A DNA stretch of 64,000 nucleotides from assembly GCA_026396615.1 (NCBI GenBank), contig JAPLWK010000008.1, forward strand, positions 75,817-139,816, in the 5' to 3' direction. Origin of the DNA: a candidate division WWE3 bacterium. GTDB lineage: Bacteria > Patescibacteriota > WWE3 > JAPLWK01. The notes under the pieces were generated by a model. It did no database searches. It was given only the letters and a program-made list of their open reading frames with translations, and was not told the origin of the DNA. This document shows positions 1 through 64,000 of this stretch, piece by piece (positions within the stretch are counted from its first letter, which is position 1; each line of letters begins with the position of its first letter). A program made the translations under genes and the position numbers.

Positions 1-395
1 ATATTTACGTCGCCAAAGGCTTTAATGGGCAGCTTTTAGAGGACGTGGTGACGCATATTACCAGTGACAAAACCCGTTGGGTTAATATTATGATGAAAGA
101 GGAACTGGGAATAACCAGAGTTAACACCACAACGGTTCTGTGGACCGCGGCGACGGTAGGAATAGCCGCTTTAATTGCCTCATTTATTCCGGTTTTTCCG
201 TTCTTCCTGACGACCGGAATAAAGGCTGTCGCTATTTCTTTGACCGTCAGCGCGATTTCTTTGTTCGCGATCGGCGCCTATGAAGCCAAAACATATGTTG
301 GTTCTTGGAAACGGAGCGGTGTACAATTAATGATAATTGGAATGGGAGCGGCTACTGTCGGATTTTTAATTGGTAAAATATTTCACGTTAATTAG
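1..395 (+). CDS. VIT1/CCC1-family membrane protein, C-terminal part (the ORF runs off the 5' edge of the window; frame is open from nt 3)
   Basis: An open frame continues upstream of the ATG at 45 with no stop. The motif MMKEELGI and the following TM helices are typical of the VIT family. Confidence 0.45.
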   Translation, partial: IYVAKGFNGQLLEDVVTHITSDKTRWVNIMMKEELGITRVNTTTVLWTAATVGIAALIASFIPVFPFFLTTGIKAVAISLTVSAISLFAIGAYEAKTYVGSWKRSGVQLMIIGMGAATVGFLIGKIFHVN

Positions 396-418
396 TTTTT
401 TTAAGGAGGTGATTTTTA

Positions 419-676
419 ATGTTTAAAGTCGAAAAAAAGGATGGTACTTTACAAGAGTACGATCAAAGTAAAGTAATAAACTCTATGGTTACCGCCGGGG
501 CCAGTCATGAGGAAGCAGCCAAAGTATTACCAGAAGTGGAAGCTTGGGCGGAAGCCATGGCCGAAAACGGGGTGATTAAGTCGGTGGATATTCGCTTAGA
601 AGTAATTAAAGAATTACGAACGGTGAATCCAGAAGCCGCTAGCGTTTTTGAGAAGTTTAGCAAGCCACAGGCCTAA
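419..676 (+). CDS. stand-alone ATP-cone domain protein (NrdR-like, without zinc ribbon)
   Basis: Begins MFKVEKKDGTLQEYDQSKVINSM, the N-terminal pattern of ATP-cone domains. A strong RBS (TAAGGAGGTGA) lies 8 nt upstream. Confidence 0.5.
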   Translation: MFKVEKKDGTLQEYDQSKVINSMVTAGASHEEAAKVLPEVEAWAEAMAENGVIKSVDIRLEVIKELRTVNPEAASVFEKFSKPQA

Positions 677-700
677 AACCACCGATATAAACGTAGGGGC

Positions 701-754
701 GACATTTATGACGCCCTCAACCGATCTGATTGAGGGCTTGATGAATCAAGCCCC
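701..754. terminator. nested inverted repeats between convergent genes. The outer arms (11 bp) are ACGTAGGGGCG / GCCCCTACGTT. The inner hairpin is GCCCTCAA / TTGAGGGC
   Basis: Inverted-repeat structure read directly from the sequence between the ATP-cone gene and the recF 3' end. No U-tract is present. Confidence 0.35.
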
Positions 755-1809
755 TACGTTGTGTGGATTCTCTGACAATACTTTAACTCTCTAAATTCAG
801 GAACGTGTGTCGCCGTTAGAATTGTTTGTTGCTTCCCAATAGTAGCCAAAACGGCCTCCTGATGAACGTCATCCAGTTCCGAAAAGACATCATCCAGCAG
901 TAACAACGGTCGCTCCCCTACTTTCATCGAAATATAATCAAGTTCAAAGAGTTTAAGGGCTAGGACCCCGGTCCGTTGCTGCCCCCGGGACCCAAAGAGT
1001 GACAAATCATAATCTGACTCTAATAATTTCCAGTCATCGCGATGCGGCCCTATTAAAGTTATGTGAGAGGCCAGTTCCGCGGCTTCGTGCGACAATAATC
1101 GCTCTTTATTCAACCTGTTGGGAAGATAATTTATCTGTAAATCTGTGAGCAGACCTCCTAAGAGATCGTTGACGACCTGTGGCAAATCGTGATTTAACTC
1201 GGCAATAAACGCTTGGCGTTTCTCCTGGATGACCGTGCCAAATGACAATAATTCTTGATTCCAATATTCCAATTCTTGTAGTAGCTGAGTGGACGACCGC
1301 GTGTCATCGGCCAGCAAATGATTACGACGAGTGACTATTTTGCCGTAGTTACTGAGTGATTTGCTGTAAGCACCGTCGACTTGGCTTAAAGCGTCATCCA
1401 AATAACGCCGTCGAACTGCCGGCCCGTCAACCAGCAGATCAATATCCTCAGGTCGAAAGATGACAGACCGCAAATTCCCCACAAAGCCGGAAATATGCTT
1501 TGGAACGTTGTTAACTTTATAAAGTTTTTGCGAACTGTACTGGTTATCACCACGCTCTTGAACGACCACAGACAACTCGTTGTCAGAAGTAACGCCAAAA
1601 ACATCAGCGTAAGTTTTACCGTGCCTGATTACTTCGCGGTCAAAGCGACCCCGAAAAGTGCGACCCGCTGAAAGCATCCCTAAGGCCTCTAAGATATTAG
1701 TTTTACCGCTGCCGTTAGGACCGACGATGAGCGTCGTTTTGGGGTCAAAGCTAAACTTGGCTTTCGAGTAAGATCTAAAATTTCGGAGCTCTAACGATTT
1801 TAGTTCCAT
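754..1809 (-). CDS. recF: DNA replication and repair protein RecF
   Basis: MELKSLELRNFRSY...GPNGSGKTNILEA is the RecF N-terminal Walker A region. The length (351 aa) fits. The C-terminal LLLLDDVFSELD is the Walker B/signature region. Confidence 0.9.
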   Translation of the reverse strand: MELKSLELRNFRSYSKAKFSFDPKTTLIVGPNGSGKTNILEALGMLSAGRTFRGRFDREVIRHGKTYADVFGVTSDNELSVVVQERGDNQYSSQKLYKVNNVPKHISGFVGNLRSVIFRPEDIDLLVDGPAVRRRYLDDALSQVDGAYSKSLSNYGKIVTRRNHLLADDTRSSTQLLQELEYWNQELLSFGTVIQEKRQAFIAELNHDLPQVVNDLLGGLLTDLQINYLPNRLNKERLLSHEAAELASHITLIGPHRDDWKLLESDYDLSLFGSRGQQRTGVLALKLFELDYISMKVGERPLLLLDDVFSELDDVHQEAVLATIGKQQTILTATHVPEFRELKYCQRIHTT

Positions 1810-1858
1810 ATGCAGTATTCAGTATAGAGTATTCAGAAATCGAAACCGTTGTTTTCTT

Positions 1859-1963
1859 GTCATTCCGGCCCCAGAGCCGGAATCCAGTAAATCCGATTGT
1901 TTTTTGTTATTTGTTGTTTGTTTTTTTGAAGTTACTGGATTCCGGGTCAAGCCCGGAATGACG
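1859..1963. mobile_element. MITE-like composite. It consists of hairpin repeat type B (1859-1893, + orientation), a 38-bp T-rich spacer, and hairpin repeat type A (1931-1963, inverted)
   Basis: Two copies of the dispersed GTCATTCCGG...CCGGAATCCAGTAA repeat in inverted orientation, lying in the divergent recF/fpg promoter region. Confidence 0.4.
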
Positions 1964-1984
1964 AATTTAGTTTATAATACTGTT

Positions 1985-2818
1985 ATGCCCGAATTACCAG
2001 AAGTCGAGACCGTCCGCGCTGATTTAAATAAAGAGCTAGCCGGTCAAACAGTCAAAGGAATCAAAGTCGACAAGCCTAACCTAATTAAAGGCTCACATCT
2101 AGACTTTATTAAAGAGTTAACCGGAGCTAAGTTCACCGGTGTTCGCCGCCAAGCCAAACTACTTATATTCGACCTCACTAAAGACGGTCGTGATTTCCAT
2201 GTCGTCGCCCATCTTAAAATGACCGGCCGCTTTCTACTACGAGAGCAGTCGGATCAACCTGATAATTACCAGCACATCACTATCGACATCGGAGGCGGCA
2301 AGGAACTCCGTTTTTGCGACCTCCGCCAATTTGGTTATCTAGCAATTACCTCTAAAGAGGACCTAGCTAAAATTTTAGCTGGTTACGGCCCGGAACCACT
2401 TAAAGACTTGACCGTAGAGAAGTTTGAAGAGGCGTTAAAACGTAAATTAGCCATTAAAAAGCTGCTTCTCGATCAAGCCGTTTTCTCCGGTATTGGTAAT
2501 ATTTATGCCAATGAAGCCCTATTTGAAGCCAAGATTCAGCCAGAGCGACTGGCTAACACACTTTCGATTAAAGAAGCAAGTGACCTTTTTCAGGCGATCT
2601 CTAAAGTCATCACTTCCGGTCTTACTAATCGAGGTACCACCACCAAAGATGATTCTTTTAAAGATATTTACAACCGAGCTGGATCGAATGCGAAGTATCT
2701 TAGGGTCTACGAGCGGACCGGTCAACCCTGTTTAAACAATTGTGGCGATAAGATTAAGAAGATTATGGTTGGTGGTCGCGGGACGTATTTTTGCCCCAGT
2801 TGTCAGCCACAACTTTAA
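1985..2818 (+). CDS. mutM: formamidopyrimidine-DNA glycosylase (Fpg/MutM)
   Basis: MPELPEVETVR is the canonical Fpg N-terminus with the catalytic Pro2. The C-terminal CxxC-x-CPSCQ zinc finger is present. The upstream part of the 1904 ORF is repeat-derived and was discarded. Confidence 0.9.
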   Translation: MPELPEVETVRADLNKELAGQTVKGIKVDKPNLIKGSHLDFIKELTGAKFTGVRRQAKLLIFDLTKDGRDFHVVAHLKMTGRFLLREQSDQPDNYQHITIDIGGGKELRFCDLRQFGYLAITSKEDLAKILAGYGPEPLKDLTVEKFEEALKRKLAIKKLLLDQAVFSGIGNIYANEALFEAKIQPERLANTLSIKEASDLFQAISKVITSGLTNRGTTTKDDSFKDIYNRAGSNAKYLRVYERTGQPCLNNCGDKIKKIMVGGRGTYFCPSCQPQL

Positions 2819-3899
2819 AAACCTCATTCTTAAAATCCTTACCTGAAAACACTGCCGCCCGTTTCCGACATTCCTCAGACAAATAGTTTGTCGACTTAAA
2901 ATTAGACAAGACACTTTCTAAAGACGCAACAGTTGCCTCAGGAAATAATTCCCCTGTGATTCCGGGGGTAATTACCTCACTGGCCCCGCCGCCTGTAAGC
3001 GCCACTACGGGCTTACCGTACGACAAAGCCTCTACAGGCACGATCCCAAAATCCTCATCGCTGACAGGGTTTAGCAAGGCCTGGCACCCCTTGTAGAGAC
3101 CTGCTAGCTCACTATCAGACACCCGTCCTAAGAACTTGGTGGTTGGCACGGCCAAATGTTTCAGTCTGGCTAGTTCCGGCCCGCTACCCACAATCTGTAA
3201 GCTTAAGCCTAGTTTCTGGCAGGCTAAAATCGCCAAATCGAAGTTCTTATAACGCACCAATCGCCCCACGCACAGAAAATAAGGCTCAATACTGCTATTG
3301 TCTACAGAAGTAACTATCGTTTCAGAGAGCAATTTAGACGGAGGGTATGTCACAATAGAATCTCTCCTATAAAACTTATAAATCCGATCCGCCGTATTCT
3401 TTGATGGCGCCAGCAGAATGTTTGGTCGCTGAGCGGCCGAGTAATCCCAAACCCTTAAATAATTGTCGACGATACTGAGGATTGGCTTCCAGAACCAGTT
3501 CGACCGTTTGTTCGTCTCCGTTTCGTAGCCATACAGAAAACGCGGTGGAGTGTGAATGTAGCTAACGTGTAACTGCTTTGAAGTAGTGATAACCCCTTTG
3601 GCAAAGTTGGCAGTATCGGAAATGACCACATCATAGGCCGACAGATCCAAGCCTTCAAAATATAACGGCCAAAAGAGGGTAAAGTACTTAAAAATATGAC
3701 GAATTAAAGGGATTCTAGAAGCCGACGAGACCCGAATATCCCAGGATGACGAGGGGAACGAGGCTTCAAGGCGTTTATCAAAGATAGTGGTGTACACCGG
3801 CGCCTGCGGGTACAGTTCGTGCAGCGCTCGCAGCACCTGCTCTGCCCCACCGTCTTGAATTAAAAAATCGTGAATTAGAGCTACTTTAGGGTTTGTCAT
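2763..3899 (-). CDS. glycosyltransferase family 4 (GT-B, RfaG/WcaC-like)
   Basis: The N-terminus KVALIHDFLIQDGGAEQV and the C-terminal EDFGIVPVEALSYGKPVVA (E-x7-E region) are typical of GT4. Confidence 0.8.
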   Translation of the reverse strand: MTNPKVALIHDFLIQDGGAEQVLRALHELYPQAPVYTTIFDKRLEASFPSSSWDIRVSSASRIPLIRHIFKYFTLFWPLYFEGLDLSAYDVVISDTANFAKGVITTSKQLHVSYIHTPPRFLYGYETETNKRSNWFWKPILSIVDNYLRVWDYSAAQRPNILLAPSKNTADRIYKFYRRDSIVTYPPSKLLSETIVTSVDNSSIEPYFLCVGRLVRYKNFDLAILACQKLGLSLQIVGSGPELARLKHLAVPTTKFLGRVSDSELAGLYKGCQALLNPVSDEDFGIVPVEALSYGKPVVALTGGGASEVITPGITGELFPEATVASLESVLSNFKSTNYLSEECRKRAAVFSGKDFKNEVFKVVADNWGKNTSRDHQP

Positions 3900-3904
3900 A
3901 AATA

Positions 3905-3998
<94 letters not shown>

Positions 3999-4009
3999 AG
4001 GTATGTTTT

Positions 4010-4069
4010 GTCATTCCGGGCTTGACCCGGAATCTAGTAACTGGATTCCGGCTCCGGGGCCGGAATGAC
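4010..4069. mobile_element. two hairpin repeats (type A in + orientation, type B inverted) abutting or overlapping, forming a 60-bp palindromic composite
   Basis: gtcattccgggcttgacccggaatctagtaactggattccggctccggggccggaatgaca. It lies immediately 5' of the tRNA-Ser gene. Confidence 0.4.
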
Positions 4070-4328
4070 AAGTTATTAAACGCAGCCTCTCACTTTTCCC
4101 CTATTTATGTTTTAAATAGTACTATCGTTTATACGCGTCAACTTTATTCAAACCGCCTTCAATGTAAATTAAGCGCCAAGGACCAAAAGGCCAAGTCGCT
4201 TTGGCAGAGCCCGTGTTATGCTCCTTGACTTGACTTTCAATGTCTAGAGTGACACCAACATATGTTCGCTGATGCGTCAAACTTTGAATAATATACACTA
4301 AATATAACCTAAATGCTCAAAATTATAG

Positions 4329-4793
4329 TCACTCTGCAGGTCGTTGGTTACCAGTATCAATTTCCTTGAGTTCTCGATCCGTCTCCCGCTCGATATCTCT
4401 TGATTTAACCAGCTCTTTCTTACCGTATTGGTTGCGACCGTGACCTAAGCCCACCGTGAGCTTAATGCGATCGCCTAAGGTATAAAATTGCAACGGAATA
4501 AGCGCATAGCCCTTACGTCCTCCTAGGCCAACCATGCGTTTAACCTCTGATTTAGTAAGCAACAATTGGCGGGATCGTTCCGGATCAAACATTATTGCCG
4601 AGTTTTTATAGTTTTGGATATGGGCCCCCACGAGGTACGGCTGAGCATTAAAGAATTTAACGTAAGCACCATTAAGCCTGGCATTTTTGCCGCGAACGGA
4701 CTTCACTTCCGACCCTAGCAGTGCAATTCCCGCTTCCCAGGTTTCTAAAATTTCGTAATCATGCCGAGCCATCCGATTTTCGGCCAGGATCAT
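4329..4793 (-). CDS. smpB: SsrA-binding protein SmpB
   Basis: NRMARHDYEILETWEAGIALLGSEVKS...GAHI matches SmpB over its full length (154 aa). Confidence 0.9.
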   Translation of the reverse strand: MILAENRMARHDYEILETWEAGIALLGSEVKSVRGKNARLNGAYVKFFNAQPYLVGAHIQNYKNSAIMFDPERSRQLLLTKSEVKRMVGLGGRKGYALIPLQFYTLGDRIKLTVGLGHGRNQYGKKELVKSRDIERETDRELKEIDTGNQRPAE

Positions 4794-6415
4794 TGGAAAC
4801 TCCCACTCAAAGCCTGAGTATCACCGGCGACCGTAAAAGTCTTAGCGGTTTCGGAGACTACTAAATCCCGCACCGTAAAAGGCACTTTTGGCAGAGCCAC
4901 TTGAAATTTGTAAAGACCGGTTTTGTTAACCGCTACCAAACGGCTGTTTCCGGCATCATAGACGTAGAGGTTATCGCTGTCACCATCGGTATAAAGCGCC
5001 AGCGGATTATTAAAAGGCGCATCAATTCCGGAAATTGTGAAAAGAGTGCTGTCATTTTTGTAGAACTTCTTGATGCTTGTTGCATCCAGAACCCAAACAT
5101 TACCGTCGACCGCAATCCCCAAACCTTTTCCAACATCTGACGAATTCTTAAGCCACGGAGTAACAGTGAAACTTTTGCCTAACGGTGTTGCTTTGTATAT
5201 TTGCGAATCAGTAGGCGAAACTAAATATAAAAAGCCAACGTAGTCGCTGTAAGCCGTAACGCTCCCTTTTTTGTTGAAGGTGAGATCCTTAAACTTGGCG
5301 CGGACGACACCCAAAGTAGCCGGCATAGAAGCCTCTCGCCACGATGGCAGAGCCGAAATATTGTAAGCTTGGATTTTTAAGGAAGTAAGTGAGTCACTTA
5401 AAGTTTTAAAGTTAGCCTTGCGTTTGTCTTCCGGCGACAAATTATTTAAAGTGGTAAACGCCACCGTTAATTCTGCTTTGGCGGCCGGCAAATCGATGCT
5501 AAGATTACTGGTAATCTCCGAAATTTTGGCGTTTAAATCGTCGGTGCTACTACCCAGTACTTTTGTAGCGGGCGAGGTCGCGACGGTCTGCTTATCGCGT
5601 AAAGATAAAGCCAGTGACCCTACCAACACCACCCCTAAAACCAAGACGGCAATCCCTAGTAATTTAGTTTTCTTAAGTCCGGGATTCTCATTAACATTAC
5701 TTTTAGATTTAAAACTAAAGCGATGAATTAAATTACTTAACGACTTTTTACCGGAATTAGAACCGGTCTTAGTCAAGGTTTCGGTATTCTTAATTATTAA
5801 AGCTAGTTCTGCGGCTTTATTAGGACTTATAGCCAGCTCGCTTTCTAAAGTTCCCAGAGTAGTTAACAACTTTTCAAAAGAAAGGCGATTCCCCAAATGC
5901 TTGGAAGTGAGCATTACAATATCGTCGGTATCCAGTGGGTGCGAGGCAAAACTCACCTCCATGGAACTGTCACAAACTATCTCTTTAACTCCCATGCCCC
6001 GAATCAAAAATATTTTGCCGCCTCCCAGAACCGCCGTATATAAGAACTGGCCCCATTTTACTATCGCCACCAAATTTAATTCAAAATTAGGGGCTGTTTC
6101 CATTGACGGCAACGGATTAATACTCAAGCCAAGAAGTCGCCCGCGAACGGCGGTTAAAGCTTTTTCCAAGGCCTGTAAAGGGGTTCCCTCAATCTCACTG
6201 TAATAACTATCTTTTAAAGTATCCCAAACGAGTCTGCCAAAGAGAGGGGCGGTTTGGGCGGAGATACCGCTAAAATCAAGGACCGAGTATAAACTGCCGC
6301 GACTTTCCAAAACCGGTAAATCGACCGGCTCTTCAATGTTGGAAAAGGCTATTTCCCCGGTTTTGGGGTTGGGGGCAACATTACCACCGATTTTTTGGAT
6401 TTTGGCGGGTATCAT
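4790..6415 (-). CDS. membrane protein with an N-terminal PP2C-like domain (apparently catalytically degenerate), a single TM, and a C-terminal beta-propeller/NHL-like repeat region
   Basis: The PP2C fold pattern is present, but DGHGG is replaced by DFSGIS. The TM segment is LLGIAVLVLGVVLVGSLALSL. The C-terminal repeats resemble YVYDAGNSRLVAV. The gene overlaps smpB by 4 nt. Confidence 0.3.
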   Translation of the reverse strand: MIPAKIQKIGGNVAPNPKTGEIAFSNIEEPVDLPVLESRGSLYSVLDFSGISAQTAPLFGRLVWDTLKDSYYSEIEGTPLQALEKALTAVRGRLLGLSINPLPSMETAPNFELNLVAIVKWGQFLYTAVLGGGKIFLIRGMGVKEIVCDSSMEVSFASHPLDTDDIVMLTSKHLGNRLSFEKLLTTLGTLESELAISPNKAAELALIIKNTETLTKTGSNSGKKSLSNLIHRFSFKSKSNVNENPGLKKTKLLGIAVLVLGVVLVGSLALSLRDKQTVATSPATKVLGSSTDDLNAKISEITSNLSIDLPAAKAELTVAFTTLNNLSPEDKRKANFKTLSDSLTSLKIQAYNISALPSWREASMPATLGVVRAKFKDLTFNKKGSVTAYSDYVGFLYLVSPTDSQIYKATPLGKSFTVTPWLKNSSDVGKGLGIAVDGNVWVLDATSIKKFYKNDSTLFTISGIDAPFNNPLALYTDGDSDNLYVYDAGNSRLVAVNKTGLYKFQVALPKVPFTVRDLVVSETAKTFTVAGDTQALSGSFQ

Positions 6416-6418
6416 AAA

Positions 6419-6625
6419 TTACAGCACAATAACGGCCAAAACGGTTAAGGAGAGAGCGAATACTAAGTGGAAGCGGGCCACTACCCGTAAGGTTGGGTCC
6501 AAATTGGTGCCGAGCACCTCGGTCATCAAACCAATCTGACGGAGCACCATAAAAGCAAAGCCACAATATAAGGCGAGCAGAACAATGTAGCCAATTTTAA
6601 TAATTTGCCAAATATCAAAAATCAT
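6419..6625 (-). CDS. small two-TM membrane protein
   Basis: 68 aa with two hydrophobic helices, translationally coupled between the flanking genes. Confidence 0.3.
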   Translation of the reverse strand: MIFDIWQIIKIGYIVLLALYCGFAFMVLRQIGLMTEVLGTNLDPTLRVVARFHLVFALSLTVLAVIVL

Positions 6626-6629
6626 AAAT

Positions 6630-7205
6630 TTAAATAATTACCGTGGGATCGCTTAATTTAGGAGTCCCGTGCGTCCCCGCCATTAAATCAGTAATCAAAT
6701 CATGTACCTGGGCCGGATCGGGAGCCCCCTCAAACTCAAATTCCCGCTGCTCTCCTGCCGTTTGCATCGATACACTGCCGTAATTAAGCAAACTTTGAAA
6801 CACGCCATGTTGGGCGTAAGTGCAATCTTCTAAATGAGCAATTTCGGTTTCAGAAACATTCTTATTAAGTAATCCCCAAAAATCAACGTCCACAATTCTT
6901 TTTTTGGTGATTATTAACACATTAAAATACCAAATAATAAAGGTTTCTAGAGAGTAGGCAAATACAAAGAGCAGCCAAAAGATAACGCCAAAAGTAATAA
7001 AGCGGCCCGGAATAAACGGCAGTAATCGCGGCGCAAAGGGGCCAGCTACTAAAGGGACTGCAGCTAAAATTAGAATGGTAATAATACTACCCACTTGGGT
7101 AAACCAATGGCGGCGCACTAGCATTAATAAAGCTTCCCCCTCTTCTTGAGATTGAAAACTTACACTAATTGGTTTTTTAATTAACGCGGCAAAAACTTCC
7201 TTCAT
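6630..7205 (-). CDS. bacterial PH-domain (bPH_2 / YdbS-YdbT-like) membrane protein
   Basis: Two N-terminal TM helices are followed by ITKKRIVDVDFWGLLNKNVSETEIAHLEDCTYAQHGVFQSLLNYGSVSMQTAGE, which is typical of DUF304/bPH_2. Confidence 0.5.
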   Translation of the reverse strand: MKEVFAALIKKPISVSFQSQEEGEALLMLVRRHWFTQVGSIITILILAAVPLVAGPFAPRLLPFIPGRFITFGVIFWLLFVFAYSLETFIIWYFNVLIITKKRIVDVDFWGLLNKNVSETEIAHLEDCTYAQHGVFQSLLNYGSVSMQTAGEQREFEFEGAPDPAQVHDLITDLMAGTHGTPKLSDPTVII

Positions 7206-7267
7206 ATGCCCAATTATAGCAACTTCCTTTAATTATGGGAGTAAGCTAGAATGCAATCTGCTAAGTT

Positions 7268-8026
7268 ATGCAATGCGGACTCTGTAAATCCTTTAAATTT
7301 AATACTATTTTTGAGAATCAGACTAATTCAATTGTTAAATGTGTGGAATGTGGGTTAGGTTTATTAAATAAGCCACCTGCGGCAGTAGCTGAAACATATA
7401 AGTGTGATTATTTTAATGATAAAAAAACTGAAGATTACTATAAAGATTCCTTAAAGAAGTTTGCGTATGTTAAACCATATTTAAATTTAGAGTCTCGTAT
7501 TTTAGATTTCGGTTGCGCAGTTGGTCACTTTGCAGGTGTTTGCAAAAACAAGGGATACTCTGTAGCTGGATTTGATATTTCTGAATATGCTGCAAGTCAA
7601 ACGGCGACTAGCTATGATATCGAAACTAAGTCGGGGGCGTTAAATAAAGATCTCTTTGCTGAAAATTACTTCGATGTTATTACTTGTTTCGATGTAATCG
7701 AACATATTCCCAACTATATAGAAACGTTGAAAATTATAAAAACGTGGTTAAAGCCAGGTGGACACATTTTTATCACTACCCCAGATACGGAAAGTTGGGA
7801 TGCTAAGATTCTAGGTAAATATTGGTACGGTTTTACCAAAATACCACAACATATTCTTTATTTTAATAGAAATTCACTACAACGAATACTTACAGAAACT
7901 GGTTTTACGAATATTAAAATTAATCAATGGGGTTTTGTTAGGAGCCTGGGATTCTGGTTTAAAAAAAGTTTTCCGCCTTATTTTTATATTCCGATGGTAG
8001 ATATGATAGTAGTTGCTAAAAAATGA
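7268..8026 (+). CDS. class I SAM-dependent methyltransferase with N-terminal Cys4 zinc-ribbon (sugar C/O-methyltransferase-like)
   Basis: CGLC...CVECG zinc ribbon. Motif I is LDFGCAVGHFAG, and the post-I and motif II sequences include FDVITCFDVIEHIPN. Confidence 0.7.
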   Translation: MQCGLCKSFKFNTIFENQTNSIVKCVECGLGLLNKPPAAVAETYKCDYFNDKKTEDYYKDSLKKFAYVKPYLNLESRILDFGCAVGHFAGVCKNKGYSVAGFDISEYAASQTATSYDIETKSGALNKDLFAENYFDVITCFDVIEHIPNYIETLKIIKTWLKPGGHIFITTPDTESWDAKILGKYWYGFTKIPQHILYFNRNSLQRILTETGFTNIKINQWGFVRSLGFWFKKSFPPYFYIPMVDMIVVAKK

Positions 8027-8766
8027 ACTTTTTACAGGAGTTTCTAAAAATAGCCCCGTATTCTTTAGCTGTGTGGCGGGCGGGAGAGGCTGAGGCCATA
8101 AACCAAGCTTATGCTGATTTTAAACCGCAGGGCAAAATTCTAGATATTGGCTGCGGCTTTGGAGAATTCATGAGCGTTTTTAGTAAAGTTATTAACGGTA
8201 ATAAAATTGATTTGGGTGTAGATATTTGCCAATCAGATATTAATGAGGCTCTTAAAAAAAATGTTTATGAAAAAATTATCTGCTGTGACGCTAGGGACTT
8301 ACATCAAATAAAAGATAAATATAATACTGTCTTAGCCGTTAGTGTTTTAGAGCATATTAGTAATGTAGAAAAAGTATTTGACCAAGTGCAAACGGTACTT
8401 AATCCTGGTGGCTATTGCATCTTTACGGTACCTACGAATAAACTTAATTCTAAATTGTGGACTAAACTGCTCCATAAAACTTTTAAACACGTCAGCCTTT
8501 TAAGTAAAGAAGAATGGATTAAAATATCGGAAAATAGCGGTCTTACGATTAGGCAAGTAAAAGGAACAATTTCGCAAAAAGAATTAACTGCCTTTGAATC
8601 TGGCTTGATTACGGCTTTAGTAACCCAGCCCAGCAGATGGCTATTTAAAAAACGTTTACTAATATCCCCCGAGGCTAGACTAAAAACCTTCGAAAAAGTA
8701 GCTGTAGCGGCAGTTGCTGATGAAAAGATGGAAAGCAACATTTTAGTAGTTGCCCAAAAAATATGA
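8023..8766 (+). CDS. class I SAM-dependent methyltransferase (Methyltransf_11/12-like)
   Basis: ILDIGCGFGEFMS (motif I) and VLAVSVLEHISNVEKVF. It overlaps the previous gene by 4 nt (ATGA). Confidence 0.7.
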   Translation: MNFLQEFLKIAPYSLAVWRAGEAEAINQAYADFKPQGKILDIGCGFGEFMSVFSKVINGNKIDLGVDICQSDINEALKKNVYEKIICCDARDLHQIKDKYNTVLAVSVLEHISNVEKVFDQVQTVLNPGGYCIFTVPTNKLNSKLWTKLLHKTFKHVSLLSKEEWIKISENSGLTIRQVKGTISQKELTAFESGLITALVTQPSRWLFKKRLLISPEARLKTFEKVAVAAVADEKMESNILVVAQKI

Positions 8767-9683
8767 TCTGTAAAAGATGGTTTAGAGAATATAAAATAGA
8801 ATTTTCTTTATTTATAGTGGCTCTAATTTTATCGCTGTTACCAATTTTTGTTAGTGTAGTTAAAACTCCACGAGACTTTATACCAACTCTAAACAACCAG
8901 TTTTACGATATGCGTGACGTTTTTGTTTATACAGCAGGTGTAAGGCTAGGGCTAGATGGTAACTTTTTGTATAAATATAAATTTTACCCGGCTAAAGCAG
9001 AGAACCAGGTGTTAATCTATCCTGCCTTAACTATTACCGGTTTAATTCTAAAACCTCTAAGCGTATTAATCCCCAAATTTTACCTAGCTATCGGTGGGTA
9101 CCTATTACTTAAAATTATCGGGTCTGTTTTACTTTTTTTAGCAGCCCTGCACTTTTTCAAATCTTTTAATTTTAGTAAAAGAGAATCTATAATTACCACC
9201 GCTTTTTTATTGTTTTCTGGAGGCTCAGTAAGTATTGATTTCCCTGGATTATTTCCTGAGGCGGCCCTAACTATCGCCTCCTTTTCTTTAGATTTATCAT
9301 TTACACTACTGGCCGTAAGCTTTACAAAAAGGATCGTTGAACATTTCAATAAAATAAATTGCCTGTGGTTAGCGGCAGCAATACTTGGAGTAGTAGTTAC
9401 CCACCCCTATAGCCTATTACCAGTGTTATGTATAGTTATAGGAACTACTACAATTTTACTAGCCAAGAAAACTATTAAAATCCAAACAAGTGCGGGTATT
9501 TTTGCGACGTTTATACCGGCATTAAGTTACTGTGTGTATCTGTACTACAATTATTATCAATTGGATGCATTAGGTTGGGTAAAGATGTTTGATGGGGTGG
9601 CCCAATTTATGAAAACTCCACCGGTAATCGTAATAGTTATCTACCTCGGTTTACAGGGGACACTGGTGGCGGGTATATCTTAA
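8763..9683 (+). CDS. polytopic membrane protein, N-terminal part of a GT-C-like glycosyltransferase/polymerase (possibly interrupted)
   Basis: At least 8 predicted TM helices. It overlaps the upstream MTase gene by 4 nt and ends 36 nt before the next membrane-protein ORF, which is in another frame. Confidence 0.35.
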   Translation: MICKRWFREYKIEFSLFIVALILSLLPIFVSVVKTPRDFIPTLNNQFYDMRDVFVYTAGVRLGLDGNFLYKYKFYPAKAENQVLIYPALTITGLILKPLSVLIPKFYLAIGGYLLLKIIGSVLLFLAALHFFKSFNFSKRESIITTAFLLFSGGSVSIDFPGLFPEAALTIASFSLDLSFTLLAVSFTKRIVEHFNKINCLWLAAAILGVVVTHPYSLLPVLCIVIGTTTILLAKKTIKIQTSAGIFATFIPALSYCVYLYYNYYQLDALGWVKMFDGVAQFMKTPPVIVIVIYLGLQGTLVAGIS

Positions 9684-9718
9684 AAAATATTAGAATTACC
9701 AAATTTTCCCAGTTAATA

Positions 9719-10273
9719 ATGTTTGTATGGTTGGGTTCGGCTTTTATTACAGCTTACCTACCAAGCAATACACAAAAGGCGCAAATAAAAAGCCTAGGTT
9801 TAGTATTGGTCGTTATGGCGGGTGCGGCCTTTGCCAATATAATTAGTAGTAAGTTAACTAAAATAAACTGGAAAATATTAAGCCCAATCTTACTAATTTT
9901 TCTAGGAGGCTATTTTATTAATACAACTTTCCCAATTTATAGAATACTTAACCAAAAGACCCCAGATAAAATCAGTTACATCTCAAAAAATAGATTAATG
10001 GCTTTAGATTGGTTAGACAAACACGAAAATAACAAAAGTAGAACGGTATTATCAACCGAAAAAGAAATGGGCAGCTATGTACCCCTAATAACAAATTTAA
10101 CTACATTAAATAGTTATGCATTATTTGAAAGTGCGGAAATTATAAAGGACAATTCTAAAGTTATACCCGATTATGTAATCGAAATTAGCGGCGGTAACAT
10201 TATAAAATCTACGGAATATGGGGCAGTTTACCAAAATCCGGAGGTAACTATTTATGAAAATACCAAAATTTAA
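9719..10273 (+). CDS. membrane protein with C-terminal extracytoplasmic domain (possible C-terminal part of the preceding GT-C-like gene)
   Basis: Two TM helices followed by a soluble domain. Its size and position suggest a frameshifted continuation of 8763..9683. Confidence 0.3.
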   Translation: MFVWLGSAFITAYLPSNTQKAQIKSLGLVLVVMAGAAFANIISSKLTKINWKILSPILLIFLGGYFINTTFPIYRILNQKTPDKISYISKNRLMALDWLDKHENNKSRTVLSTEKEMGSYVPLITNLTTLNSYALFESAEIIKDNSKVIPDYVIEISGGNIIKSTEYGAVYQNPEVTIYENTKI

Positions 10274-11813
10274 TAAACCAATCTTTACTGAGGCACTGTG
10301 GATTGGTTTAACAGCAGCCATTTTATTTTTCGTATTTCTTAATATAGCTCTTAAATACTTAGATCCCGATTTAGGTTGGCATTTAGTAATTGCCCAAAAT
10401 TTCTTAGAAACCGGCTTCTTCCCCAGTGTAGATGTGTACTCTTTTGCTATTAAAAACTTTCCTTGGGTAGTGTTTGAATTTCACCTCTCTAACCTAATGT
10501 ACTTAATTTATAAGCAAATTAGTTATTTAGGGTTAGCGGTAGTTTTTTCGGGAATAACAGCCGCCTTACTCACTTTACATATTTATTTAACTCGCCAAAT
10601 ATTTAAAATACGCCTACTAACTATCCTAATTTTCGGTGGCGTTTTAATAATCGGCACCTTTAGCACTTTTGGGATTCGCACCCCGGTATTTTCGATTTGG
10701 GCCAACATAATCCTTTTTTGGTTGCTGTGGGATCTACTAAAAGACAAACCTCGATTACTTACTAGATTATCGTTGATGGGACTATTTTTAATCTGGGCTA
10801 ATTGCCACCCCAGCTTTTTTGTAGGAGTGGCCACTTTAGTGATTGCGGTAATCTATAAAACTCTGCGCCGCAAAACAGTTAGTTTAGCCGACATTACCAC
10901 CGTCATCACTACCGGCTTAATAACACTGCTGAACCCTTACGGCATTCGACTATGGTGGGAAGCTCTGGGGCACTTTTTGCCCACTAGTAGCTTAATGCAT
11001 ACATATATTAGAGAGTGGCAATCGGTGTTTAAAATGTTTCCAGTGGATTTACTGGGGCTAATTACTCTCTTTTTCGTACTGCTGGTGTTTATAGAAAATT
11101 TTAAGAAACTGTGGAAAAACTACCCCGCTCATTTTATCGTCGCTGTAATCTTTTTAGTGGGTACTTTTATGGCCACTCGTAATATTGGCCTCTTAGCTAT
11201 TTGGGCCTTACCCTTAGTCTTAGCTACCCTAAACAATAGTGTAAAGGTGGCTCTTCCGCCAAAACATTATCATTTAATTAGGGTGCTCCAAGGCGCCCTA
11301 GCCATTTTAATAGTTAGTGAATTTGTCAGCTTATTAGCAATTAATTGGTGCACTAACTTTCTGCAAACTGGGGCCAGTGGCTACCCTTCAAGTAAAGCTT
11401 TAGACGAAGTTAAGCAATTAACTAATCAGGGTGAGTGGTTATACAATCCTTATGATTGGGGTGGCTATTTAGACTGGCACTTTAAAGGGACTCCTCAAGT
11501 TTTTATTGACGGACGAATGCCCGCCACCTGGTTTAATAAAGATAATTTCCCGTTTAAAGATTATGTGGCCATGTATAGCACTAAGGGTAAAGGGGAAATT
11601 TTCGCCAAGTATGATTTTACGGTGGCGATAGTTAAACCAACTATAGCGTCCAGTCTTGACCCTTTTAATCGATTTTTAATTGGGGGAGCGGCGGGCGAAG
11701 CTAAACTGAACGCCGAGGCGGAAAGATTATCCGTAAAAACTTGGCTGGAGGGGCAACCGAATTGGAAAAAAGTTTATAAAGATGACACAGCTGTAATATT
11801 TGTCAAAAAGTAA
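10254..11813 (+). CDS. polytopic membrane protein, GT-C-fold-like (ArnT/PMT/YfhO-like) with C-terminal soluble domain
   Basis: About 12 TM helices, then an approximately 150-aa hydrophilic C-terminal domain (YNPYDWGGYLDWHFKG...). Confidence 0.4.
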   Translation: MKIPKFNKPIFTEALWIGLTAAILFFVFLNIALKYLDPDLGWHLVIAQNFLETGFFPSVDVYSFAIKNFPWVVFEFHLSNLMYLIYKQISYLGLAVVFSGITAALLTLHIYLTRQIFKIRLLTILIFGGVLIIGTFSTFGIRTPVFSIWANIILFWLLWDLLKDKPRLLTRLSLMGLFLIWANCHPSFFVGVATLVIAVIYKTLRRKTVSLADITTVITTGLITLLNPYGIRLWWEALGHFLPTSSLMHTYIREWQSVFKMFPVDLLGLITLFFVLLVFIENFKKLWKNYPAHFIVAVIFLVGTFMATRNIGLLAIWALPLVLATLNNSVKVALPPKHYHLIRVLQGALAILIVSEFVSLLAINWCTNFLQTGASGYPSSKALDEVKQLTNQGEWLYNPYDWGGYLDWHFKGTPQVFIDGRMPATWFNKDNFPFKDYVAMYSTKGKGEIFAKYDFTVAIVKPTIASSLDPFNRFLIGGAAGEAKLNAEAERLSVKTWLEGQPNWKKVYKDDTAVIFVKK

Positions 11814-11905
11814 TCGATATTCGGATACATTCGGAATCAATTCGGATTAATGAACGCTCATTTCATTCGCTATCAATTTCACTAGGCTTTCAATTGTAGG
11901 ATGTC

Positions 11906-13633
11906 TCACTTCACTTCAAACCAAGTGCTGTAAATCCAATCTTTCTCCGGGCTACGAACGTTAAAGGCGTAGCGAAAGCGGATGCCAGTGATCTCACCAC
12001 TATCGATTGACCGGTTGGACCCTTCGGCTTTAACCCATTTGACTCGGGAACTGCTGCCTCCCATCGTCTCCACAGACACTGATTTAACGGCTTCGATTGG
12101 CGTCTTCCCCTCACTCTTCAGCATCGAGCGGACATCTTCCATTGACGTTTTGCTGCTGACCTTATCCAAATCCGACGGACTTAAAAGAGCGGTATTTAAA
12201 ACGTCACCCATATCAATTTGTCCAATCTGGGTCCCCTCAGAACTATCCTTTTTTGGCGGAAAACTTTGGGTTTTCCAGGAATTACTCATGAGGGCACTCC
12301 AATTATTGTAGGGCGACATGGTGTCGTTAAAGTCTGTTGACCGAAGATAGGGATAAGCATCGTTAATAGAGCCTGAATCTTTATACTGCCGCGTATCGCT
12401 ATTAAAAGCAAACGACGGTGTGTCGCCAATAGAATCGGTGTGCGGCCCGGAAGTCGAGAAGTAAAAAGCCCGAATTGGTTCGCCTGAATAAACCATAATT
12501 TTACCCCGAGTTTTATCGGCGGCGTCTTTTTTGGCCGTCCCGCCAATGTAAACTTGACAAGCTTGAGTGGTACAAATGGAACTGTTATTTATGGCATAAG
12601 TGCGAGCGGCAATGATTTGGACCCGATCCATGACGGCGGCAGCATCACTATTAATTGTCCGCCACACCGGATCGGTTTCGCCAATTCCGGCTAAATACTC
12701 GTCCTCAAAGTTCATGCTTCCATAACCCTCGACGTTAATCGAGTCTTTAGAGACGGTCTTAAAGTCGATATCGTGATAATAAAATTTAAGAATCCTTTCT
12801 TCGTCCCAACCTTGGGCGGCCAACATAAAAGCGCCCCATTGGCTCATGCCCACTCCATGCTCCGTCCCGTAACCACCAATGCGCCACGAGGGAGCACCGG
12901 AGGCATTTGGAGTATTTGGGCGGCCGGACCCAGATTCTTTAATATTCTGAACGGCCGACTGCTGCCAACTCATTTGACTGCTAATCTCGGCACTTAAGTC
13001 CGACAGTTTCTGACCAAGAATGGCTTCCTGAGCGGCATATTGTGACAAACGAGCCGAGGCTTCATTCGCCTGATTTTTAAGTTTGCTTTGCAAATTAGCT
13101 AAGGCTTGTTGTTGAGCCAGCAATTGATTTTTAATGGACAGGGCTTCCGCTTTGTTGGCCTCAAAATTAGTGATCTCGTCGTTAAGATTGGTAACAGTGG
13201 CGCGAACGTTGTTTAAAGTGACTTTAAAATAGATTAGACGCTCCGGCCATTCCTGCCAGGAATTAGAAGAAAATAAGAGGACCAAAGGAATGACTTCGCC
13301 CCGTTTGTAATAATCCAAAACCGCCGCGTCTCGCAAAGTTTCCTGTATTGCAATTTTGCCTTTGCGATCAGCCAAACTGGCTTCAATTTGAGTTAAAGTT
13401 GACAGCGTGGCCGTAATTTTAGCTTGCACTGCCGCAATTTGAGAGTCGGTTAAGCCCAGTTTGGTAGACAAATCTTTTAGTTCCACCGCCAAGTTGTCTT
13501 TATCGGATTTGAGTTTAGACAGTTGAGTGGCGGTACTTTGATAATCATCCAAAATTGAAGCCGAGGCAACATTTCCGTTGACAGAAAGCGCCAGAGACAC
13601 TAGGATGATGGGAATGAAGAGAAACCACCGCAT
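11906..13633 (-). CDS. SpoIID/LytB-domain protein with signal peptide and long coiled-coil region
   Basis: GYGTEHGVGMSQWGAFMLAAQGWDEERILKFYY is the SpoIID/LytB signature. The N-terminus has EnvC-like coiled coils. The likely true start is MRWFLFIPIILVSLALS (about 13633); the longer ORF extension to 13804 was rejected. Confidence 0.55.
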   Translation of the reverse strand: MRWFLFIPIILVSLALSVNGNVASASILDDYQSTATQLSKLKSDKDNLAVELKDLSTKLGLTDSQIAAVQAKITATLSTLTQIEASLADRKGKIAIQETLRDAAVLDYYKRGEVIPLVLLFSSNSWQEWPERLIYFKVTLNNVRATVTNLNDEITNFEANKAEALSIKNQLLAQQQALANLQSKLKNQANEASARLSQYAAQEAILGQKLSDLSAEISSQMSWQQSAVQNIKESGSGRPNTPNASGAPSWRIGGYGTEHGVGMSQWGAFMLAAQGWDEERILKFYYHDIDFKTVSKDSINVEGYGSMNFEDEYLAGIGETDPVWRTINSDAAAVMDRVQIIAARTYAINNSSICTTQACQVYIGGTAKKDAADKTRGKIMVYSGEPIRAFYFSTSGPHTDSIGDTPSFAFNSDTRQYKDSGSINDAYPYLRSTDFNDTMSPYNNWSALMSNSWKTQSFPPKKDSSEGTQIGQIDMGDVLNTALLSPSDLDKVSSKTSMEDVRSMLKSEGKTPIEAVKSVSVETMGGSSSRVKWVKAEGSNRSIDSGEITGIRFRYAFNVRSPEKDWIYSTWFEVK

Positions 13634-13967
13634 TGGTTTGATTATACCAACTATTTTGGCTTCCCAATTTTTACTGGCTCCCAAAGTTTTGGCCGCGGAT
13701 ATTGCCACTAACGACATCGGTAGTTTTGTGGGCGGTATCGCAGTCGCGGCAGTGGGTATTGGCGGTGGTGTCGCTCTACTTTTAATAATTATTGGTGGCC
13801 TCATGTTTTCTTTAAGTCGTGGCGATCAGGATAAAGTTCAAAAGGCTAAAGATATGATCACCAGCGCTATTGCAGGGCTGCTCTTAATAATCTTCGCGAC
13901 TGTAATTCTTCGAGTCATCGGCGTTGATATCTTTGGTTTACCGGGAATGCCAGTCTTTAATTTCTAG
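13614..13967 (+). CDS. TrbC/VirB2-like pilin-family small membrane protein (paralog 1)
   Basis: Signal peptide MKRNHRIGLIIPTILASQFLLAPKVLAAD, then two hydrophobic helices separated by SRGDQDKVQKAKD. No class III prepilin motif, so this is not a type IV pilus pilin. Confidence 0.5.
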   Translation: MKRNHRIGLIIPTILASQFLLAPKVLAADIATNDIGSFVGGIAVAAVGIGGGVALLLIIIGGLMFSLSRGDQDKVQKAKDMITSAIAGLLLIIFATVILRVIGVDIFGLPGMPVFNF

Positions 13968-13969
13968 TT

Positions 13970-14920
13970 ATGAAATTTTTAAAAGTCTTTTTTTTGTGTT
14001 CGATTATCTCTGCAGCTCTAGTATTTTCAAGTCGACCTGTTTTGGCAGCTGCCGGAGACTGCGGAGCGGGCTCCTGTCCGGCTAATTATACCTGCCAAGC
14101 GACATCCAATCCGATATTTTGTTGCCCAGTTGCTACTCCGACTCTTACCGCTTGTGGCACCAGCTGCTGCGAAGTCGCTAATTGCTATCATCCGGCAATA
14201 GGTTTACCAACCTGCGTTAATACCAACACCAGTAACTTAAGCACCTGTGGAAGTAATCTCTGTGTCACACAAATTTGTTGTGATACAGGCACATTAGATA
14301 ACTGTGTGCCATTACCAGCTGCCGGTTGTAGTCAGCGTCAACGGGTAAACGATGGCTGCGATAGCGACGGCGTTACCTGTCACCTAAAGCCTACCGACGC
14401 TTCGGTCCCCGCGCGGTTCATCACCGCGGCCGGTTCTGAGTGTGGTAATCACTTATGTGACCCCGGTGAGGCGTGTGAGTTTTCGATTGTCGCCGGAGGC
14501 GTACCTTTTACCTGCGATGGCAATGGCGGCACATCACCACTACCTGCTGGACAAACTTGCAACGCCACCTGTACACAAATTATTTCCAACGGCCAAGGTG
14601 GAGCGATTAGCGGCAATCCCTCAACGTATCATCTTGACACCACTGCCATCGGGGTCACCCCTAAATTCACAACGCTTGGTGGCATTACTTCTTTTGTCGT
14701 TAAGACAATGGTCGGGTTGGCTGGCGTGGCTTTTATGATCATGTTTTTGATCGGCGCCTTTAAGTTTGTGACTTCCCAAGGCGATAAAGCGGCTGTAGAG
14801 AGTGCCAAAGGCACGATTACCAGTGCTTTTATTGGCGTGGCCTTAACGGCGGCCTTATTTGCTATAATGACGCTGCTACAGAACGTTTTTGGCGTTTCGT
14901 TACTAAACATCACGACCTAA
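13970..14920 (+). CDS. fusion protein: signal peptide, a Cys-rich extracellular domain of about 200 aa (about 40 Cys), and a C-terminal TrbC/VirB2-like pilin domain (paralog 2)
   Basis: The C-terminal 75 aa (VGLAGVAFMIMFLIGAFKFVTSQGDKAAVESAKGTITSAFIGVALTAALFAIMTLLQNVFG) are homologous to the neighbouring pilin paralogs. Confidence 0.5.
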   Translation: MKFLKVFFLCSIISAALVFSSRPVLAAAGDCGAGSCPANYTCQATSNPIFCCPVATPTLTACGTSCCEVANCYHPAIGLPTCVNTNTSNLSTCGSNLCVTQICCDTGTLDNCVPLPAAGCSQRQRVNDGCDSDGVTCHLKPTDASVPARFITAAGSECGNHLCDPGEACEFSIVAGGVPFTCDGNGGTSPLPAGQTCNATCTQIISNGQGGAISGNPSTYHLDTTAIGVTPKFTTLGGITSFVVKTMVGLAGVAFMIMFLIGAFKFVTSQGDKAAVESAKGTITSAFIGVALTAALFAIMTLLQNVFGVSLLNITT

Positions 14921-14923
14921 GTT

Positions 14924-15238
14924 ATGAACTTAATTACTAAAGCCTACGCTGTTGTGATTGATCCTGGAATGATTGGGGTTAAAAATATTACCCCGGAATC
15001 GGGAATTATGATGGTCGTTAAAGCTCTAATTGGCGCTTGCGGCTTTGGCGCTTTTATTTTTTTAATAATCGGTGGCGTCAAATTTGTGGTCTCAGCGGGA
15101 GACAAAGGGGCCGTGGAAAGTGCTAAAAAGACAATTACCTTCGCCGTCATCGGCCTGGTCCTGGCCGCGGCCGCTTTTGCAATTGCCTCCTTGTTACAAA
15201 ACGTATTAGGGATTAATATTCTAAATGTAACTATCTAA
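14924..15238 (+). CDS. TrbC/VirB2-like pilin-family protein (paralog 3)
   Basis: ALIGACGFGAFIFLIIGGVKFVVSAGDKGAVESAKKTITFAVIGLVLAAAAFAIASLLQNVLGI. Confidence 0.5.
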   Translation: MNLITKAYAVVIDPGMIGVKNITPESGIMMVVKALIGACGFGAFIFLIIGGVKFVVSAGDKGAVESAKKTITFAVIGLVLAAAAFAIASLLQNVLGINILNVTI

Positions 15239-15262
15239 AAACAGGAGGTGACTTAATTTATT

Positions 15263-15620
15263 ATGTTTTTAATCAAAGATCTATTAGTAAAAGCTGCGTA
15301 TGCGGCACCAATTGATATTTTTAAAACTGCAGACGCTACCAGCGTTGACTTAAAAATTCAGAATGTTCAGACAGTAGTTTCTACCGGTATTAAAGCCCTA
15401 ATCGGAGCCGCCGGTTTACTGTTCTTTGTGATGTTAGTCTGGGGTGGTATTCAATTCGTCACTTCTGGCGGCGATAAAGCTCAAGCTACCGCCGCTAAAG
15501 ACCGAATTACTCACGCTTTATTGGCATCGTAATTGTGGCAGCCGCTTTCGCTATTGCCACGTTGCTCCAAAACGTCTTAGGAATTGGAATTACCGATTAC
15601 AACATTAGTAATGCTTACTA
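15263..15620 (+). pseudogene. TrbC/VirB2-like pilin paralog 4, disrupted by a 1-nt deletion frameshift near 15518. It is a near-identical tandem duplicate of paralog 5
   Basis: nt 15401-15588 are identical to 15775-15963 except that a single C is missing. The ORF stops at 15532, but the out-of-frame downstream sequence encodes the conserved C-terminal helix (IVIVAAAFAIATLLQNVLGIG). A good RBS (AGGAGGTGA) is present. Confidence 0.5.
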
Positions 15621-15642
15621 AGGGAGGTGAATTGTTATAATT

Positions 15643-15996
15643 ATGAATTTTTTAAATATAATCTCTGGTAAAGCTTTCGCTGAAAGTGTATTTGTAACCG
15701 GAAATAAAGCCACCGCTGTAGGCTTAAATATCTCCGACACCGGACTTCTGGTGTCCACAGCTATCAAAGCCTTAATCGGAGCCGCCGGTTTACTGTTCTT
15801 TGTGATGTTAGTCTGGGGTGGTATTCAATTCGTCACTTCTGGCGGCGATAAAGCTCAAGCTACCGCCGCTAAAGACCGAATTACTCACGCTCTTATTGGC
15901 ATCGTAATTGTGGCAGCCGCTTTCGCTATTGCCACGTTGCTCCAAAACGTCTTAGGAATTGGAGTTACCAACTTCACGATCCAACAGGCTTACTAA
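15643..15996 (+). CDS. TrbC/VirB2-like pilin-family protein (paralog 5)
   Basis: ALIGAAGLLFFVMLVWGGIQFVTSGGDKAQATAAKDRITHALIGIVIVAAAFAIATLLQNVLGIG. RBS GGGAGGTGA. Confidence 0.55.
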   Translation: MNFLNIISGKAFAESVFVTGNKATAVGLNISDTGLLVSTAIKALIGAAGLLFFVMLVWGGIQFVTSGGDKAQATAAKDRITHALIGIVIVAAAFAIATLLQNVLGIGVTNFTIQQAY

Positions 15997-16059
15997 TCAA
16001 ACGTTTCGCCCGGTAGCTAGGCAATCTAGCTACCGAAGCATCGTTAGATTTTTTAGTAT

Positions 16060-16368
16060 ATGGCTATATGCACAATTGGTGATCCACCCACTATAGATCA
16101 ACTGGGCCCCTGCTTTGTAAGCATTATTAAGCTAGTGGTAGGTTTTGCTGGGGTGGCTACCGTAATTGTGTTTTTAATTGGCACCGTTCAGTACATCACT
16201 TCCCGCGGTGACAAAGAAGGCGTTACCGCGGCTAAGGGTACCCTCACCTACGCCATTATTGGCCTGGTGGTGGTCGCCGTCGCCTTTGGGCTAGTCAGTC
16301 TTATTGACCGAACTATTCTTGGTGGAACCAACACTCTTCTCAACTTCGACGTTCCCAGTATTCACTAA
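16060..16368 (+). CDS. TrbC/VirB2-like pilin-family protein (paralog 6, most divergent)
   Basis: LVVGFAGVATVIVFLIGTVQYITSRGDKEGVTAAKGTLTYAIIGLVVVAVAFGLVSLI has the same architecture as the other paralogs. Confidence 0.45.
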   Translation: MAICTIGDPPTIDQLGPCFVSIIKLVVGFAGVATVIVFLIGTVQYITSRGDKEGVTAAKGTLTYAIIGLVVVAVAFGLVSLIDRTILGGTNTLLNFDVPSIH

Positions 16369-16377
16369 ACTCCATTT

Positions 16378-16409
16378 GTCATTCCGGGCTTGACCCGGAA
16401 TCCAGTAAC
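16378..16409 (+). repeat. hairpin repeat type A (GTCATTCCGGGCTTGACCCGGAATCCAGTAAC), solo copy
   Basis: Exact consensus copy 10 nt after the stop codon of pilin paralog 6. Confidence 0.8.
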
Positions 16410-16444
16410 TTCAGATTGATAATTAATTAGTTTATACTTACCTC

Positions 16445-19400
16445 ATGCCCAAGCGAGTGTCGATAATATTGGAATTTTCATTATTATTAATTGCAATTAT
16501 TATTCTAAAACCAACCCCCGCCTTTGCCGCTGCTCCGGATCCCGTGGCCTGCTTCACCAACGAAGATCCCACCTTTGGGGGCGTTACTCGAGGCAATTCT
16601 ACCAGCTTTAATGTTCTATTGAACATGAAAATCACCGATTTCTACTGCGCCGCTCCTAACTGGCCCGTCGCTTCCGTTCTTGAAGGCAACGATGCCACGC
16701 ATATGGATGTTGGCACTAACTGCCCGGCGGCCAATGATCCGGCAGTCCTGGCTAAAATCGTGGCCCAACTAAAAAGCCAAATCGAGAATGTTTCCTTAAT
16801 CCCAGGTGCCATGACCAATCCCAGCGTTCTTAGTCAAGCCAATTTTCAGGGCGATACTACTTGGACGTTACTGCGACCGCCTAGTGATATTACTCCCAAC
16901 AAAGTCAACAATATTACCGGCCAAACCGCTCTTAATACAGTGGGCACTTCCAAGATTTACTACGCCGCCTGCACCAACGTGCCCGAGGTGGGACCGGTCT
17001 GGTTTTCAATGGCTAAAGACGTCCCAGCTCCTCAGGGCAAAGTCCTACCCTCGTATCGTAAAGAAGCCGCCGCCTCTTTTTACCTGCAAAATTATTTGAC
17101 CCAAGTGCCGGGTGACGATCCAATCATTAAAGAGCTTAAAAAGGAAACGCCGGTTTTTAATGACAATACTACCTCCGACCTTCTTCCCTTTCCAAAACTT
17201 AGCTTTCAGTTAGCCTCTCGAAAAATTGCCGAAAGCGATTATTTAATTTACTGGAAACTATGCGCCAAAAAGGGACCTGTGGACACAGTCAAAAAAAATA
17301 TTTCATGCCAACTTAGTAATTTTATTACTGACATCGAGCACACCGATGTTAGCGGTGCGAAAAGTCTGGTCGCCGAAATTCCTAACGATGCTTGGGGCAA
17401 GAACACCGGCGATGACTTCACTTGCTTTACCACCGGCGATTTCGACACCCATCCTCTTAAAGTGACAGCAACCCCAGGCAGCAGCTACCCGCTTTCCGTC
17501 AAACTCATTGGCACGCCGATTGACGAAAACGTTTGTCAGAATAATGCGCAGCTCGATAGTGCCGTTTATCTCGACCCCAATAATCAATTGGCATACAGCG
17601 GTTATTCGACTACCCCTCACGTGGCCTTCTGTAATGGCGTCAACTCAACAGTCGTCAACAATACCAGTCAGAGCGTGTGTATTGGTGGAGACTGTCATGT
17701 GACGGCGATTGCCAAATTTTTTAACGACGCTTCCGCTAAAATCAGTGCTGTTTTTGACAATTGGATTCATCAACTCACTCCTACTACTACTTGGGGTGAC
17801 GTAAATCCTGATTCCGCAGCGTCCTGTCAAAAGACAGCGGAAGATATTTGTAATGGCCCCAAAGGTCAAGGCGCTTCTGATAATCTAATCATCACCCAGT
17901 CCACGGACTTCAATTGGATTCAGGTGGATCCGGCCGCCAAACCGGTCGACAAAATAATTAAGGTTTTCGTTACCAACAATAGTAAAAGGGATGCCACCCT
18001 TAATGTTTACAGCCAAGTTCTGGTCACTAGCGAAAGATCGCTCCCGGTAACAATTACCACCTCCAATGCCGCGGGAAGCCAAAATAGTCCTCAAATTGCC
18101 GTTTACGGAAACACTATTTACTGGAATGGCCTGATCGTCCCCGCAAATGGCGTCACTACTGAACTTGATTATCACGTTAGCGTGACTGCAATAAACTCCG
18201 GAACTATTTCAGCTACTTCTGGTGTCAGTGGTGATATTTATAAAACTGTCACTTTTTATAGTGACACTAACTTTGCTTGTCAGAAAGTCGCTGGAGTTGG
18301 TACAAATTCCTGTGATCCTAAAAATAATGACGCCGACTGTAGCGCTAAGCACCTAGCATGTAATAACGGCACCGGTATCTGTGAGTTAGTAAACGGCGCC
18401 GGTACTAATACTTGTTTAACTAATTCCCAATGTAAAGACGACAAGCGACATCTTGACTGTGTAGGTAACGCCTGTGTGGCTGTGCAGGGGACTGGGGTAG
18501 ATAATTGTAATCGTTTGGCGAGTTGTAATACTACTACCCATACCGGTTGTAGCCTCGATTCGGCAAACCCAACTTGCGCGAGTTTTACTTATGTTGGTCC
18601 TAATAAACCAACCAATAATTGCAGTATCAGTGGTAATAGCGGATGCGACGGTGCTAACTCCTCAAGTTTTCATATGGAGTGCAGCAGCGTCGGTAAACCC
18701 GAGCCTAGAGATGTTTCGCAGCCCGAATCGACTTCCACGCAGTCCGGCTTAATTACCGTTTCCAGTACCAACGCTTCTGACGATGAAAACTTATGTGTGA
18801 AGATTGCGAAAATCGTCTGCTATATAACCACTATGCCGTCCCTAATGAGCGGTTACTCCTACACCCAACCTCTAGAGGTTAAAGTTTATCCGTACCCGGA
18901 GGCTTCATATACTCAAGGCATAGACACGCAAGCCGCCAGCCCTAAGGATGGTCTTTTTAATCTCTTCTACGCGCCTGGACAAGATAACAAAATCGCCGCT
19001 TTAAGCGAAAAGGATGTTGACGCCAAAGCCGGATTAAATACTAATATAAACGGTAACAGCCCCGCCACCGACGCTTCGATTAAAGGCAGCCAACAGACCC
19101 TGTCGCCTTTGAAGTATCTGCAGAAAAATGCCCTCTGCCCTCCCGGTCAAGAGGCAACCTGCCCCGATATGCCCCAAACTGTCAACGAGGCGATGCCAAC
19201 TGACGGGAGCATTCCACCTCCCGATACTCCACCGCTACCAGGACCAGTTGTTCCCGGCGCCAACGTTGGCTTCAGCGTTCCAGCTTGCACCGGAGGCAAT
19301 GACGTGGCCATTTCCCAGCGTTCGACCTACACCCAAAATATATTAGCCCAAGCCGCAGCAGCCGAGGGCGTTCCAGTGAGTTTATTAACAGCTATTTTGA

Positions 19401-19852
19401 CCGTCGAAAGCGGTAACGACGCTCTAATCTCCGCCAACGGGACCGCCCCCGTCTGCGTTACTTCTGTTTGTAGTGCTCGCGGCTGGTTTCAAATCACTAG
19501 CGGCTATCAAAATGTGGATTGTAGTGAGTGCAGCGCTTGGTGCTGTGATTACAATAATGACAGCATTAAAGAAGCGGTGTGCTTAGAATCTAGAAGCGCT
19601 TTTGATCCCCCCGGAAATTTTGACCTCTGCAACCCAGCCCAGTCCGCCATCGCCGCTGCTAAAGTTTTAAAGGCTAAGATGGGTGTCGATGGTACACACG
19701 TGTGGACGATCGATGATGCCTGTGTAGCTGCTGCTCGCTACTTTGGAGCGGATAGCTCAGCCTGTGAAACCAGTGGTGGTTATTATCCGCGCCTTGCTAA
19801 CTGTACTTATGGCGGATTTGTAAAAAAGTTTGTGAATATTACCGGACTTTAG
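16445..19852 (+). CDS. giant secreted Cys-rich protein (1135 aa) with C-terminal lytic transglycosylase (SLT, VirB1-like) domain
   Basis: Signal peptide. Three tandem G-x-G-T-N-x-C-x5-6-C modules lie at aa about 620-690. A Pro-rich linker (PPPDTPPLPGPVVPG) follows. The C-terminal LTAILTVESGNDA...GWFQITSGYQ matches the SLT catalytic E-S motif and the GLMQ-type motif. Confidence 0.55.
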   Translation: MPKRVSIILEFSLLLIAIIILKPTPAFAAAPDPVACFTNEDPTFGGVTRGNSTSFNVLLNMKITDFYCAAPNWPVASVLEGNDATHMDVGTNCPAANDPAVLAKIVAQLKSQIENVSLIPGAMTNPSVLSQANFQGDTTWTLLRPPSDITPNKVNNITGQTALNTVGTSKIYYAACTNVPEVGPVWFSMAKDVPAPQGKVLPSYRKEAAASFYLQNYLTQVPGDDPIIKELKKETPVFNDNTTSDLLPFPKLSFQLASRKIAESDYLIYWKLCAKKGPVDTVKKNISCQLSNFITDIEHTDVSGAKSLVAEIPNDAWGKNTGDDFTCFTTGDFDTHPLKVTATPGSSYPLSVKLIGTPIDENVCQNNAQLDSAVYLDPNNQLAYSGYSTTPHVAFCNGVNSTVVNNTSQSVCIGGDCHVTAIAKFFNDASAKISAVFDNWIHQLTPTTTWGDVNPDSAASCQKTAEDICNGPKGQGASDNLIITQSTDFNWIQVDPAAKPVDKIIKVFVTNNSKRDATLNVYSQVLVTSERSLPVTITTSNAAGSQNSPQIAVYGNTIYWNGLIVPANGVTTELDYHVSVTAINSGTISATSGVSGDIYKTVTFYSDTNFACQKVAGVGTNSCDPKNNDADCSAKHLACNNGTGICELVNGAGTNTCLTNSQCKDDKRHLDCVGNACVAVQGTGVDNCNRLASCNTTTHTGCSLDSANPTCASFTYVGPNKPTNNCSISGNSGCDGANSSSFHMECSSVGKPEPRDVSQPESTSTQSGLITVSSTNASDDENLCVKIAKIVCYITTMPSLMSGYSYTQPLEVKVYPYPEASYTQGIDTQAASPKDGLFNLFYAPGQDNKIAALSEKDVDAKAGLNTNINGNSPATDASIKGSQQTLSPLKYLQKNALCPPGQEATCPDMPQTVNEAMPTDGSIPPPDTPPLPGPVVPGANVGFSVPACTGGNDVAISQRSTYTQNILAQAAAAEGVPVSLLTAILTVESGNDALISANGTAPVCVTSVCSARGWFQITSGYQNVDCSECSAWCCDYNNDSIKEAVCLESRSAFDPPGNFDLCNPAQSAIAAAKVLKAKMGVDGTHVWTIDDACVAAARYFGADSSACETSGGYYPRLANCTYGGFVKKFVNITGL

Positions 19853-19885
19853 GCAGTTAGGGCGCTACTATGCTAAAATAACCTC

Positions 19886-21397
19886 GTGAAACCAGCCACA
19901 ACTACCGCCAAAATAATAGCCCTTATCACCCTTACCGCCTTTATCACCCTTATTAACACCACCCCTACAAATGCGGAGACGATAAGCTGCGGTGAAGTGG
20001 TGCCTACCACTGGTGCTGGGGCCGCTAAAAGCCCTTCCCAATATTTTGAAGTTTCAGTACCGGCCAGCTTTGGTATGTCTGAAGAAGATATTAGAAAGTC
20101 AGCCGAAGAAAAGTTAACCCGAGAAATTACCGTGGCTCAAGATAAATACTCAACTCCCAAAGCCGCCAGTCTCTCCCAAAAATATGAAGACATGCGCTTT
20201 GTGTTGCAGCCGCCAATGAATCCCACCGTCAACAGCTCTGCGCAAGGCATGAGTAAGGCCACGGAATATATAACCGCCTGCGAAGAAGGCACTACTAATT
20301 GGTTTTATATTGAGAGCCAGGGCATTGAAGGGCAAATTAGTAAGGATTTCACCCTGGCCGATAAGGCCACACAGCCCCTCAATGATTATTTAATTCATCT
20401 ACCGCTGTCGCCAACCAGAGTTGAAGAAGTAAATTCCAGCCAAGGGGCCGCCGCTCACTATTTTTTGGACCAACCCGACAGCGGAATTCCCAAGATGTCA
20501 CTGATTCTGCGACCAAGGATCGAAGACACTGATAGTTATAACGTTTATTGGGATCTGTGCGTGACACCTCCCAACCCCTACGACGCGAGTAATAGGGTCA
20601 GTTGCCCTTTTGAAGAGTTTGTGACCGAATTATCGACGAGTACCGGTGACACGCAGTCGATCGTTCCTGGAGCCTATACCAGCTTTGACGGCTCGATCGT
20701 TAACTGGGGAAATAGCCAAAGTGCCATGTGTGTAAGTTCCGAGACGCTAAAACTATCACCCTTTAAAGTTGCTAAAGGCCAAGGAGTGAGCGTGACGGCT
20801 AAGATTTTCGGTCGGCCGAGTGAAGCCAAAAGAGATACTTGCGTTGATAACGCCGCCGAAGTAACAGCCAACGCCTTTGCCTCGATTGATGGTGTGACCA
20901 AAAGTGAACATAGTCAAGCAGCCACCAAAGTGATGTGCCCCGGCGTCTATACCCCGGCCGGCCGGATTTTTAAACCGGAAGACCACTGCATTGCTGGTGT
21001 TTGTAAAATCGACCCGGCTATTCACACTGTTCAATCAATTACCGGAAACCTATGGGCCTGGCTTCAAAGTGCCCTTAGTAACTGCAACTCCGTCGCCGAG
21101 TGTATTGCCAAAATCCTCGTCCAAGACACTCGTAAATACTATGTTTATTTTTATAACGCTGGGGGCAATTACGGAGCCATCAATAGCAGTGCTACCAATA
21201 CCGGCGTTCAGTCCGGTTTTAATCAGTTATTTCGCCCACCTCAAGATGAATTTTCCAGTATCTTTGCCGAGGAACCAGCCGGCGATAACAACCACTTAAG
21301 CCACAACACGCCAATTAAGTCGGACTACACCAAAGTGCAGACGTATTTAACCCCACCGGGACAAAGTTTCCTCACAGATAAATCAGAAATGCGTTAA
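19886..21397 (+). CDS. secreted protein, paralog of the N-terminal domain of the 16445 protein
   Basis: Signal peptide. The shared motifs YNVYWDLCVTPPNP...VSCPFEEFVTE match LIYWKLCAKKGP...ISCQLSNFITD, and SLILRPR matches TLLRPPS. Confidence 0.45.
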   Translation: MKPATTTAKIIALITLTAFITLINTTPTNAETISCGEVVPTTGAGAAKSPSQYFEVSVPASFGMSEEDIRKSAEEKLTREITVAQDKYSTPKAASLSQKYEDMRFVLQPPMNPTVNSSAQGMSKATEYITACEEGTTNWFYIESQGIEGQISKDFTLADKATQPLNDYLIHLPLSPTRVEEVNSSQGAAAHYFLDQPDSGIPKMSLILRPRIEDTDSYNVYWDLCVTPPNPYDASNRVSCPFEEFVTELSTSTGDTQSIVPGAYTSFDGSIVNWGNSQSAMCVSSETLKLSPFKVAKGQGVSVTAKIFGRPSEAKRDTCVDNAAEVTANAFASIDGVTKSEHSQAATKVMCPGVYTPAGRIFKPEDHCIAGVCKIDPAIHTVQSITGNLWAWLQSALSNCNSVAECIAKILVQDTRKYYVYFYNAGGNYGAINSSATNTGVQSGFNQLFRPPQDEFSSIFAEEPAGDNNHLSHNTPIKSDYTKVQTYLTPPGQSFLTDKSEMR

Positions 21398-21403
21398 TCG
21401 TTG

Positions 21404-21425
21404 AGGACGAGGCATGCCTCGTCCC
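21404..21425. terminator. GC hairpin with GCATGC apex (GGACGAGG-CATG-CCTCGTCC) between convergent genes
   Basis: 8-bp perfect stem. The 26-nt string TTGAGGACGAGGCATGCCTCGTCC is repeated identically at 49700. Confidence 0.4.
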
Positions 21426-21497
21426 TACACTTATCGTCAGGAGGCCTCCTTTAGATTTGTAGGGACGACCCATGGGTCGTCCTCGATGATTCCGCTT

Positions 21498-22508
21498 TTA
21501 TTGCAACGCCTTGACGAAATATACAGCCGTCGTCGACCGCCCATCCGCCAACGTCACCGTCCCACTAAACGCATATACCGGTTCCAAATACGTACCTCCC
21601 TTACGAGTTTCCAGATACTCAAGTTTAACGTCAGTGAAACTGGCGGCATTAATTCCCGCCACCATCGCCAAACTATCTCCTACAATTCCCAAAGTCGCGA
21701 GAGTCGCCCGTCCAGCCTTTAAGTCTTCCAAAGCCGTTTCGATCGTCTTTAAAGGATAAACCCCAAAACTACCGTCACCATTTTGCAGCAAATGATAGTA
21801 AAACTTACCGGAAATTAGACCGTCATTTTGCCAACCAAAAGTTATCAGGGTTTCGTCACCAGGCAAACTGGTTACCGGCACATTATTAACGATTCGCAGC
21901 ACATTAAAATCGCCGGTTGGCGTATTTAAAGGCTGGTCGAAACTTAAATCAGGATAATTTAAATCCAGTGATTTTAATAGATTCTGCAGCACTTCGGTCT
22001 TTGAAGAAGCCTCCCCGCCAAATGACGCGATATCGCGAGGCTGCGCCAAGTTAAAAATAAAGCCATCGCTTACGGAATCGTAAAATAGATAATTGCCTTT
22101 TTCCTGCCACGTCTGACCCCCAAAAGTCGGTTTTGACTTAACCGTAAAACCTAATTTGACCGCCAATTTGTCTAGGGTGGACGGGGTTAAAACAGCTGTT
22201 TGCCCAAAGCGATAGACTCGAGCGGTCGCTGGAAACTTTAAAGTCGCTGTATCAATAAAGCTCTGCATGGCTGAAGGAGTGGCTCCCGGAATCGGGCTCG
22301 GTGGTAAAGAAATGACCGGCAGCGAGCCGAAAGTTTGGCTAACAGGCTCGCTAGGCACGGTAGTTGAAGTTGCCGGGGTCGTTGGTGCCGAGCTGCGCGA
22401 GGCCAACAAAAAGATGATTAAACCAATCCCGACAGCGCTAATAATGGCAATGGCCAGGATTTTATTATTCGCATAAAACTCTTTAAAAGCGGCAATATAT
22501 TTATCCAT
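21498..22508 (-). CDS. bitopic membrane protein (N-terminal TM anchor, Pro/Thr-rich linker, extracytoplasmic domain)
   Basis: TM ILAIAIISAVGIGLIIFLLA. Its start codon abuts the stop of the upstream 1178-aa gene. A VirB8/PrgL-like role is pure speculation. Confidence 0.35.
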   Translation of the reverse strand: MDKYIAAFKEFYANNKILAIAIISAVGIGLIIFLLASRSSAPTTPATSTTVPSEPVSQTFGSLPVISLPPSPIPGATPSAMQSFIDTATLKFPATARVYRFGQTAVLTPSTLDKLAVKLGFTVKSKPTFGGQTWQEKGNYLFYDSVSDGFIFNLAQPRDIASFGGEASSKTEVLQNLLKSLDLNYPDLSFDQPLNTPTGDFNVLRIVNNVPVTSLPGDETLITFGWQNDGLISGKFYYHLLQNGDGSFGVYPLKTIETALEDLKAGRATLATLGIVGDSLAMVAGINAASFTDVKLEYLETRKGGTYLEPVYAFSGTVTLADGRSTTAVYFVKALQ

Positions 22509-25500
22509 TAAGAACCTCCACTACAAACCGCAGCCGTCGAATTAACATAAGTTTCCGGGCAGACGCGGCTACCACTCGGATCAAAGATTTCATAATGTAA
22601 ATGGTACCCCGTGGAATAACCGGTTGATCCGGTTTTACCAACAATGCCGCCAATTCCCACATGCCAACAAGAACCCGTTGGCTTTCCGGGCATATAGCCG
22701 CTACCGGAATCACCGGCAATCGGTTGAAGGTGGGCGTAACGAGTGCGGTAACCGCCATCACCGGTAATATCAATATACACACCGTAAGGTAAATTGTTAT
22801 TGTTTTCGGTGGAAACGGCGTAACGACAAGCATTTCCCGCGATTAAAGCGTGGATCTCTGTGCCATCGCCGTAAGGTAAGTCGACGGCCAGCAACCCCTC
22901 ACTACCCTGATGCCAGGAACAGCCAAAAGTGACAGAGGCTGCCCCATCAGGCAAGCCACATGGCGCTATTTCCGCCGGCGTCCCCACTTTTATAACGGCG
23001 GTGGCGCTGTTACTCACACTCGCCCCCGAAATTGTGCCGGTGGCCGTCACCGTAGCAACAATAAAACGACTAGTGGTCGTGTACACTGTCATATTACAAG
23101 TATAGGTGATGCTGGCTCCTGCGGCCAGAGTCCCGGACCCAAAAGAAATATTCCCGCCGGATTCGGTGCCACTGGGCGTACAGGAACCGTAGCTAACGCC
23201 ATGGCCTGGTTGATAATTGTAATTAACGTTTAAACCGATAAGTTCGCTGCTACTGATATTAGTCACCTTTATGGTGTAAACAACAGCGGGACTGGAGTTT
23301 AAAGTTATAATTGGGCGGTCCACCGACATCTCTACTTTTAGATTAGGTGACGCCGCCCCCGCATCCGCCCCGCCGTGAGCGTTAAAATTCGCCCCGCCAA
23401 TTACCCCCATCGCGCCAAAAAGTAGTAGTGGGAATAGACATCCCACCGCGCAACAACCACAACTAACCACTTTTATATTTTCCCCGGAACTCATGAAGCC
23501 GTAATCGGTAAATACGGTCATTTTAAAAGGTCGCCAATAAAAAGCTGCCGCTTTTGACACCGGCCCCTTAATCGCACTCCAAATCTTCCCTAAAAGTTTT
23601 TGGCCAATCCACGCCAAAACAGCGGTGATAATTGGACCTAAAACAGGAAGGGCATTAGATAACGCTTCGATTCCGCCTAATATAGCCCCCAAAACTGCTT
23701 TTAAAGCCACTTTAAGTGCACCTTTAAGACCTAGCTTAAGTGCCATTTTGGCCCCAGAAGAAATAAGTCTTGTCTTTAACAGTAAAGCCCAAGCCTTAGG
23801 ATCCGCCGCAGCTGATTTTACCCAGCCACCTCTAAAAAAATTGATGGGACCCTTCAGCCACGGAACTCTTTTAAAGAGCGCCTCGAAGGCCACGCTTTGA
23901 AGATGATCTAAATTTTTACCGACTGAAGATACGGCCCCAATATATTTCTTAGCCAATCCATGAGAATCGATATCTTCCCAAAATTTAGCGAATTTGGTTA
24001 AATCAGAAACGCTGCCAGTAGCATCAATAATACCGTGGCTAGTTAGAAATGCCTTAATTTGCGGGTTTTTAGCTAAAAAGGTAGCTAATTCCCCCGCTGT
24101 AAGACCGGCCACATCACGAGTCATCCCAGGAGCTTGACTAACAGACCGACCAATAACAGCCTGAAGAACATCAATACTCCCTGGAGCCCCTGAAAGAATT
24201 CCATTGATTTCTGCGGCACTTACTAATGGAAGATTAGTAGAAGGATCAATTATAGAGGCTGCTTTCTGTAAGAAGTTAACTACTTTCCAATCGGTGTCAG
24301 CAAAACCTAAAGCGCTACTTACTTTACCGGCAGTTAGCTTAATTGTTCTCTTAGCGACATCTTTATATTCTTTTTTGACGGGATCCCAGGTAGAGGCTCC
24401 GAAAGCGTCGAATTTATCAATTACATGTATGTATCCAAAATTCTCGGTGTCAATTAAACCAAATGATAACCTATTTACAACATTCGCTAATTTGGGATGA
24501 TCCGCAACTGCTTTAGTTAATTTGTAGAATGGCTGCCAACCGGTTATATCTGTGTCATCAAATCCATTTAGCAACCCGAATGTTTTTACCTTCTTCATTG
24601 CAAAACTAACGTAGTCTGCTGGGCTTAAGTACTTGGCGTATTGGGAAATGCCAGGAATATATTTGGCGACCCTGGTACCCCAAACAAAAAACTTAAAAAA
24701 AGATTTTGAATCAACTGCTTCTAAAAAGTCTGTCGCGGTACTTTGAGTTTCACGATAATTAACTAACTTCACCCAAGTCACCATCCGAGTTGCTTCAGTT
24801 GCAGACAAGCCTAGATCAGTCAAATATTGCGTACCACCCTTCAACACATCCTTCCACGTTTGATCAACATTTTTATACATCTCCTGATACTCTTTCTCTT
24901 TTTCCCAGAATTTATCTCTCGCCGCTTTAAGGTCAGGGTTGGTCATACTGGCCGCGGCGGCCGCCCCAATAACCAGTGGTTGGGGTACAAACGGAACCGC
25001 TAGGACACCTAACCCAGCAGTCGCGGGACTCATGCTACTTAGCCCTTTATTAAACCTATCTTGTATTTTCCCTTTGGTACTTATGTCAAATCTTAAGTTG
25101 TCCCACTTTCTTCCTTGAATATCCCCACTAAAAGGATGAAAAACACCACCGGAATCGGTATAACCGGTTTGTACTACACCGCTTGTGTCTGTATAAGAAT
25201 ACGTAACCGTCTGAGTTGGTGGAGCCACAGCAAAAGGATCTACTTTATCCGCTACCTCTATTGCTGACCCTTGAAGATTCTGCCAACGCAATGCAGCCGC
25301 TTGAACAGCCGGATTAGGAGAGGCTAACATGCTGGTTAAATTAGCCGCATTTATTTGGGCGTTAATAGAATCCAATAAATCAACTTGAAGATCTTGGTAA
25401 TTCTTTAAACGGCTAGGGCGACTACCGCGAGTTATTCCCCATTTCTGAATATCGTTAGCCACTTTCTTGTACATGTCGGTTCCGTTAACTATTACAGAAG

Positions 25501-26044
25501 CTGAAGAGCTGATAGCCCCAGTAACAGGATCTTCTACAACTAAACCTTTACCACCGATACCGTGATTCTCACCTTTAACTAAAGGCTGCCAAAAATACTC
25601 CAGCTCTGCAACTGCTTCTAGATCTTCCGTGTTAACTACTGCTTTCCACCAATTATCTGCAGTTTTTTCTAAAACTTTCTCAGGGTCATCTAACCAATCT
25701 TTTAAATTTAGGGAGAGTGGGGTGCCCGCAGCTCCTGGGAGGTCCCTGAGTTCTTGTTTAGTAGTTTCTACATCAATATCCTTCTCACGATCACCTTCAG
25801 GGTTATAGCGAGCGCTCAAGAAGCGGTTTATATCTGCACCTAAATTTTTATAAACTTTAGCCGGATAAGTACCAATATTTAAATCGTCTATAAAAGCGTC
25901 AAAATCGCCCTCGTCTAAAAGTCCACCCCCGTACTCATAAGGCTCCCATTCTTTTACGTAGCCTCGAGCAATCGGTTTTCTACCTTTTGGGGGAACTTTT
26001 TTAAAACTCCGGCCTGGGCCTCGCTTCTTTTTGGGTGGTGGCAT
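22508..26044 (-). CDS. giant protein (1178 aa). It has a highly basic N-terminus, a long alpha-helical region with a Gly/Ala/Lys-rich amphipathic segment and a TM, a DUF11/CARDB-like beta domain, and a C-terminal peptidase M23 (LytM) domain
   Basis: The C-terminal TGYSTGYHLHYEI and HALIAGNACRYA...YGVYIDI match the M23 HxxxD / HLH metal-binding motifs. The N-terminus is MPPPKKKRGPGRSFKKVPPKGRKP. A tape-measure-like AL-K-rich stretch lies at aa about 720-800. Confidence 0.55.
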   Translation of the reverse strand: MPPPKKKRGPGRSFKKVPPKGRKPIARGYVKEWEPYEYGGGLLDEGDFDAFIDDLNIGTYPAKVYKNLGADINRFLSARYNPEGDREKDIDVETTKQELRDLPGAAGTPLSLNLKDWLDDPEKVLEKTADNWWKAVVNTEDLEAVAELEYFWQPLVKGENHGIGGKGLVVEDPVTGAISSSASVIVNGTDMYKKVANDIQKWGITRGSRPSRLKNYQDLQVDLLDSINAQINAANLTSMLASPNPAVQAAALRWQNLQGSAIEVADKVDPFAVAPPTQTVTYSYTDTSGVVQTGYTDSGGVFHPFSGDIQGRKWDNLRFDISTKGKIQDRFNKGLSSMSPATAGLGVLAVPFVPQPLVIGAAAAASMTNPDLKAARDKFWEKEKEYQEMYKNVDQTWKDVLKGGTQYLTDLGLSATEATRMVTWVKLVNYRETQSTATDFLEAVDSKSFFKFFVWGTRVAKYIPGISQYAKYLSPADYVSFAMKKVKTFGLLNGFDDTDITGWQPFYKLTKAVADHPKLANVVNRLSFGLIDTENFGYIHVIDKFDAFGASTWDPVKKEYKDVAKRTIKLTAGKVSSALGFADTDWKVVNFLQKAASIIDPSTNLPLVSAAEINGILSGAPGSIDVLQAVIGRSVSQAPGMTRDVAGLTAGELATFLAKNPQIKAFLTSHGIIDATGSVSDLTKFAKFWEDIDSHGLAKKYIGAVSSVGKNLDHLQSVAFEALFKRVPWLKGPINFFRGGWVKSAAADPKAWALLLKTRLISSGAKMALKLGLKGALKVALKAVLGAILGGIEALSNALPVLGPIITAVLAWIGQKLLGKIWSAIKGPVSKAAAFYWRPFKMTVFTDYGFMSSGENIKVVSCGCCAVGCLFPLLLFGAMGVIGGANFNAHGGADAGAASPNLKVEMSVDRPIITLNSSPAVVYTIKVTNISSSELIGLNVNYNYQPGHGVSYGSCTPSGTESGGNISFGSGTLAAGASITYTCNMTVYTTTSRFIVATVTATGTISGASVSNSATAVIKVGTPAEIAPCGLPDGAASVTFGCSWHQGSEGLLAVDLPYGDGTEIHALIAGNACRYAVSTENNNNLPYGVYIDITGDGGYRTRYAHLQPIAGDSGSGYMPGKPTGSCWHVGIGGIVGKTGSTGYSTGYHLHYEIFDPSGSRVCPETYVNSTAAVCSGGS

Positions 26045-26090
26045 ATGTGAGTAGTTTAGTGTAAATAGAGCAAATTGTCACCGATCATCC

Positions 26091-26122
26091 GTCATTCTGA
26101 ACTTGATTCAGAATCCAGTAAC
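26091..26122 (+). repeat. hairpin repeat, compensatory variant (GTCATTCTGAACTTGATTCAGAATCCAGTAAC)
   Basis: Both stem arms changed (CCGGG to CTGAA, CCCGG to TTCAG) while keeping perfect 8-bp pairing and the CTTGA loop. Confidence 0.75.
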
Positions 26123-26233
26123 AGTAAATGAATTTGAAATTCTAAATTTGAAATTTGAAATTGTAAATTATCTACAGAGGAACTTTGAGGCTTTGTAAAT
26201 CTTTATCTAAGGCGTTTAGATCGGCGTCTGGCG

Positions 26234-26974
26234 TCAATCTTTGGCTAGCGATAAACACCACACTTGCCCGCAACCGGCTTCTTTTAAAGCTTTCGCGGCG
26301 GAAAGGAAAGTGGCCCCGGTCGTACAGACATCGTCAATCAGAAGAATGTCCTTGTCGACTAGTTTTGACGTGACCTGCGACCGGACTTTAAAAGCCCCGC
26401 TAACATTTTGGTGACGTTCTTCCCTCTTCAATCTGGTTTGGGTTTTAGTATTCTTGATCCGCAATAGGGATTTGACGTCTAAAGTTAAACCAAAGTATGT
26501 AACGAGAGAGCGGGCAATTAGTTCCGAAACATTAAAACCACGGATCATCCGCCGTCGCCAATGTAAAGGAATCGGGATAACGATGGTTTCAGGACCGAAT
26601 GACACTCCTTTATCGACTAATTCCGACCAGGCGATTGGCAGTAATTCCTGAAGAGAATTAAAGGCGTATGGCGAATATTTGGCCTTTTGGAGGATTTTCG
26701 AAAACGGCCGTTTGTAAGTATAAATCGACAGGAATTTTTCCGGTGTAAATTGCGTCGCGCATTGACGATGCGTGTGACCTTTTACTGAGGCCTTGTCGCA
26801 TTTTAAACATACGTTATCACTGCAGAATTTAAGATCACGCTGGCAATCGCCGCAAACAAACTGACCCCTCTTCCCGCAACCGCCACAACGAATTGGAAAT
26901 AATAAATCTCCAATAACTTTCAAGAAGTTATCCACAGTGGTTGTTGTGCTTGTCATTACTGCTTTTAGCGACAT
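26234..26974 (-). CDS. comFC: ComF family protein (ComFC; phosphoribosyltransferase domain with N-terminal double zinc ribbon)
   Basis: N-terminal CGGCGK...CGDCQ...CLKCDK and C-terminal LLIDDVCTTGATFLSAAKALKEAG (the PRTase motif). Confidence 0.75.
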   Translation of the reverse strand: MSLKAVMTSTTTTVDNFLKVIGDLLFPIRCGGCGKRGQFVCGDCQRDLKFCSDNVCLKCDKASVKGHTHRQCATQFTPEKFLSIYTYKRPFSKILQKAKYSPYAFNSLQELLPIAWSELVDKGVSFGPETIVIPIPLHWRRRMIRGFNVSELIARSLVTYFGLTLDVKSLLRIKNTKTQTRLKREERHQNVSGAFKVRSQVTSKLVDKDILLIDDVCTTGATFLSAAKALKEAGCGQVWCLSLAKD

Positions 26975-27212
26975 ATATGGCTTGTAGTTGTTTGCTCGCT
27001 AGGCTCGTAGTTTACGTGCAGAATTCTAATTTTCAATTTGCAATTCGAAATATACGCTCGCTCGGCTCGCTACCAATTATCGTGACGATAATTGTTGAAA
27101 ATGCTTAAAAATTGAATTCAACAATTTGCCACAAATTGGTAGTGAACAAAGTGAACGTTTATTTTAAATTGTAAATTTCAAAAGTATAATCTAAACCAGG
27201 AGGTGATTTTAA

Positions 27213-27698
27213 TTGGAAATAACTGCCTTAAAGTGGTCGGCCCCCAGTCGGCCTTTTAAGAAATTAAATAAAAAATACTACTCAACAATTGGAATTTTAG
27301 TACTAGCTGCCTGCTTGGTCTTTTTGGCGGCCGGTCAATTTGCGCTCATTGCTGTGCTATTTGCGGTGTTATTTGCCAACTACGTCCTGGCTAACGTTGA
27401 GCCTGGGATAATTCATCACGAAATTAATGACCGCGGCATCAGCTATGACGGCACTATTTACCTGTGGGACGACTTAAAAAGCTTTGGCTTTAAACATAAA
27501 GATGGCTATACTTTGCTTTTAGTTAACACTAAAGCCATGTTCCCCGGTCAACTTACGCTAATATTGCAGCAAATTGACTTAGAAGAAGTGAAGCAAGTGC
27601 TAATAACTCATTTGCCTTTTGAAGAACGCTTAAGCAATCCCACCTTCTTTGAGAAGATCAGCCACCGCTTCTCAACCATGCTCGCGCTCGACAAATAA
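27213..27698 (+). CDS. hypothetical membrane protein (two TM)
   Basis: RBS AGGAGGTGA 6 nt upstream. Hydrophobic helices at aa 20-60. No recognizable domain. Confidence 0.4.
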   Translation: MEITALKWSAPSRPFKKLNKKYYSTIGILVLAACLVFLAAGQFALIAVLFAVLFANYVLANVEPGIIHHEINDRGISYDGTIYLWDDLKSFGFKHKDGYTLLLVNTKAMFPGQLTLILQQIDLEEVKQVLITHLPFEERLSNPTFFEKISHRFSTMLALDK

Positions 27699-27722
27699 GG
27701 CTTTTGAGGGTATAACCACTTT

Positions 27723-27754
27723 GTCATTCCGGGCTTGACCCGGAATCCAGTAAC
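27723..27754 (+). repeat. hairpin repeat type A, solo copy
   Basis: Exact consensus 25 nt after the stop of the 27213 gene. Confidence 0.8.
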
Positions 27755-27825
27755 CGGTTAAAATTTTCAATCGATTTTTAAATATTGATTAAAAATTAAG
27801 AATTAAAAATTAAAAATTCCGATCT

Positions 27826-27901
27826 GCGCTCGTAGCTTAATGGATAGAGCATTAGCTTGCGGAGCTAACGGTTGCGCGTTCGAATCGCGCCGAGCGCACC
27901 A
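27826..27901 (+). tRNA. tRNA-Arg(GCG), CCA encoded
   Basis: Cloverleaf with acceptor GCGCTCG/CGAGCGC, D-stem GCTT/GAGC, anticodon stem TTAGC/GCTAA, loop TTGCGGA (anticodon GCG, G37), and T-loop TTCGAAT. Confidence 0.75.
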
Positions 27902-27907
27902 CGTTTT

Positions 27908-27936
27908 TTGACTACCATCTAAAAAAGGCGTATAAT
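27908..27936 (+). promoter_or_regulatory. consensus sigma70 promoter for ssrA: TTGACT-17 nt-TATAAT
   Basis: Perfect -10, near-perfect -35, and 17-bp spacer, about 24 nt upstream of the mature tmRNA 5' end. Confidence 0.6.
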
Positions 27937-27960
27937 GGTTCCCAGGCACTTTAAAAACAT

Positions 27961-28330
27961 GGGGACGACGGGTCTAGACTAGATTCTGTCGATTACCTGT
28001 TGCAAGCCCAGCCAAGTTAACTGGTAAAACTGACTTAAAACATAATTGCTGACAAAACAGCTACTGTTCCCGCTTACGCCTACGCTAACGTGTATGCTTA
28101 AGTTTTCGAACCGTTCTTAAGAGTGATTTTTCCTAGGTGATCGCTTAAGGGCGTAATAAAATCTGGGATCGGGGGTTCTACCGGTGAGTAGAACTTTTTA
28201 GGCATTATTCACCACTGGCTTACTTTGTTTGTTGATTTAAAGGAGTAAGTTTTATCTAAAAATCATCTATGCTTGTAGATACGGGAGTCAAAGCTTTAGG
28301 ACGAGGGTTCAACTCCCTCCGTCTCCACCA
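27961..28330 (+). ncRNA. ssrA: tmRNA (SsrA), 370 nt
   Basis: The 5' GGGGACG pairs with the 3' CGUCUCC-A-CCA, including the G3:U70 alanine identity pair. The 3' GGACGAGGGTTCAACTCCCTCCGTCTCCACCA is a tRNA-like T-arm and acceptor. The internal tag ORF is gct gac aaa aca gct act gtt ccc gct tac gcc tac gct aac gtg tat gct taa (ADKTATVPAYAYANVYA*). Confidence 0.85.
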
Positions 28331-28437
28331 AAAAATCTTAGTGAAGTGCCTTAGTAGGCACTGAACTTAGAGTTTTTGAGTGCCCTCCGTAGCTTTAGCG
28401 GAGGAGGGCGGGTGTAAAACTAAACTTAAGAAAAAAA

Positions 28438-28470
28438 AGAAAATCCTCCACTCGGGGGATTTTTTAGTTT
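28438..28470. terminator. bidirectional rho-independent terminator (ATCCTCC-ACTC-GGGGGAT flanked by A-run and T-run)
   Basis: AAAAAAAAGAAAATCCTCCACTCGGGGGATTTTTTAG sits between ssrA (+) and the RDD gene (-). Confidence 0.55.
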
Positions 28471-28487
28471 CTTAAGACTTGTGATCC

Positions 28488-29348
28488 TTATGTCCGACTA
28501 TCTCGCCAAATCACCTCGCAGTTTTGCTTCAGCATATTAAAATTACTACATTTTCCATCCCCCTGGCCGGTAAAACCACCATCAGGAGAACAAATCATCT
28601 TTCCATTAAAATCATAAACTCGGCTCGGAACGTCACAACAGTGAGCCGGCTGATAAATCACAGTTTGACCGTTGTACAGGCATTTTAACAGTGCCGCTGG
28701 TGGGTTGGCCACCGGAGCAGCCGCTTCGGAAGCAATCAGATTTGTAAGCCACGGCGACTGCGGTGTTTGATTTTTTCCAGGAAAGGTACTTTCTATTTTT
28801 AGAACTAATTTCCCCAAGTCATCTCTTAACACTTGATTGTTTACTAAACTTTGATAACTCCCATACCAACCACCAACGTTCGTCACTAAAAGTACCAGCA
28901 CCACCAAAATTCCCAGCGGCCATAGTGGGCGTTTTCGAACCACTGAAGAACCAACTAACAAATCGTGCCAAGCCAAACGTTCCTTTCGCAAGGTCCAAAA
29001 GAAGCCCAAGCAAAAAAGGGCGGCCGACAGAACATACCCTACTGTATAACGAAGCAGTGACGTTGCTAAAGACAGATGTTTATTGTCGATGTCACAAATT
29101 TCTATCCCCACCAAAAGCTTTCCTAAAGTGCCGCCAAAGAAATGCGTAAATAAAACCCGATAAACCAGGACTAACCCGATATCGTTAAGAATCACAATTC
29201 CAAAAATAGTTAGAGAGCTGGTAAGGAGCTTTACTAAATTTGGCTGATTTAGAAAAACTAAATAAAACGCCCCCATATTTATAAGGCCAAAAAGTAAGGC
29301 GTCAATTATTCGGGCCAAGAGCCGTTCCCAAAAAGTGGCTTTGATCAT
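28488..29348 (-). CDS. RDD-family membrane protein with C-terminal Cys-rich extracytoplasmic tail
   Basis: WERLLARIIDALLFGLIN...R..D topology of the RDD family, with three TM helices. Confidence 0.5.
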   Translation of the reverse strand: MIKATFWERLLARIIDALLFGLINMGAFYLVFLNQPNLVKLLTSSLTIFGIVILNDIGLVLVYRVLFTHFFGGTLGKLLVGIEICDIDNKHLSLATSLLRYTVGYVLSAALFCLGFFWTLRKERLAWHDLLVGSSVVRKRPLWPLGILVVLVLLVTNVGGWYGSYQSLVNNQVLRDDLGKLVLKIESTFPGKNQTPQSPWLTNLIASEAAAPVANPPAALLKCLYNGQTVIYQPAHCCDVPSRVYDFNGKMICSPDGGFTGQGDGKCSNFNMLKQNCEVIWRDSRT

Positions 29349-30298
29349 TTAACCTCCTTAGGTTCCTTCAAATCTTTAAAAAGCGTTGACCAAGTAGCAT
29401 ATTTAAAAGCGGTGAAGATGCCCAGCCCTAGCGTCACGATGGTCAAAAGAGCCAGTCCCAAAATCACAAATACCGGTATCAGTAGCCAACCAACGACTGG
29501 TATCAAACTAAAAACTATTAAAATCAAAATGACTACGGTCGAAATTGGTACGAGTACGCACCCCAGACCACAACCCAGTAAAGTGTTAACAAGACCAATC
29601 AGCAAGGTCGACGACAAATTCTTCCAAAACATTTTAAAACCCTCTTTAAAGGCCGCCCACCAGCCTAAATTATGAATAACGATTAAGCGTTCGCCCCACA
29701 AACTAGCCACACCAGTAAAGAAACCGCCGATCACAACAGCCAGTATCCCCGAAATCAGAACCAAAAATCCGAGGAAGGTTGCCTGTCGTGAAACAATTAG
29801 AATTGCCCCAATTCCCCCAATTGCCCCTAAAGCAAAGAGGAGCAGAAGTTTCGGGAGAAAGCTCAGGGCCGCCAAACTCTTCCAACTTTTTTTACCCCAA
29901 TGAGAAATTTCCGGAAAACCAACTTTAGTGCCGTTAAGTGCTTCATAGGTGCCTCCAATTAGGGCCCCGACCGCGAAACTGCGAATTAATAAAGCGACGG
30001 CGATACCAACCACAATCGCGATGACGACGGCGACAGCGACAAAGACCCAAGTCGTCATTGGAATCTGTTTAAGCAAACCTAAGATGATATTGCTTAAAGA
30101 TGAAAATGTTGATTCAACATTCTTAAGTGACGCTGACGCTGATGAAGAACCGGTCTGTGACTTACCAAAATTACTAAAATTACCACCGGAAAATCCAGTC
30201 CCGCCGGTCACCGCCATGACGAGGACCCCAATTACCCACAGGACTTTATTGTTCTTAACCGCTTGCCAAGCGCGTTTATAAACACTACCTAAATCCAT
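29345..30298 (-). CDS. hypothetical polytopic membrane protein
   Basis: At least 6 TM helices. Translationally coupled (4-nt overlap) to the RDD gene. Confidence 0.4.
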   Translation of the reverse strand: MDLGSVYKRAWQAVKNNKVLWVIGVLVMAVTGGTGFSGGNFSNFGKSQTGSSSASASLKNVESTFSSLSNIILGLLKQIPMTTWVFVAVAVVIAIVVGIAVALLIRSFAVGALIGGTYEALNGTKVGFPEISHWGKKSWKSLAALSFLPKLLLLFALGAIGGIGAILIVSRQATFLGFLVLISGILAVVIGGFFTGVASLWGERLIVIHNLGWWAAFKEGFKMFWKNLSSTLLIGLVNTLLGCGLGCVLVPISTVVILILIVFSLIPVVGWLLIPVFVILGLALLTIVTLGLGIFTAFKYATWSTLFKDLKEPKEVK

Positions 30299-30359
30299 AT
30301 CTATATATTATAACGAAACTTAATGATTTTTTCATGTCCTTCAGGTAGAATGACTAAAC

Positions 30360-30743
30360 ATGAAAAAGACTACTATTTTACTTGTTATTGCTTTAGGTTT
30401 AGTTATCGCTGGCTGGTTTTTATTGAGATCAAAAGGGAGTAGCACTCCGTCAAAGAATAGTGAAGCTTCCTCGTCTGCGATGATCCTTTTCTACGGTGAC
30501 GGCTGCCCCCATTGCAAGAACGTTGATGATTTTGTAGCTACCGTTCCCAACCTTCAAAATAAATTAGGTTACAGTCACAAAGAAGTTTTTCTGAATAAAG
30601 ACAACGCCGCCACAATGCTGGACAAAGCCAAGACTTGCAAGCTGGACACGACTCAAGGCATGGGCGTGCCATTCCTGTGGACGGGATCGGCCTGTGTTGA
30701 AGGAGACACTGATATAATTAATTTCTTTAAGAGCAAATTGTAA
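30360..30743 (+). CDS. secreted/membrane-anchored thioredoxin-fold protein (CPHC active site)
   Basis: N-terminal signal/anchor, then ILFYGDGCPHCKN, a CxxC motif in thioredoxin-like context. Confidence 0.5.
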   Translation: MKKTTILLVIALGLVIAGWFLLRSKGSSTPSKNSEASSSAMILFYGDGCPHCKNVDDFVATVPNLQNKLGYSHKEVFLNKDNAATMLDKAKTCKLDTTQGMGVPFLWTGSACVEGDTDIINFFKSKL

Positions 30744-30750
30744 AAAACAT

Positions 30751-30961
30751 GTCATTCCGGCCCCGGAGCCGGAATCCAGTAACTTCCGATTTTAGTTATC
30801 AGTTCTCGGTTGTCGGTTGTCAGAATTTAGTTGCCCAGTTTTCAGTTTGTCGGTCAAATTGACTGATTAACAGACAACTGACAAACCAACATCTGAAAAT
30901 AGAAAACTGAGAACAGATAACTTGATCGATTTACTGGATTCCGGGTCAAGCCCGGAATGAC
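30751..30961. mobile_element. MITE-like composite of 211 bp. It consists of hairpin repeat type B (30751-30783, + orientation), a 147-bp palindromic cargo (family-2 element), and hairpin repeat type A (30931-30961, inverted)
   Basis: The terminal inverted repeats are the dispersed hairpin repeat. The cargo is about 80% identical to 43581-43716. Confidence 0.45.
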
Positions 30962-30970
30962 AATATTATT

Positions 30971-31471
30971 GTGTCATTTCTAATATCACTACTTTCAACA
31001 ATCTCGACCCCAGCCTACGCCATCTGCCCCGTCTGCGTCGTGGCTGTGGGCGCCGGCATTGGACTCTCTCGCTATCTAGGTGTTGACGATACTATCACCG
31101 GACTCTGGGTCGGAGCTCTAATCGTTTCAATGATTGTAACCACGCTAGACTTTCTAAAGAAACGTCACTGGGTCTTTAAAGGCGTCGGAATCGTCATCAC
31201 TCTTGGATATTACCTTCTCGTCATCATCCCACTCTACCTAAAAGATATCATTGGCCACCCTTTTAATAGGATTTTAGGAATCGACAAATTAGTTTTCGGA
31301 ATTATCTTTGGGACTATGGCACTGATTGTTGGACCCAAAATCCACGCTTGGCTTAAAAGTCGACATGGCGATAAATCATATTTCCCCTTTCAGAAGGTCG
31401 CTGTCCCCGTCTCGCTCTTAATAATCTTAAGTGGTATATTTTATATATTCACTAAATTCTATGGAAGATAA
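30971..31471 (+). CDS. hypothetical membrane protein (4-5 TM)
   Basis: Hydrophobic profile only. Confidence 0.35.
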   Translation: MSFLISLLSTISTPAYAICPVCVVAVGAGIGLSRYLGVDDTITGLWVGALIVSMIVTTLDFLKKRHWVFKGVGIVITLGYYLLVIIPLYLKDIIGHPFNRILGIDKLVFGIIFGTMALIVGPKIHAWLKSRHGDKSYFPFQKVAVPVSLLIILSGIFYIFTKFYGR

Positions 31472-31988
31472 AAATATTGACGCCTTAATTAAAAAAATAA
31501 ACGATGCTAAAAAGCAAAATCCTCTGGACCTGTCGTCCGATGAGGATCTGTCGATTGCCATCATGAACCTGGTAAGTATAGAAGAACATCTATTCTTTAC
31601 CGCCGAAAAAACTAATCAACCCAATTATTATGACCTCTTAAACGAGGTTCGCGAAATCAGAAAGTCGCTCCTAGCCAAGATTGTGACCAATCCTAAGGGA
31701 GAGGAATGGTGCATCAGCAAACATCTGCTGGCCTCCTCGATGCGGCTGATGGAAGTTGGTACCAAGCAGCTTTCTAAAGGTAATAAAGATGAGGCCTACG
31801 ACCTATTTCGCAAAGCCTACGACCTGTATTCCATGTTTTGGGGGATTAATTTAAAAGTGATTCAACCCTCAGAAGTAAAGAAAATTGACGAAACGGCCAT
31901 TAGCAAATCCGACCCCACCCCATCTGCCGGTTTCACCGGCAAACTCGGCGACCTCGTCCGCAGAGCCATTAATTGCTGTATCGAGTAA
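31461..31988 (+). CDS. hypothetical cytoplasmic protein
   Basis: The likely start is MEDKNIDALIKK. No recognizable domain. Confidence 0.3.
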   Translation: MEDKNIDALIKKINDAKKQNPLDLSSDEDLSIAIMNLVSIEEHLFFTAEKTNQPNYYDLLNEVREIRKSLLAKIVTNPKGEEWCISKHLLASSMRLMEVGTKQLSKGNKDEAYDLFRKAYDLYSMFWGINLKVIQPSEVKKIDETAISKSDPTPSAGFTGKLGDLVRRAINCCIE

Positions 31989-32004
31989 ACACCTCCGTAA
32001 TTAT

Positions 32005-32036
32005 GTCATTCCGGGCTTGACCCGGAATCCAGTAAC
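32005..32036 (+). repeat. hairpin repeat type A, solo copy
   Basis: Exact consensus 17 nt after the stop at 31988. It is followed by the GCATGC-apex palindrome at 32049-32076. Confidence 0.8.
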
Positions 32037-32111
32037 CGAAAATTACATGTAGAGACGCAGCATGCTGTGTCTCTACAATTATTTTTGGCTGCGCCACGTT
32101 AGATCTTTACG

Positions 32112-32202
32112 TGGCGGAGGGGGTGGGATTCGAACCCACGTGCCCCTTGCGGGACGCTTAGTTTTCGAGACTAGCCCATTGTGACCACTTTGGTACCCCT
32201 CC
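32112..32202 (-). tRNA. tRNA-Ser(CGA), type II, CCA encoded
   Basis: The reverse complement folds with acceptor GGAGGGG/CCCCTCC, G73, D-stem CCA/TGG, anticodon loop CTCGAAA, a long variable arm, and T-loop GGTTCGAATCC. Coordinates are within ±2 nt. Confidence 0.7.
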
Positions 32203-32243
32203 GCGTAACCTGTATTTTAGCACTGATCTGCTAAAATGAGGCC

Positions 32244-34001
32244 ATGGATACGAAGGAATCACCCATTAAAGAAATTAAATCGAAGATTTCAATTGTTGAT
32301 CTTGTCTCTTCCTACGTCCCCCTAAAAAAATCCGGCCGAAATTACAAGGGCTTATGCCCTTTTCACAACGAGAAGACCCCATCTTTCATGGTCAACCCCG
32401 ATCTTGGCATGTTTAAATGTTTCGGTTGCGACGCCCACGGCGATCAGTTTGAGTTTATTCAGCAAGTCGAAGGAGTGGATTTTCCGGAAGCCTTAAAGAT
32501 TTTAGGCCAAAAGACGGGAGTGGAAGTTAAGAACTTTAAAAGTTCCGAGGACGCAACTCGGTCATCGCAGCGTGACCGTTACCTCGCCATCAACAGCCAA
32601 GCCGCCGAATTCTTTCACTTTATTTTAACCAAACATAAAATCGGAGCGGAAGCCTTAGAGTACCTTCATAAACGTGACGTTAGCGACACAACTATTAATG
32701 AGTTTAAACTCGGTTATGCCCCCAATTCCTGGCACAGTCTAGCCGATTTTCTAAACAAAAAAGGCAAACGGCCGGAAGAAATTATTGGCGTGGGCCTATC
32801 AATCCTCGGTGACAATGGCCGGGCGCATGATCGCTTCCGCGGCCGCGTCATGATCCCCTTCTTTAACTTAAGCAACGAAGTCATCGGCTTTACCGGGCGG
32901 ACTCTGCTCCCGGGTGAAGAAGCCAAGTATGTTAATTCACCCGAGTCGCCGGTTTTTAGCAAGAGCAATTTTTTATTCGGTTTAAATGCCGCGCGTCTGG
33001 AAATTAAAAAAAGCGACCTGGCTATCATTGTGGAAGGCCAAATGGATTTTTTAACGCCTTTTCAAGCCGGTTTTAAAAACATTGTCGCTAGCGGCGGAAC
33101 GGCATTGACACTGGGACAACTCAACCTGCTAGGACGATATACCAAAAACTTGGCCCTCTGTTTTGATGGTGACAAAGCTGGTGAAATGGCCATGCGGAGG
33201 GCGATTAACCTCTGCGAGGAAAAAGGCTTTAACGTTAAATTAATTATTTTGCCCAAAGAGTTTAAGGATCCGGATGAATGCGTCCGTCATGACCCGGAAA
33301 TTTTTAAAAAAGCCGTCAATGATGCTTTAAACGCCTATGATTTTTACTTCGTTAGTGCCGCTAAAAGATTTGATTTAAATTCGGCCGTTGGCAAAAAAGA
33401 AGCTAGTAATTTTCTACTTCCGATCATTAAAGAAATCCCGAGTATCATTGAACAGGCTCACTACATTCAAAAAGCGGCCGACGTGCTTAAAGTGTTGCCG
33501 GAAGTTATTAGTCGCGCTTTACAATCAACCGCTGTTAAAGTTGATCGGGATTTTAAGGATGATCACCAAGCAATCAGTGTTAGCCGCGGAGTGGCTGGTC
33601 GGGAAGAATTTCTCCTATCGACGCTTCTCAAGGCCCCTATTAACGATATTTTGCCGATTATTGATGAACTTGCCAAAAAAGACTTTAGTGAAAATAATCA
33701 GAGCCGTTTTGAATACCTTAAAGAACACTTGCTGCTGGAACCCGATATGGATATAACGGAATTTGTGACCCAAAGCCTGGAACCGGATTATTGGCAAAAC
33801 CTGTTATTGCTGGATAGTGGCGACTTTAAATTGGAAATACTGCTGGATTTGGTAAAGTATCTTAAAAAAGAGGCCCTTAATACTCGGCTGCGGGAACTGG
33901 GCGGTAAAATCAAGACCGCCGAAGTAGCCAGTGACAAAGATAAAGTGGCTGAATTGCGTTTGGAGAGCAAGGAAATATATGATAAAATCGGCTCATTATG
34001 A
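32244..34001 (+). CDS. dnaG: DNA primase DnaG
   Basis: [30 protein letters not shown] is the CHC2 zinc finger, and EGQMDFL is from the TOPRIM domain. Confidence 0.9.
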
Positions 34002-35089
34002 ATATTTCTAAAATTCCGGGGTTAGAGAAGCTCATTACCAAAGGCAAGAAACAGGGCTACGTGACCCAAGAAGAAATATTTAAGATTTTCCCGGCCGCCG
34101 AGGACGACCTCGAAACCTTAGACGCCATGTATACCAAGCTCATAAGCCTTGGGATTGACGTTTTTGAGGACTTGGAAAGTGCTAAGGGCAAAGAAAGTAA
34201 AAAAGAAATTCTCTCCGAAAAAGAGCTCCAGTCGGCAGCGCCACTTGATAAAGCCGTCAGTAATGACCCGGTGCGGATGTACCTGCGGGAAATTGGCCGC
34301 GTGCCTCTAATTGATAAAGCCGGTGAAGTCGCTTTGGCTAAAAGAGTCGAAAAAAATGATCAGGAAGCCGTCCATGATCTGATTCGGGCTAATTTGCGGC
34401 TAGTCGTCTCCATTGCTAAAAAATACATGAACCGCGGCATGGTTTTCCTTGATTTAATTGAAGAGGGTAATTTGGGCTTAATGAGAGCTGTGCAAAAATT
34501 CGACTGGCGTCGTGGTTATAAATTTAGCACTTACGCAACTTGGTGGATTCGTCAAGCCATTACTCGGGCCATTGCCGACCAAGCCCGAACGATTCGAATT
34601 CCGGTCCACATGATTGAAACGATCAACAAATATCGCCGGGCCGAACGGGAACTATCTCAAAAACTGGAAAGAGAACCTAAAGTGGAAGAAATTGCTAAAG
34701 CGGCCGGTCTTGAGTTATTCCGAGCTAAAGAAATCGTTAAAATGCTCAACCAGGAGCCAACTTCTCTAGAAACGCCGGTTGGTAAAGAAGAAGATAGCCG
34801 CTTAAAAGAATTTATCCCGGATGATGATTTGTCGTCTTCCCCGGAAGCTTCGGCTAGCTTTGAGTTATTAAAAGAGCAATTAAAAGAAGTGCTGGACACT
34901 CTGGGTGAGCGGGAAAAGAAAGTGTTGCGGCTGCGCTTTGGGATTGACGATGGTCGTAACCGAACGCTGGAAGAAGTTGGTAAGCAGTTCGGGGTCACTC
35001 GGGAAAGAATTCGGCAGATTGAAGCTAAAGCTCTTCGCAAGTTACGGCACCCTAGTCGTGCGAAAAAACTCAGGGACTATCTAGCGTAA
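33998..35089 (+). CDS. rpoD: RNA polymerase sigma factor RpoD (sigma-70)
   Basis: Region 2.4 is [29 protein letters not shown], and region 4.2 is [29 protein letters not shown]. It overlaps dnaG by 4 nt. Confidence 0.9.
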
Positions 35090-35097
35090 TAAACCTT

Positions 35098-35129
35098 GTC
35101 ATTCCGGGCTTGACCCGGAATCCAGTAAC
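35098..35129 (+). repeat. hairpin repeat type A, solo copy
   Basis: Exact consensus 9 nt after the rpoD stop. Confidence 0.8.
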
Positions 35130-35144
35130 AACAAAACAACTGTA

Positions 35145-35164
35145 GGGGCGCCTTTTTGGCGCCC
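35145..35164. terminator. GC hairpin GGGCGCC-TTTTT-GGCGCCC preceded by the GTAGGGGCG motif, between convergent rpoD and kinase genes
   Basis: Perfect 7-bp GC stem. No extended U-tract. Confidence 0.4.
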
Positions 35165-35173
35165 GCATTGAAT

Positions 35174-35776
35174 CTAAATTTTATTGTCAATAAAAATATC
35201 TGCTGCACCATCAGGTCGATACTTATTAAAAAAGTCTCGGTCATTGGGCATAAATAAATTGTCCCATATATCTGCAATTTCTGTGTTGTTATCTTTAAGC
35301 AAGTCTCGATTTTTTCCAAACTTGGTGGCAAGTTCAAGTGATAAGTTAATCCAAATTTTAAAATCAAAATAAGATACTGTTTCTGGGTGGAAAATACTAC
35401 AACCTTCGACTATTTGAAACATCTTCTTTTCCAAAGAAATAGTTATTTCAGCTTTTACACCTGGCCAAAAAGCACTATCGTAAATTATTGGCCAAATATT
35501 TTTCTTCGCAGGATCTATAACTTCTTCGATTAGCCTTTTTCGATTAAAATTACTCCAGTCGCTATCTCTACGCCACGGAAATTGGGAACTAAAGGAATCA
35601 ATTGAAACAATATTACAATTACCTAATCTGTCTGCAAGTTCCCTTGCAAGCGTGCTTTTACCGGACCCACCGAAACCAGAGATACCAATAATATATAAAT
35701 CTTTACCAGCACTTTCTGTAGTAATTTTTGTGATAGCTTCTGAAATATCAAACATGCTTAAATTATATACGCTCAA
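35174..35776 (-). CDS. P-loop NTPase, uridine-kinase/PRK-family-like nucleoside kinase
   Basis: The Walker A is YIIGISGFGGSGKSTLARELA. The size (200 aa) matches the PRK/uridine kinase fold. Confidence 0.5.
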   Translation of the reverse strand: MSVYNLSMFDISEAITKITTESAGKDLYIIGISGFGGSGKSTLARELADRLGNCNIVSIDSFSSQFPWRRDSDWSNFNRKRLIEEVIDPAKKNIWPIIYDSAFWPGVKAEITISLEKKMFQIVEGCSIFHPETVSYFDFKIWINLSLELATKFGKNRDLLKDNNTEIADIWDNLFMPNDRDFFNKYRPDGAADIFIDNKI

Positions 35777-35830
35777 AAATCTTAAATAATTGCGGGCGGG
35801 AAAACCCCGCCCCTACGATCGGAATCGTTT

Positions 35831-36826
35831 TTAGTTATTGTAACTGGATTCCGGCTCAGGGGCCGGAATGACATGCCTAACAGCTTCCCAATATTCAGGG
35901 TGTCCTTGTGATTTGGCCCACAGCCACCACTCCACTCCCCACAAATAAACCCGCGAATAATTGCTGGCCGAAATATAATGCAAACTTTTAGTAAACTGCT
36001 CAATACTTAAAATCTTTGTTTGATCGGCGATTGACAGGCCAGTAAGTCCATTTTGACCCCAGGGCTCCATTTGCAGTTCCGTCGCCCAAACTTTTTCTGG
36101 AACCCAACCTGTTAAATACCCTTTTAGATAGTAGTAAACTAGCGGAAATTTTAAATTAACGTAACCCAAAGTCTGGTTATAAGCCTGGCGATAAATACTA
36201 ATTCCTAAAATGTCCGCTGACCCTTTTAGAGGCCTCCACGGACCCCATTCTCCGGAATCCGTGATAACAACTAGACGTGTAGGGTCGAGTGACCGCACGT
36301 AATCAGCCTCGACCTTAAGATCGGCCGCGGTTGATGTCCCACAACTGCCAAAATTAAATAAAGGCTCATTTTCCACCTGCCAAGCAATGACTAGCGGATT
36401 ATTTTTGTAACGATTAACGACCGCTTGGTACATTTTAAATAAAGATGTCCGGTCACCCCACGCTGGTTGGTAACATTCCGGCCAGCGCGGCGCTTTCTTG
36501 CCCATGGCGAGTAGTATCGTGGCATTGCGAGAACTTGCTTCTTTGACCTCGTAATCCAGTTCTGAAAAGTCGTAATGACCTGGAGATAATTCGATCTGAT
36601 CCCAATACGCCACTAGCCTTAGATTTCGAACCTTGAGATCGTCAAGGACATCCTTGTAGGCCTTTTTCCAGTCTAAGCCCAAATAAGTGGCATACTGCGG
36701 CGTAAAAGTGACTCCAAAAATTGGAGGGTTTGCCGGAGCGGAGAAATAATTTAAATAAAGAAGATAAATTCCAAAGATACTAAAGATTGCGATGATTCCA
36801 ATGATTAACTTCCGACGGATAGTCAC
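35831..36826 (-). CDS. membrane-anchored glycoside hydrolase, GH5/GH113-like TIM barrel
   Basis: An N-terminal TM anchor is present. WQVENEPLF contains the NEP acid/base motif of clan GH-A. The C-terminal 13 aa (VIPAPEPESSYNN) are encoded by hairpin repeat copy 35840-35872. Confidence 0.45.
   Translation of the reverse strand: MTIRRKLIIGIIAIFSIFGIYLLYLNYFSAPANPPIFGVTFTPQYATYLGLDWKKAYKDVLDDLKVRNLRLVAYWDQIELSPGHYDFSELDYEVKEASSRNATILLAMGKKAPRWPECYQPAWGDRTSLFKMYQAVVNRYKNNPLVIAWQVENEPLFNFGSCGTSTAADLKVEADYVRSLDPTRLVVITDSGEWGPWRPLKGSADILGISIYRQAYNQTLGYVNLKFPLVYYYLKGYLTGWVPEKVWATELQMEPWGQNGLTGLSIADQTKILSIEQFTKSLHYISASNYSRVYLWGVEWWLWAKSQGHPEYWEAVRHVIPAPEPESSYNN
35840..35872 (-). repeat. hairpin repeat type B (centre CCCCTGAGC), solo copy, translated as the C-terminal tail of the GH5-like protein
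   Basis: Reverse complement of GTAACTGGATTCCGGCTCAGGGGCCGGAATGAC. Confidence 0.75.
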
Positions 36827-36844
36827 CCTTTAATATTAGTGTTT

Positions 36845-37177
36845 TTATTCGTAATTAACCACTGAGACTTTAATTGTTTGAGGCTGATAGATTTCGGAAA
36901 TGACAGACTTAAATGTATCGGCGCTAATCGACTCTGGAGAGCTGGTGACGAGATCAAAATGCAAGTAACCCAGTTCCGGCCAGGCATGAATCGCTAAGTG
37001 ACTCTCCGCCAACACGAAGACCTGCGTAAAGCCTTGCGGCTCAAAGGGGTGATTAAATTCTTCGACTACGGTTAAATCTAGTTTTTTAACAAGTTCTCGT
37101 CCAGACTCAGGAGACACGGCTGACGCAGCCGTGTCGAAAGCTTGAGCAACAAGATGATTAATTTTAGGAGGCAGCAT
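36845..37177 (-). CDS. speH: S-adenosylmethionine decarboxylase proenzyme, small class 1 (SpeH/SpeD-type)
   Basis: FTQVFVLAESHLAIHAWPELGYLHFDLVTS contains the ESH-x-x-x-H-x-WPE autoprocessing/pyruvoyl motif. The start was chosen at MLPPKINH, just after the pnp stop. The longer ORF overlapping pnp was rejected. Confidence 0.6.
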   Translation of the reverse strand: MLPPKINHLVAQAFDTAASAVSPESGRELVKKLDLTVVEEFNHPFEPQGFTQVFVLAESHLAIHAWPELGYLHFDLVTSSPESISADTFKSVISEIYQPQTIKVSVVNYE

Positions 37178-39392
37178 AAGGCGATTTCCCACTATCATTA
37201 TGGCCCTGACTGCGCGGTCTAAAAGTCGGCCGAGGGCCGCGATCAAAGGATGGTCGAGGCGGCCGTGGGGCCCGAACTTGCTCCACATACCCTTCAGGCC
37301 GTGGTTCTAAAGCCTTTTTAGAGAGGCTAATTTTACCCTCATCATTCACGCCGACTACCTTGACCTTAAATTTGTCGCCAACTTTAACCTTGTCGTCAAT
37401 CCGATCAATGTACTCGTAGGCGAGTTCCGAGACGTGGACTAAACCTTCTTTACCAGGCAAATATTCCACAAAAGCCCCAAAGTCCATCACTTTTTTAACC
37501 GTAGCGTCAAACTCTTCGCCAATGGTGGCTTCGTGAGTCATCGCCAAGATTTCTTTAATGGCCTGTTCTCCACCTACCGCATCAACGGCCGCTACATACA
37601 CACTACCGTCTTCTTCAACATCAATCGTCGCTCCGGTCCGGGCAATAATGTCGCGGATAGTTTTGCCACCAGGCCCAATCAGCAGACCAATTTGATCGGT
37701 CTTAATTTTTAAGGTCGTAATGCGAGGAGCATGCGCCGACAGTTCAGTTCGCGGGACGCTAATCGTTTCGGCCATTTTATCTAAAATAGTCAAACGGGCC
37801 TTTCGTGACGCCGCGATGATTTCGGACATTTGCTGTAAAGTAAGTCCGTGGCATTTAATGTCCATTTGAATCGCGGTCACGCCTTCTTTGGACCCGGTCA
37901 TTTTAAAGTCCATGAAGCCATAAAAGTCCTCAAAGTTGGCGATGTCGGTTAAGATTTGATACTGGGTTTCGTCTTCATTAAAGACTATCCCAATGGCAAT
38001 CCCGGCAACCGGAGCCTTAATAGGCACCCCGGCATCCATTAGCGACAAGCTGGAACCGCAAGTGGCCGCCATCGATGAAGATCCTTGTTGTGATAGGATT
38101 TCAGAAACCACTCGAATGGCGTATGGAAACTCTTCTTTAGAAGGAATGACCGGAAGGAGTGCCTTTTCCGCCAACATCCCATGCCCAATTTCACGCCTTC
38201 CTGGTGTGCTATTCTTCCCAATTTCGCCCAAAGAGAAAGCTGGACCATTATAATGGTGCATGTAGCGTTTAGTAGTTTCGCCATACATGTTTTCGATCGT
38301 CTGTTCCAGCGACATGCTGCCGAGTGTAGTCACAACTAAGCCTTGGGTTAGTCCCCTCGTGAACAAAGCTGAACCGTGAGTTCGGGGCAGAATACCGATT
38401 GACATCGACAGAGGCCGAATTTCGTCAAAAGCCCGACTGTCTGGACGACGTTTTTCTTCCAGAATTAATTTCCGAGTGGTATATTTCTCAAGTTTTGCGA
38501 GTGCTTTGTTCATTTCCACTTTGGAAAACTTGCCCTCAAACTTTTCGTAAACTTTAGTGGCTAATGCCAAAGTCTGGTCGGCACGGTCTAAGTAAGTAGA
38601 ACAAATGATGTTAACCACATCATTTTTAGCAAAAGCTTCAACCGCCTCGTAAACTTCGTGATCAACATCTCGTGAAACGTAACTAATGATGTTCTGCTTA
38701 CAAGCTTTGGCAAAGTCGTCAACGAACGTTAGGAGTGGTTGGGTGGCCTCAAAACCAAACTTAATGGCCGCGAGGACCTTTTCCTCGGGAACCAGGTTCG
38801 CTCCCATTTCCATAGCGACGACCTTATCACTCGATGACGTCATGACGAGGTTAAGATCTAACTTTTCGAATTGGTTCTCACCGGGATTCAAAATAAACTC
38901 ACCATTAATCATTCCCACTCGCACGGTAGACAGCGGACCGGCCCAGGGCACGTTAGAAGCATGAAGGACAGTACTAGCCGCTAAAAGAGCTAGAGTTTCA
39001 ACGTCACCATCGTGTTCAACGGAGAGTGGTGTGACCACAAGATGAGTATCATTTAAAAAGTCTTTAGGGAAACGGGGCCGCACCGCATGGTCGATTAAAC
39101 GACCGGTAATAATCGCTTCGTCAGAAGGCCGGCCTTCACGCTTTTGAAACCGAGAGTTTTTAATGTAGCCACCGGCGTACAAGCGTTCCTCAAAGTCAAC
39201 TTTAAGCGGAAAAAAATCGGTTTCCATTTTGGGCTCGTTGCAAACCACGGTGGCTAAAACGACAGTGTCGCCGTAGCGGGCCAGCACGGCCATGTTAGTT
39301 TGGAAAGCCAGATCTCCGGCTTCCAAAACGAGTTTTTTACCTGCGAATTCGGTCTCTTTCTTAACGGAATGGGTCATCATAGATTTTGGCAA
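37164..39392 (-). CDS. pnp: polynucleotide phosphorylase (PNPase)
   Basis: Two RNase PH domains followed by KH (GPGGKTIRDI) and S1 (FGAFVEYLPGKEGLVHVSEL) domains. 742 aa. Confidence 0.9.
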   Translation of the reverse strand: MPKSMMTHSVKKETEFAGKKLVLEAGDLAFQTNMAVLARYGDTVVLATVVCNEPKMETDFFPLKVDFEERLYAGGYIKNSRFQKREGRPSDEAIITGRLIDHAVRPRFPKDFLNDTHLVVTPLSVEHDGDVETLALLAASTVLHASNVPWAGPLSTVRVGMINGEFILNPGENQFEKLDLNLVMTSSSDKVVAMEMGANLVPEEKVLAAIKFGFEATQPLLTFVDDFAKACKQNIISYVSRDVDHEVYEAVEAFAKNDVVNIICSTYLDRADQTLALATKVYEKFEGKFSKVEMNKALAKLEKYTTRKLILEEKRRPDSRAFDEIRPLSMSIGILPRTHGSALFTRGLTQGLVVTTLGSMSLEQTIENMYGETTKRYMHHYNGPAFSLGEIGKNSTPGRREIGHGMLAEKALLPVIPSKEEFPYAIRVVSEILSQQGSSSMAATCGSSLSLMDAGVPIKAPVAGIAIGIVFNEDETQYQILTDIANFEDFYGFMDFKMTGSKEGVTAIQMDIKCHGLTLQQMSEIIAASRKARLTILDKMAETISVPRTELSAHAPRITTLKIKTDQIGLLIGPGGKTIRDIIARTGATIDVEEDGSVYVAAVDAVGGEQAIKEILAMTHEATIGEEFDATVKKVMDFGAFVEYLPGKEGLVHVSELAYEYIDRIDDKVKVGDKFKVKVVGVNDEGKISLSKKALEPRPEGYVEQVRAPRPPRPSFDRGPRPTFRPRSQGHNDSGKSPYAAS

Positions 39393-39514
39393 AGAAGAGG
39401 TTCTTGGAGTAAATTATTCTAACTGGTCTCAATCAAACACGTTTGGTTGACTGGGGTTAATTAGATTAATTTAGCCAAAACCTCCCTTTGAGTAATAAAT
39501 AAAAACGGTTAAAC

Positions 39515-39781
39515 CTATTTTTTAATTCCCAATTTTTTAATCAGTTCTTTATAGCGTTTTTCGTCTTTCGTTTGAATATATGCGAGGAGACGACGACGTT
39601 TGCTAACCATTTGCAGAAGTCCTCGGCGAGAATGATTATCTTTCTTATGGATCTTTAAATGCTCGGAAAGTTCTTCCATTCTCTTGGAAATCAAAGCAAT
39701 CTGCACTTCCGGAGAGCCGGTATCACCTTTATGAGTGGTGTAAGTTTGGATGACTTCAATTTTAACTTCTTTAGTAAGCAT
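39515..39781 (-). CDS. rpsO: 30S ribosomal protein S15
   Basis: [48 protein letters not shown] is the S15 signature. Confidence 0.9.
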
Positions 39782-39828
39782 CGAGGGCCATTCTAGCAAA
39801 TCTTCCCAAAAACCGCAACAGGGGCGTT

Positions 39829-40500
39829 TTAAGCGTTTTTAAGTGCTAAAGTTAAGCCCAAAGCCAAAAACTTGGCAGCACTGGGAGTAGGACGCCAATT
39901 CCACTGCGAAAGCTTTATAAACAGCATTTCGCATAAGCTTTTAGATTGGTCATCAATGACATCAATCGTTCCAAAGCGACTGTTTTCGAGGTGCCAATCT
40001 AAATTTAAAACAGCGCTGGTTTCAAATTCTCGGCGGTTCTGCTCAAAGAAGTTTCCTAGGTCCGCAAGCCTTCGGGCCCCGAGGATGATCAGCAAATCAA
40101 GGCGCCGTTGCTGCAGGTTTGACTTGATAGCCAAAGGATCGAAGTTACGAGGTAGCGGATGAATCGAAATATTAAAAGCCTTGCCCTCAGCCCAGTAACT
40201 TAATTTCTCCACTTTTTTACCACCGGTATCCAAGGTTAAAACTAAAGTACTTTCGGTAAGATGATCCGAGATTTCCGAGGCTTCCGGCATCGCTTTTATT
40301 TCCTCGGGAAGCGGGCCGGGAAAGGAAACAGCCACCATTTTTCCCTGTGACAGGAGTAAGTCCCGTAGGGCTAAAGCGGCGTACAGACCATCAAGACCAG
40401 CGTTTGGTGAAGCCACAATGGCCACGCTTTGAGTTTCAGCGATAAGGGTTTTTAGTTGATTGTTCTCGGTGTCGGAAGTCATAACCAAAAAACCTGCCAT
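39829..40500 (-). CDS. hypothetical protein, degenerate DHH (NrnA-like) phosphoesterase fold occupying the rbfA/truB position
   Basis: [24 protein letters not shown] resembles DHH motif I but lacks DGD. Motif III is LDWH rather than DHH. Confidence 0.25.
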
Positions 40501-40561
40501 AGAGCAGGGTTGTAATGTATATTATAGGACATTCAGAGGAGGTTGTCAACGTCTTAACTTT

Positions 40562-40593
40562 GTCATTCCGGGCTTGACCCGGAATCCAGTAAA
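40562..40593 (+). repeat. hairpin repeat type A, solo copy, followed by a CCAAT-rich imperfect palindrome (40594-40725)
   Basis: gtcattccgggcttgacccggaatccagtaaat. Downstream arms AATTACCAAT..CCAATCAATT / AATTGATTGG..ATTGGTAATT. Confidence 0.75.
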
Positions 40594-40738
40594 TCAAATT
40601 ACCAATTTACAATTACCAATAACCAATCAATTTCCGAATTTTTTAATGACCAAATAATTAATCGTTAACTCATTGGTAATTGATTGAAAATTGGTCATTG
40701 GTAATTGGTAATTCTGTGACGCAAGTTATGGTAACAGA

Positions 40739-42205
40739 CTAAACTATCTCCAACAGGTCGCCTTTTTTTAGATCTGAGAACTGGGGATGCAATAAAATGC
40801 CACACTCTTTACCGGCGGTGATGATACTGGCTTCGGTTTTACCTTCTTTTAGAGATTTAATGCGACCGTTATAAATAGCCTCGGGCACGTCGCCGCGAGT
40901 TATTTTAACTTTTTCGCCAACTTTTAAGCGCCCCTTAGTAACTTTAGAACCGGCAATAACGTCACCGGAAGGCAGTGGAAACAGCGCAATTACTTCGGCC
41001 CGGCCGCGAGCCATATCGGTATCCACTATCGCTAAACCTGACAGAATCTTTTCAATATCTTCCAGCATTTCGTAAATAATAGTGTAATTCTTAACACTCA
41101 CGTGCAGATCGGCCGATTGGCGAATGGTATCATCAGTAGTTTTAACGTTAAAAGTTACTATTAAAGCGTTGCCGGCCCGGGCCATTTGCAAATCAGAGTC
41201 GTTAATAGGGCCGATGCCGCTGTGCAGAATCACGATGCATCGATCTTCTTTCTCCAACTTCTTAAAAGATCCCAGAATTGCTTCTAAGGTCCCTTGGGTG
41301 TCACTTTTGAGAAGTAAGTTTAGCATTAAAATCCCGTCTTGAGTTGTAACAACCGGTTGAGGCTTGTTGGAAATGACTGGAGCGGCGACAGCAACACTGG
41401 TTATGACCGCCCCTAAGGCTGGCAGAGTGCTTAGGCCCAAGATGACCGCCGGATCTCCAGGCTTAACCTCCGTCAGGTTTTGACCGTGATCGTCAAGTAA
41501 AGCCCGCACTTTTTCCTCTTTTTCACCCAAATAAACCTTGTCACTAACCTTTAAAGTCCCTTCACGAACGATAATAGAAGCTAAAGGGCCTTTGCGAGGA
41601 TCAAGGCGGGATTCGATGACGGAAGCATTAAGCGGCGCTTCGGGTTTAAATGGTAATTCTGCCATTTCGGCGACTAGCAGAATAAGGTCAAGTAGTTCCG
41701 GCAGTCCTTCACCGGTTTTAGCGCTCACGGGGACGGAAACCACGTCGCCACCCCAAGATTCCAGCTGAATTCCACTGCTTGATAGGTCCTGAGTGACTTT
41801 ATTAAGATTCTCGCGAGCGCCTGGCAGATCAATTTTGTTGAGGGCTACGATGATCGGAACGCCGGCCGCTTTAGCGTGACTAATTGCTTCGATGGTTTGC
41901 GGTTGCACAGATTCCGAGGCCGCGACGACTAAGATGATAATATCGGCCACTTTTCCACCCCGAGAACGCATTTCAGAAAAGGCGGCGTGTCCCGGGGTAT
42001 CAATAAAAGTTAACTTTTTATCCTTGTAAGTGATTTGGTAGGCGGCGGTGTGCTGGGTAATTCCCCCAAATTCGCTGTCAACTACGTTAGTTTTGCGGAT
42101 TGCATCAAGCAGCGAGGTCTTACCGTGATCGACGTGACCCATGATGGTCACCACCGGCGGTTTAAATTGCTGTAAGTTTTTCTCTAAAGGCTTTTTCGAT
42201 GTCAT
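40739..42205 (-). CDS. infB: translation initiation factor IF-2 (short form, no N-terminal extension)
   Basis: VVTIMGHVDHGKTSLLDAIR (G1), DTPGHAAF (G3), NKID (G4). 488 aa. Confidence 0.9.
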   Translation of the reverse strand: MTSKKPLEKNLQQFKPPVVTIMGHVDHGKTSLLDAIRKTNVVDSEFGGITQHTAAYQITYKDKKLTFIDTPGHAAFSEMRSRGGKVADIIILVVAASESVQPQTIEAISHAKAAGVPIIVALNKIDLPGARENLNKVTQDLSSSGIQLESWGGDVVSVPVSAKTGEGLPELLDLILLVAEMAELPFKPEAPLNASVIESRLDPRKGPLASIIVREGTLKVSDKVYLGEKEEKVRALLDDHGQNLTEVKPGDPAVILGLSTLPALGAVITSVAVAAPVISNKPQPVVTTQDGILMLNLLLKSDTQGTLEAILGSFKKLEKEDRCIVILHSGIGPINDSDLQMARAGNALIVTFNVKTTDDTIRQSADLHVSVKNYTIIYEMLEDIEKILSGLAIVDTDMARGRAEVIALFPLPSGDVIAGSKVTKGRLKVGEKVKITRGDVPEAIYNGRIKSLKEGKTEASIITAGKECGILLHPQFSDLKKGDLLEIV

Positions 42206-42392
42206 TTTTTTCTATTTCCGTAACTTTGCGCCGAAGAGCGCGATTTAAAGCATTTTTCTTAATAGCCACTTCCCAGCATTTATCGTCAAAGTGTAAATAA
42301 CCATGTCGACCCGTCCCAAATTTAAAAAGGCTCTTTTGTTGAGCCTTGCCAAAACATCCCACGCAAGTGCGAGTTTGTGGTGGCTTACTCAT
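42162..42392 (-). CDS. ylxR: YlxR/RnpM-family (DUF448) RNA-binding protein
   Basis: RTCVGCFGK...L.RAL matches the DUF448 pattern. Position between nusA and infB. The likely start is MSKPPQTR. Confidence 0.55.
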   Translation of the reverse strand: MSKPPQTRTCVGCFGKAQQKSLFKFGTGRHGYLHFDDKCWEVAIKKNALNRALRRKVTEIEKNDIEKAFREKLTAI

Positions 42393-43536
42393 AAAGCTTG
42401 GCGATTTCGGTAATGGCTTTGGGGCCAACGCCTTTTAATTCTTTAACTTCATCCAAAGTCTTCGCCTTCAGTTCTTCTAATGACGTGATACCAGCGGCCT
42501 TGAGGGATGACACTGTTCTGGTCGACAACCCGGCGTCTTTGAGGCTACCCCCAGTGTCTGACTTGGAGATCGATTCGATCGGTTTTGACATTTCGGCTGA
42601 CTGAGCGGGAGTTTTAATATCAATCTTCCAACCGGTCAGTTTAGCTGCCAAGCGAACGTTTTGACCTTCTTTGCCAATCGCTAACGACAGTTGATCTTCC
42701 GGTACGAGCACTCGGGCCTCTTTAGCAGATTTGTTAAGAATAACGTCTAAAACTTTGGCCGGCGACAAAGAAGCGGCGATGAATTTATCGGTATTATCGT
42801 TGTAAGCCACGATATCAATCTTTTCGGTCCCTAACTCCGCAATGACGGCCTGGACTCGAGTCCCTTTTTGACCAACGCAACTGCCAATCGGATCAACATT
42901 TTCTTCAGTCGAAGAGACGGCAATTTTAGTGCGGCTGCCAGGCTCGCGGCTAATAGCTTCGATTTTGACCGTATCAGAAGCAATCTCTGGCACTTCCAAA
43001 GCAAATAATTCTTTTACAAATTTAGGATCGCTTCGGGAAACTATAATTTCCGGGCCCCTGGCCCCTTCGCGAATTTCTTTAATTAAAACCCGAGTTCGTA
43101 AATTAAGTTGCAAGTTTTCGGTCGGAATCTGCTCCGCTCCCGGCATTAGTCCTTGGACTTTTCCAAGGTTAATAACGGCTAAACCGCGCTCTAAACGGAA
43201 GACGTGACCGGAAGCAATAGTACCGATCTTACCGGTGTACTCTTTAATAATGGCTTCTTTTTCACTTTCCCGAATCTTTTGAAGAATCACTTGTTTGGCT
43301 GTTTGAGCGGCAATGCGGCCAAAACCGGCGGGAGTAACGTCTTCTCCGGCATTATAGACCCGCAATTCTCCGGTTAAGCCATCAACCGCGGCCGTAATAG
43401 TTTCTTCAGTCCCTCCAAAATCCCGCATATAAGCGGCCACAATCGCGGTTTTTATAGTGTCTAACACAGCCTCTTCGGAGAGTCCTCGTTCACTACAAAC
43501 TTGTTTTAGAGCGGCAGAAAATTCAGTAATAGCCAT
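42385..43536 (-). CDS. nusA: transcription termination/antitermination factor NusA
   Basis: N-terminal domain, S1 domain and two KH domains (GPGSRTKIAV, IGKEGQNVRLAAKLTGWKIDI). C-terminal HhH. Confidence 0.9.
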   Translation of the reverse strand: MAITEFSAALKQVCSERGLSEEAVLDTIKTAIVAAYMRDFGGTEETITAAVDGLTGELRVYNAGEDVTPAGFGRIAAQTAKQVILQKIRESEKEAIIKEYTGKIGTIASGHVFRLERGLAVINLGKVQGLMPGAEQIPTENLQLNLRTRVLIKEIREGARGPEIIVSRSDPKFVKELFALEVPEIASDTVKIEAISREPGSRTKIAVSSTEENVDPIGSCVGQKGTRVQAVIAELGTEKIDIVAYNDNTDKFIAASLSPAKVLDVILNKSAKEARVLVPEDQLSLAIGKEGQNVRLAAKLTGWKIDIKTPAQSAEMSKPIESISKSDTGGSLKDAGLSTRTVSSLKAAGITSLEELKAKTLDEVKELKGVGPKAITEIAKLYE

Positions 43537-43580
43537 AAGGGCTTCAGAATAGCGCAGAATCGGGATTATGGCAAGTGTTC

Positions 43581-43716
43581 GATTAGTTAGTTATCAGTTC
43601 TCGGTTGTCTGTTGTCAGCATTTAGTTAATCGGTTTTCAGTTTGTCGGTCTAAATAACCGGTAAACAGAAAACTGGCAAACTAATATCTGAAAACCGAAA
43701 ACTGAGAACCGAAAAC
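43581..43716. repeat. family-2 palindromic element (about 135 bp), second copy. It is internally inverted-repeat with short direct repeats (CGGTTGTC, AAAACCGAAAACTGAGAACCGAAAAC)
   Basis: About 80% identical to 30787-30920. It sits upstream of the nusA start. Confidence 0.6.
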
Positions 43717-43745
43717 TAAAAATTAAGGGCCCTCAGGCCCTTAAA

Positions 43746-45128
43746 TCATTTCTTACCCGCCGGCTTCGCAGGCTTCCCCGGGCTCCACCCACCACCCACC
43801 TGCAAAGCGGCTTCTATCTTCTGAGGAATAGATCTGGCAGTCCACACAAACCATAGTCCAATCACCCAATTAAAAATTAATCCTAAAAAAGCAAAAGGTG
43901 TTGAATTTAAGTCGCCTACAATCTGATTTATCATAATTGTAGGCCCTTTTATTAAAATGTTGGTTCCCAGGGATACAAAAAGCCACATAGCAGGTATGGC
44001 AAGAACATTACCAATTAGGGACTTAAACCAACTGGTGATCATTTCGTCTTTTCCCGGAAGAGCGCCTACCAAAAACTGCAGCGGAGCAAAGATTGTCATC
44101 AGCATTATCCTACCAAACCTTGTAAAATAGCTTATTCCAACAGCAATTAAAGCTAAGATATAAGTTACGACTAAAACTAAAAGGAGGCATAATACAAAAA
44201 GCGCAACACCAGTTCCAACACCAGAAGCTCCAGCAGCGGATAAAGCAACCACGCCCAGGGCGGAAACGACAAGTTGAACGAGAACATCTACCATATCTGG
44301 TTGAGAAAAAACGCCACCGACAACTAATTTACCAACAAAATCTCCTAAGACTGGAATTAATTTTATAGCGAAACCAGCGATTGGGTAACTAAAAGTTATT
44401 AGTAGTAAACAAACAACAACTTTTGGTAAAGCGTCCTGAACCGTAATTACCGTTTGCGGTTTAATCTCGTGTCGAAACATCACCATGAAACCGAAGGCCA
44501 CTAGAATAATCACAAATAGTAGGTAGGCTAAATTTCTGAATGCCTTCCATAAATCAAGCACCGTGGTGCCAAAAATACCATCTGCAAGAGTACCCGCAGC
44601 ATAGGCACTTTGGGGAACTAATGGCGAATCTCTCTTAATGTCATTAATATATAAAGCTAAGTTTACCGGCAGTAAATCGACTCGTTTCGGTGCTTCGGAG
44701 GTTACAGCATAAGTCACGCCTAAAAGACTAGGAGGCATAACTTGTGAAGACTGAGGTTTCATATTTGTAAGCGGAGAATTCGTAAGGCATTTTCTTACCT
44801 CAACCGTGGCAGACGCGCGATCTTTAGAAGCAGCCGTTACCTCACTCATATCACAATTACCAAAAATTAGCGTCTGAGAAGCCGCGTTTACCCCAGCCAC
44901 GGCTAAATTACTGGTCCATTTGTCCATATCTGTTGCCAAATGCCTTAAATCATTAAGAGATTTTAAACCTACAGTAGTTAGAGCAAAGTCTAGTACATCT
45001 GCTTTAACAGGTTTAGCTAAAATAAAAGAGCCAATGCTGAAAGTGCTAATGAGGATTAAAAGGATTAAAGATAGAGACAAACGAGATTTCATAATGTTTA
45101 TGCTACAGAGTACGTTGACCGTAGTCAA
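43746..45128 (-). CDS. polytopic membrane protein with signal peptide and a 200-aa N-terminal ectodomain (VirB6/TrbL-like topology, speculative)
   Basis: Signal peptide, then at least 6 TM helices. C-terminal Lys/Pro tail. Confidence 0.3.
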   Translation of the reverse strand: MTTVNVLCSINIMKSRLSLSLILLILISTFSIGSFILAKPVKADVLDFALTTVGLKSLNDLRHLATDMDKWTSNLAVAGVNAASQTLIFGNCDMSEVTAASKDRASATVEVRKCLTNSPLTNMKPQSSQVMPPSLLGVTYAVTSEAPKRVDLLPVNLALYINDIKRDSPLVPQSAYAAGTLADGIFGTTVLDLWKAFRNLAYLLFVIILVAFGFMVMFRHEIKPQTVITVQDALPKVVVCLLLITFSYPIAGFAIKLIPVLGDFVGKLVVGGVFSQPDMVDVLVQLVVSALGVVALSAAGASGVGTGVALFVLCLLLVLVVTYILALIAVGISYFTRFGRIMLMTIFAPLQFLVGALPGKDEMITSWFKSLIGNVLAIPAMWLFVSLGTNILIKGPTIMINQIVGDLNSTPFAFLGLIFNWVIGLWFVWTARSIPQKIEAALQVGGGWSPGKPAKPAGKK

Positions 45129-45144
45129 GAATTACCAGATCTAT

Positions 45145-46284
45145 TTATGACGCCACTTTAACCGGCATTATTAGGTGTAGATAGTCAACTCGATCATCGA
45201 GGCGCCAGAGGCCTGGAGCGAGGGCCCCGGTGGTTTCTAAAATGATATTGTCACCACTAGTGTTGTTCATTAAATCTAGAAGATATTTGCCATTAAAAGA
45301 GATGATCAGATCGTCGCCGCTAATGGTTGCTGGAATAGCCACGGTGCTTTCCCCAACTTCGGCGGTAATCGCCGACAAAGTAATTTGGCTTTTACTCCCG
45401 TCTAATTGGACTTTAATAATATTGCTGGCATCGCGAGCAAAAATGCTACTTAAGCGAGCCGCTTTTAAGAATTCCTCTTTACTAAAAGTGCTCTTGGTTT
45501 TAAAGTCTTTGGGAATAATTCGCAAATAATCCGGAAACTCGCCTTCGAGAAGCCTCGTAATAATTAAGAAGTTTTCTCCCGAAAAAGCGGCTAAATTTCC
45601 CTCACGCTCAATCGAAATTGATAAAGGTGAAGTGCCGGAACCAACCAAACGAGCGACTTCCAAAAGAGCTTTAGCCGAAATAACCACCGGTTCTAAAGTT
45701 ATTGGCTCAGGAAGCGAAAGACGACGCTCCGCGAGTCGAAAGCCATCAACGCCGACCAGAACCAAATCGTTACCCTCAGCTTTAAGAAGAATACCGCCCA
45801 GAATGGGCCGAGCGTCGTCAGAGGAAGCCGCAAAAACGACTTCGGAAACCGCTTTGGCAAAGGCTTTAGGATCAATGGTTAAGGAAAGGTCAGCCGGAAC
45901 GGCCGGCAGACTGGGAAACTCTTCAGCGGAGAGGCCGTTAAATTTGGACTTACCGGCGGCCGTTTTTAAATAGAAAATTTCTTTTTCCAAAAAGGCTTCT
46001 ATTTCTGTCGCTGGTAAATTACTAACCACCTCAGAGATAAGACGAGCCGGCACCGAAATAGCCCCCGCTTCGGTAATAGTAGCTGGGATCCAAGTGATAA
46101 TGCTGGTTTCAAGATTGGTGGCGGAGAGTTTAAGGCGGCCATTGTCCTCGGTCGTGATTAAGACGTGACTAAGGACTGGCAGACTGCCTTTAGTAGCCAC
46201 CGCTTTGCTAACAGTCGATAATCCTTCCCGTAAATTTTCTTGGAGGCAGGTAAATTTCACTCTATTTGACCACAGAAACGACAA
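45145..46284 (-). CDS. dnaN: DNA polymerase III beta subunit (sliding clamp)
   Basis: MKFTCLQENLREGLSTVSKAVATKGSLPVLSHVLI is the DnaN N-terminus. About 370 aa, three-domain length. Confidence 0.85.
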   Translation of the reverse strand: MSFLWSNRVKFTCLQENLREGLSTVSKAVATKGSLPVLSHVLITTEDNGRLKLSATNLETSIITWIPATITEAGAISVPARLISEVVSNLPATEIEAFLEKEIFYLKTAAGKSKFNGLSAEEFPSLPAVPADLSLTIDPKAFAKAVSEVVFAASSDDARPILGGILLKAEGNDLVLVGVDGFRLAERRLSLPEPITLEPVVISAKALLEVARLVGSGTSPLSISIEREGNLAAFSGENFLIITRLLEGEFPDYLRIIPKDFKTKSTFSKEEFLKAARLSSIFARDASNIIKVQLDGSKSQITLSAITAEVGESTVAIPATISGDDLIISFNGKYLLDLMNNTSGDNIILETTGALAPGLWRLDDRVDYLHLIMPVKVAS

Positions 46285-46714
46285 TGTGTCTCTCGTAACC
46301 TTCGCCGGCAGATTCGGATTTCATCCCAGGCATTGTGCCAATGACAGTATGAATTAAACGTCTTTCGAAAGGCGGCATCGGCGGTAAATCAATGGCTTTA
46401 TCTAAAAAGCGGGCTCGGTCGCAGGCATTGGTCGCAATCTCTCGCAGTCTGGCTTCGCGCTCTGAAGCATAGCCCGAAATATCTAACCTTAAATCAACCC
46501 ATTCGCCATACTTATTGTATAAAGCCAAAGCCAACCAGGTTTGCAAAGAAGCTAAAGTTTCGCCGTGATAACCAATCAGTATCCCGAGATTCTCTCCGTC
46601 GAGTGACACCCCAAGTGTTCCTTCAACCTCAGTGACAGAGACTTTGGCTGGCATCGCCAGTTTCTCAATTAGTTCGGTAGTTAAGTTTTGTAAAGTTTCA
46701 ATTTTTTCCGGCAT
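46262..46714 (-). CDS. jag: Jag/KhpB (KH + R3H domain RNA-binding protein)
   Basis: Positioned next to yidC. LIGYHGETLASLQ (KH) and ERRLIHTVI (R3H). Confidence 0.65.
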   Translation of the reverse strand: MPEKIETLQNLTTELIEKLAMPAKVSVTEVEGTLGVSLDGENLGILIGYHGETLASLQTWLALALYNKYGEWVDLRLDISGYASEREARLREIATNACDRARFLDKAIDLPPMPPFERRLIHTVIGTMPGMKSESAGEGYERHIVVSVVK

Positions 46715-47480
46715 ATTTTTTTATTTTCACCAACCAGCGCTTGGCGTGCCCATCAACCACTACTTGTTGAATCAATTGCAGTAACGACGACAAAAACCAG
46801 TACATCGTTAAACCCGAAGCCAGCTTCCAACCAATCAAAACCGTCATCACCGGCATAATGTATAACGATTGTTCTTGGATATTATACATGATATCGTCGC
46901 TTTTTCCAGCGGTTTTCTTGGCTAATTTTTCTTCTTTGGTAACTTGCGGCATCATCATTTTGGAAAGTAAAAATTGAGTAGCGGCGGCGATAATCGGAAG
47001 AATAAAAAATTGATCGGGCTTAATTAAATCAAGATACAAGAAACGGGTGTTTAAAACGTGGCCACCGGCAAATTGCAGGAACGGGTACAGTACTGAATTT
47101 AAGGTTTGGCCGGCATTGTTACCTAGAACCTTTAGAAAAACTTGATACAAAGCAAAAACAATCACTAAAGTAACAATTTGCATAATGCAGCCGGACGAAG
47201 GATTAAGACCATGCTCTTTTAGAAACTTGGCCTGAGCCTCCATTTGGGCTTTTTTATCGTCCTTAAATTTCTCTTTAATGGCGGCGAGTTCCGGAGCTAA
47301 TTCTCGCTGTTTTTTAGCGGATTTTAGCATCGGCAGCGACAAAGGCAAAGTAACGACTTTAATAATTATAGTGATGGCGATTATAGCCAAGCCTAAATTA
47401 CTGCCTAAAGAGTTGTATAAAAAAACCAGAGCGTTGGTTAAGGGAAAAACTAAACCTTGATTCCAAATGTTAGCAAGCAT
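46698..47480 (-). CDS. yidC: membrane protein insertase YidC (short, Gram-positive/CPR type)
   Basis: Five TM helices with the conserved PLS..LP...Q and a C-terminal basic tail. Position after yidD. Confidence 0.8.
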   Translation of the reverse strand: MLANIWNQGLVFPLTNALVFLYNSLGSNLGLAIIAITIIIKVVTLPLSLPMLKSAKKQRELAPELAAIKEKFKDDKKAQMEAQAKFLKEHGLNPSSGCIMQIVTLVIVFALYQVFLKVLGNNAGQTLNSVLYPFLQFAGGHVLNTRFLYLDLIKPDQFFILPIIAAATQFLLSKMMMPQVTKEEKLAKKTAGKSDDIMYNIQEQSLYIMPVMTVLIGWKLASGLTMYWFLSSLLQLIQQVVVDGHAKRWLVKIKKYAGKN

Positions 47481-47486
47481 AATAAA

Positions 47487-47723
47487 TTATTTAACCGGAT
47501 CGAAGCCACCGCGACTAAACGGGTTGCAACGGAGAATCCGGTACATGCCCATTAAAGACCCTCGCAGAATACCATATTTACCGATGGCTTCATAGCTGTA
47601 CTGCGAGCAACTGGGAGTAAAGCGGCAGAAATGAATCCCCGGAAACAGTTTGTGAGGAATTCCGTGATCAAAGGAGAGGAGTTTTTGATAAAGCCGAATT
47701 AAGGCTTGTGCGAATTTCGTCAT
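47487..47723 (-). CDS. yidD: membrane protein insertion efficiency factor YidD
   Basis: [45 protein letters not shown] is the YidD signature. Confidence 0.85.
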
Positions 47724-48009
47724 AATTGCTAGTTAACGACCGTTTAAAAGCGACGATTACCACGTCATAACCCATTTTAAAAGATTCTAAATTTTCGTGC
47801 CAGGCATCCCTAAACATCCGCCGGACGCGATTACGATAGACCGCCCGCTTGTCAAGAGAATTAGTGACAATAATCCCAAGACGCGTTACTCCTTGCGTCT
47901 TAGCGGCCACGTACGACAAGCCAAACAGAGGTGTTGCAACCCCTTTTCCTAAGCGTTTAACGCGACGAAAATCGTAATCTGAAGTGAGTCTATATTTAGC
48001 AGGCAGCAC
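47668..48009 (-). CDS. rnpA: ribonuclease P protein component RnpA
   Basis: [21 protein letters not shown]...[22 protein letters not shown]. Confidence 0.85.
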
Positions 48010-48015
48010 TATTAT

Positions 48016-48174
48016 TTACGCTTTCTGAGTTAACTGCGGCGTTAAAACTTTGCGCCCCTTGGCCCGGCGAGATTTTAAAACCCTACGTCCTGTTGGGGTT
48101 GACATTCTCTTCATGAAACCGTGCACTTTAACGCGGTGTTTTTTCTTCGGTTGAAAAGTTCTCTTTGTAGCCAT
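48016..48174 (-). CDS. rpmH: 50S ribosomal protein L34
   Basis: The reverse strand encodes [47 protein letters not shown] (52 aa). It was not in the ORF track because it is shorter than 60 aa. Coordinates are within ±1 nt. Confidence 0.8.
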
Positions 48175-48285
48175 AACGAATGCATCTTACTTAAAAATAA
48201 ACCAAATAGCAACAACTAAAGAGCCTCTTGACGGCTTGTTGATAACTAACTACGATTTATAAACAACTGCCCCAAACTTACCCAC

Positions 48286-49641
48286 ATGCCAACAGACATT
48301 CTTTGGAAAAACATTTTAAGTGAGATAGAAAAGGAAATCACCAGTAGCTTCTTTAAAGCTTTCTTAACTAAAACAAAGTTAATTAACTATGAAAATGGCG
48401 TGCTTAACGTTACCTGTGCCAGCGAGCAGGCTCGCTTTCAAATTGAAAATAAATACTTGGGAATTATTAAAAGTGTGGCGGATAAGTTAACCCAAAGCAA
48501 CACTAAAATTGTAATGACTGTGGAAGAAGCTGCTAAAAAAGCGGTCACAGAAGCACCACTACTTGATCAAATTGCCAAAGAAAAAGCCCACGACCCGGTA
48601 TTCACTTTAAATAGTAATCTCTCCACAAGCTACACCTTTGATAGCTTTGTAGTGGGTCCTAACAACCGCTTGGCTTCGGCCGTTGCTCATGCTATTGCCG
48701 ACAACCCCGGTACCGTCTACAATCCCTTCTTCATTTATTCCGGCGTTGGCTTGGGAAAAACGCATTTGATGCAAGCAATTGGCAACGAGATTTTAAAAAA
48801 CAAAAAGGGTGGCCGAGTGGTTTACACCACCGGAGAATCATTTACCAATGAGATGGTAGAAGCGATTCAAAATTCAAAAAGACAATATAGTAGCGTTTCT
48901 AAATTTAGAGATAAATATCGCAATGTTGATGCTTTACTCATAGATGACGTCCAGTTCATTGCTGGTAGGGAGACGACCCAGGAAGAGTTCTTCCACACTT
49001 TTAACGCTCTTTATTTAAATCATAAGCAGATTATTTTAACGTCCGATCGGCCTCCCAAAGACATTGCTCGCCTCGAAGAACGCCTCTCGTCCCGTTTCTT
49101 AAGTGGCATGACGGCCGATATGCAAGCCCCCGATTTAGACATGCGCTCGGCTATTCTGCGTCAAAAACGTGACCAATTAAAATTACCAATTACCAATGAG
49201 GTGACTGATTTTATCGCCGAACGAGTTCTTAGTAATGTGCGGGAACTGGAAGGGGCTTTGCTTAAGGTCAGTGCAGTCGGTCAAGCTTCAGGATCAGCGG
49301 TGACGATTGACCAAGCGGCTGAAATCTTGGGGCAAGTAGCCCGCGAGCAACGCAAAAATTATACTTCTACCGACATCATCAAAGCCGTCGCCAGTTATTA
49401 CAACGTTAAATTAGTGGATCTTAAAGGGCCCAGACGCCAAGCCGAAGTCGTCGTGCCTCGGCAAATTGCCATGTACCTGGTTCGCTCTTTAACTCAAATG
49501 CCGGTCATTACCCTCGGCGAAATCTTTGGCGGTCGTGATCACAGCACAGTCATTCACGCCACGGATAAAATAGCGTTAGCGGTTAAAACCGATACCAAAA
49601 TGAATCAAGATATTATTAATATTAAGCAAGGTTTATTGTAG
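48286..49641 (+). CDS. dnaA: chromosomal replication initiator DnaA
   Basis: Walker A GVGLGKTHLMQAIG, box VII, and the C-terminal DNA-binding domain ...IAMYLVR...GGRDHSTVIHA. Confidence 0.9.
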   Translation: MPTDILWKNILSEIEKEITSSFFKAFLTKTKLINYENGVLNVTCASEQARFQIENKYLGIIKSVADKLTQSNTKIVMTVEEAAKKAVTEAPLLDQIAKEKAHDPVFTLNSNLSTSYTFDSFVVGPNNRLASAVAHAIADNPGTVYNPFFIYSGVGLGKTHLMQAIGNEILKNKKGGRVVYTTGESFTNEMVEAIQNSKRQYSSVSKFRDKYRNVDALLIDDVQFIAGRETTQEEFFHTFNALYLNHKQIILTSDRPPKDIARLEERLSSRFLSGMTADMQAPDLDMRSAILRQKRDQLKLPITNEVTDFIAERVLSNVRELEGALLKVSAVGQASGSAVTIDQAAEILGQVAREQRKNYTSTDIIKAVASYYNVKLVDLKGPRRQAEVVVPRQIAMYLVRSLTQMPVITLGEIFGGRDHSTVIHATDKIALAVKTDTKMNQDIINIKQGLL

Positions 49642-49867
49642 GCTGCAGATCCGAATTAATCCGAAAGGGTATTTGAATTTATTCGAATATCGAATCGGGT
49701 TGAGGACGAGGCATGCCTCGTCCTCGGATAAAACAAACATACGTTAATGTGGATAATCAACAATTACACTCCAGGCCTTGTGGATAAAAGTCTAACTTGT
49801 CCACAAAGTTATCTACATAAGTTTATAGTTATCAACAATTGATTCGAGTGTTCCTACAAGCTTAAGT
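49642..49867. promoter_or_regulatory. candidate oriC. It contains a cluster of five DnaA-box-like 9-mers and AT-rich sequence
   Basis: TGTGGATAA at 49748 and 49780 (perfect reverse complements of TTATCCACA). TTGTCCACA at 49798, TTATCTACA at 49808, TTATCAACA at 49832. A GCATGC-apex hairpin at 49703-49725. Another TGTTGATAA box at about 48237 between rpmH and dnaA. Confidence 0.5.
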
Positions 49868-51292
49868 GTGGTCAAAAGTAGTAGGTATCAAAAGTATAGA
49901 CATATGAACAAACAAAAAACATTAAATAACAAGTTACAAAAGGCCGCTTTTATGTTGATCAACATGTTAACACCACCTAATACTAAGACGACTAAATATA
50001 AACAGTTAAAACCATTACAGTGGGTTGTTCATAACCTCAAGTCGATATCTTTTGTTCTGTTATTATTTGGGATAATAGTTAACTGGGGAAAACATTATAT
50101 AAATAGTGGCTCCTACGTTTCTGGAACTTTAGTTGATTACTTAATTCCTACTTTCTATTTTAGTTACTTAACAACTCTGTTTTTTATTAGCGTTAATCTT
50201 AAAGAAGCGGTTACCAATATATTTCAGACATCTTCTAAGATTTACACCGCTCTAAGGATTCGACGATTACTTTTTATACTGGCTATAATTTTTATAGTAC
50301 TAGTCATATTTTCCTATTTACTTAACCCTACTGTTGCTAGTTTAACGAAGACCTTACAGCTATTTTTAATGCTTAATCTCTTTGTTGTGGTCACTAACAT
50401 TCAAATCACGCCGCGGGACCTTAAGGCTATCATGACGACCTTAGTGGCACTGCTAGTTGTGACGGCACTTTTGGGTTTGTACCAATTTATTTTCCAGCGC
50501 AGTTTGTGTGGTTACTTTTGTTTTGGGGAGACAAATTTACTTAAAAATACTTATGGTATTACTACCGACTTTTTTGGAAGTGTCTCCCGAATACTTCCCT
50601 ACGGCCCTTTTCCACACCCTAATATTTTCGGCGGTTTCTTGGCACTAGGAGTAACTTTTGTAAGTTGGCTTTTCTTAAAAACTCATAAGTGGGGCTATAT
50701 AGTTTTTATAATATTTATAGCTTCTATAATTTTTATAACTCACTCAGAAATGGCTATTTTGACAGCCCTACTCGGAGTATTATTTTTGCTATTTTTAAAA
50801 GCGTCATCCAAAGTGTTTAAATTAGTCTGGCTAGGCAGTTTAGTCACTTTAGTGATTGGACTCGAGATTTATTTAGTAACTCATCCGTTAGTTTTAAACA
50901 CCCTTTCTTGGCTACGTCGTTTGCACTTAGCTCAGTCTGCTGTGACGGCCATTAAGAACTTTCCAATCCTGGGGCTGGGTCCTAATAATTTTATAAAGTA
51001 CTTGCCTAGTCTCCCTTATAACCCCGGCTTTCCGCCGTTTTGGCAGCCGGTACATAATATTTATCTGCTAATTGCGTCAGAGCTGGGGGTGCCAACTTTA
51101 ATAGTTATAATATTTATAATTCTTATAATATTTATAACTGTTATACAGTCGCGGCGATATCTTTTTGCGGCATTAATAGCTCAACTTTTAATCTTAGGTT
51201 TTTGGGATCACTATCTGTGGACGACGCCCCAAGGTCTTTTATTGTTTTGGTTGACTTTAGGGGTCGCTGTTTCTAATATAAAGAGGCGATGA
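49868..51292 (+). CDS. O-antigen ligase/polymerase-like (Wzy_C) polytopic membrane protein
   Basis: About 12 TM helices. LGLGPNNFIKYLP...HNIYLLIASELGVPTLI matches the Wzy_C HN-YL..E.G motif. Confidence 0.55.
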   Translation: MVKSSRYQKYRHMNKQKTLNNKLQKAAFMLINMLTPPNTKTTKYKQLKPLQWVVHNLKSISFVLLLFGIIVNWGKHYINSGSYVSGTLVDYLIPTFYFSYLTTLFFISVNLKEAVTNIFQTSSKIYTALRIRRLLFILAIIFIVLVIFSYLLNPTVASLTKTLQLFLMLNLFVVVTNIQITPRDLKAIMTTLVALLVVTALLGLYQFIFQRSLCGYFCFGETNLLKNTYGITTDFFGSVSRILPYGPFPHPNIFGGFLALGVTFVSWLFLKTHKWGYIVFIIFIASIIFITHSEMAILTALLGVLFLLFLKASSKVFKLVWLGSLVTLVIGLEIYLVTHPLVLNTLSWLRRLHLAQSAVTAIKNFPILGLGPNNFIKYLPSLPYNPGFPPFWQPVHNIYLLIASELGVPTLIVIIFIILIIFITVIQSRRYLFAALIAQLLILGFWDHYLWTTPQGLLLFWLTLGVAVSNIKRR

Positions 51293-52584
51293 AATTCTCC
51301 GCGACTCGACTTCTATCCACTGCGCTGCTGGTGACGCTGCCTTTTGGTTTGGGTGGCTGTAACTCTAAGTTACCCGGAGCTGCCGCCAAAGTCACTTTGA
51401 CTTATTGGGGCTTGTTTGAGCACCCGGAAACAGTCGCTCCCTTGATTGCCGGTTACCAAAAACTGCACCCTAACGTCACTATTAATTATTCACCGCAAAC
51501 CTATACCACTTTAGCCAGTTACAAGGAGACGGTTTTGACTCGTCTTAAAGGCGGCACTAGCGGCACCGTTCCTGATATTCTACGAATTCACGCCTCTTGG
51601 GTGCCCGGTATGTACCAAAATTTATCACCGTTACCCACGACGGTTTATAGCCCCACCGATTTTTCGCAGACGTTTTACCCGGCGGCCGCTAAGTCCTTAA
51701 CCATTGGCACCAATATTTACGGCATTCCGTTAATGTATGACGGCTTGGCGTTAGTTTATAACACCGATCTGTTTGCCGAGGCCGGGATTACTTCCCCACC
51801 GACCACTTGGGAAGATTTTCGAGCGGTGGCTGTGAAACTTACTAAACTTGATGCCAGGGGTCGAATCGATCAGTCGGGGGCGGCCATCGGTCTTTCCAGC
51901 AATGTCGCTTTTGGCAGTGATCTGCTAAATTTAATGTGGGCCCAAAGTAGCCTTAAAATTCCCGATGATTTGGGAACGCAAGCGGCTTCCGATGCTCTCA
52001 CTTTTTACACTAATTTTGCCAAGCAGGATAAAGTTTGGGATAGTGACCTTCCCTATTCGGTGACCTCGTTTGCTAACGGCAAGGTGGGCATGATTTTTGT
52101 GCCTTCTTGGACTTTACTGGATATTACCGGCATTAATCCTTCTATTAAATACGCCGTGGCGCCGGTTCCCCAAGTGCCCAGTTTAACGGGATCGCAAAGC
52201 TCCGTAAATTGGGCCAGTTTTTGGGTAGAGAGTGTCGCTAAGTCTTCACCAAATAGTGCGGCAGCTTGGGATTTCCTAAAATATTTAAGCGAAAAAAGTA
52301 CTCAGCAACAGTTCTACAGTGAAACCGCCAAAATCCGGCCTTACGGTGAACTTTACAGTCGCCGTGATTTACGTGACAGTTTATTGTCTGACAAGAATTT
52401 AAGCCCCTATATTTCCGGGGCGGAATCCGCGGTTACCGGCGCTGTCTCCGACCGGGCCGGTAATGACTTTGCGGTGGCCGCCGTTAACGACGCCATTTCC
52501 GCGGCCGCAGCTGGCACCGATGCCAAAACAGCTTTAGGCATTTGCCAAAAAACCTTGCAGCAACTTGGGGTTAGAAGTTTGTAG
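51289..52584 (+). CDS. extracellular solute-binding protein (family 1, sugar-type) lipoprotein
   Basis: Lipobox LGGC. VTLTYWGLFE...GIPLMYDGLALVYNTDLF matches the SBP_bac_1 pattern. Confidence 0.5.
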   Translation: MKFSATRLLSTALLVTLPFGLGGCNSKLPGAAAKVTLTYWGLFEHPETVAPLIAGYQKLHPNVTINYSPQTYTTLASYKETVLTRLKGGTSGTVPDILRIHASWVPGMYQNLSPLPTTVYSPTDFSQTFYPAAAKSLTIGTNIYGIPLMYDGLALVYNTDLFAEAGITSPPTTWEDFRAVAVKLTKLDARGRIDQSGAAIGLSSNVAFGSDLLNLMWAQSSLKIPDDLGTQAASDALTFYTNFAKQDKVWDSDLPYSVTSFANGKVGMIFVPSWTLLDITGINPSIKYAVAPVPQVPSLTGSQSSVNWASFWVESVAKSSPNSAAAWDFLKYLSEKSTQQQFYSETAKIRPYGELYSRRDLRDSLLSDKNLSPYISGAESAVTGAVSDRAGNDFAVAAVNDAISAAAAGTDAKTALGICQKTLQQLGVRSL

Positions 52585-53725
52585 TGGCAGAGGGAGAGGC
52601 GTTGGGGATGACATCGGGCGCAGTCATTTTTTCCCTAATTAAACTTTGAATCTCACTAAAAACGCCGTTACCTTTTCTGGGGATAGCAATATAGCCATAA
52701 ACATCATCGTGACCGTCCACTAAAATCCCACCACCGTCTTCTTGACCCGCCCAAGAACTTAAGACCAAACTGACCGGCTTTACCACTTTAAGTTTTTGAG
52801 TAGCTACCAAAGCTTCCGGAATCTCGGAAATATCAAAGTTGGTGTCGACCGCCGTTTTAAAATTGTTATAAAGCTCCTGCAGTTTACTAATGTTTAAAAG
52901 CGTTTGCGAGGATAGCAGTTTTTCTTTAACGCCCTCAATAATTAGTTGCTGCCTACGTGCCCGACCAAAGTCAGTGCCTAGTGTTCCAACTCCATGGCGG
53001 CTGCGGGCAAATTCTAAAGCCTGGGCACCGTCCAAATGCAAGGGCCCGGGAACGTATTTTAGGTGTTTAAAGCGGCAACGAAAGCGGAAGGCGGGATCTT
53101 CTCCATTTGCTAGCGCGTCCTCAGTCTCTTTATTCACATCCAAGCCACAAGTAGCGTTTTCCATGCCGGTTACTGGGTAGTCAAAATCCTCGTAAGCCGC
53201 AGGAACAACGATATCCACTCCGCCTACGATGTCAATTGCGCGAGTAAAGGCGTCAAAGCCAATTAAAACATGGTAATGAATCGGGAGTCCGGTAACTTCG
53301 GTAACGGCCGCTTCCGTATTTTTAATGTCATCGCCGTTTAAATGATAAATGCTATTTATTTTCATTCTAAAAGAAGGAATGTATAAATCACGAGGAACGG
53401 AGACCATTAAAACCTTTTTGGTCGTCTGGTTTATTGATAACACTAAAATCGTATCGGTGAGGGTGCCACTTTGAATAGCGCTTTTTTGATCGCGAGTGTC
53501 GGTTCCTAAAATTAAAATGTTGGTTACGCCGTCAGATTCTTTAAGAGGGGTGGGGTGCGTGATTTGGGTGTAAATCTCGATGGGATTAAGTTTAGTGACT
53601 TTAGCGATACCAAAGATTCCGGCCCCAATGATTCCCATGACGACTAAAAAAAGAATCGTAAAAATAATCGTCGCATTCTTATTTTTCCTCTTAGAAACTC
53701 TGGGAGCCAGATCAACGTATTGCAT
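52571..53725 (-). CDS. LytR-CpsA-Psr (LCP) family cell-envelope glycopolymer transferase
   Basis: N-terminal TM. NILILGTDTRD...DTILVLSIN...MVSVPRDLYIP is the LCP core. Confidence 0.75.
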   Translation of the reverse strand: MQYVDLAPRVSKRKNKNATIIFTILFLVVMGIIGAGIFGIAKVTKLNPIEIYTQITHPTPLKESDGVTNILILGTDTRDQKSAIQSGTLTDTILVLSINQTTKKVLMVSVPRDLYIPSFRMKINSIYHLNGDDIKNTEAAVTEVTGLPIHYHVLIGFDAFTRAIDIVGGVDIVVPAAYEDFDYPVTGMENATCGLDVNKETEDALANGEDPAFRFRCRFKHLKYVPGPLHLDGAQALEFARSRHGVGTLGTDFGRARRQQLIIEGVKEKLLSSQTLLNISKLQELYNNFKTAVDTNFDISEIPEALVATQKLKVVKPVSLVLSSWAGQEDGGGILVDGHDDVYGYIAIPRKGNGVFSEIQSLIREKMTAPDVIPNASPSATTNF

Positions 53726-53730
53726 AATTT

Positions 53731-54399
53731 TTAAGCGTACGCTTGGATAATTTTAAAAAGTTCTTCCGGTTCTCGCGAGGCGTTACCAACGAGGACCCCC
53801 CAAATCTCAGAAGACTTGGCGTAAACGGCGGCATTTTTACTGTTTACACTGCCCCCGTAAAGCACGGGAACGTCCGGAAGAATTGTCTGCACCTCTTTAA
53901 TGAATGCTAAAACCTCTTTAACATCTTCTGCTTTACCAACTTTACCGGTACTAATAGCGTCCAGTGGTTCATACGCAAGGAGTAAATCATCGGCTTTAAA
54001 ACCGGCATCAGCGAGAATTTGCACTTGGTTTAGATTGGATACGCAAACAATCGGCATAATATTACAGGCAAAAGCTTGACCGATTTTAGCAACTATAACC
54101 TCATCACTTTCTTTAAACTCAGTCCGCCGTTCACTATGCCCGATCAACGCATAGTCAACCATTTCAGCAACTTGGCTGGCCGCTACTTCACCGGTATGGG
54201 GTCCGGTCGGAAAGGCCGAAACATCCTGAGCCCCTAAAAAGTAAGGCACTCCTTCAAAGGCTTTTAGAAGCGGTAGTGATGGGCAGAAAATGACGACCAC
54301 ATTTTCCGGGAGTATTTGATTATTAAATTCCACCAAGAATTCCCGAGTTTCTTTAATATTTTTATTAGCTTTCCAGTTAGCAACGACGAATTTTTTCAT
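53731..54399 (-). CDS. tpiA: triosephosphate isomerase
   Basis: VVANWKANK (NWKMN motif), IGHSERR, and the C-terminal YGGSV. Confidence 0.85.
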   Translation of the reverse strand: MKKFVVANWKANKNIKETREFLVEFNNQILPENVVVIFCPSLPLLKAFEGVPYFLGAQDVSAFPTGPHTGEVAASQVAEMVDYALIGHSERRTEFKESDEVIVAKIGQAFACNIMPIVCVSNLNQVQILADAGFKADDLLLAYEPLDAISTGKVGKAEDVKEVLAFIKEVQTILPDVPVLYGGSVNSKNAAVYAKSSEIWGVLVGNASREPEELFKIIQAYA

Positions 54400-54405
54400 A
54401 AAGTA

Positions 54406-56289
54406 TTATGGAATGTTAACCTCTGTTACGCCACTTGACCCCGATGTTAGATTTTCTTTAAGTTCCTCAGTTTTAGCGTCTTCTTTAATTTTTAAAACCT
54501 CGGAAGGCTTAGTGGTAATTAATTTATGCTCTTCAGGCGAGGCGACGACTTGGATGGCGACGTGATTAGCGCCGGCAAAGAACAGACCCTCTCCAATGCC
54601 AGCGGAGAGTAATAATCTTTTTTCCCCGTCAGACAAGTAGAAAACGTCGCCCAATTTGTCGATTTCTGAAGGACTTTGCTTTAGCAGTATTTGCAGTGAA
54701 GAGTTGGAAATAATGGCTTGGCCAAAGTCGGTTCCTAAAAAGTCGCCGACATTTTGAGTAATTGTGGTTAGTCCCAAGAAATATTTGCGGCAACGCTTGG
54801 CCATGGAGTATAGGAAACTGGCGCTATCGGGGCTTTGCATCATATACCAAGCTTCATCCACAATTAAAATCCGTTTCTTCATTTCTCGTTTTACTTTAGT
54901 CCAAATGTAATCAAGGATAATAAACATGGCAATGGGCCGCAGCACATCCTCCAGTTGCTTGGTTGAAAAGACCGTAAAGCTGTTATCTAAATTTAAATTA
55001 CTATGGTGATCAAAAATCCCGGCCATACTGCCCTTAATATATCTTTCGAGTCTGGTCGCCAAACCTTTGGCCTCGACTTCTTCCATGCCCAGCAACACTT
55101 TATAAAGATCTTCCATCAATGGCGGCTCTTGGGTGCGCTGGGTTTCGGGATCGGGAGTAATGCCCTTTAGCTTGTAGGTAGCCACCAAAGCGCGATCCAA
55201 AATGGCCTCCTCAGTGTTACTAATTGTGCCGTAAATTATTTTAAAAAGCGAGTGCAGACTTAAGATTTTTAAACCTAGTTCATTCTCACCACTACCTGTG
55301 ACGCCAGCCAGATCAAAAGGATTTATTTTAGATTGAGAGCTTGAGGAAAATTCGATGTACTCGCCGCCAACCGCTTCACATAAGCGGTCGTACTCATTTT
55401 CCGGATCTAGTACAATCACGTCAGTTCCAAACATTAAGGAGCGTAAAGCCTCTAATTTCACAAAGTAAGACTTTCCGGCCCCGGCCTTGGCAAAAACCAC
55501 CGAGTTAGCGTTTTCCAAAGTAAAGCGGTCAAAAATAACTAAAGAACCGTTATGTTTATTAATACCATATAGAATTCCTTCGTTGCTGGTTAATTCTGAT
55601 GAGGTAAAGGGAAACGTCGTTGCCAAAGAGGTCGTGTCCATGTTCCTGGTCACTAAAATCTTGTCTAAACAAGTCGGCGTGGTGGTTTGAAAAGCCTGTT
55701 CCATTTGTAAAGTGGCGTGTTTAGAAATAATCATGATCGAGCCTAGTGTCCCTTCGACCCGCTTAGTGACAGCATTTAATTCATCCAGGTTAGTGGCCGG
55801 AATCGTAATATATAAGGAGAATTGGAAAAAGCGTTCCGCTCCTTTTACTAATTGATCTTGCAGCGATTTAGCGTCCTCCAAAGCGGCCCGCACTGTTGGA
55901 TCCACCACTTTACCATGCTCGCTATCGGAAGCTAATGTTGCCTCCATTTCGGCAATTTTATGCCGTAAATCATCTAAAACTCCTTGGGCTTGAACCGGAT
56001 AATAAAACATGGAAATGTCTAAGGTATGATCAAAAGTAATTAATGGTGATAGCCAGTTGGCGCCGACGAATCTGGGGTAGCCGGAAACAAAGAGGGTCCT
56101 AAAAAAAGTGGTTCCGATTTTTAAATGATCAAAGTCTACCTCGATGGCTGAGGGAGCAATAATGTCGGCTACATTAACCATGCCGGCGGCCAAAGTTTGA
56201 GCCGGATTATCCGTCGGGGTTTCGGGAGCGGCGGCTGGTGTTTTTTTCTTCCCCGGTAATAAATCTCTAAAATTTAAGTATAAGGCCAT
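54406..56289 (-). CDS. VirB4-family T4SS ATPase (Gram-positive TraE/PrgJ type), C-terminal 627 aa including the ATPase core
   Basis: IEVDFDHLKIGTTFFRTLFVSGYPRFVGANWLSPL (the CagE_TrbE_VirB region), Walker A VVFAKAGAGKSYFVK, and Walker B ILIVDEAW. The start codon lies 3 nt after the in-frame TAA of the upstream ORF. Confidence 0.75.
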   Translation of the reverse strand: MALYLNFRDLLPGKKKTPAAAPETPTDNPAQTLAAGMVNVADIIAPSAIEVDFDHLKIGTTFFRTLFVSGYPRFVGANWLSPLITFDHTLDISMFYYPVQAQGVLDDLRHKIAEMEATLASDSEHGKVVDPTVRAALEDAKSLQDQLVKGAERFFQFSLYITIPATNLDELNAVTKRVEGTLGSIMIISKHATLQMEQAFQTTTPTCLDKILVTRNMDTTSLATTFPFTSSELTSNEGILYGINKHNGSLVIFDRFTLENANSVVFAKAGAGKSYFVKLEALRSLMFGTDVIVLDPENEYDRLCEAVGGEYIEFSSSSQSKINPFDLAGVTGSGENELGLKILSLHSLFKIIYGTISNTEEAILDRALVATYKLKGITPDPETQRTQEPPLMEDLYKVLLGMEEVEAKGLATRLERYIKGSMAGIFDHHSNLNLDNSFTVFSTKQLEDVLRPIAMFIILDYIWTKVKREMKKRILIVDEAWYMMQSPDSASFLYSMAKRCRKYFLGLTTITQNVGDFLGTDFGQAIISNSSLQILLKQSPSEIDKLGDVFYLSDGEKRLLLSAGIGEGLFFAGANHVAIQVVASPEEHKLITTKPSEVLKIKEDAKTEELKENLTSGSSGVTEVNIP

Positions 56290-56292
56290 AAA

Positions 56293-56988
56293 TTAAGCAA
56301 TCATCGGCTCCACAATGGGGGCGGTATATTCACTGGTATCCTTTATTTTCTGCTCCCTGGAACTGGCGGGGTTATAAATATCATAAAAAAGCGACACCAA
56401 TTCTTCGGTGTTTAATTGCCGAGCTTTAACCCCCATTTTAGAAAATTCTTTAATAATATGATCTCTTTTGGGGATTAATTGGCTAACCGACTTCTTTAAA
56501 ATATATTCGGTATCTACATAAACTCTTTTAGTGGTGACGCCAAATAAGTTTAGCAGCCAATCGAAGGGGCCACTCCCTGTCGCCGACGTGACAATTCCGT
56601 AAGGAATAATCACGTAGAATTTTTTATCTAAGACATCATTTTGGGTAATTAATTCTTCAATAAATTTTCGATACCCAATTACCTGGCCTCGTAACTTTTC
56701 ATTAGCCTGGCCCTCTTCCGCTTTTGTGAGTATCTCCAAATAATTAGATACGTCCATTCTTTTACTGCGAATCACGATTTGAATCGGGAAAGATAGAGAA
56801 TTTAATAGACCGGCGTAAGCGGCAATCATACTATCTTGCTCGCGTTCAGAAAGGAGGTCAAAGTTAACGGCGGTGGTTTGAATCACTATGGCCGCCCCGC
56901 CGGTTTTTAGAATCAAAGTATCATTCTTAATATCCGCGATATCAATGTGTTGCTGAGTGGAAGCATTTATGGGAGTGTTATATTTCAT
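56293..56988 (-). CDS. N-terminal domain of the VirB4/TraE-like ATPase, encoded as a separate ORF in the same frame
   Basis: DIADIKNDTLILKTGGAAIVIQTTAVNFDLLSEREQDSMIAAYAGLLNSL...KKFYVIIPYG parallels the first 200 aa of Gram-positive VirB4 homologs (PINFxLxSExEQ ... RFFVIxxY). Confidence 0.55.
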   Translation of the reverse strand: MKYNTPINASTQQHIDIADIKNDTLILKTGGAAIVIQTTAVNFDLLSEREQDSMIAAYAGLLNSLSFPIQIVIRSKRMDVSNYLEILTKAEEGQANEKLRGQVIGYRKFIEELITQNDVLDKKFYVIIPYGIVTSATGSGPFDWLLNLFGVTTKRVYVDTEYILKKSVSQLIPKRDHIIKEFSKMGVKARQLNTEELVSLFYDIYNPASSREQKIKDTSEYTAPIVEPMIA

Positions 56989-58403
56989 AGATTAGGCTTG
57001 CTGACGAAGTTTAACGTTGGTAAGAGCCTCCCATCAGCAATTACTTCCATTGTAGCAAACTTGCTCCCCGGGAGGCTCGCGGTGACCCGATATTTGCCGT
57101 TAGGGAGCGGGGTGGAGACTACGAATTCTCCTAAATCATTGGTTTTAAGGGCTCTTAAGGGGTCGCCGGTGTCATCTTTAACGATAATAATAACGCCTTG
57201 AATCAGTTTTCCCAAACTATCTTTAACAACGCCATTTATTACATTAGGGCTGGCAGTGAGAGAGCGGCTTTTGTCGATTTTTGGCTCTTCCAATATTTCC
57301 TGGGCGGCATTACCCATTGTAGGTTGAATAGGTACGATAGGTTTGATAGGTGTTATAGGTGTATTGATCGGTGGGTTGGTTCTTAAAGCGGCTAGGTTTT
57401 GTTTCATTTCTTCAAATTCGGCTGCGATTTGTTTTTTTTTAGTTTTCTCGTCTTCTTTAACCTTTAATTCCGCCGCTTCGGCAGCCTTAGTCTCCATTTC
57501 CAGTTTTTTAAGTTCCGCGGTTAGGAGTGGCGGGACTTCATCGACCGTTTTTGGGGCCGGCACCATCGTTGGCATTTGAACGGGACTGTTAAAACCCCGT
57601 TTTTCCCTAATTTTAGTCACCAATTTTTCTAAATTTGTGACTTGTTCGGTAATACTGGCCTCCTGGGGTTTAGTTGTAACCTCGTCATTATTAGGAAGGG
57701 ACGCACCATAAACACTTTTAGCCGGAATATTCATTTGAGTTTGGGTATCTTCAATCTTTAAGGCGCGACCGGCATTACCTTCGGGAGTTACGGTCACTTC
57801 CGGTGGGGTTTCAATAGTCGTTGTGGTTGTCGTCGGAGCGGTCGTTGTTAAATTACCGGGTACTGAAACATTAAAATTTAAATGTTCTAAGTAAAGTTCT
57901 TCGGCGAGATCGAATTTATTTTTAGGTTTATTACTTTGGGCTGCTCCCAGATAAGTCATTAAACGGGCCCGAGAGTTGGCGGGAGCAATTATTAGCGCTT
58001 CATTTTTAAGGGCGGAGGCGTAATCAGCCAGTAGAAATTTAGGCGCCAGTGGCTCTTTTTTCCAGGCCCGCAAGGTCGGACTACTTATTGCTTTCCAAAA
58101 ATTACGAATCCAAACATCCAGACCCCGATTTTCAAAAGGCACGAACGCAAAAGCCAAGCCTCCCAAACTAATAAGAGCAACAAGCGGCCACTTAAAAATA
58201 AATACCAGATGTGAAGAGTACACTGCATAGGCACCAACTACCCCTGTCGCGGCATATACGAATTGGCGGACTGTCATCGAGCCAATCAACTTAAATTCCA
58301 CACTCATGATGTTCTGGGGAACGGGGTGCTGTTTACTGGATGAAAAGTCGGTGGTTGGTAGTGGCATCGACCCTATTATAGTAGAATGCAACCATAAATA
58401 CAC
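56985..58403 (-). CDS. PrgI-like (VirB3-analog) two-TM N-terminal domain fused to Pro/Thr-rich linker, coiled coil and C-terminal Ig-like/carboxypeptidase-regulatory-like domain
   Basis: N-terminal KLIGSMTVRQFVYAATGVVGAYAVY...WPLVALISLGGLAFAFVPFENRGLDVWIRNFWKAI. The C-terminus is VKDSLGKLIQGVIIIVKDDTGD...NGKYRVTAS. It overlaps the VirB4 N-domain ORF by 4 nt. Confidence 0.4.
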   Translation of the reverse strand: MYLWLHSTIIGSMPLPTTDFSSSKQHPVPQNIMSVEFKLIGSMTVRQFVYAATGVVGAYAVYSSHLVFIFKWPLVALISLGGLAFAFVPFENRGLDVWIRNFWKAISSPTLRAWKKEPLAPKFLLADYASALKNEALIIAPANSRARLMTYLGAAQSNKPKNKFDLAEELYLEHLNFNVSVPGNLTTTAPTTTTTTIETPPEVTVTPEGNAGRALKIEDTQTQMNIPAKSVYGASLPNNDEVTTKPQEASITEQVTNLEKLVTKIREKRGFNSPVQMPTMVPAPKTVDEVPPLLTAELKKLEMETKAAEAAELKVKEDEKTKKKQIAAEFEEMKQNLAALRTNPPINTPITPIKPIVPIQPTMGNAAQEILEEPKIDKSRSLTASPNVINGVVKDSLGKLIQGVIIIVKDDTGDPLRALKTNDLGEFVVSTPLPNGKYRVTASLPGSKFATMEVIADGRLLPTLNFVSKPNL

Positions 58404-58405
58404 AT

Positions 58406-58504
58406 GTCATTCCGGCCCCGGAGCCGGAATCTAGTAACAGATCAAAATTATAAATTAAAAATTTATTGTATATTTACTGGATTCCGGGTCAAGCCCGGAA
58501 TGAC
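58406..58504. mobile_element. MITE-like composite. It consists of hairpin repeat type B (58406-58438, + orientation), a 35-bp AT-rich spacer, and hairpin repeat type A (58474-58504, inverted)
   Basis: Located between the dnaJ stop and the PrgI-like start. The dnaJ stop codon lies inside the right-hand repeat. Confidence 0.4.
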
Positions 58505-59430
58505 TAGTGGGTTTGTTTTTGAAGTTCCTCTAATATTCTTTTCTCATCGCGGCTTAGTTTTTTAGGTATTTCGACGAGGATGCGAACAAAAAGGTCACCG
58601 CGGCCTCTTCCATGTAAATGAGTTAAACCTCGGCCCTTAACTCTAAAGTCCGTTCCAAACTGAGTACCACTGGGGATTTTTAGTTTTATATTTTCAACCC
58701 CAACTTCTTTGCGGTCGCTTAAAGCTGGGACTTCGACTTCACCGCCTAAAGCGGCAGTCGTAAAGCTGATGGTCTTTAAAGTGTACAGGTCATCTCGTTC
58801 CCTAGAGAATCTGGCGTCAGGAACGACACGAATCGTTAGCAGCAAATCTCCAGCCGGCGTCCCCGCCGGTCCGGCTTCTCCTTCGCCGGTAAACTTCATT
58901 TGGGCCCCATCATAAATACCGGCTGGAATTTTAATTTTCAGTTTTTTACCTTCAAAGTTTATGTCTTGTTCGTCTCCGTAGGCAGCGGCTAGGAAATTAA
59001 TTCCAATTTGATAATGTTTGTCGCGACCCTTGCGACTGCGACCGTAGCCGCCACCAAAGAAAGATTCAAAAATATCACCCATGCCCCCTTGCCCAAATAG
59101 ATCCCCTAAATCAATGCCTTCACCATTTGTTGAATACGTGTAGCTAAACGGTCCGCCGCCGGCAAAGGGATTACCACCATTCCCGGCTCCCGCGCCGGTC
59201 CCCGCGCCAAAGGCGTCGTGGCCAAACTGGTCGTAGGCCTTGCGCTTTTCGGGATTGGAAAGGACCTGGTAGGCTTCATTGATTTCTTTAAAGCGCTCCT
59301 CGGCGCCGGCGGTCTTATCTATATCCGGATGATGTTTCCGGGCCGCCTCACGAAAAGCCTTTTTTAAGTCGTCTTCCGATGATCCCTTAGGCACTCCCAA
59401 AACTTCATAATAGTCTCTTTTAGTTGACAT
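58504..59430 (-). CDS. dnaJ: DnaJ-family co-chaperone lacking the zinc-finger domain (CbpA/type II-like)
   Basis: J domain DYYEVLGVPKGSSEDDLKKAFREAARKHHPDIDK with HPD, a G/F-rich region, and C-terminal substrate-binding domains. No CxxCxGxG repeats. Confidence 0.8.
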   Translation of the reverse strand: MSTKRDYYEVLGVPKGSSEDDLKKAFREAARKHHPDIDKTAGAEERFKEINEAYQVLSNPEKRKAYDQFGHDAFGAGTGAGAGNGGNPFAGGGPFSYTYSTNGEGIDLGDLFGQGGMGDIFESFFGGGYGRSRKGRDKHYQIGINFLAAAYGDEQDINFEGKKLKIKIPAGIYDGAQMKFTGEGEAGPAGTPAGDLLLTIRVVPDARFSRERDDLYTLKTISFTTAALGGEVEVPALSDRKEVGVENIKLKIPSGTQFGTDFRVKGRGLTHLHGRGRGDLFVRILVEIPKKLSRDEKRILEELQKQTH

Positions 59431-59479
59431 AGCAGTTGAATATTAGCATTCTTTGGCAGAAAACGTATGGGTCTGATGA

Positions 59480-59665
59480 TTACTTTCTTTTGAGTGTCTT
59501 TAAGAAGACATAGAGGCTAATAGGAAGAATTAACAATGGCAGTAATGCTGCGGGGATTCCCAGATTAAGCCGGTTATTTGCAAATATAGCAACAAATACA
59601 ATCGCCGTGTAAGTAATTGTAAAGATAATAATTGAAATTACTGGGATCTTCATAATAAATAACAC
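59480..59665 (-). CDS. small hydrophobic protein (61 aa, two TM)
   Basis: ORF only, situated between dnaK and dnaJ. Confidence 0.2.
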   Translation of the reverse strand: MLFIMKIPVISIIIFTITYTAIVFVAIFANNRLNLGIPAALLPLLILPISLYVFLKTLKRK

Positions 59666-59696
59666 ACCTGCTCAATTGATTTCATAGTCCCTCACG

Positions 59697-59909
59697 TTAA
59701 ACTTTCCTTAAAGTAATTTCTTCTGGTGTTACCTTAAGTATATCAAATTTTGAATTAGCCACATAGATAGTTTTAGTCTCTAGTGGGTAAAATAGTGCAA
59801 GATTGTACGATCCTACAACTATTGAAAATGATTGACTAGTCGGCATTCCTGAATAGGTAAATCCTGAGTAAGATTTACCTATTTTAATTGTTATTTCCTC
59901 CTGATTCAT
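59697..59909 (-). CDS. small hypothetical protein (70 aa) whose ATG overlaps the dnaK TGA (ATGA)
   Basis: Translational coupling geometry. No recognizable domain. Confidence 0.3.
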
Positions 59910-61807
59910 GAAACCACCTCGCCTTCTTTAACTTCACCTGTTCCCTGTGGTCCTGGTTGTCCACCAGCTGGCGGAGGAGTTTGTGGACCTTTGTCGCCGG
60001 CTTGTGGTGAGCCTTTCGAACCATACATCGCTTCGCCGATTTTTTGGACGGCGAGAGATAATTCTTGGGTCTTGGCTTTTAGGTCAGCGACGGACGCAGT
60101 ATTTAAGATTTCTCGCAGAGATTTAACTTTATCTTCAATGTCTTTCTTCACATCGGCCGCGACCTTGTCTCCCGCGTCCCGCAGGGATTTTTCGGCAGTA
60201 TAGCAGAGGTTGTCGGCTTGATTGCGGGCTTCGGCTTGCTCTTTTTTAGCAGCGTCCTCAGCGGCGTGGGCGGCGGCTTCGCTAACCATCCGTTCCACTT
60301 CTTTTTTGTCGAGCCCAGTGCCACCTTGAACAGTGATTTTTTGAGATTTATTAGTGGCTTTATCTTTAGCGGTCACGTTTAAAATGCCGTTAGCATCAAC
60401 GTCAAAAGTCACCTCGACTTGCGGCACTCCTCTTGGCGCGGTTGGAATTCCGTCTAGCATAAATCTACCTAGTGATTTATTGTCGGCCGCGAATTCCCGC
60501 TCGCCTTGCAACACGTTGACTTCGACTGAGGTCTGATTATCAGCAGCGGTGCTGAAGACTTGGTTAGCGGAAGTTGGAATGGTCGTATTTCTCTTAATAA
60601 GTGGTGTCGAAATGCCACCCAGCGTTTCAATACCCAATGTCAAAGGCGTGACATCTAAAAGCAGAATGTCTTTCACATCGCCACCAAGAACTCCGCCCTG
60701 AATAGCAGCCCCGACGGCGACGACTTCATCGGGATTGACGCTCTTGTTGGGTTCTTTACCGAAGTATGCCTTGACGGTCTCCACGACCTTAGGCATTCTC
60801 GTCATTCCGCCAACCAAAACGACTTCATTGATGTCATTTACAGTGAGACCGGCATCACTCAAAGCTTTTTTAGTTGGTTCCATGGTGGCATCGATTAAGT
60901 CGGCGACCAGTTGTTCCAGTTTGGAACGGCTAATTTTAACGCTCAAATGCTTTGGGCCTGTCGCATCAGCGGTAATAAAGGGAATGTTAATTTCGGTTTC
61001 TAAACTTGCGGAAAGCTCAATTTTGGCCCGTTCGGCGGCGTCTTTTAGGCGTTGCAAGGCTTGACGGTCACTACTTAAATCAACGCCCTGCTCTTGCTTA
61101 AAAGTATCAATCAGCCACTTAATAATCCGTTGATCAAAATCGTCACCGCCGAGGCGGGTATTACCATTGGTCGCTTTAACTTCAAACACACCATCGCCAA
61201 TTTCTAAAATCGAGATATCAAAAGTGCCGCCGCCTAAATCATAAACGGCGATCTTTTCGCTTTTCTTCTTGTCTAAACCATAGGCTAAAGCGGAAGCGGT
61301 TGGTTCGTTAATAATTCGCTTGACGTCAAAACCGGCAATCTGACCGGCTTCTTTGGTAGCATTGCGTTGGCTGTCATCAAAATAAGCGGGCACGGTAATC
61401 ACGGCTTCGGTAATCTTTTGCCCCAAAAAGGCTTCTGCGTCGGCTTTCATTTTAGCGAGAATCTGAGCGGAGATTTCTTGCGGAGTATAAGTCTTCCCTT
61501 CGATTTCAACGACCGCCAGGCCGTTAACCCCTTCCACAATCTTATAAGGGTAAGTTTTAGCTAACTCTTGAACAACCGGGTCTGAATATTTTTTCCCCAT
61601 TAATCGTTTTATAGAAAAAACGGTATTTTTAGGATTCACAATTTGCTGCCGTTTAGCAGGAACACCAACGACGTTCTTATCAACCGTCACTACCGATGGT
61701 GTAGTATTGCCGCCTTCGGCGTTGTGGATAACTTTGGGGGTGCCCCCTTCCATCACAGCCATGCAGGAGTTAGTGGTTCCGAGATCGATCCCAAGAATTT
61801 TAGACAT
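59906..61807 (-). CDS. dnaK: molecular chaperone DnaK (Hsp70)
   Basis: [26 protein letters not shown], and [23 protein letters not shown] 9 nt upstream of the chosen ATG. The longer ORF start at 61837 overlaps grpE and was rejected. Confidence 0.9.
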
Positions 61808-61811
61808 AATT

Positions 61812-62231
61812 TTAAATACCTCCTTTAGTATTTCCAACCTTAACTTTAGCGGCTCTTAATATTTTATCACCAATTAAATAACCCTTGGACCCAATTGCCA
61901 CAACTTCATTTTCGGGGCCATCAACCATTTCCAAGGCTTCCATTGTAGCAGCATCAAACTTTTTTCCCAGGCTTTCCATTTCGGCAACACCAAAATCTTT
62001 TAAAACGTCGACAAATTTCTTGGTGGCTAACGTTAATCCCTCATCTTTTACATGATTCGCGGCGGCTTCCACCGCATCCAAAACCGGCAGCAATTCCGAA
62101 AGCAAAAAAGTATTGGCCATGGACGCGAAAGCTTGACGCTCTTCCAGCGTTCGTCTTTCCAAATTGCGATAATCAGCGACAGCCCGCTTCCAATTATTTT
62201 CTAGTTCATTACAGCGATCTTCCAGTGACAT
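61812..62231 (-). CDS. grpE: nucleotide exchange factor GrpE (short)
   Basis: [14 protein letters not shown]...LLPVLD and the C-terminal beta domain [11 protein letters not shown]. Confidence 0.8.
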
Positions 62232-62235
62232 AAGA

Positions 62236-62967
62236 CTACCAGGCTCCTCCCAAGTCGCTTAGCAAATTGTTAATGTGGCGAACGGCCGGAATGATTTGAT
62301 TATAGTGCATCCGACTCGGTCCTAAAATCCCGGCCACGCCTTCAAATTTACCATTTTTAAAATTGGCGACCACTAAGCTGCAAGCGGCCAGTTTTTCTTC
62401 ACCGATTTCGGAGCCAAAATACACTCTCACCTCTGGATTATCTTTGCCCATATTTACAATTTTAAGTAGTGATTCTGATTTATTCATGAGACGTAAAGCG
62501 GCCTGGGCGACATCGATGTCAAAAAACTCGGCGTTTTCGAGAAGATGATCGGCCCCGGAATGGAAAATATAGCCGTTAGTCGTGACTACCACACCCAGAC
62601 TTTGAGTGGTATCGGCCAGGGCGTGAGAGGCGGTGTAAAAGAGTTTAACGGCCTCTTCCCGCTCCTGCCACAGGCGTTGCTTTAGAGCCACTTCTTGCAG
62701 AATAGGCAATTCTTCTTTAGTGACTAGATGTTCTAAGTAGTAGCGCCAACCAAGGCTAGTGGGGGCGCGGCCGGCTGAAGAGTGCGGCTGGCTAAGATAG
62801 CCTTTTTCGCTGAGAGATACCATTTCGTTACGAACGGTAGCGGGGCTCACTTTCATTTGGGTTTTCTCGACCAGATTTTGAGAACCGACCGGTTCGCTGG
62901 ATTCGATGTACTCTTCGATAATGGCTTTTAGAAGTTGAGATTGGCGATCGCTTAAATCAGGAGTCAT
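62236..62967 (-). CDS. hrcA: heat-inducible transcription repressor HrcA (short form)
   Basis: LSDRQSQLLKAIIEEYIESSEPVGSQNLVEK...VSPATVRNEM is the HrcA winged-helix N-terminus. Operon position before grpE-dnaK. Confidence 0.75.
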   Translation of the reverse strand: MTPDLSDRQSQLLKAIIEEYIESSEPVGSQNLVEKTQMKVSPATVRNEMVSLSEKGYLSQPHSSAGRAPTSLGWRYYLEHLVTKEELPILQEVALKQRLWQEREEAVKLFYTASHALADTTQSLGVVVTTNGYIFHSGADHLLENAEFFDIDVAQAALRLMNKSESLLKIVNMGKDNPEVRVYFGSEIGEEKLAACSLVVANFKNGKFEGVAGILGPSRMHYNQIIPAVRHINNLLSDLGGAW

Positions 62968-62972
62968 ATTGC

Positions 62973-63008
62973 TTAGCAATAATAGCGTAAGAGTGATAAA
63001 ATTGTCAA
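62973..63008 (-). promoter_or_regulatory. hrcA promoter (TTGACA-18 nt-TATTAT on minus strand) with an embedded degenerate CIRCE-like inverted repeat (TTATCACTC-N9-TATTGCTAA)
   Basis: -35 and -10 read on the minus strand. The -10 is only about 11 nt from the ATG, giving a near-leaderless transcript. The ksgA ATG (63010) is 2 nt from the -35 on the other strand. Confidence 0.35.
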
Positions 63009-63009
63009 G

Positions 63010-63783
63010 ATGCCATTAAAAAAATCACTGGGCCAAAACTTTTTAATTGATAACTTAGTAATTTGGGACCTGCTAGATGCGATTGATGTCCGGTCAAACG
63101 ACGTTCTCCTGGAGGTAGGAGCCGGTTCCGGGGCCGTCACTACTGAGCTGGCCGGTCGAGCAGCTAAAGTATACGCGGTCGAATTTGATGAAGACTTGAT
63201 TCCAGAGTTGACCTCAAACTTAGAGCAATTTTCCAATGTTGACATTGTTCCGGCCGATATTTTACGCTTTCTAGAAGATTATGACCACGTCAAATCTCTG
63301 GGGATTACTAAAATCGTGGGCTCCATTCCCTACCAAATCACTTCGCCTTTAATACACCTGGCTTTAAAATATAATTATCCGGTCATCTTCGTGGTCCAAA
63401 AAGAAATGGCGGAAAGACTAACCGCTAAGCCGCCAAAAGCAAATTATTTGTCGACTTTTGTGAGTCTGTGGGGTCAAGCCGAGATAGTTCGAACCATTGA
63501 TCGGAATTCTTTCAATCCGGTGCCGGGTGTCGACAGTGCGATCTTGAAAATCGTTCCGCATCCGGTCGTCTCTTCGGTTGACCCGGTCGCTTTCTCTAAG
63601 TTTTTGCACAAAGGTTTTAGTAATCCTCGCAAGATGCTGAACAAAGTGTTTAATAAAGATTTATTAACGTCCTTAGATATTGATCCGATGCGCCGAGCAG
63701 AGACGTTGACTCTTTCGGAATGGTTAAAACTTTTTGATATCGAAATCGGAACGAGGGCTGAGCATGCTCAGCCCCTACAATAA
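63010..63783 (+). CDS. rsmA: 16S rRNA (adenine1518/1519-N6)-dimethyltransferase KsgA/RsmA
   Basis: KSLGQNFLID, VLEVGAGSGAVT, and IVGSIPYQITSP are all KsgA signatures. Confidence 0.9.
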   Translation: MPLKKSLGQNFLIDNLVIWDLLDAIDVRSNDVLLEVGAGSGAVTTELAGRAAKVYAVEFDEDLIPELTSNLEQFSNVDIVPADILRFLEDYDHVKSLGITKIVGSIPYQITSPLIHLALKYNYPVIFVVQKEMAERLTAKPPKANYLSTFVSLWGQAEIVRTIDRNSFNPVPGVDSAILKIVPHPVVSSVDPVAFSKFLHKGFSNPRKMLNKVFNKDLLTSLDIDPMRRAETLTLSEWLKLFDIEIGTRAEHAQPLQ

Positions 63784-63834
63784 TCTGTAGAAGGCCTTCT
63801 GAAGATTCCGCGTAGGGGCGCAGCATGCTGCGCC
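63755..63834. terminator. cluster of four palindromes at the ksgA 3' end: GGGCTGAGCATGCTCAGCCC, CTACA-ataatc-TGTAG, AGAAGGCCTTCT, and GGCGCAGCATGCTGCGCC
   Basis: Read directly from the sequence. Two have the GCATGC apex also seen at 21404, 32049 and 49703. The GTAGGGGC motif is adjacent. Confidence 0.4.
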
Positions 63835-63881
63835 TTCGGCGACTCACACAACCCAATTCCCCACCAGTTACCCGATAGTAT

Positions 63882-63910
63882 TTGACTTTTCCTTGGTTTT
63901 GGGCTATAAT
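63882..63910 (+). promoter_or_regulatory. sigma70-like promoter TTGACT-17 nt-TATAAT
   Basis: Precedes the RBS AAGGAGGG and the ATG at 63963. Confidence 0.45.
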
Positions 63911-63962
63911 ATAAGGACAAATAAGTTAGTTACAGATTTCTGGTCCCCAAAAGGAGGGAGCC

Positions 63963-64000
63963 ATGTCAACAGGTATAACGATACCGGACGAGATGTCACA
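63963..64000 (+). CDS. 5' end of an unidentified CDS (MSTGITIPDEMS...), truncated by the window edge
   Basis: ATG preceded by a promoter and RBS. Only 12 codons are visible. Confidence 0.3.
   Translation, partial: MSTGITIPDEMS

Follow-up and report, generated by a model that had tools for sequence, protein, structure and literature searches.

Two neighbouring genes of a VirB2-like pilin array, here called pil4 and pil5, form, as far as their sequences indicate, a mosaic with two sharp borders and not a young duplicate. The array lies in a 64,000-nt stretch of DNA (the window) from a contig of 213,525 bp, and the MAG concerned is labelled as a candidate division WWE3 bacterium (Patescibacteria). 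A central block of the two genes is identical except for a single C that is missing from pil4, and is bordered on either side by sequence in which the genes are only 51-60% identical. Gene conversion probably explains this identical-core mosaic; that judgement leaves aside whether the missing C is a real deletion, which is weighed separately below. The process is a known one, textbook conversion between tandem paralogs, and it acts here in a known gene family, so that the locus provides a new example and no new mechanism.

The pilin array and its surroundings

Six consecutive ORFs on the plus strand, at ~13600-16368, match PF18895 (T4SS_pilin, VirB2-like). The Pfam gathering score of this family, 26.6 bits, is passed by five of the six genes, and pil2, with 25.4 bits, falls narrowly under it. 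The first gene, pil1 (13614-13967, +), encodes a VirB2-like pilin of 117 aa with a score of 39.2 bits. It was called as a gene on the Logan contig L035, where positions 3564-3917 correspond to 13614-13967 of the window, and is 67% identical to a 98-aa gene of L001, one of the closest lineages for which long contigs are available. The second gene, pil2 (13970-14920, +), encodes a protein of 316 aa composed of a Cys-rich N-terminal extension and a C-terminal pilin domain. NCBI names its product 'pilin', its orthologue in L001 is a 245-aa gene, and it may be a pilin with an additional exposed domain. pil3 (14924-15238, +) encodes a 104-aa pilin (31.9 bits) that is 51% identical to a 103-aa gene of L001; the exact pil3 protein is also present on L035. 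pil4 as assembled (NT141_02055; 15263-15532, +) is an ORF of 89 aa that scores 29.3 bits and from which an early stop removes most of helix 2. The ORF starts with ATG and is preceded by a ribosome-binding site, GGAGGTGA, at 15245-15252. When one base is restored, the repaired translation of the full gene body (15263-15621, +) is a 119-aa pilin. pil5 (NT141_02060, MCX6783830.1; 15643-15996, +) encodes an intact pilin of 117 aa (41.1 bits). The final gene, pil6 (16060-16368, +), encodes a 102-aa pilin (38.0 bits) that is 62% identical to a 101-aa gene of L001. A promoter and terminator scan of the array gave counts that are not clearly above the shuffled expectation, and the 'terminator' called inside both the pil4 and pil5 cores is simply core sequence common to the two genes.

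On one side of the array lies a SpoIID-domain gene transcribed divergently from it, and on the other, downstream, an ORF of 1135 aa. The latter (16445-19852, +) is situated directly 3' of the array and is without a Pfam match. Its C-terminus carries an ES...GWFQI motif, which by eye recalls lytic transglycosylases (VirB1-like), and its orthologue in L001 gives a weak match to PF01345 (DUF11/CLIPPER). A VirB4-type ATPase (TraG P-loop, AAA_10) at 54406-56289 (-) and a PrgI-domain protein at 56985-58403 (-) are located in the same window. These two genes lie within 10 kb of dnaA (48286-49641, +), and the pilin array is ~38 kb away. The layout agrees with the published observation that T4SS genes of Patescibacteria are often close to the origin of replication (PMC12102498).

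Several other features of the window were recorded. A 28-nt palindromic element, GTCATTCCGGGCTTGACCCGGAATCCAG, is present nine times, eight of the copies being exact and the ninth having a single mismatch, whereas chance would give 0. The copies are located at 1935-1962 (-), 4010-4037 (+), 16378-16405 (+), 27723-27750 (+), 30934-30961 (-), 32005-32032 (+), 35098-35125 (+), 40562-40589 (+) and 58477-58504 (-); the copy examined, that at 16378-16405, lies 10 nt past the pil6 stop. The element may be a REP-like or terminator-like genomic repeat. A direct repeat of 138 nt with 84% identity is formed by 30787-30922 and 43580-43717, and the segment 30750-30962 is a 74% imperfect inverted repeat of itself. 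We also note a tmRNA gene at 27961-28330 (+), with the tag peptide ADKTATVPAYAYANVYA, that adjoins a tRNA-Arg.

Identical cores and diverged termini

The exact-match runs delimit a core of 190 nt in pil4 (15399-15588, +), on which the codon statistics and a permutation test also bear, and a core of 191 nt in pil5 (15773-15963, +), with the C at 15892 included. Positions 15399-15517 (119 nt) equal 15773-15891 at an offset of 374, and positions 15518-15588 (71 nt) equal 15893-15963 at an offset of 375. The cores differ only by the C at 15892, for which pil4 has no equivalent base between 15517 and 15518 (CACGCT-TTATTGG in pil4 versus CACGCTCTTATTGG in pil5). A preliminary description of this DNA had reported identity over about 188 bp apart from one missing C. 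This is borne out, with the block beginning 2 nt further 5' than was given there, and the diverged ends, GIGITDYNISNAY versus GIGVTNFTIQQAY, had been quoted correctly. The block is the strongest repeat of the 64-kb window. Self-comparison of 34 other pilin loci yielded no comparable identical block, and the blocks shared by paralog pairs in those loci reach at most 88% identity.

Identities were determined region by region after repaired pil4 had been aligned by codon with pil5; the two proteins are ~72% identical. The N-terminal part (43 aligned codons and 4 gapped codons) has 51% nucleotide identity, with different third positions in 27/43 codons, and 11 of the 17 codons that specify the same amino acid differ. 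The core, comprising 63 codons, is 100% identical over 189 aligned nt and has no difference at any of its 49 synonymous sites. Identity drops to 60% in the C-terminal tail, where third positions differ in 5 of 10 codons; the tails read ITDYNISNAY in pil4 and VTNFTIQQAY in pil5. The bases that border the pil4 core are also paralog-specific, 15398 being C in pil4 and T in pil5, and 15589 being A in pil4 and G in pil5. Different third positions thus amount to 0/63 in the core versus 32/53 in the flanks, whose synonymous sites are saturated. The flanks of pil4 and pil5 share 20/53 aa, the same as either gene shares with orthologues from other lineages. The longest identical run obtained in 20,000 permutations was at most 51 nt, compared with the 191 observed, which was reached in 0/20,000. 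Orthologous cores with 67-83% protein identity have just 63-68% nucleotide identity and differ at 38-42 of the 63 third positions, and the probability of 0/63 differences at this orthologue rate is ~5e-26. Because orthologous cores vary at third positions to this extent, amino-acid constraint is insufficient to account for the identical core.

Contigs assembled from related reads were compared with the window. L035 (SRR20698641) is 100% identical to window positions 10051-15428 and ends exactly k-1 = 30 nt inside the block, as expected where a read graph with k = 31 branches at a true repeat. A further Logan contig from the same run, L037, is 100% identical to the window, and L038 (SRR20698644) is 99.94% identical.

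The closest lineages with long contigs (L001-L006, L007/L022, L018 and L019) possess one main pilin between the pil3-like and pil6-like genes, in the order SpoIID, pil1, pil2, pil3, one main pilin, pil6 and large ORF. The best match of both pil4 and pil5 in L001 is one and the same 118-aa gene (57% and 55%, respectively). Since the relatives are single-copy and both genes have the same best-matching gene, pil4 and pil5 represent a lineage-specific duplication. By this comparison they are co-orthologues of one 'main' VirB2-like pilin gene that was duplicated at an older date within the lineage. Exact-protein look-ups with pil4, pil5, pil6 and the 1135-aa neighbour retrieved no further contig. 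Repaired full-length pil4 is absent from the protein collection, as are the partial pil4 and partial pil6 of the sister strain described below. Scans with a pilin alignment recovered distant relatives only, with at most 48% identity among genome contigs and at most 74% over a partial match among metagenome contigs; the source MAG was not among the matches.

A sister strain is represented by L036, a 900-nt ENA contig (ERZ27248956, k141_262276; MEGAHIT) that was traced via a cluster look-up through a 98%-identical pil5 variant (P0042) and is 93.75% identical to the window over 896 nt. L036 contains the 3' 213 nt of pil4, the 22-nt spacer, which is the same as in the window, pil5 and the start of pil6. 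Four-way comparison of both genes in the two strains reveals that all 12 tail differences between pil4 and pil5 are fixed by paralog and that none separates the strains. The occurrence in L036 of the pair with the same tails makes the tandem pair older than the strain split. The L036 cores differ at 19/180 sites, which fall in three patches. Both genes of the window read C at 15469 and 15493, positions at which both genes of L036 read T; two sites that vary by strain rather than by paralog are a classic sign of concerted evolution. Within the patch 15517-15549, window pil4 is of the pil5 type, and L036 pil4 has its own sequence. Core similarity between pil4 and pil5 is 89-100% in both strains, far above the flank similarity. 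Over the 3' 213 nt covered by L036, its pil4 departs from window pil4 at 13 sites, every one of them synonymous, and the C-terminal 70 aa of the two proteins agree throughout, which means that pil4 is normally constrained. Judged by these substitutions, pil4 is a normally constrained, functional gene and the frameshift is specific to the window assembly.

The preliminary description had interpreted the locus as a very recent 374-bp tandem duplication. The tandem pair with a period of 374/375 nt was confirmed, but the recency of its duplication was not. Duplication of a 374-bp unit in the very recent past, with the ends diverging later, would be in line with this period, with the identical central 190 nt, and with the single gene of more distant relatives where the window genome has two. 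Identity is nevertheless only 51-60% over about half of the unit, where synonymous sites are saturated and codon indels occur, and an unchanged core cannot be of the same age as the rest of such a unit. The flanks, at 20/53 aa, are no closer to each other than to other-lineage orthologues, and a strain with ~6% divergence has this pair too, complete with its paralog-specific tails. Such a recent origin is extremely improbable and in practice refuted. The duplication cannot be set aside as an assembly artefact either, because the same pair, together with the 12 paralog-specific tail differences, occurs in the independently assembled L036. A different account ascribes the mosaic mainly to recombination between strains, in which foreign alleles are taken up, instead of to conversion within the genome. 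Identity along the locus is indeed very uneven. Comparison of L036 652-900 with window 16060-16309 shows that identity between the strains falls to 81.5% over 16201-16309, in the second half of pil6. The pil4 tail, spacer and pil5 N-terminus together, by contrast, are 98.9% identical. This unevenness within the pilin array suggests recombination between strains, and the patches unique to L036 pil4 or pil5 could have been imported. However, import does not make the paralogs of one genome identical unless the donor is the paralog. Standing against it as well are the core similarity of 89-100% in both strains, far above that of the flanks, and the two sites that co-vary by strain in both copies. 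As the main source of the mosaic, between-strain recombination is unlikely; certain patches could stem from other strains and not from intragenomic conversion.

Segmental conversion of the central block, which had been raised in the preliminary description, is favoured by the contrast of the tract with its flanks and by the concerted sites of L036. The similarity of the tract exceeds what protein constraint explains, variants are shared within each of the two strains, and both copies existed before the event. The sequence comparisons indicate concerted evolution of the cores by conversion in each of the two lineages, with complete homogenisation in the window strain. We infer the recombination mechanism from the mosaic, and two strains, with L036 covering only the 3' 213 nt of pil4, do not fix the direction of single patches. 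As the source is a short-read metagenome assembly, the perfect identity may reflect merged near-identical variants, and the true cores are perhaps just at least 95% identical.

Under gene conversion, the following course of events may be envisaged. pil4 and pil5 would have been duplicated long ago, and their N-terminal third and last 10 codons would by now be saturated with differences. Recurrent non-reciprocal homologous recombination between the tandem copies would have repeatedly homogenised the 190-nt core, which is predicted to encode helix 1, the SGGDK loop and helix 2, and the most recent event or events in the window strain would have led to the identical cores. Conversion is probably limited to the core because this is the sole region identical enough for heteroduplex to start and extend. 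The termini, which are modelled poorly and are probably surface-exposed, would remain paralog-specific. One C would have been lost from pil4 during or after the last conversion, and renewed conversion from pil5 could yet restore the gene.

The AlphaFold2 model of pil5 consists of helices at residues 32-65 and 70-104 with the SGGD loop between them, in keeping with the build of PF18895 proteins, in which a short leader precedes two long hydrophobic helices connected through a short polar loop. The pLDDT is 84-91 in the core and <50 at residues 1-5, 8-29 and 114-117. The converted block coincides almost exactly with the helix-loop-helix, and it is the termini that are specific to each paralog. 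Foldseek comparison of the model with the PDB returned no match with E <1.6; the Aeropyrum conjugation pilin 8dfu was 34th (E 4.5), the hairpin being too simple to discriminate. A profile search against PDB sequences returned nothing relevant. The termini of solved conjugative pilins face the filament exterior. With conversion limited to the core, the two pilins would keep an identical packing core and display different termini. pil4 as read would lose most of helix 2 and would be unable to form the hairpin. It is conceivable, though quite improbable, that the core is kept identical because both pilins co-assemble in one filament or use the same machinery, with different N- and C-terminal surfaces, and that the knock-out of a copy and its restoration by conversion act as a reversible surface switch. 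If true, this would amount to a reversible on/off switch, based on conversion, by which an episymbiotic CPR bacterium would vary its host range or its antigens.

The missing C of pil4

The C is missing between 15517 and 15518 (+), and the remainder of pil4 is shifted to the -1 frame. From its start at 15263 the ORF extends over 89 aa to a stop at 15530-15532, in agreement with the 1-nt deletion that had been said to truncate the upstream copy at 15532. The -1 frame runs onward to a stop at 15619-15621 and encodes IGIVIVAAAFAIATLLQNVLGIGITDYNISNAY, a stretch that matches the pilin profile with E 3.7e-11 (second pilin helix and tail); the out-of-frame remainder therefore still encodes the C-terminal helix, as had also been described. 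A separate C-terminal fragment starting from an internal GTG at 15535 was considered and discarded, there being no ribosome-binding site upstream by eye. L036 pil4 is in frame at the corresponding site (CAC GCC TTG ATT). The number of substitutions downstream of the shift is 0. The frameshift is younger than, or coeval with, the last conversion, because conversion would otherwise erase or copy the shift. It is positioned inside the conversion tract, at the left edge of the patch 15517-15549. This edge position is suggestive of a conversion-associated error, yet the coincidence is only about 1 in 10.

We are inclined, with some reserve, to regard the missing C as a real deletion. If the deletion is real, pil4 is a very young pseudogene; it may instead be a minority variant, or an error of assembly or of the consensus. 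That the cell holds two real and intact genes, and that the missing C, perhaps together with the perfect identity, is an assembly or consensus artefact, is possible if rather doubtful. In a mixed-strain metagenome such an artefact could stem from merged bubbles, a mis-threaded path or faulty polishing, and related strains are present in the same study (L038 from SRR20698644 at 99.94% and L036 at ~94%). The indel is the only difference inside the repeat, where assemblers err. L036 pil4 is intact and constrained, no decay is seen downstream of the shift, and the truncated 89-aa product is known from one MAG only. Against an artefact, CACGCTTTATTGG is neither of the pil5 type nor of the L036 pil4 type and so does not come from choosing between true paths; being unlike both allele types, it has to be present in the reads. 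Nor does the site fall in a long homopolymer. The indel cuts the 191-nt repeat into 119 + 71 nt, lengths below a large k-mer, which would probably have made the 213-kb contig easier to assemble. No further broken gene is evident in the 64 kb. Coding sequence makes up 91% of the window, and two long ORFs, of 1135 and 1178 aa, are uninterrupted, which argues for the absence of a general indel-error problem. No second frameshift emerged from a search of the whole 64-kb window; for the candidate pair 30971-31471 / 31431-31988 there were no family matches. The deletion could also leave the protein unaffected if a programmed -1 ribosomal frameshift at GCT TTA TTG produced full-length pil4, or could serve as an on/off state in phase variation. 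Slippage by -1 at the TTA codon would yield HALIGIV..., which is precisely what pil5 and L036 pil4 encode. C GCT TTA TTG, however, is not a slippery heptamer of the form X XXY YYZ, and no homopolymer or simple-sequence tract beyond TTT is present for either recoding or phase variation. Folding of the 121 nt that surround and follow the site is no more stable than that of shuffled sequences (z = -0.86), the same downstream sequence also follows the in-frame site of pil5, and the shift is not conserved, L036 being in frame. The probability of recoding or phase variation at this site is practically negligible.

The preliminary description had further offered the frameshifted pil4 as a gene-conversion substrate. 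A dedicated role of this kind is not sustained by the sister strain, where the copy is intact and under purifying selection, and the variable tails are not exchanged between pil4 and pil5. The deposited 89-aa protein NT141_02055 reflects either a pseudogene caused by the loss of one base or a mistake of assembly, and exact repeats of this size in MAGs merit read-level checks.

Significance and comparison with known systems

The locus provides a concrete two-strain example in which duplication and divergence do not suffice to describe how T4SS-like pilin arrays of Patescibacteria evolve. The assembly core, a helix-loop-helix, evolves in concert and the termini are gene-specific, which hints at common assembly partners and different presented surfaces. 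Within the literature searched, no paper naming both Patescibacteria and pilin refers to gene conversion.

Tandem bacterial paralogs, such as tufA/tufB and the rRNA operons, undergo concerted evolution by gene conversion. pil4 and pil5 resemble these in the sharp borders of the homogenised tract, in the sharing of variants within strains and their difference between strains, and in the possible repair of a lesion. The tract in pil4/pil5 differs in being short (190 nt) and confined to the structural core of a very small gene, and the flanks are so diverged that the two genes are clearly not redundant.

Neisseria pilE/pilS is a system in which variable segments are transferred from promoterless silent cassettes to the expression locus. 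Conversion between pilin copies, one of which is untranslatable as it stands, is the common feature. The Neisseria proteins belong to the type IV pili family, whereas pil4 and pil5 are T4SS pilins; moreover, it is the conserved core that is homogenised in pil4/pil5, and the variable tails stay fixed to their own gene (12/12 sites). Cassette variation of the pilE/pilS type was rejected for this locus, as pil4 has GGAGGTGA and an ATG start and is intact in L036, and the 12/12 tail differences are paralog-bound in both strains.

In the virB2 paralogs of Anaplasma phagocytophilum and A. marginale the hydrophobic helices are conserved and diversity is concentrated in an N-terminal region and close to the C-terminus; an antigenically variable surface structure has been proposed (PMC3556328). 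The likeness lies in multiple paralogs with conserved helices and diverse termini. This is in contrast to the setting, since Anaplasma are diderm intracellular pathogens with 8-15 copies, and to the absence from that paper of an identical core tract or a frameshifted copy (PMC3556328). The sequence relationship between the Anaplasma VirB2 proteins and pil4/pil5 is at the family level only.

Also close are the VirB2-like (PF18895 / TrbC-VirB2) arrays of Patescibacteria themselves, with which the present locus shares a one-strand tandem array of small two-helix pilin genes in a CPR genome, and an MPF-FATA-type VirB4 (54406-56289) and PrgI-domain protein near dnaA (PMC12102498). The survey of 441 such arrays reported a within-array identity with a mean of 25% and a maximum of 54% aa, and conversion is not mentioned (PMC12102498). 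pil4 and pil5 depart from these arrays in their ~72% protein identity, in their identical 190-nt core, and in the frameshift that one of the two carries.

Follow-up and report, generated by a model that had tools for sequence, protein, structure and literature searches.

A candidate wall-opening enzyme with a divergent lysozyme-like domain in a conserved type IV secretion gene cluster of a candidate division WWE3 bacterium

VirB1 of the Agrobacterium VirB/D4 system and EtgA are "specialized" lytic transglycosylases of type IV and type III secretion systems (T4SS and T3SS). VirB1 has ~240 amino acids (aa) and is found by standard SLT/VirB1 profiles. The conjugation systems of monoderm bacteria (MPF-FATA type) carry multidomain wall hydrolases, such as PrgK (pCF10), TraG (pIP501), TcpG, and CwlT, which are large, N-terminally anchored or exported, and include an SLT or muramidase domain. 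The T4SS of Patescibacteria is phylogenetically of the MPF-FATA type and comes with documented VirB2 arrays, commonly of 2 to 11 genes; the VirB2-like array of Ca. Southlakia epibionticum is essential (PMC12102498). In these bacteria, a canonical VirB1 was rarely found near virB4, and other glycosidases may, according to the same authors, fill its role; a PrgB-type adhesin was not found (PMC12102498). Few systems have been demonstrated to be indispensable to Patescibacteria living as epibionts, and T4SS genes are one of them.

Here, we describe two adjacent genes, p1 and p2, in a 64-kb window (the whole stretch of DNA analyzed) from a candidate division WWE3 bacterium, an ultrasmall, probably host-dependent member of the Patescibacteria. 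Both open reading frames lie where the sequence-only reading had placed them, and p1 has the length, the Cys-rich composition, and the signal-peptide-like N terminus which that reading described (Table 1). We infer from sequence that p1 and p2 are secreted, because each has a single hydrophobic segment, located at the N terminus and followed by an AxA-type site (read as ...PAFA/AAP in p1 and ...PTNA/ETI in p2). The p1 orthologues have N termini equivalent to the p1 signal segment, and no further transmembrane-like segments were found in either protein. Neither full-length sequence matched Pfam, NCBIfam, or PHROGs, and the sole match to full-length p1 in a search of 5.8 billion proteins was p1 itself. 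Looking p1 up by exact sequence among recorded contigs gave no match. Two full-length relatives of p1, P0002 (E 1.8e-113) and P0003 (E 9e-43), were available for comparison.

Table 1. Coordinates of p1, p2, their domains, and neighboring genes in the window
Feature	Position (nt)	Strand	Description
SpoIID-like protein	11906..13804	-	632 aa; PF08486 E 3e-6; conserved upstream neighbor
Five VirB2-like pilin genes	13970..16368	+	PF18895 T4SS_pilin; directly upstream of p1
Pilin genes singly	13970-14920, 14924-15238, 15263-15532, 15643-15996, 16060-16368	+	
p1	16445..19852	+	Predicted exported multidomain protein; NCBI MAG locus NT141_02070, candidate division WWE3; ATG start; 1135 aa; 45 Cys
p1 signal peptide or signal anchor	16445..16528	+	aa 1-28; MPKRVSIILEFSLLLIAIIILKPTPAFA; putative cleavage
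p1 N-domain	16529..17884	+	aa 29-480; 13 Cys; common to p2; no known family
p1 Ig-like (DUF11-type) beta-sandwich region	17885..18262	+	aa ~481-606; assigned by homology only
p1 four tandem four-Cys repeats	18263..18682	+	aa 607-746; hold three GxG[TV][ND]xC modules
p1 conserved second module	18782..19159	+	aa ~780-905; ...YPYP..., DGLFNLFYAPGQD, LCPPGQ; also at p2 C terminus
p1 Pro-rich linker	19160..19279	+	aa 906-945; 11 Pro in 40 aa (composition)
p1 divergent GH23/lytic-transglycosylase-like (lysozyme-fold) domain	19280..19849	+	aa 946-1135; putative catalytic Glu988
p2	19886..21397	+	Predicted exported paralog; NT141_02075; GTG start; 503 aa; 11 Cys; N-domain and second module, without stalk, linker, or hydrolase domain
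336-aa N-terminally anchored protein	21498..22508	-	No known family; conserved downstream neighbor
1178-aa DUF11 protein with C-terminal M23 peptidase	22508..26044	-	PF01551 E 7e-9; PF01345 E 1.5e-5; conserved downstream neighbor
T4SS core	54406..58403	-	Pfam assignments
VirB4-type ATPase	54406-56289	-	
TraC-like protein	56293-56988	-	231 aa
PrgI/VirB3 with CarboxypepD_reg	56985-58403	-	

Most of p1 is a scaffold of ~900 aa. The N-domain matched nothing in Pfam, PHROG, or the PDB; searching the PDB with a profile from the N-domain alignment (A3) was equally fruitless, and a profile search of genome contigs with the same alignment returned no relatives while also failing to recover the source genome. 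The Ig-like region itself had no Pfam match; p1 aa 7-598 aligned to P0002 aa 6-640, of which aa 530-629 match PF01345 DUF11 (E 2.2e-5). The three tandem G-x-G-T-N-x-C modules of the sequence-only reading are present at aa 617, 651, and 682 (by the regular expression G-x-G-[TV]-[ND]-x-C, the third being GTGVDNC), and form part of four four-Cys repeats of ~31-36 aa each at aa 610-746, the last of them degenerate. Some 60 unrelated large proteins match p1 at aa ~609-705 only, and several of the 10 that were checked contain CARDB, PKD, Laminin_G, or other Cys-rich domains. By these matches, the repeats are a generic extracellular stalk module. No relationship was detected between them and the Cys-rich N-terminal extension of the first pilin.

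The proposed paralogy of p2 with the N-terminal block of p1 is robust. BLASTP aligned p1 186-419 with p2 139-375 at 40.0 bits (E 3e-7, 23% identity) with nine Cys in register, compared with a maximum of 26.6 bits (mean 19.0, SD 1.8) for 200 shuffles of p2 against p1. An hhalign comparison of the p1 and p2 orthologue sets covered 330 columns with a probability of 99.2% and an E value of 1.1e-19. The two proteins share the second module as well as the N-domain (p1 aa ~780-905 corresponding to p2 ~415-494). In this module, p2 430-493 matches P0002 842-914 (E 9e-8), p2 415-494 matches P0003 816-899 (E 0.005), and p1 770-902 matches P0003 772-898 (E 4e-8); within the pair, BLASTP aligned p1 838-902 with p2 445-493 at E 0.14.

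The C-terminal domain of p1 had been read as an SLT tail, a reading that is supported, with a weaker signal than it assumed. When the C-terminal 249 aa were scanned alone, SLT was the sole Pfam family to match (PF01464, E 0.0033), scoring 17.4 bits where the cut-off is 21.3 bits, and full-length p1 gave no match at all. None of 34 relatives carries an SLT annotation. Searches of the PDB by phmmer and hmmsearch, using the tail and two profiles (A1 and A2), returned lytic transglycosylases only, at E values of ~0.7-2.4, because of which these matches are not significant alone. Queried with only the tail, a word-indexed homologue search came back empty, missing even p1 itself.

The motifs that prompted the SLT assignment, LTVESG (aa 985-990) and GWFQ (aa 1013-1016), were located as described, as was the Pro-rich linker that precedes them (aa ~906-945), and a further motif, RYFG, lies at aa 1098-1101. 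Alignments place Glu988 of LTVESG (nt 19406-19408) opposite MltE E64, which is catalytic, and opposite the Glu in the phiKZ gp144 ES motif. GWFQ, the candidate for motif II (G-L-M-Q), has an invariant G and Q and aligns with the corresponding gp144 motif. In RYFG, a possible counterpart of the downstream AYNxG-type Tyr motif, Tyr1099 is invariant and the Gly nearly so. The E, the G..Q, and the Y are invariant in 23 family members, and the residue after the catalytic Glu varies (ES, EY, EG, ET, and EM), p1 having Ser. A single-sequence AlphaFold run on the tail was unusable (pLDDT 40.8). The model of the C-terminal domain that we examined has a lysozyme-like, alpha-helical, two-lobe fold, with Glu988 at the end of model helix 34-45; its middle (aa ~1026-1052) has pLDDT below 50. 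Identity to solved family-1 lytic transglycosylase/GH23 relatives (MltF, MltE/EmtA, MltC, Slt70, phiKZ gp144, and goose-type lysozyme) is 8-21%. Unlike these, the p1 domain has 12 Cys, 4 of them invariant across the family, and a Cys-rich insert of ~27 aa at aa ~1026-1052, and the Ser after the Glu is not conserved in its family. Taken together, the fold and the conserved residues identify a very divergent lysozyme-like domain, and its wall-cutting role is putative.

The five pilin genes next to p1 are mutually related and match PF18895 with E values of 1.5e-5 to 1.9e-10, the first falling slightly short of the cut-off (25.4 versus 26.6 bits); the third may carry a frameshift, at 15518. They resemble described Patescibacterial VirB2 arrays in being tandem, divergent, and chromosomal, in an apparently relaxase-less T4SS setting: no relaxase was found among the ~50 window ORFs scanned, a set from which ~14 ORFs of at least 100 aa were absent. 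The p1 locus differs from the described arrays in that a cryptic SLT-fold protein and its paralog come after the pilins.

This arrangement is not confined to the source genome. Orthologous pilin arrays were found in four contigs (L001, L002, L006, and L007), and the long and short proteins form two orthologous lineages in at least three contigs besides the window. In L002, L006, and L007, p2 orthologues (505 and 459 aa, with 39% and 36% identity) lie directly 3' of the p1 orthologue. The whole block, running from SpoIID through the pilins, p1, p2, and a protein of ~335 aa to DUF11-M23, recurs in L002 and L007, and what remains of it is present in L006, a contig that begins inside the pilin genes. 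The SpoIID-like orthologues are 64-65% identical and occupy the equivalent position in L002 and L007; the 336-aa protein has 43-44% identical orthologues in the same position in these contigs and a 331-aa gene there in L006; and the DUF11-M23 orthologues of L002 and L007 have their counterpart in a 1184-aa DUF11+M23 gene at the equivalent position in L006. In L006 and L007, the block passes straight into a 422-aa gene followed by PrgI/VirB3, TraC-like, and VirB4 genes. These core genes match the source genome by tblastn at 53-77%, and the 422-aa gene of L007 maps to 43746-45128 (-) in the window.

Conservation is uneven within the block. Between one pair of contigs, identity is 29% in the p1 N-domain versus 64% for SpoIID, and the p1 stalk and C-terminal domain differ between orthologues. 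In L002, the orthologue (P0003) ends in a C-terminal domain different from that of p1, with an ALWIEESG motif. We do not call this domain a lysozyme, because neither a hidden GH23-like relationship nor a Pfam or PDB entry gained support for it. Its presence implies that the scaffold does not always come with the enzyme. This bears on the earlier suggestion that only one member of the family retains the cutting domain: p2 indeed lacks it, but "retains" presumes a polarity, because the C-terminal domain of the long member is exchangeable, as the L002 orthologue demonstrates.

Since pilins adjoin p1 and the core is contiguous in L006 and L007, p1 is encoded within a T4SS gene cluster. This context, with five VirB2-like pilins upstream and contiguity with VirB3/PrgI, TraC-like, and VirB4 genes in relatives, adds support to the description of the p1 tail as VirB1-like. 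Because p1 and p2 belong to a conserved T4SS gene cluster, p1 is a candidate wall-opening enzyme. The reading we favor, with a little more confidence than doubt, is that p1 is a glycan-strand-cutting accessory enzyme of the WWE3 T4SS/VirB2-like pilus cluster, built on a lineage-specific scaffold. In function, it would correspond to VirB1 or to the SLT portion of PrgK/TraG, and p2 is likely its noncatalytic partner. In such a scheme, Sec would export p1 by its N-terminal signal sequence, and the ~900-aa scaffold (N-domain, Ig-like region, four Cys-rich repeats, and second module) would, probably jointly with p2, hold the enzyme in position within the envelope. A Pro-rich tether would bear the divergent GH23 lysozyme-fold domain, in which Glu988 would serve as the single acid/base cleaving MurNAc-GlcNAc bonds of peptidoglycan. 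With the neighboring SpoIID-like and M23 enzymes, p1 could then open a local gap in the wall for passage of the pilus or channel, and the wall cut would most likely be the producer's own.

An enzyme of this kind would differ from VirB1 in several respects: p1 has 1135 aa and misses the Pfam cut-off, and its enzyme domain carries a Cys-rich insert, lies C-terminal to a novel 900-aa scaffold, and is accompanied by an enzyme-less paralog. The likeness to PrgK, TraG, TcpG, and CwlT is one of size, multidomain architecture, and N-terminal anchoring or export. Unlike that type, p1 has no CHAP, NlpC/P60, or M23 match and its scaffold domains are unrelated; the hydrolytic activities here are split over genes (SpoIID-like, p1, and M23), so that the LytM/M23 function found within PrgK resides on the neighboring 1178-aa gene. 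For at least one lineage (WWE3), the wall-opening enzyme mostly missed by surveys of these bacteria now has a concrete candidate in p1. This candidate is a lysozyme-fold domain beyond the reach of standard profiles, joined to a 900-aa novel surface scaffold with a conserved enzyme-less paralog; pilins, SpoIID-like and M23 enzymes, and the VirB3/VirB4 core complete the syntenic block.

Whose wall is cut is the point at which a second reading departs. Here, p1 (with p2) would be a host-directed surface or pilus adhesin of the epibiotic cell: its rapidly evolving N-domain and variable stalk would bind the host envelope, and the enzyme, furthest from the N-terminal anchor, would breach host peptidoglycan for T4SS/pilus access. 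The length of p1 with its Ig-like domain, Cys-rich repeats, and Pro-rich tether is consistent with this, as is the position of the enzyme, with the sole hydrophobic segment at the other terminus. So is the divergence of p1, much faster than that of its neighbors, and the swapping of stalk and C-terminal domain between orthologues is a pattern typical of host-interaction proteins; moreover, epibiotic growth of Patescibacteria requires the T4SS, for which no adhesin has been recognized (PMC12102498). However, nothing in the data puts p1 beyond the producer's own wall, where classical T4SS-associated lytic transglycosylases act, and if the signal peptide is cleaved, the geometry of a distal enzyme is lost. 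We regard the host-directed role as possible, although on the unlikely side. A more specific form, in which p1 and p2 make up a heteromeric host-contacting complex that is both the missing adhesin and the wall-breaching head of the T4SS/VirB2-like pilus, is rather speculative and unlikely. The variable N-domain and stalk might then recognize the host and the tethered, exchangeable lysozyme-like domain might digest host peptidoglycan, starting epibiotic feeding; we hold this part to be equally speculative.

It is also conceivable that p1 is a general autolysin unrelated to the T4SS, forming a wall growth or division set with the SpoIID-like, M23, and nearby LytR-family proteins, with the pilins as mere neighbors. 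Stand-alone short members of the C-terminal domain family (Woesebacteria type) are not consistently found in pilin or T4SS loci; their surroundings are of the housekeeping type, with ClpB and GroEL nearby, and lack T4SS core genes. In the source genome, ~30 kb separates the VirB4 core from p1/p2, and Patescibacteria very commonly have PF18895 pilin genes (PMC12102498). Against this stands the pilins-p1-p2-335aa-M23 order, kept in three other contigs and contiguous with PrgI/VirB3, TraC-like, and VirB4 genes in two of them, which is hard to credit to chance in rearranging genomes, and we consider an autolysin of this sort improbable. Because the stand-alone members are not consistently linked to pilins or T4SS, the C-terminal domain may be a general CPR wall enzyme that was recruited to p1, and we rejected the name VirB1 for the family as a whole on the same grounds. 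That the domain is a catalytically dead, glycan-binding lysozyme-like module or its fold a modeling artefact seems highly improbable, even with all sequence-level statistics below threshold, Foldseek hits to the domain model at E values of at least 0.03 and TM-scores of 0.3-0.47, a nonconserved ES dipeptide, and a small lobe modeled at low confidence.

The practical significance of these results is moderate, as they refine the inventory of components for a machine that is poorly understood and introduce no new principle. Three items without Pfam coverage could serve as profiles for reannotation of CPR genomes, namely, the Cys-rich GH23-like family (at least 34 members), the N-domain of p1 and p2, and the second module. 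As a minor observation, a hairpin that separates p1 from the last pilin gene was considered as a terminator or known RNA and set aside (no T-run and no Rfam match); it is one copy of a dispersed repeat.

The two open reading frames proposed by the sequence-only reading, one for a long protein (p1) and one for a shorter protein encoded directly after it (p2), are both present; the DNA is chromosomal and comes from a MAG of candidate division WWE3 (Patescibacteria/CPR). The sequence of p1 is that of the NCBI entry "MAG: hypothetical protein NT141_02070" (100% identity), and p2 is NT141_02075. Housekeeping genes lie around the locus (SmpB, tmRNA, DnaG, RpoD, PNPase, IF-2, DnaK/J, and TIM), and the tmRNA (27961-28330) and three tRNA genes, which together fall in the intervals 27826-28330, 3910-3998, and 32115-32202, are, like SmpB, ordinary chromosomal features. 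As p1 and p2 each contain a single hydrophobic segment, located at the N terminus and ending in an AxA-type site (AFA/AAP in p1 and TNA/ETI in p2), with no further TM-like segment in either, both are likely exported, and the signal would be either cleaved or used as an anchor.

Positions of features, in nucleotides of the window or residues (aa) of p1
Feature	Position	Strand	Remarks
SmpB	4329-4793	-	
Five VirB2-like pilin genes	13970-16368		PF18895 T4SS_pilin; directly upstream of p1
p1	16445-19852	+	ATG start, 1135 aa
p1 signal sequence	aa 1-28		
p1 N-domain	aa 29-480		13 Cys; no known family
p1 Ig-like region	aa ~481-606		aligns with the part of P0002 (full-length p1 relative) matching PF01345/DUF11
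p1 Cys-rich repeats	aa 607-746		four repeats
p1 Ser/Thr-rich spacer	aa 747-779		
p1 conserved second module	aa ~780-905		...YPYP..., DGLFNLFYAPGQD, LCPPGQ
p1 Pro-rich tether	aa 906-945		
p1 C-terminal domain	aa 946-1135		12 Cys
p2	19886-21397	+	GTG start, 503 aa
422-aa gene orthologue	43746-45128	-	
T4SS core: VirB4-type ATPase, TraC-like 231 aa, PrgI/VirB3 fused to CarboxypepD_reg	54406-58403	-	53-77% identity to related contig L007

Neither gene has a Shine-Dalgarno sequence (16410-16444 and 19850-19885 were checked), and a -10-like box (TATACT before p1; TG-n-TAAAAT before p2) ends 6 to 7 nt from each start codon. The same pattern recurs at several other gene starts in the window, which points to transcripts without leaders and to p1 and p2 each having its own promoter. 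A 102-aa, Arg/Ser-rich ORF (21414-21722, + strand), which overlaps the opposite-strand gene for a 336-aa protein and has neither a family match nor a counterpart among the gene calls of related loci, is probably not a gene.

The C-terminal domain of p1 had been read as a VirB1-like SLT tail. Pfam and NCBIfam searches with the whole protein returned no match; when the last 249 aa were scanned alone, PF01464 (SLT) was the sole family returned (E 0.0033), with 17.4 bits against a cutoff of 21.3. Searches of PDB sequences with phmmer and profiles returned only lytic transglycosylases (EmtA/MltE and phiKZ gp144), at E values of about 0.7 to 2.4. In these alignments, Glu988 of p1 (LTVE-S) pairs with the catalytic E64 of MltE and with the "ES" Glu of gp144, and SARGWFQ of p1 pairs with SATGWFQ of gp144. 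An exhaustive search found the domain in seven more proteins besides the orthologue P0002, some of them stand-alone (174 to 435 aa) and some carrying it at the C terminus of unrelated proteins of ~1000 to 1180 aa, and a profile search brought the family to 34 members in total. Pfam annotates the domain in none of these relatives. In an alignment of 23 sequences, Glu988, Gly1013 and Gln1016 (GWFQ), Tyr1099 (RYFG), and four Cys are invariant; the residue after Glu988 varies (ES, EY, EG, ET, and EM), so that the Ser is not conserved.

AlphaFold modeled the tail with a pLDDT of 40.8 from the single sequence and of 77 (pTM 0.77) with the 23-sequence alignment, the only poorly defined part being a Cys-rich insert at model residues 82 to 108 (p1 aa ~1026-1052). 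In this model, the second helix carries Glu988 at its C-terminal end. The structure-similarity list is headed by MltF (8.9), goose-type lysozyme (8.8), GH23 chitinase (8.7), Slt and MltE (both 8.1), MltC (7.8), Slt70 (7.7), and SltB1 (7.6), with the T6SS effector Tse3, phage phi6 P5, FlgJ, the T3SS enzyme EtgA, and a Tn916-like conjugative-element hydrolase lower down. Foldseek against PDB and viral models returned the same families with weak E values (0.03 or higher). The lysozyme-like fold and the candidate catalytic residues of the proposed SLT tail stand, and by score it falls short of a Pfam-defined SLT domain. We assign it to the GH23/SLT lysozyme-like superfamily as a highly divergent member whose candidate active site is intact and whose activity is putative.

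The three GxGTNxC modules noted previously occur at aa 617, 651, and 682 of p1, which has 45 Cys in total. They lie within four repeats of the form C-x2-V-x-G-x-G-x-[ND]-x-C-x5-8-C-x6-8-H-x2-C, the fourth of which is degenerate. These repeats are a generic extracellular spacer and no pointer to function, because ~60 of the 76 matches to p1 in an exhaustive HMMER search cover the repeats only (aa ~609-705), and several of ten such proteins scanned bear CARDB, PKD, Laminin_G, or other Cys-rich domains.

The proposal that p2 is a paralog of the N-terminal part of p1 held up on alignment. BLASTP gave 40 bits (E 3e-7; 23% identity over ~240 residues, with nine Cys aligned), compared with 26.6 bits at most among 200 shuffles, and a profile-profile comparison with orthologues added gave 99.2% probability (E 1.1e-19, 330 columns). 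In addition, the C-terminal ~80 residues of p2 align with the second module that the long proteins carry, which the first reading had not seen (p2 430-493 to P0002 842-914, E 9e-8; p2 415-494 to P0003, another full-length relative, 816-899, E 0.005). Since its C terminus also matches this module, p2 is p1 minus stalk, tether, and enzyme.

Relatives of p1 were placed on four metagenomic contigs. In L002, the order is SpoIID (-), five pilins, a 520-aa polytopic membrane protein, a 1081-aa p1 orthologue, a 505-aa p2 orthologue, a 341-aa protein (-), and a 1177-aa DUF11+M23 protein (-). L007 has the same order, as does the remainder of L006, which begins inside the pilin genes; L001 is a short fragment with the beginning of a p1 orthologue, preceded by two small ORFs that correspond by size and position alone to the last two pilin genes of L006/L007. 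In the window, a SpoIID-like gene likewise lies upstream of p1 on the opposite strand, and genes for a 336-aa anchored protein and then a 1178-aa DUF11+M23 peptidase protein lie downstream, also on the opposite strand. In L006 and L007, the block runs straight into a 422-aa gene, PrgI/VirB3+CarboxypepD_reg, a TraC-like 232-aa gene, and a VirB4-type ATPase. The corresponding genes of the window are separated from p1/p2 by ~20 to 30 kb of housekeeping genes, so the cluster is split in this genome, its T4SS core lying about 30 kb away, which indicates a rearrangement in one lineage.

Identity between the window and L002 is 64% for the SpoIID-like protein, 44% for the 336-aa protein, 39% for p2, 37% for the M23 protein, and only 29% for the p1 N-domain, and the architecture of the middle and end of p1 is not kept between orthologues. 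P0002 has two DUF11-type domains, no Cys repeats, and a GH23-like tail as in p1. The P0003/L002 orthologue (L002 8176-11421) ends in a different domain of ~146 aa (motif ALWIEESGASHY, sequence …YNPAFIIALWIEESGASHYTNAWDFGC…) with no Pfam or PDB match and no detected profile relation to the GH23-like family, so the C-terminal "payload" of the scaffold is exchangeable. The long gene and the short gene thus form two old lineages, each conserved on its own, and the long one encodes a modular, fast-evolving protein with exchangeable C-terminal domains.

A survey published in 2025 and covering 3,035 Patescibacterial genomes described T4SS of monoderm (MPF-FATA) ancestry, mostly without a relaxase, with 441 VirB2 arrays of 2 to 11 divergent pilin genes each and widespread TrsD, PrgI, and VirB4; in Ca. 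Southlakia epibionticum, the T4SS genes, together with a peptidase and a lysozyme homologue encoded beside virB4, are essential for epibiotic growth (PMC12102498). The p1/p2 locus is consistent with this picture. We lean toward a role for p1 in this T4SS/pilus cluster as its glycan-cutting accessory: Sec would export it, its scaffold would hold it in place, probably together with p2, and Glu988 would serve to open peptidoglycan locally, in cooperation with the M23 and SpoIID-like enzymes. The main alternative, that p1 is aimed at the wall of the host, seems to us unlikely; in its favor are the fast evolution of p1, a stalk built of modules, and the position of the enzyme, which is distal in a long tethered protein, and such a host-breaching adhesin would be of greater significance. 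The data show the fold, the conserved residues, the paralogy, and the synteny, while export, enzymatic activity, the pairing with p2, and which wall is cut are inferred. As a glycan-cutting accessory, p1 represents a known kind of enzyme, T4SS associated and lytic transglycosylase-like; its paralog-paired architecture is new, and its subfamily is invisible to profiles. The initial observation is confirmed, and its interpretation is supported and extended by the T4SS/pilin context and the second module. For the WWE3 lineage, the locus provides a candidate for a hidden enzyme of the VirB1-like kind, and the scaffold may be adhesin-like.

Several neighboring genes have features of their own. The first pilin gene (13970-14920) encodes a 316-aa fusion in which a signal peptide precedes a ~170-aa domain containing 25 Cys and then a two-TM VirB2-like module (aa 235-315; PF18895 at 25.4 bits, slightly below the 26.6-bit cutoff); it is a pilin bearing a large Cys-rich extracellular head. 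The third (15263-15645, 89 aa) is a copy of the fourth (15643-15996) with a frameshift: the two share 96% DNA identity over 219 nt, a 1-bp deletion lies near 15518, and the second TM helix that the third lacks follows in its +1 frame. Possible explanations are a pseudogene, gene conversion in the recent past, phase variation, or an error in the MAG consensus. The 1178-aa protein (22508-26044, - strand), kept in L002, L006, and L007, has DUF11 at aa 902-1014, a C-terminal M23 peptidase at aa 1054-1154, and internal TM-like segments at aa ~341-365, 777-813, and 856-887, and possibly combines a T4SS component embedded in the membrane with a wall peptidase. The adjacent ORFs 8763-9683 (306 aa) and 9719-10273 (184 aa) correspond to the two ends, N- and C-terminal, of one 508-aa gene in L007, pointing to a gene that has been split or frameshifted or to an error of assembly. 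Next to them, 10254-11813 encodes a 519-aa polytopic membrane protein that the cluster conserves and that is placed differently in L002.

For a dispersed intergenic repeat, TTGTCATTCCGGGCTTGACCCGGAATCCAGTAA (hairpin TCCGGG-CTTGA-CCCGGA), Rfam returned nothing at its gathering thresholds, and no run of T follows the stem. It occurs nine times in the window in both orientations, compared with 0.13 expected from shuffles (17-nt cores at 1941, 4015, 16383, 27728, 30940, 32010, 35103, 40567, and 58483; full element ~33 nt), and one copy lies in the gap that separates p1 from the last pilin gene.

Follow-up and report, generated by a model that had tools for sequence, protein, structure and literature searches.

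What does a 1178-residue protein with a very basic N-terminus, a long helical region, one membrane-spanning segment and a C-terminal peptidase domain do in an ultra-small bacterium of candidate division WWE3 (CPR)? A first-pass annotation likened it to phage tape-measure proteins or type IV secretion system (T4SS) hydrolases, and suggested a DNA-translocation setting from a nearby comFC gene. We examined it in the window (the whole 64,000-nucleotide stretch of DNA analysed) and in related genomes. The T4SS part of that proposal is supported, mainly by the conserved neighbourhood in relatives. We put at about 55% the probability that the protein is a membrane-anchored wall hydrolase of a chromosomal Patescibacteria-type (monoderm MPF-FATA-like) T4SS, and a T4SS-docked, VirB1-like wall hydrolase is our best reading of it.

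Domain organization of the 1178-residue protein

The open reading frame, 1178 codons plus a stop at 22508..26044, is present as had been called and would encode a bitopic, T4SS-associated M23 protein. The product is identical to an NCBI protein of a candidate division WWE3 metagenome-assembled genome. The gene lies on the minus strand (reading 26044→22508), which the first-pass annotation did not mention; all coordinates within it refer to that strand. The window is chromosomal, containing dnaA, dnaN, dnaG, rpoD, pnp, infB, nusA, dnaK and tmRNA, and, as had been noted, no phage structural genes were seen near the target in it.

The extreme N-terminus is as basic as had been claimed: MPPPKKKRGPGRSFKKVPPKGRKP is present, and residues 1–40 carry a net charge of +9, with 20% Lys and 20% Pro. 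The Pro/Gly-rich basic peptide at its start (residues 1–24; 25973..26044) includes GPGRxFKKVPPKGKKP, which is invariant in close homologues and is the local form of a (Y/F/G)PG…P…R/K motif that is near-universal across the family sharing this N-module (residue 1 to the transmembrane helix). No other part of the N-module is as well conserved or as well modelled as the N-domain (residues 41–270; 25235..25924), which contains the signature LPGAxG…LN(P)xDWxxDPxK…KT…W…WxD…E…WxPL (residues 98–156; 25577–25753). The central region (residues 271–770; 23735..25234) is all-helical and Cys-free. It includes a conserved NYRETQSxAxDFLEAxD block at residues 429–445, poorly conserved, low-confidence segments at residues 271–369 and 531–650, and, in the hydropathy profile, a weakly hydrophobic, Pro-rich segment at residues 345–366. 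Hydropathy places Lys/Ala/Leu/Gly-rich amphipathic helices at residues 771–841 (23522..23734), which would rest on the cytoplasmic face of the membrane. AlphaFold2 predicts a near-unbroken helix from residue 45 to 886 (~840 residues) at moderate confidence (mean pLDDT 63–66). The long helix, the amphipathic Ala/Leu/Lys/Gly stretch and the single transmembrane segment described earlier were thus all seen. No Walker A motif was found in the target.

The strong transmembrane helix seen in the hydropathy profile, a putative signal anchor, spans about residue 863 or 864 to 886 (23387..23458). Among 54 family members, cysteines occur at 0.07 per 100 residues before this helix and 2.76 after it, a 37-fold asymmetry. 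In the same set, Lys plus Arg content is higher upstream than downstream of the helix in 44 members and lower in 3. Together the Cys and charge asymmetries lead us to predict an N-in/C-out topology, with an extracytoplasmic hydrolase domain tethered by the membrane anchor. Topologies with three membrane passes are a possible alternative.

Two recognizable domains follow the anchor. The first is an Ig-like β-sandwich of the DUF11/CLIPPER class (residues 902–1020; 22985..23341); the fold is present and the PF01345 profile scores above threshold, in agreement with the DUF11-like domain proposed earlier. The second is the Peptidase M23 domain (residues 1054–1154; 22583..22885). Its assignment had been made by eye, with the lack of an M23 match named as grounds for discarding it; PF01551 matches at E = 7e-9, its score of 36.2 bits exceeding the curated threshold of 28.7, and the M23 β-fold is present.

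Four of the five M23 catalytic positions are conserved in the target: D1055, H1105, H1148 and H1150. H1148-L-H1150, YAH1105L and D1055 do not vary among close homologues, and the first two can be aligned with M23 enzymes of solved structure. The first position of the HxxxD motif is occupied by Leu in the target, whose close homologues have Leu or Arg there. A nearby His lies 6–10 residues upstream of D1055, at a spacing that varies even among close homologues, in a loop modelled at pLDDT <50, so that metal contact by this residue cannot be read from the model. Several family members keep a canonical HxGxD, and one sub-branch has YYG…D and lacks a His altogether. Because the first zinc-binding His is non-canonical, M23 activity is uncertain. 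No glycosidase domain (lytic transglycosylase or lysozyme) was found in the target, where M23 and DUF11 are the only domains detected; a weak SLT-like signal lies in a separate protein of 1135 residues, described below.

The T4SS locus in the window and in related genomes

In relatives, the target homologue sits in a contiguous locus that runs from dnaA-rnpA-yidC-jag-dnaN through VirB4, a TrsD/TraC-like protein, PrgI and a polytopic protein to the target and its partner, followed by secreted proteins, a pilin array and SpoIID. The same neighbours surround homologues of about 17–25% identity and recur in 8 species-representative genomes. In WWE3 and related lineages, then, this large protein has a fixed place in a T4SS locus. 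The window holds all of these parts in dispersed form, the locus being split into three pieces.

Genes contiguous with the target in relatives encode, in the window and on the minus strand, a VirB4-like ATPase (54406–56289), a TrsD/TraD-like protein (NF041427; 56293–56988) and a PrgI/VirB3-like protein (PF12666; 56985–58403). The polytopic protein (43746..45128, minus strand) has 460 residues, a signal peptide and about seven transmembrane segments. It had no Pfam, NCBIfam or PDB match and is a VirB6 candidate by topology and position: its gene is adjacent to and divergent from the target homologue in all 10 related loci compared, and is displaced in the window. Six VirB2-like T4SS_pilin paralogues (PF18895; 13578..16368, plus strand) are convergent with the target operon. 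Between the pilin array and the operon lie genes for two Cys-rich secreted proteins of 1135 and 503 residues (16445..21397, plus strand), syntenic in relatives, the larger with a sub-threshold SLT-like C-terminus. A SpoIID-like protein (11906..13804, minus strand) flanks the pilin array in both the window and the relatives.

T4SSs of Patescibacteria are located close to dnaA, have VirB2 arrays and lack a relaxase (PMC12102498; Quinonero-Coronel 2025). The window conforms to this type (see also Wang 2023), with VirB4, TrsD, PrgI/VirB3 and a VirB2-like pilin array near dnaA (at 48286). The open reading frames scanned, which cover part of those below about 300 residues, yielded neither a T4CP nor a relaxase domain.

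The gene directly downstream of the target encodes a translationally coupled bitopic partner of 336 residues (21498..22508, minus strand), with a short N-terminus bearing an FxxF(I/Y)xxNK motif, one transmembrane helix and an ectodomain. The abutting genes noted earlier in fact overlap, the target stop and partner start sharing TAATG. Nine other loci were read, and in 8 of them a bitopic gene lies downstream of the target homologue; BLASTP links some of these genes only. Similarity is detectable between the partners of M23-type, CHAP-type and Pfam-unassigned members, and since they are related across hydrolase types, the partner does not track the type of hydrolase. For the same reason we rejected its identity as an immunity protein. 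A VirB8-like (NTF2) identity is not supported either, there being no Pfam or PDB hit and related partners carrying Big_5 or PEGA domains.

The ComFC-like gene (26234–26974) had been described as following the target; it lies about 190 bp upstream of it, on the same strand. This adjacency is unique to the window genome and results from the rearrangement that split the locus. In every related locus with an upstream flank compared (10/10), the upstream neighbour is the polytopic VirB6-candidate gene and not comFC. The check on homologues that had been proposed, co-location with comFC or with T4SS genes, thus comes out for the T4SS, and a DNA-uptake setting is not supported. A role as a competence or DNA-uptake accessory of ComFC, for which proximity and shared strand speak, is accordingly very improbable. 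Furthermore, a promoter-like site (TTTACA-17-TAGAAT; 26131..26167, minus strand) separates comFC from the target, and Southlakia can dispense with comEC but requires its T4SS (PMC12857230). The promoter-like site overlaps a 7-bp tandem repeat; conservation of this heptamer was not found in relatives.

A family defined by the N-module

The N-module, of about 860 residues, is a module without known relatives in the databases searched. Sequence comparison gave no useful match in PDB sequences, NCBIfam or PHROGs, and 15 members compared with Pfam at E≤1 gave none; neither did its structure yield a useful match in Foldseek searches of PDB and BFVD. Its tblastn comparison with 50,697 phage records and with plasmids returned nothing, and it was not found in IMG/VR. 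The module is fast-evolving, which is unusual for a cytoplasmic docking domain: it is 36% identical to that of the L001 orthologue, whereas between the same two genomes identity reaches 85% in VirB4 and 77% in TrsD.

Word-prefiltered protein searches started from the target, from a 15-sequence N-module alignment and from one homologue (L043) each returned 4–6 close relatives. The word prefilter misses the divergent family, so an exhaustive search of representatives was needed; it shows the family to be rare, with 59 cluster representatives among 1.84 billion proteins. A degenerate DNA pattern gave 80 loci, mostly GC-rich noise, of which hmmsearch confirmed 8, and an alignment-based search of genome contigs gave no loci.

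We define the family by the PG motif, the LPGAxG…DWxxDP…W…WxD signature, a Cys-free stretch of ~500–1100 residues, a single strong transmembrane helix and a Cys-rich C-terminal ectodomain. The target carries every one of these features, and helicity is predicted for the window protein. Among 46 members scanned, the C-terminus holds M23 in 12 and CHAP in 4, an exchange implying that wall hydrolysis is the selected function. Some 860 residues of this large protein match no Pfam family or solved structure; its N-terminal peptide is conserved, and the wall hydrolase that it carries can be exchanged. The N-terminal PG motif combined with the LPGAxG…DW..DP block is a signature that can be used to seek the family elsewhere.

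Proposed role and alternative explanations

We propose that the Cys-free N-module would stay in the cytoplasm and at the membrane and dock on the T4SS membrane complex, namely the VirB6 candidate, the PrgI/VirB3-like and TrsD-like proteins and VirB4. The helix at residues 863–886 would act as an uncleaved signal anchor that exports the Cys-rich C-terminal part, comprising the Ig-like DUF11/CLIPPER spacer and the M23 endopeptidase domain. Held at the machine, M23 would open peptidoglycan cross-links locally and allow the VirB2-like pilus or channel to pass. Glycan strands would be cut by two separate proteins, one SpoIID-like and the other the 1135-residue protein with its SLT-like C-terminus. 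The data show directly the domain composition, the distribution of the family, the conserved synteny and the topology signals. Docking, catalysis and the choice between own and host wall as substrate are inferred steps of this scheme, and synteny is what suggests the link of the N-module to VirB4 and the VirB6 candidate. The target is on these grounds a concrete candidate for the wall-breaching component of the T4SS.

The proposed role resembles that of the VirB1-like hydrolases (PrgK of pCF10, TraG of pIP501, TcpG, CwlT and CD419/TrsG), which likewise belong to MPF-FATA-type T4SS loci and are, as predicted for the target, membrane-anchored extracellular peptidoglycan hydrolases with a LytM/M23 and CHAP repertoire (PMC12102498). 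Local opening of the wall for the secretion machine is the presumed role of VirB1, PrgK, TraG and CwlT, and VirB1-like hydrolases are patchily associated with virB4 in surveys of Patescibacteria (PMC12102498). Synteny in relatives places the target within a T4SS gene cluster, as is the case for this class. It differs from VirB1-like proteins in architecture: in these, a short anchor at the N-terminus is combined with one or more glycosidase domains (SLT or lysozyme), the hallmark of VirB1, whereas the target has ~860 residues of unrelated helical N-module before its anchor and no glycosidase. None of the Pfam and NCBIfam T4SS profiles matched the target significantly.

A possible analogue, set beside the target by description, is SEML1_0007 of the saccharibacterium Candidatus Southlakia epibionticum ML1. 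According to the Wang 2023 supplements, this protein has 1113 residues and a C-terminal DD-peptidase fold, is encoded beside virB4 and is essential for epibiotic growth in Tn-seq. The descriptions there coincide in several respects: a length of ~1100 residues of which just the C-terminal ~150 are recognizable, as a peptidase fold; a T4SS cluster near dnaA/dnaN; downstream genes that overlap, one of them for an exported protein with a PEGA domain; and AFDB structural neighbours that include an M23-domain protein. They differ in the C-terminal fold, which is Hedgehog/DD-peptidase (M15-like) and not M23, and in gene position, SEML1_0007 lying after virB4 and lacking the divergent arrangement with virB6. 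The target thereby suggests a hypothesis for an unexplained essential gene in the one genetically tractable CPR organism. According to Wang 2023 and PMC12857230, no T4SS apart from that of Patescibacteria is known to be essential to the growth of the cell that bears it.

The evidence can also be arranged around a protein that leaves the cell. The target would then be a translocated T4SS effector or translocon, its N-terminal motif serving as export signal, its helices inserting in the host membrane and its hydrolase breaching the host wall. Pushed out in the manner of a tape-measure or ejection protein of a phage, it would form the conduit that joins epibiont and host. We consider this unlikely. 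It would account for the polymorphic look of the family (a conserved N-module with a variable M23 or CHAP C-terminus), for the N-terminal motif in nearly all members, for the fast evolution of the target relative to core T4SS proteins and for its great length, all-helical build and hydrophobic helices. The absence of Cys from the N-module would likewise suit a substrate that is unfolded for export, and the top BFVD matches are tape-measure proteins, at non-significant scores. Against this, a stable anchor of N-in/C-out orientation, whose C-terminus alone lies in an oxidizing compartment, agrees with the positive-inside bias and with the 37-fold asymmetry in Cys, and the partner does not co-vary with the hydrolase as an immunity gene would. 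All fold matches to tape-measure proteins stay at TM-score ≤0.11 and E≥0.026, and the phage, plasmid and IMG/VR searches yielded no homologue. The T4SS export signals that are known are C-terminal.

About equally improbable is that the M23 domain, like those of SpoIIQ, EnvC, NlpD and DipM, is non-catalytic and serves docking or regulation, binding wall material or a partner protein. It would then tether the T4SS to peptidoglycan or to the host surface or activate the SpoIID- or SLT-like hydrolase. The replaced first His of HxxxD, the variable spacing of the nearby His, the His-less YYG…D sub-branch and the SpoIID homologue as a conserved neighbour are in its favour, and the LytM domain of PrgK is reportedly dispensable or inactive. 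The invariance of D1055, H1105, H1148 and H1150 in close homologues and the canonical HxGxD of several members weigh against it, and the swap to CHAP in other members argues for a conserved enzymatic activity. In SpoIIQ (of the Bacillus A-Q channel) and EnvC/FtsEX, M23 lacks the catalytic residues and acts as a scaffold or activator, whereas the target has kept most of them; its N-module has no counterpart in these proteins.

A bolder proposal, which we regard as a somewhat longer shot than either of these, makes the N-module a core component of CPR secretion that had gone unrecognized. One version is an ATPase-coupled ‘inside-out’ transducer, by which cytoplasmic VirB4 would gate an extracellular wall hydrolase; the other is a tape-measure/ejectosome-like translocon extruded via the T4SS to build a host feeding conduit. 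Both versions would turn the invariant Pro/Gly/basic peptide at the N-terminus into a new signal for recognition or export. If either were true, it would give molecular access to the way in which ultra-small epibionts break into their hosts and draw on them.

Phage tape-measure and ejection proteins that end in a muralytic domain, such as Pb2 of phage T5, are like the target in size (~1200 residues), in their extended helical part bearing hydrophobic segments, in a wall-cutting metallopeptidase (putatively so in the target) at the C-terminus and in the concept of spanning the envelope. The resemblance is one of composition: the target has no sequence or fold homology to them outside M23, its topology signals point to a resident membrane protein, and PHROG tape-measure families (E about 5e-6) match it only at M23 (residues 1053–1171). 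A phage tape-measure protein or prophage remnant is effectively refuted, given an N-module with no viral match in the phage-record and IMG/VR searches, a best BFVD Foldseek E of 0.026, and homologues that, far from always residing in prophages, occupy in every case examined chromosomal loci free of capsid, terminase and tail genes, among T4SS and housekeeping genes.

Domain organization and predicted membrane topology

The ORF at 22508–26044 of the window (minus strand, 1178 codons) encodes a protein identical to one deposited as 'MAG: peptidoglycan DD-metalloendopeptidase family protein [candidate division WWE3 bacterium]'. It is best read as a wall hydrolase associated with a T4SS and joined to a large module that is restricted to CPR and had no earlier annotation, the ~860-residue 'N-module' that precedes a strong TM helix. 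The first-pass annotation had described a basic N-terminus, a helical region, one TM segment, a DUF11-like domain and a C-terminal M23 peptidase; all are found in the protein, so that the observation is confirmed, and the interpretation attached to it is partly supported. The N-terminus (MPPPKKKRGPGRSFKKVPPKGRKP) has a net charge of +9 over residues 1–40, which are 20% Lys and 20% Pro. AlphaFold2 predicts with moderate confidence a near-continuous helix spanning residues 45–886 (mean pLDDT 66 and pTM 0.58 for the full-length model; 63 and 0.65 for residues 1–890). Hydropathy analysis gives a single strong TM helix at residues 863–886, with amphipathic helices rich in Lys, Ala, Leu and Gly on its N-terminal side (771–841). 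The DUF11 domain occupies residues 902–1014 (Pfam, 25.7 bits versus a cut-off of 24.6), and the Peptidase_M23 match at residues 1054–1154 also exceeds its Pfam cut-off (36.2 versus 28.7 bits). A Walker A motif is absent.

Residue composition on either side of the strong TM helix was compared across 54 family members. Cysteine occurs at 0.07 per 100 residues on the N-terminal side versus 2.76 on the C-terminal side, and the 20 flanking residues contain more Lys and Arg upstream than downstream in 44 members (the reverse in 3). In the window protein, residues 41–770 contain 0 Cys and 8.2% Lys, compared with 8 Cys and only 1.7% Lys in the C-terminal 292 residues. The Cys asymmetry, the Lys/Arg bias and the Lys distribution indicate a type II orientation, with the N-module predicted to be cytoplasmic and the Ig-like and M23 domains outside. 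An alternative is a three-pass topology using weak hydrophobic stretches at residues 345–366 and 795–819. Six of the 8 C-terminal cysteines (C955, C983, C1029, C1042, C1162 and C1174) are invariant among four close homologues, and the domains predicted to lie outside are probably disulfide-bonded.

In the M23 domain, close homologues show no variation at D1055, H1105 (YAHL motif) or H1148/H1150 (HLHYE motif), and these positions align with those of solved enzymes. The same group has not kept the first His of canonical HxxxD in place; what it has is a His at a variable distance of 6–10 residues ahead of the Asp, within a loop of pLDDT <50. A canonical HxGxD does occur elsewhere in the family, and one sub-branch lacks any His at the site. 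With the first His displaced and the remaining positions conserved, M23 peptidase activity is therefore only plausible. A non-catalytic domain with a SpoIIQ/EnvC-type role, favored by the loss of the first His from its place, is a live rival.

The N-module family

A profile of residues 1–860, searched exhaustively against 1.84 billion cluster representatives, matched 59 proteins at E≤1e-3, 17 of which reach E≤1e-10; most are 750–1400 aa long. The most widely matched part falls within residues ~25–175, and the core signature is E-x-LPGAxG-x4-LN(P)xDWxxDPxK-x3-KT-x3-W-x7-WxD-x5-E-x4-WxPL. Nearly all complete members open with a short motif, (F)YPGYYPGxPxxRxP, which takes the invariant form GPGRxFKKVPPKGKKP in the subfamily of the window protein. 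Each member has one strong TM helix ~170–460 residues (typically 220–300) from the C-terminus. Among 46 members scanned against Pfam, the C-terminal domain is M23 in 12 and CHAP in 4, and 5 contain DUF11; the C-termini of the others are not recognized by Pfam. This M23–CHAP swapping supports hydrolysis as the conserved output.

The N-module matches no family in Pfam (15 members searched, at thresholds as loose as E≤1) or NCBIfam and no PDB sequence, and the best Foldseek match to PDB folds has E=1.1 (TM-score ≤0.1). A tape-measure reading, also raised in the first pass, fails: the likeness to phage tape-measure proteins is one of composition alone, and the N-module has no match in PHROGs (where the protein's matches fall in the M23 domain), in phage or plasmid records or in IMG/VR, and no fold match among viral structure models (best E=0.026, TM-score ≤0.11). 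The family is distinct, rare and unannotated, with a fixed place in an essential, poorly understood machine.

A T4SS locus near the replication origin

The window is chromosomal and lies near the replication origin, containing dnaA, dnaN, dnaG, rpoD, pnp, infB, nusA, dnaK/dnaJ, tmRNA and tRNAs. Full-length homologues of the protein were found at 34–39% identity. On the 37.8-kb contig of one relative, L001, a single block comprises dnaA, rnpA, yidC, jag and dnaN through SpoIID. There, dnaN is followed by a 334-aa gene, VirB4, TraC/TrsD-like, PrgI-like and 422-aa genes, then by the homologue and its 331-aa partner, and finally by convergent 459-aa and 1003–1175-aa genes, five pilins and SpoIID. 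By tblastn, all of these but the 334-aa gene map onto the window. The T4SS locus is contiguous beside dnaN in L001 and two further relatives (L005 and L061), and in the window it is broken into three parts that flank dnaA on either side (11906–26044, 43746–45128 and 54406–58403, compared with L001 1–23555), with comFC, tmRNA, dnaG, rpoD, pnp, infB and nusA in between.

The first piece, adjoining dnaN, is the homologue of the 422-aa protein (460 aa; 43746–45128, minus strand). It has a signal peptide and ~7 TM segments and is a VirB6 candidate by topology and position; sequence searches matched it to no VirB6, TrbL or PrgH profile and to no solved structure. Across dnaA lie genes for a PrgI/VirB3-like protein (56985–58403), a 231-aa TrsD/TraD-like protein (56293–56988, minus strand; NCBIfam NF041427) and a 627-aa VirB4-like ATPase (54406–56289). 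In addition, the TrsD-like protein hits VirB4-family NCBIfam models over their N-terminal part (NF045975, E=4.6e-12), consistent with a separately encoded VirB4 N-domain just upstream of the ATPase. The third piece (11.9–26 kb) holds the N-module protein, its partner, secreted proteins, SpoIID and six T4SS_pilin (VirB2-like; PF18895) paralogues at 13578–16368. A ~245-nt direct repeat joins 15377–15621 to 15751–15996 (96% and 88% identity, 1-nt offset); it follows that the 89-aa pilin-like ORF (15263–15532) arose by recent duplication of the pilin gene at 15643–15996, with truncation or a frameshift, which suggests ongoing turnover of the array.

The neighbors are unchanged around distant homologues (~17–25% identity) and recur at eight matches in species-representative genomes (by title, three WWE3, three 'Candidatus Saccharibacteria' and two Patescibacteria group). 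The first-pass annotation had placed ComFC after the protein and proposed a DNA-translocation context; the ComFC-like gene (26234–26974; DZR_2 and Pribosyltran domains) is upstream instead. In all 10 loci with a compared upstream flank, the VirB6 candidate gene is adjacent and divergent, and comFC is found in 0 of 10; the ComFC adjacency in the window is therefore incidental. Homologues thus co-localize with T4SS genes and, in these loci, not with comFC; the T4SS-hydrolase reading from the first pass holds, mainly through the conserved neighborhood in relatives, and the ComFC reading does not. The published Patescibacteria T4SS matches this locus: it is MPF-FATA-like, near dnaA, with VirB2 arrays and usually no relaxase (PMC12102498; PMC12857230; PMC10633639). 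That system is already described; our analysis demonstrates the protein's domains, its family, the synteny and the topology signals, and the protein's role in the system is what we infer here.

Upstream of the protein, AATTTGA is repeated in tandem (4.6 copies of the 7-bp unit; 26131–26167), and the repeat overlaps the best promoter-like site, TTTACA-17-TAGAAT. Its 18-mer pattern is strongly over-represented (9 matches versus 0.5 expected); conservation does not extend to the upstream regions of the L001 and L005 orthologues.

Predicted function and partner proteins

In our proposed model, the N-module would dock on the T4SS membrane complex, the signal-anchor helix would export the Ig-like spacer together with the M23 domain, and the latter could open peptide cross-links at the machine site in a VirB1-like function. 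Predicted function in this sense resembles that of the monoderm VirB1-class hydrolases PrgK, TraG and CwlT. However, that class is defined partly by a glycosidase domain, which the window protein lacks, and its ~860-residue N-module has no counterpart in the three. The most suggestive precedent, a possible analogue, is SEML1_0007 of Southlakia epibionticum, a 1113-aa protein recognizable only in its C-terminal DD-peptidase fold, with an M23-domain protein among its AFDB structural neighbors. Its gene adjoins virB4, is followed by lysozyme and PEGA-domain genes, and is essential in Tn-seq.

The docking model fits poorly with the rate of divergence: between the window and L001, the protein is 36% identical, versus 85% for VirB4, and so evolves far faster than the core machine. 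An exported translocon or effector therefore stays open as a rival to the docked hydrolase.

The downstream 336-aa bitopic partner (21498–22508, minus strand) begins within the stop codon of the hydrolase gene (TAATG), an abutment already seen in the first pass. A bitopic protein is encoded after the homologue in 8 of 9 other loci read (among them L005 13696–14208, L008 5333–5944, L017 3971–4765, L035 2926–3669 and L007 5678–6973). The family has a recurring cytoplasmic N-terminal F(I/Y)KxNKK motif, then a TM helix and an ectodomain of variable length, with Big_5 Ig-like or PEGA domains in some relatives; neither is detectable in the window copy. The partner does not co-vary with the type of hydrolase, a point against its being an immunity protein.

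Glycan cleavage would be supplied by the SpoIID-like neighbor and by the SLT-like C-terminus of a secreted protein. The 632-aa SpoIID-domain protein (11906–13804, minus strand), whose N-terminal half is coiled coil, is a candidate source of this predicted activity. It flanks the pilin array in the window and in five relatives (L001, L003, L005, L007 and L035) and appears to be a conserved, previously unremarked member of the locus. Two Cys-rich secreted proteins of 1135 aa (16445–19852) and 503 aa (19886–21397), both on the plus strand and without a Pfam family, are syntenic with their L001 counterparts at just 30–39% identity. The last ~170 residues of the larger contain a sub-threshold SLT match (E=0.0034; 17.4 bits versus a cut-off of 21.3) that spans residues ~968–1030 and includes the catalytic Glu-Ser region.

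Follow-up and report, generated by a model that had tools for sequence, protein, structure and literature searches.

The window, by which we mean the whole 64-kb stretch of DNA that was analysed, appears to come from an uncultured Patescibacteria/CPR-like organism, as suggested by its genes for a T4SS-type pilin, a DUF5673 protein and ComF together with small housekeeping genes. At 26091-26121 on the plus strand, 47 nt upstream of where a minus-strand gene (22508..26044) starts and 113 nt past the comF stop codon, direct reading gives the 31-nt sequence GTCATTCTGAACTTGATTCAGAATCCAGTAA. Positions 26094-26101 (ATTCTGAA) pair with positions 26107-26114 (TTCAGAAT) in eight perfect pairs around the loop CTTGA (26102-26106), as the initial annotation of this locus had it when it described a perfect 8-bp stem and an unchanged loop. 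The arms quoted there also included an outermost C...C (CATTC.../...GAATC), which is not a pair, and the stem stays at 8 bp.

This hairpin is a divergent copy of a repeat. The sequence GTCATTCCGGGCTTGACCCGGAATC has nine other exact copies in the window, with 0.00 expected from 100 dinucleotide shuffles; by a Hamming scan, eight of the nine are identical across 31 nt and the ninth has one tail substitution. Extended to 11 mismatches, such a scan brought up no partly decayed copy anywhere in the window. Compared with the nine copies, the hairpin at 26091 (hereafter the variant) has exactly six differences (26098 C>T, 26100 G>A, 26101 G>A, 26107 C>T, 26108 C>T and 26110 G>A), all of them G:C>A:T transitions and all in the inner half of the stem. 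The six positions resolve into three exactly compensated pair conversions (C-G to T-A, G-C to A-T and G-C to A-T), confirming the three compensatory pair changes that had been annotated at this copy, and the remaining 25 positions, covering the head GTC, the outer stem ATTC/GAAT, the loop CTTGA and the tail CCAGTAA, are unchanged. Six random substitutions in 31 nt would give three complementary stem pairs with a probability of about 3e-6; the observation is real and far from chance. The same hairpin is predicted for the variant as for the common type (type A, below), but it is weaker both as DNA (-5.6 vs -8.5 kcal/mol) and as RNA (-6.4 vs -12.2 kcal/mol).

Ten nucleotides past the variant's tail there is a 7-nt tandem repeat, AATTTGA, in 4.6 copies (26131-26162), which overlaps a minus-strand promoter-like site (26167-26139). 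We considered whether the hairpin itself might supply a promoter, its -35 box being either the loop's TTGACC or the head's ATGACA, and rejected this because the spacing to -10-like boxes, read by eye, is inconsistent among copies. An intrinsic terminator was also rejected, as the tail CCAGTAA has no T-run and a terminator scan around the variant gave none.

The resident repeat family

Fifteen hairpin copies of two types are present in the 64-kb window (Table 1), ten of type A, the variant included, and five of type B. Type A has the form GTC-ATTCCGGG-CTTGA-CCCGGAAT-CCAGTAA and type B the form GTC-ATTCCGGC-CCCGGA-GCCGGAAT-CCAGTAA, the substitutions among the five type-B copies being confined to the loop and tail. 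Between the two types, the apical pair differs by a compensated G-C to C-G change. Forward-strand DNA fold z-scores of the window copies range from -3.2 to -4.3.

Table 1. Hairpin copies in the window and the GIY-YIG-domain reading frame near one of their doublets
Feature	Coordinates	Strand	Remarks
Variant type-A hairpin	26091..26121	+	GTC + ATTCTGAA + CTTGA + TTCAGAAT + CCAGTAA; solo
Type-A hairpin (GTCATTCCGGGCTTGACCCGGAATCCAGTAA), exact	1932..1962	-	partner of type B at 1859; head towards fpg start
Type-A hairpin, one tail substitution (CTAG)	4010..4040	+	head 11 nt from 5' end of tRNA-Ser (3907-3998, minus)
Type-A hairpin, exact	16378..16408	+	solo; head 10 nt past stop of T4SS-pilin-like ORF 16060..16368
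Type-A hairpin, exact	27723..27753	+	solo; between ORF 27213..27698 and tRNA-Arg
Type-A hairpin, exact	30931..30961	-	partner of type B at 30751
Type-A hairpin, exact	32005..32035	+	solo; 17 nt past a stop codon; then a separate G+C-rich stem and T-run, terminator-like by eye
Type-A hairpin, exact	35098..35128	+	9 nt past stop of 33998..35089; distant partner of type B at 35841
Type-A hairpin, exact	40562..40592	+	solo; head 62 nt from start of 39829..40500 (minus)
Type-A hairpin, exact	58474..58504	-	head abuts TAG stop of dnaJ-like 58504..59430; partner of type B at 58406
Type-B hairpin, loop variant CCCAGA	1859..1890	+	GTC + ATTCCGGC + 6-nt loop + GCCGGAAT + CCAGTAA
Type-B hairpin, tail CCAGTTA	4038..4069	-	overlaps tail of type A at 4010; 52 nt from GIY-YIG ORF end
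Type-B hairpin, consensus copy	30751..30782	+	
Type-B hairpin, loop variant CCCTGA, tail CCAGTTA	35841..35872	-	overlaps 3' end of ORF 35831..36826
Type-B hairpin, tail CTAGTAA	58406..58437	+	head 2-3 nt from start of 56985..58403 (minus)
Truncated GIY-YIG-domain ORF, 58 aa	4122..4298	-	PF01541, 34.8 bits, above Pfam threshold

Of the 15 copies, ten are arranged as five inverted pairs, tail to tail, whose GTC heads point outward (1859/1962, 4010/4069, 30751/30961, 35098/35872 and 58406/58504), and every one of these pairs (5/5) joins one type A to one type B; the solo copies are those starting at 16378, 26091, 27723, 32005 and 40562. All 15 are intergenic or at the extreme ends of ORFs. Fourteen of them have a gene boundary within 0-62 nt of the head end, seven at stops and seven at starts (one of the latter being a tRNA 5' end). 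The exception is the type-B copy at 4038-4069, with its head towards a stretch that has no ORF of 60 aa or more and contains the truncated GIY-YIG ORF.

Several other features of the window were seen along the way. The members of the 35098/35872 pair are 718 nt apart and enclose a terminator-like hairpin and a 200-aa P-loop ORF (35174..35776, minus) with weak AAA_18 and Zeta_toxin-like matches, all under Pfam cut-offs; this ORF may be cargo inside a doublet, or the hairpins on either side of it may be two independent insertions. An ATG directly follows three of the five type-B copies (30748-30750, 35873-35875 and 58403-58405), on the strand reading ...GGAATGAC and then ATG, and coincides with a gene start at least at 58405, which suggests very short or absent leaders beside the hairpin head. 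Translation of the hairpins gives recurrent spurious peptides of the VIPGLTRNLV, HSGLDPESS and LDSRLRGND-like kinds (window 3986-4228 plus, 3976-4071 minus and 4003-4068 plus; also in fetched loci L183, L209 and L214), and annotations probably contain false hypothetical proteins that derive from them. Farther along, rnpA (47668-48009, minus) and dnaA (48286-49641, plus) are divergent, and the 276-nt spacer between them is a possible oriC; dnaN (45145-46284), encoded on the strand opposite to dnaA, follows yidC and jag. The sign of the GC skew does not change across the window, including the dnaA/rnpA region at about 48 kb.

Pairing and sequence in a larger set of copies

The initial annotation had read the variant as evidence that structure is selected and sequence is not, and had proposed a covariation check over a larger set of copies. 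We scanned one genome per species for GTCATTC-N4-CTTGA-N4-GAATCCAGT, a pattern that leaves four pairs free, including the three changed in the variant. At least 120 stretches matched, and the MAGs that they come from span many bacterial phyla and include some archaea, with Proteobacteria, Nitrospirota, Thermodesulfobacteriota, Chloroflexota, Planctomycetota, Patescibacteria, Methanosarcinales and others among the matches listed. The inner stem is perfectly complementary in 120 of the 130 matches listed (92%), and the inner stems are of at least 17 different kinds. When metagenomes were scanned with the extended flanks of the window copies, 110 of 123 inner stems were perfect (89%). We also fetched a set of 240 loci from genome_contigs and metagenome_contigs, against which the window gave no BLAST match.

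When all eight pairs were left free and the search was anchored only on GTC, CTTGA and CYAG, the non-canonical outer stems recovered were mostly compensated as well (ATCC/GGAT, ATGC/GCAT, GCCC/GGGC). In an alignment of 62 distinct sequences (A1), 94% of cells pair and double-sided changes are found at seven of the eight pairs; the covariation score is 0.543, compared with 0.191 for shuffled alignments, none of 500 shuffles reaches it, and slid partners score at most 0.152. Because double-sided changes are so widespread, nearly all cells pair and no shuffle reaches the score, we conclude that pairing is constrained. The proposed covariation check therefore gave a positive result, and the core of the initial annotation, that pairing rather than inner-stem sequence is kept, is borne out by a large independent copy set. 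The annotation had also stated that usually non-compensatory arm substitutions would speak against it. This is not what was seen: a looser finder gave 632 hairpins, of which 543 are perfect, 69 contain a single mismatch and 20 contain two.

The other half of its statement, that sequence is not under selection, needs narrowing. The GTC head, the ATTC/GAAT outer stem, the CTTGA loop and the CCAG tail hardly vary across dozens of phyla, and the statement is therefore true of the inner stem only. Since hundreds of copies elsewhere obey the same pairing rule, the variant, though clean, is an ordinary representative of a known kind. The double substitutions themselves are real, but their independence, which had also been claimed, is not demonstrable: among the matches listed, perfectly paired steps lead from the common type to the variant (CGGG, 72 copies; CGGA, 48; CGAA, 1; TGAA, 3), and the variant's TGAA/TTCA stem is found there in two unrelated organisms as well, a Bdellovibrionales MAG (L122) and a Patescibacteria MAG (L136).

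The three pair changes may thus have been independent events, may have passed through wobble or mismatch intermediates, or may have come about by copying from arm to arm through template switching. Quasipalindrome template switching is established in E. coli, and a single such event could copy a substitution in one arm into its partner arm. It could even be proposed that the structure is unselected and that template switching or intra-hairpin repair during replication simply keeps inverted repeats perfect, a mutational by-product that would produce double-sided changes in single events and would be in keeping with the rarity of imperfect copies everywhere and with the lack of half-changed intermediates in the window. 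We consider this improbable, as it gives no account of the identical head, tail, loop and outer stem across phyla, of six changes that spare the other 25 positions, or of hairpins that bracket one gene family (discussed below). Template switching supplies at most the compensating step, and retention of the result still requires constraint.

The tail bears on where the variant arose. CCAGTAA is the tail of 13 of the 15 window copies, compared with 5 of the 130 cross-phylum copies among the matches listed, and the variant carries the lineage-specific form CCAGTAAC. Because this tail is common to the window copies, the variant belongs to the resident family and is not a recent foreign arrival. 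No orthologous locus of the variant was recovered, the nearest ComF homologues being 51-54% identical and on non-syntenic contigs (L362-L365). In the nearest sampled relative lineage (L362, ComF 53% identical) a 4-nt-loop hairpin, GTCGTTCCCGCGCAGGCGGGAACCCAGTAAC, is present at 3677-3703; in its arms, GTCGTTCCCGC...GCGGGAACCCAGTAAC, the outermost A-T pair has become G-C with compensation, and its tail is CCAGTAAC / CAGTAAC as in the window copies.

Doublets, polarity and neighbouring GIY-YIG genes

The closest published relatives are in Neisseria. Chenal et al. 2025 (Nat Commun, PMC11893778) redefined about half of the dRS3 copies of this genus as oriented NTS, CGTCATTCCCGCGMAVGCGGGAATCYRG, and reported that NTS-like "Ssn-related motifs" (SRM) occur across bacteria. 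SsnA, a 94-aa single-domain GIY-YIG protein, binds the motif only as ssDNA and on one strand, with cleavage a few nucleotides to its 5' side. For binding, the most critical base is the C that follows the palindrome, and for cleavage the three bases that precede it, whereas the loop is dispensable; binding and cleavage restricted to one strand of ssDNA are known for four homologues only (PMC11893778). When we scanned viral contigs with the flanks alone as anchors, many 28-mers were returned (for example GTCATTCCCGCGCAGGCGGGAATCCAGT and GTCATTCCCACGAAAGTGGGAATCCAGT), which we recognised as being of the Neisseria dRS3/NTS type.

By motif search and tblastn, GIY-YIG genes (PF01541) were found 7-130 nt from hairpins of the present kind in about 12 of the fetched loci (L230, L292, L180, L355, L348, L326, L277, L116, L044, L278, L352 and L122). 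In L230, L277, L278 and L352 the hairpin beside the GIY-YIG gene is exactly type A, and the ORF in L230 (PF01541) has two copies of the window's type-A sequence, one on either side. Homologues of the L230-type protein in L116 and L044 have flanking hairpins that match the NTS consensus, which ties the CTTGA subtype to the published family. Compared by eye, the L230-type protein has the Tyr/Tyr/Glu spacing of Nm SsnA Y6/Y17/E64; no solved Ssn structure was found. In the Bdellovibrionales MAG (L122 2984-3492), a TGAA/TTCA hairpin like the variant's has a GIY-YIG gene 18 nt away; tblastn matches this gene as two segments separated by 174 nt, and it may be interrupted or decayed.

No intact Ssn-type nuclease gene was found in the 64-kb window. 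The 58-aa GIY-YIG-domain ORF of Table 1 sits between smpB (stop 4329) and the 4010/4069 doublet and has a TAG in place of the expected catalytic Glu codon of the A..RE..(I/L)K motif (read-through ...AYKR-stop-YYLKHK-stop), so it is probably a pseudogene. Its middle region has UPF0213/SLX1-type likeness at least equal to its L230-type likeness, and its only match in the protein database is its own exact copy. As a candidate remnant of the partner nuclease gene it is suggestive only; with 15 hairpins in 64 kb, its position beside a doublet could be coincidence.

Across all fetched loci there are 199 tail-to-tail doublets within 250 nt, in which the partner of a CTTGA-loop hairpin is a 4-nt-loop hairpin 91 times and another CTTGA hairpin six times. 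Full-length GIY-YIG genes sit inside such doublets in L355, L292, L180, L326 and L116, the first being a compact unit of hairpin, 6 nt, gene, 4 nt and inverted hairpin. Solo intergenic hairpins have the head nearer the ORF boundary in 92 of 127 cases and the tail nearer in 35 (p = 4e-7, with crude ORF proxies), at median distances of 55 nt for the head and 161 nt for the tail. This head-to-gene polarity may reflect polarity of insertion, or it may be that a tail-side partner has been lost.

Intergenic palindromes in inverted doublets of two alternating types recall REP Y/Z in BIMEs, and REPINs, and Neisseria dRS3 is known from the literature as an integration target of filamentous prophages. 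It could be argued on this basis that the repeat is a REP/REPIN-type element mobilised by a RAYT (an IS200/IS605-like Y1 transposase), or the target of an IS110-family recombinase, with no role for a GIY-YIG enzyme. However, the repeat has no GTAG head, neither Y1_Tnp nor an IS110 transposase is present among the roughly 36 window ORFs scanned, and the gene inside doublets at other loci is GIY-YIG. Unbiased clustering of ORFs near hairpins also gave no recurrent transposase family, its largest cluster being a spurious translation of the repeat. We regard this explanation as very unlikely.

The doublets and the head polarity fit the suggestion in PMC11893778 of an insertion-sequence-like NTS-ssnA-NTS. 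An extension of this idea, which we offer as a tentative and somewhat doubtful proposal, is that heterotypic doublets are the two ends of a single-strand mobile element driven by a GIY-YIG (Ssn) nuclease. The hairpin-ssn-hairpin units of the five loci just named would then be autonomous, the window's doublets and solo copies would be MITE-like derivatives, and the inner-stem covariation, TGAA included, would mark co-evolving nuclease and hairpin specificities. If true, this would amount to a new transposition chemistry, an analogue of IS200/IS605 built on the GIY-YIG fold.

Probable action as single-stranded DNA, and known systems

The initial annotation had left undecided whether the structure acts in DNA or in RNA. 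The literature on the closest family, the mixed orientation of the copies and the lack of a wobble preference all point to single-stranded DNA rather than RNA as the form in which the hairpin is read. Orientation with respect to transcription is mixed because seven copies adjoin stops and seven adjoin starts, the element itself being asymmetric. Among the 632 hairpins, forward-strand mismatches include 34 G.T and 28 A.C, so there is no preference for G.T, which accounts for about 0.7% of pairs.

We weighed the possibility of an RNA-level element, such as a REP-like 3'-UTR stabiliser or processing signal, in which compensation would preserve an RNA stem. Seven copies lie 0-25 nt past stop codons in sense orientation, those at 32005 and 35098 precede separate terminator-like hairpins (flanks read by eye), the type-A RNA fold is stable (-12.2 kcal/mol), and the three changes are all transitions, making G-U intermediates possible. 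The seven other copies, however, are antisense and upstream of gene starts, the strand-specific conserved head and tail do not track the direction of transcription, and the scarcity of G.T pairs is unlike typical structured RNAs. Rfam identifies only tRNAs and a tmRNA in the window at the gathering threshold and nothing in 26040-26240 in an E-value scan, and the characterised relative does not bind RNA (PMC11893778). An RNA-level role is unlikely, though conceivable for the seven copies past stop codons.

A double-stranded operator for a dimeric regulator was also considered, as the element is palindromic and often near promoters, the variant for example having promoter-like sites on either side. 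Symmetric half-sites would be expected to conserve their sequence, whereas here the inner stem varies freely if paired; the head and tail are asymmetric, and half of the copies follow stop codons. We therefore give the operator hardly any credence.

The explanation that we favour, and think likely, is that the sequence at 26091 is a copy of a dispersed, oriented 31-nt hairpin repeat of the NTS/dRS3-like SRM family, and that it acts as a ssDNA hairpin recognised by an Ssn-type nuclease. Each unit consists of a 5' head, (T/C)GTC, an 8-bp stem with a conserved ATTC/GAAT outer half and a free inner half, a short loop and a 3' tail, CCAG (here CCAGTAA). By analogy with the characterised relatives, one strand would fold into the hairpin once the DNA is single-stranded, and a single-domain GIY-YIG nuclease of roughly 95 aa (Ssn) would bind it and cut a few nucleotides 5' of GTC. 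Recognition would require a stem, the head and the C that follows the palindrome, so that the inner pairs could drift if both arms change together, which is the pattern seen in the variant. An active cognate nuclease is presumably encoded in the source genome, the variant would still be recognised, and the copies may have been dispersed as non-autonomous offshoots, MITE/REPIN-like, of a hairpin-ssn-hairpin unit. With Nm SsnA, a change to the palindrome that keeps the hairpin abolishes activity, so that sequence matters besides structure (PMC11893778); by this analogy the variant, having three of eight pairs changed, may not be a substrate of an enzyme that reads type A.

With six changes, all compensated and none elsewhere, the variant amounts to a natural experiment in which the inner stem is read as structure and the flanks as sequence. 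Type A, type B and the variant offer substrates for learning how Ssn nucleases split recognition between shape and sequence, a division that matters for the proposed use of these enzymes as programmable ssDNA cutters. With the repeat placed in it, the Ssn-related hairpin family reaches a CPR-like genome and gains a CTTGA-loop subtype missed by the published search string, and the doublet architecture and head-to-gene polarity bear on how the repeats spread.

Among known systems, IS200/IS605 elements have subterminal hairpins that are read as ssDNA at the ends and are cleaved at a fixed offset from the hairpin, and the compact hairpin-gene-hairpin units of L355 and L230 are alike in this arrangement. 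They differ in having a GIY-YIG rather than an HUH fold, and Ssn units are not known to transpose. REP/BIME and REPIN sequences are likewise short extragenic palindromes with two alternating subtypes in inverted doublets, and for them too a link to a domesticated single-strand-specific nuclease or transposase has been proposed. The window repeat, by contrast, has a GTC(A) rather than a GTAG head, no RAYT was found among the window ORFs scanned, and the associated gene is GIY-YIG and not HUH/Y1.

With dRS3 and the Neisseria intergenic mosaic elements, the window repeats have in common the ATTCC...GGAAT palindrome core and the intergenic arrays. The sixth base is G rather than C and the spacing is 9, so that where dRS3 is defined as ATTCCC-N8-GGGAAT the window has ATTCCGGG-N5-CCCGGAAT, or ATTCCG-N9-CGGAAT; no RS segments or prophage junctions were seen. 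Similarly, a regex search for the published degenerate SRM string (HGTCWY N0-2 YYVSBRH N0-5 WNVSBRG N0-2 RNCYNB) gave no matches on either strand of the window. The repeats fall outside both definitions because the inner stem and loop differ, the flanks being in agreement: CCGGG-CTTGA-CCCGG or CCGGC-CCCGGA-GCCGG in the window, as against CCCGCG-MAV-GCGGG in NTS. Other differences from the NTS/SRM systems are the host, which here appears to be an uncultured Patescibacteria/CPR-like organism, and the lack of an intact ssn gene in the window.

The likeness to NTS/SRM is otherwise extensive. Both are 8-bp stem hairpins of about 28-31 nt with a loop that tolerates change, both occur in many intergenic copies clustered near genes, and in other genomes small GIY-YIG genes are bracketed by the identical hairpin type. 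The SRM trait of a multicopy, hairpin-forming inverted repeat of 20-50 nt, almost always intergenic, is seen in the 15 copies in 64 kb. Both have an oriented head and tail, (T/C)GTCATTCC...GGAATCCAG in the window and CGTCATTCCCGCGMAVGCGGGAATCYRG in the published NTS, with oriented flanks CGTCATTCC...GGAATCYRG in common, and GTC + stem-loop-stem + C[CT]AG is found in all 15 window copies, the variant having even the NTS-like CGTC.
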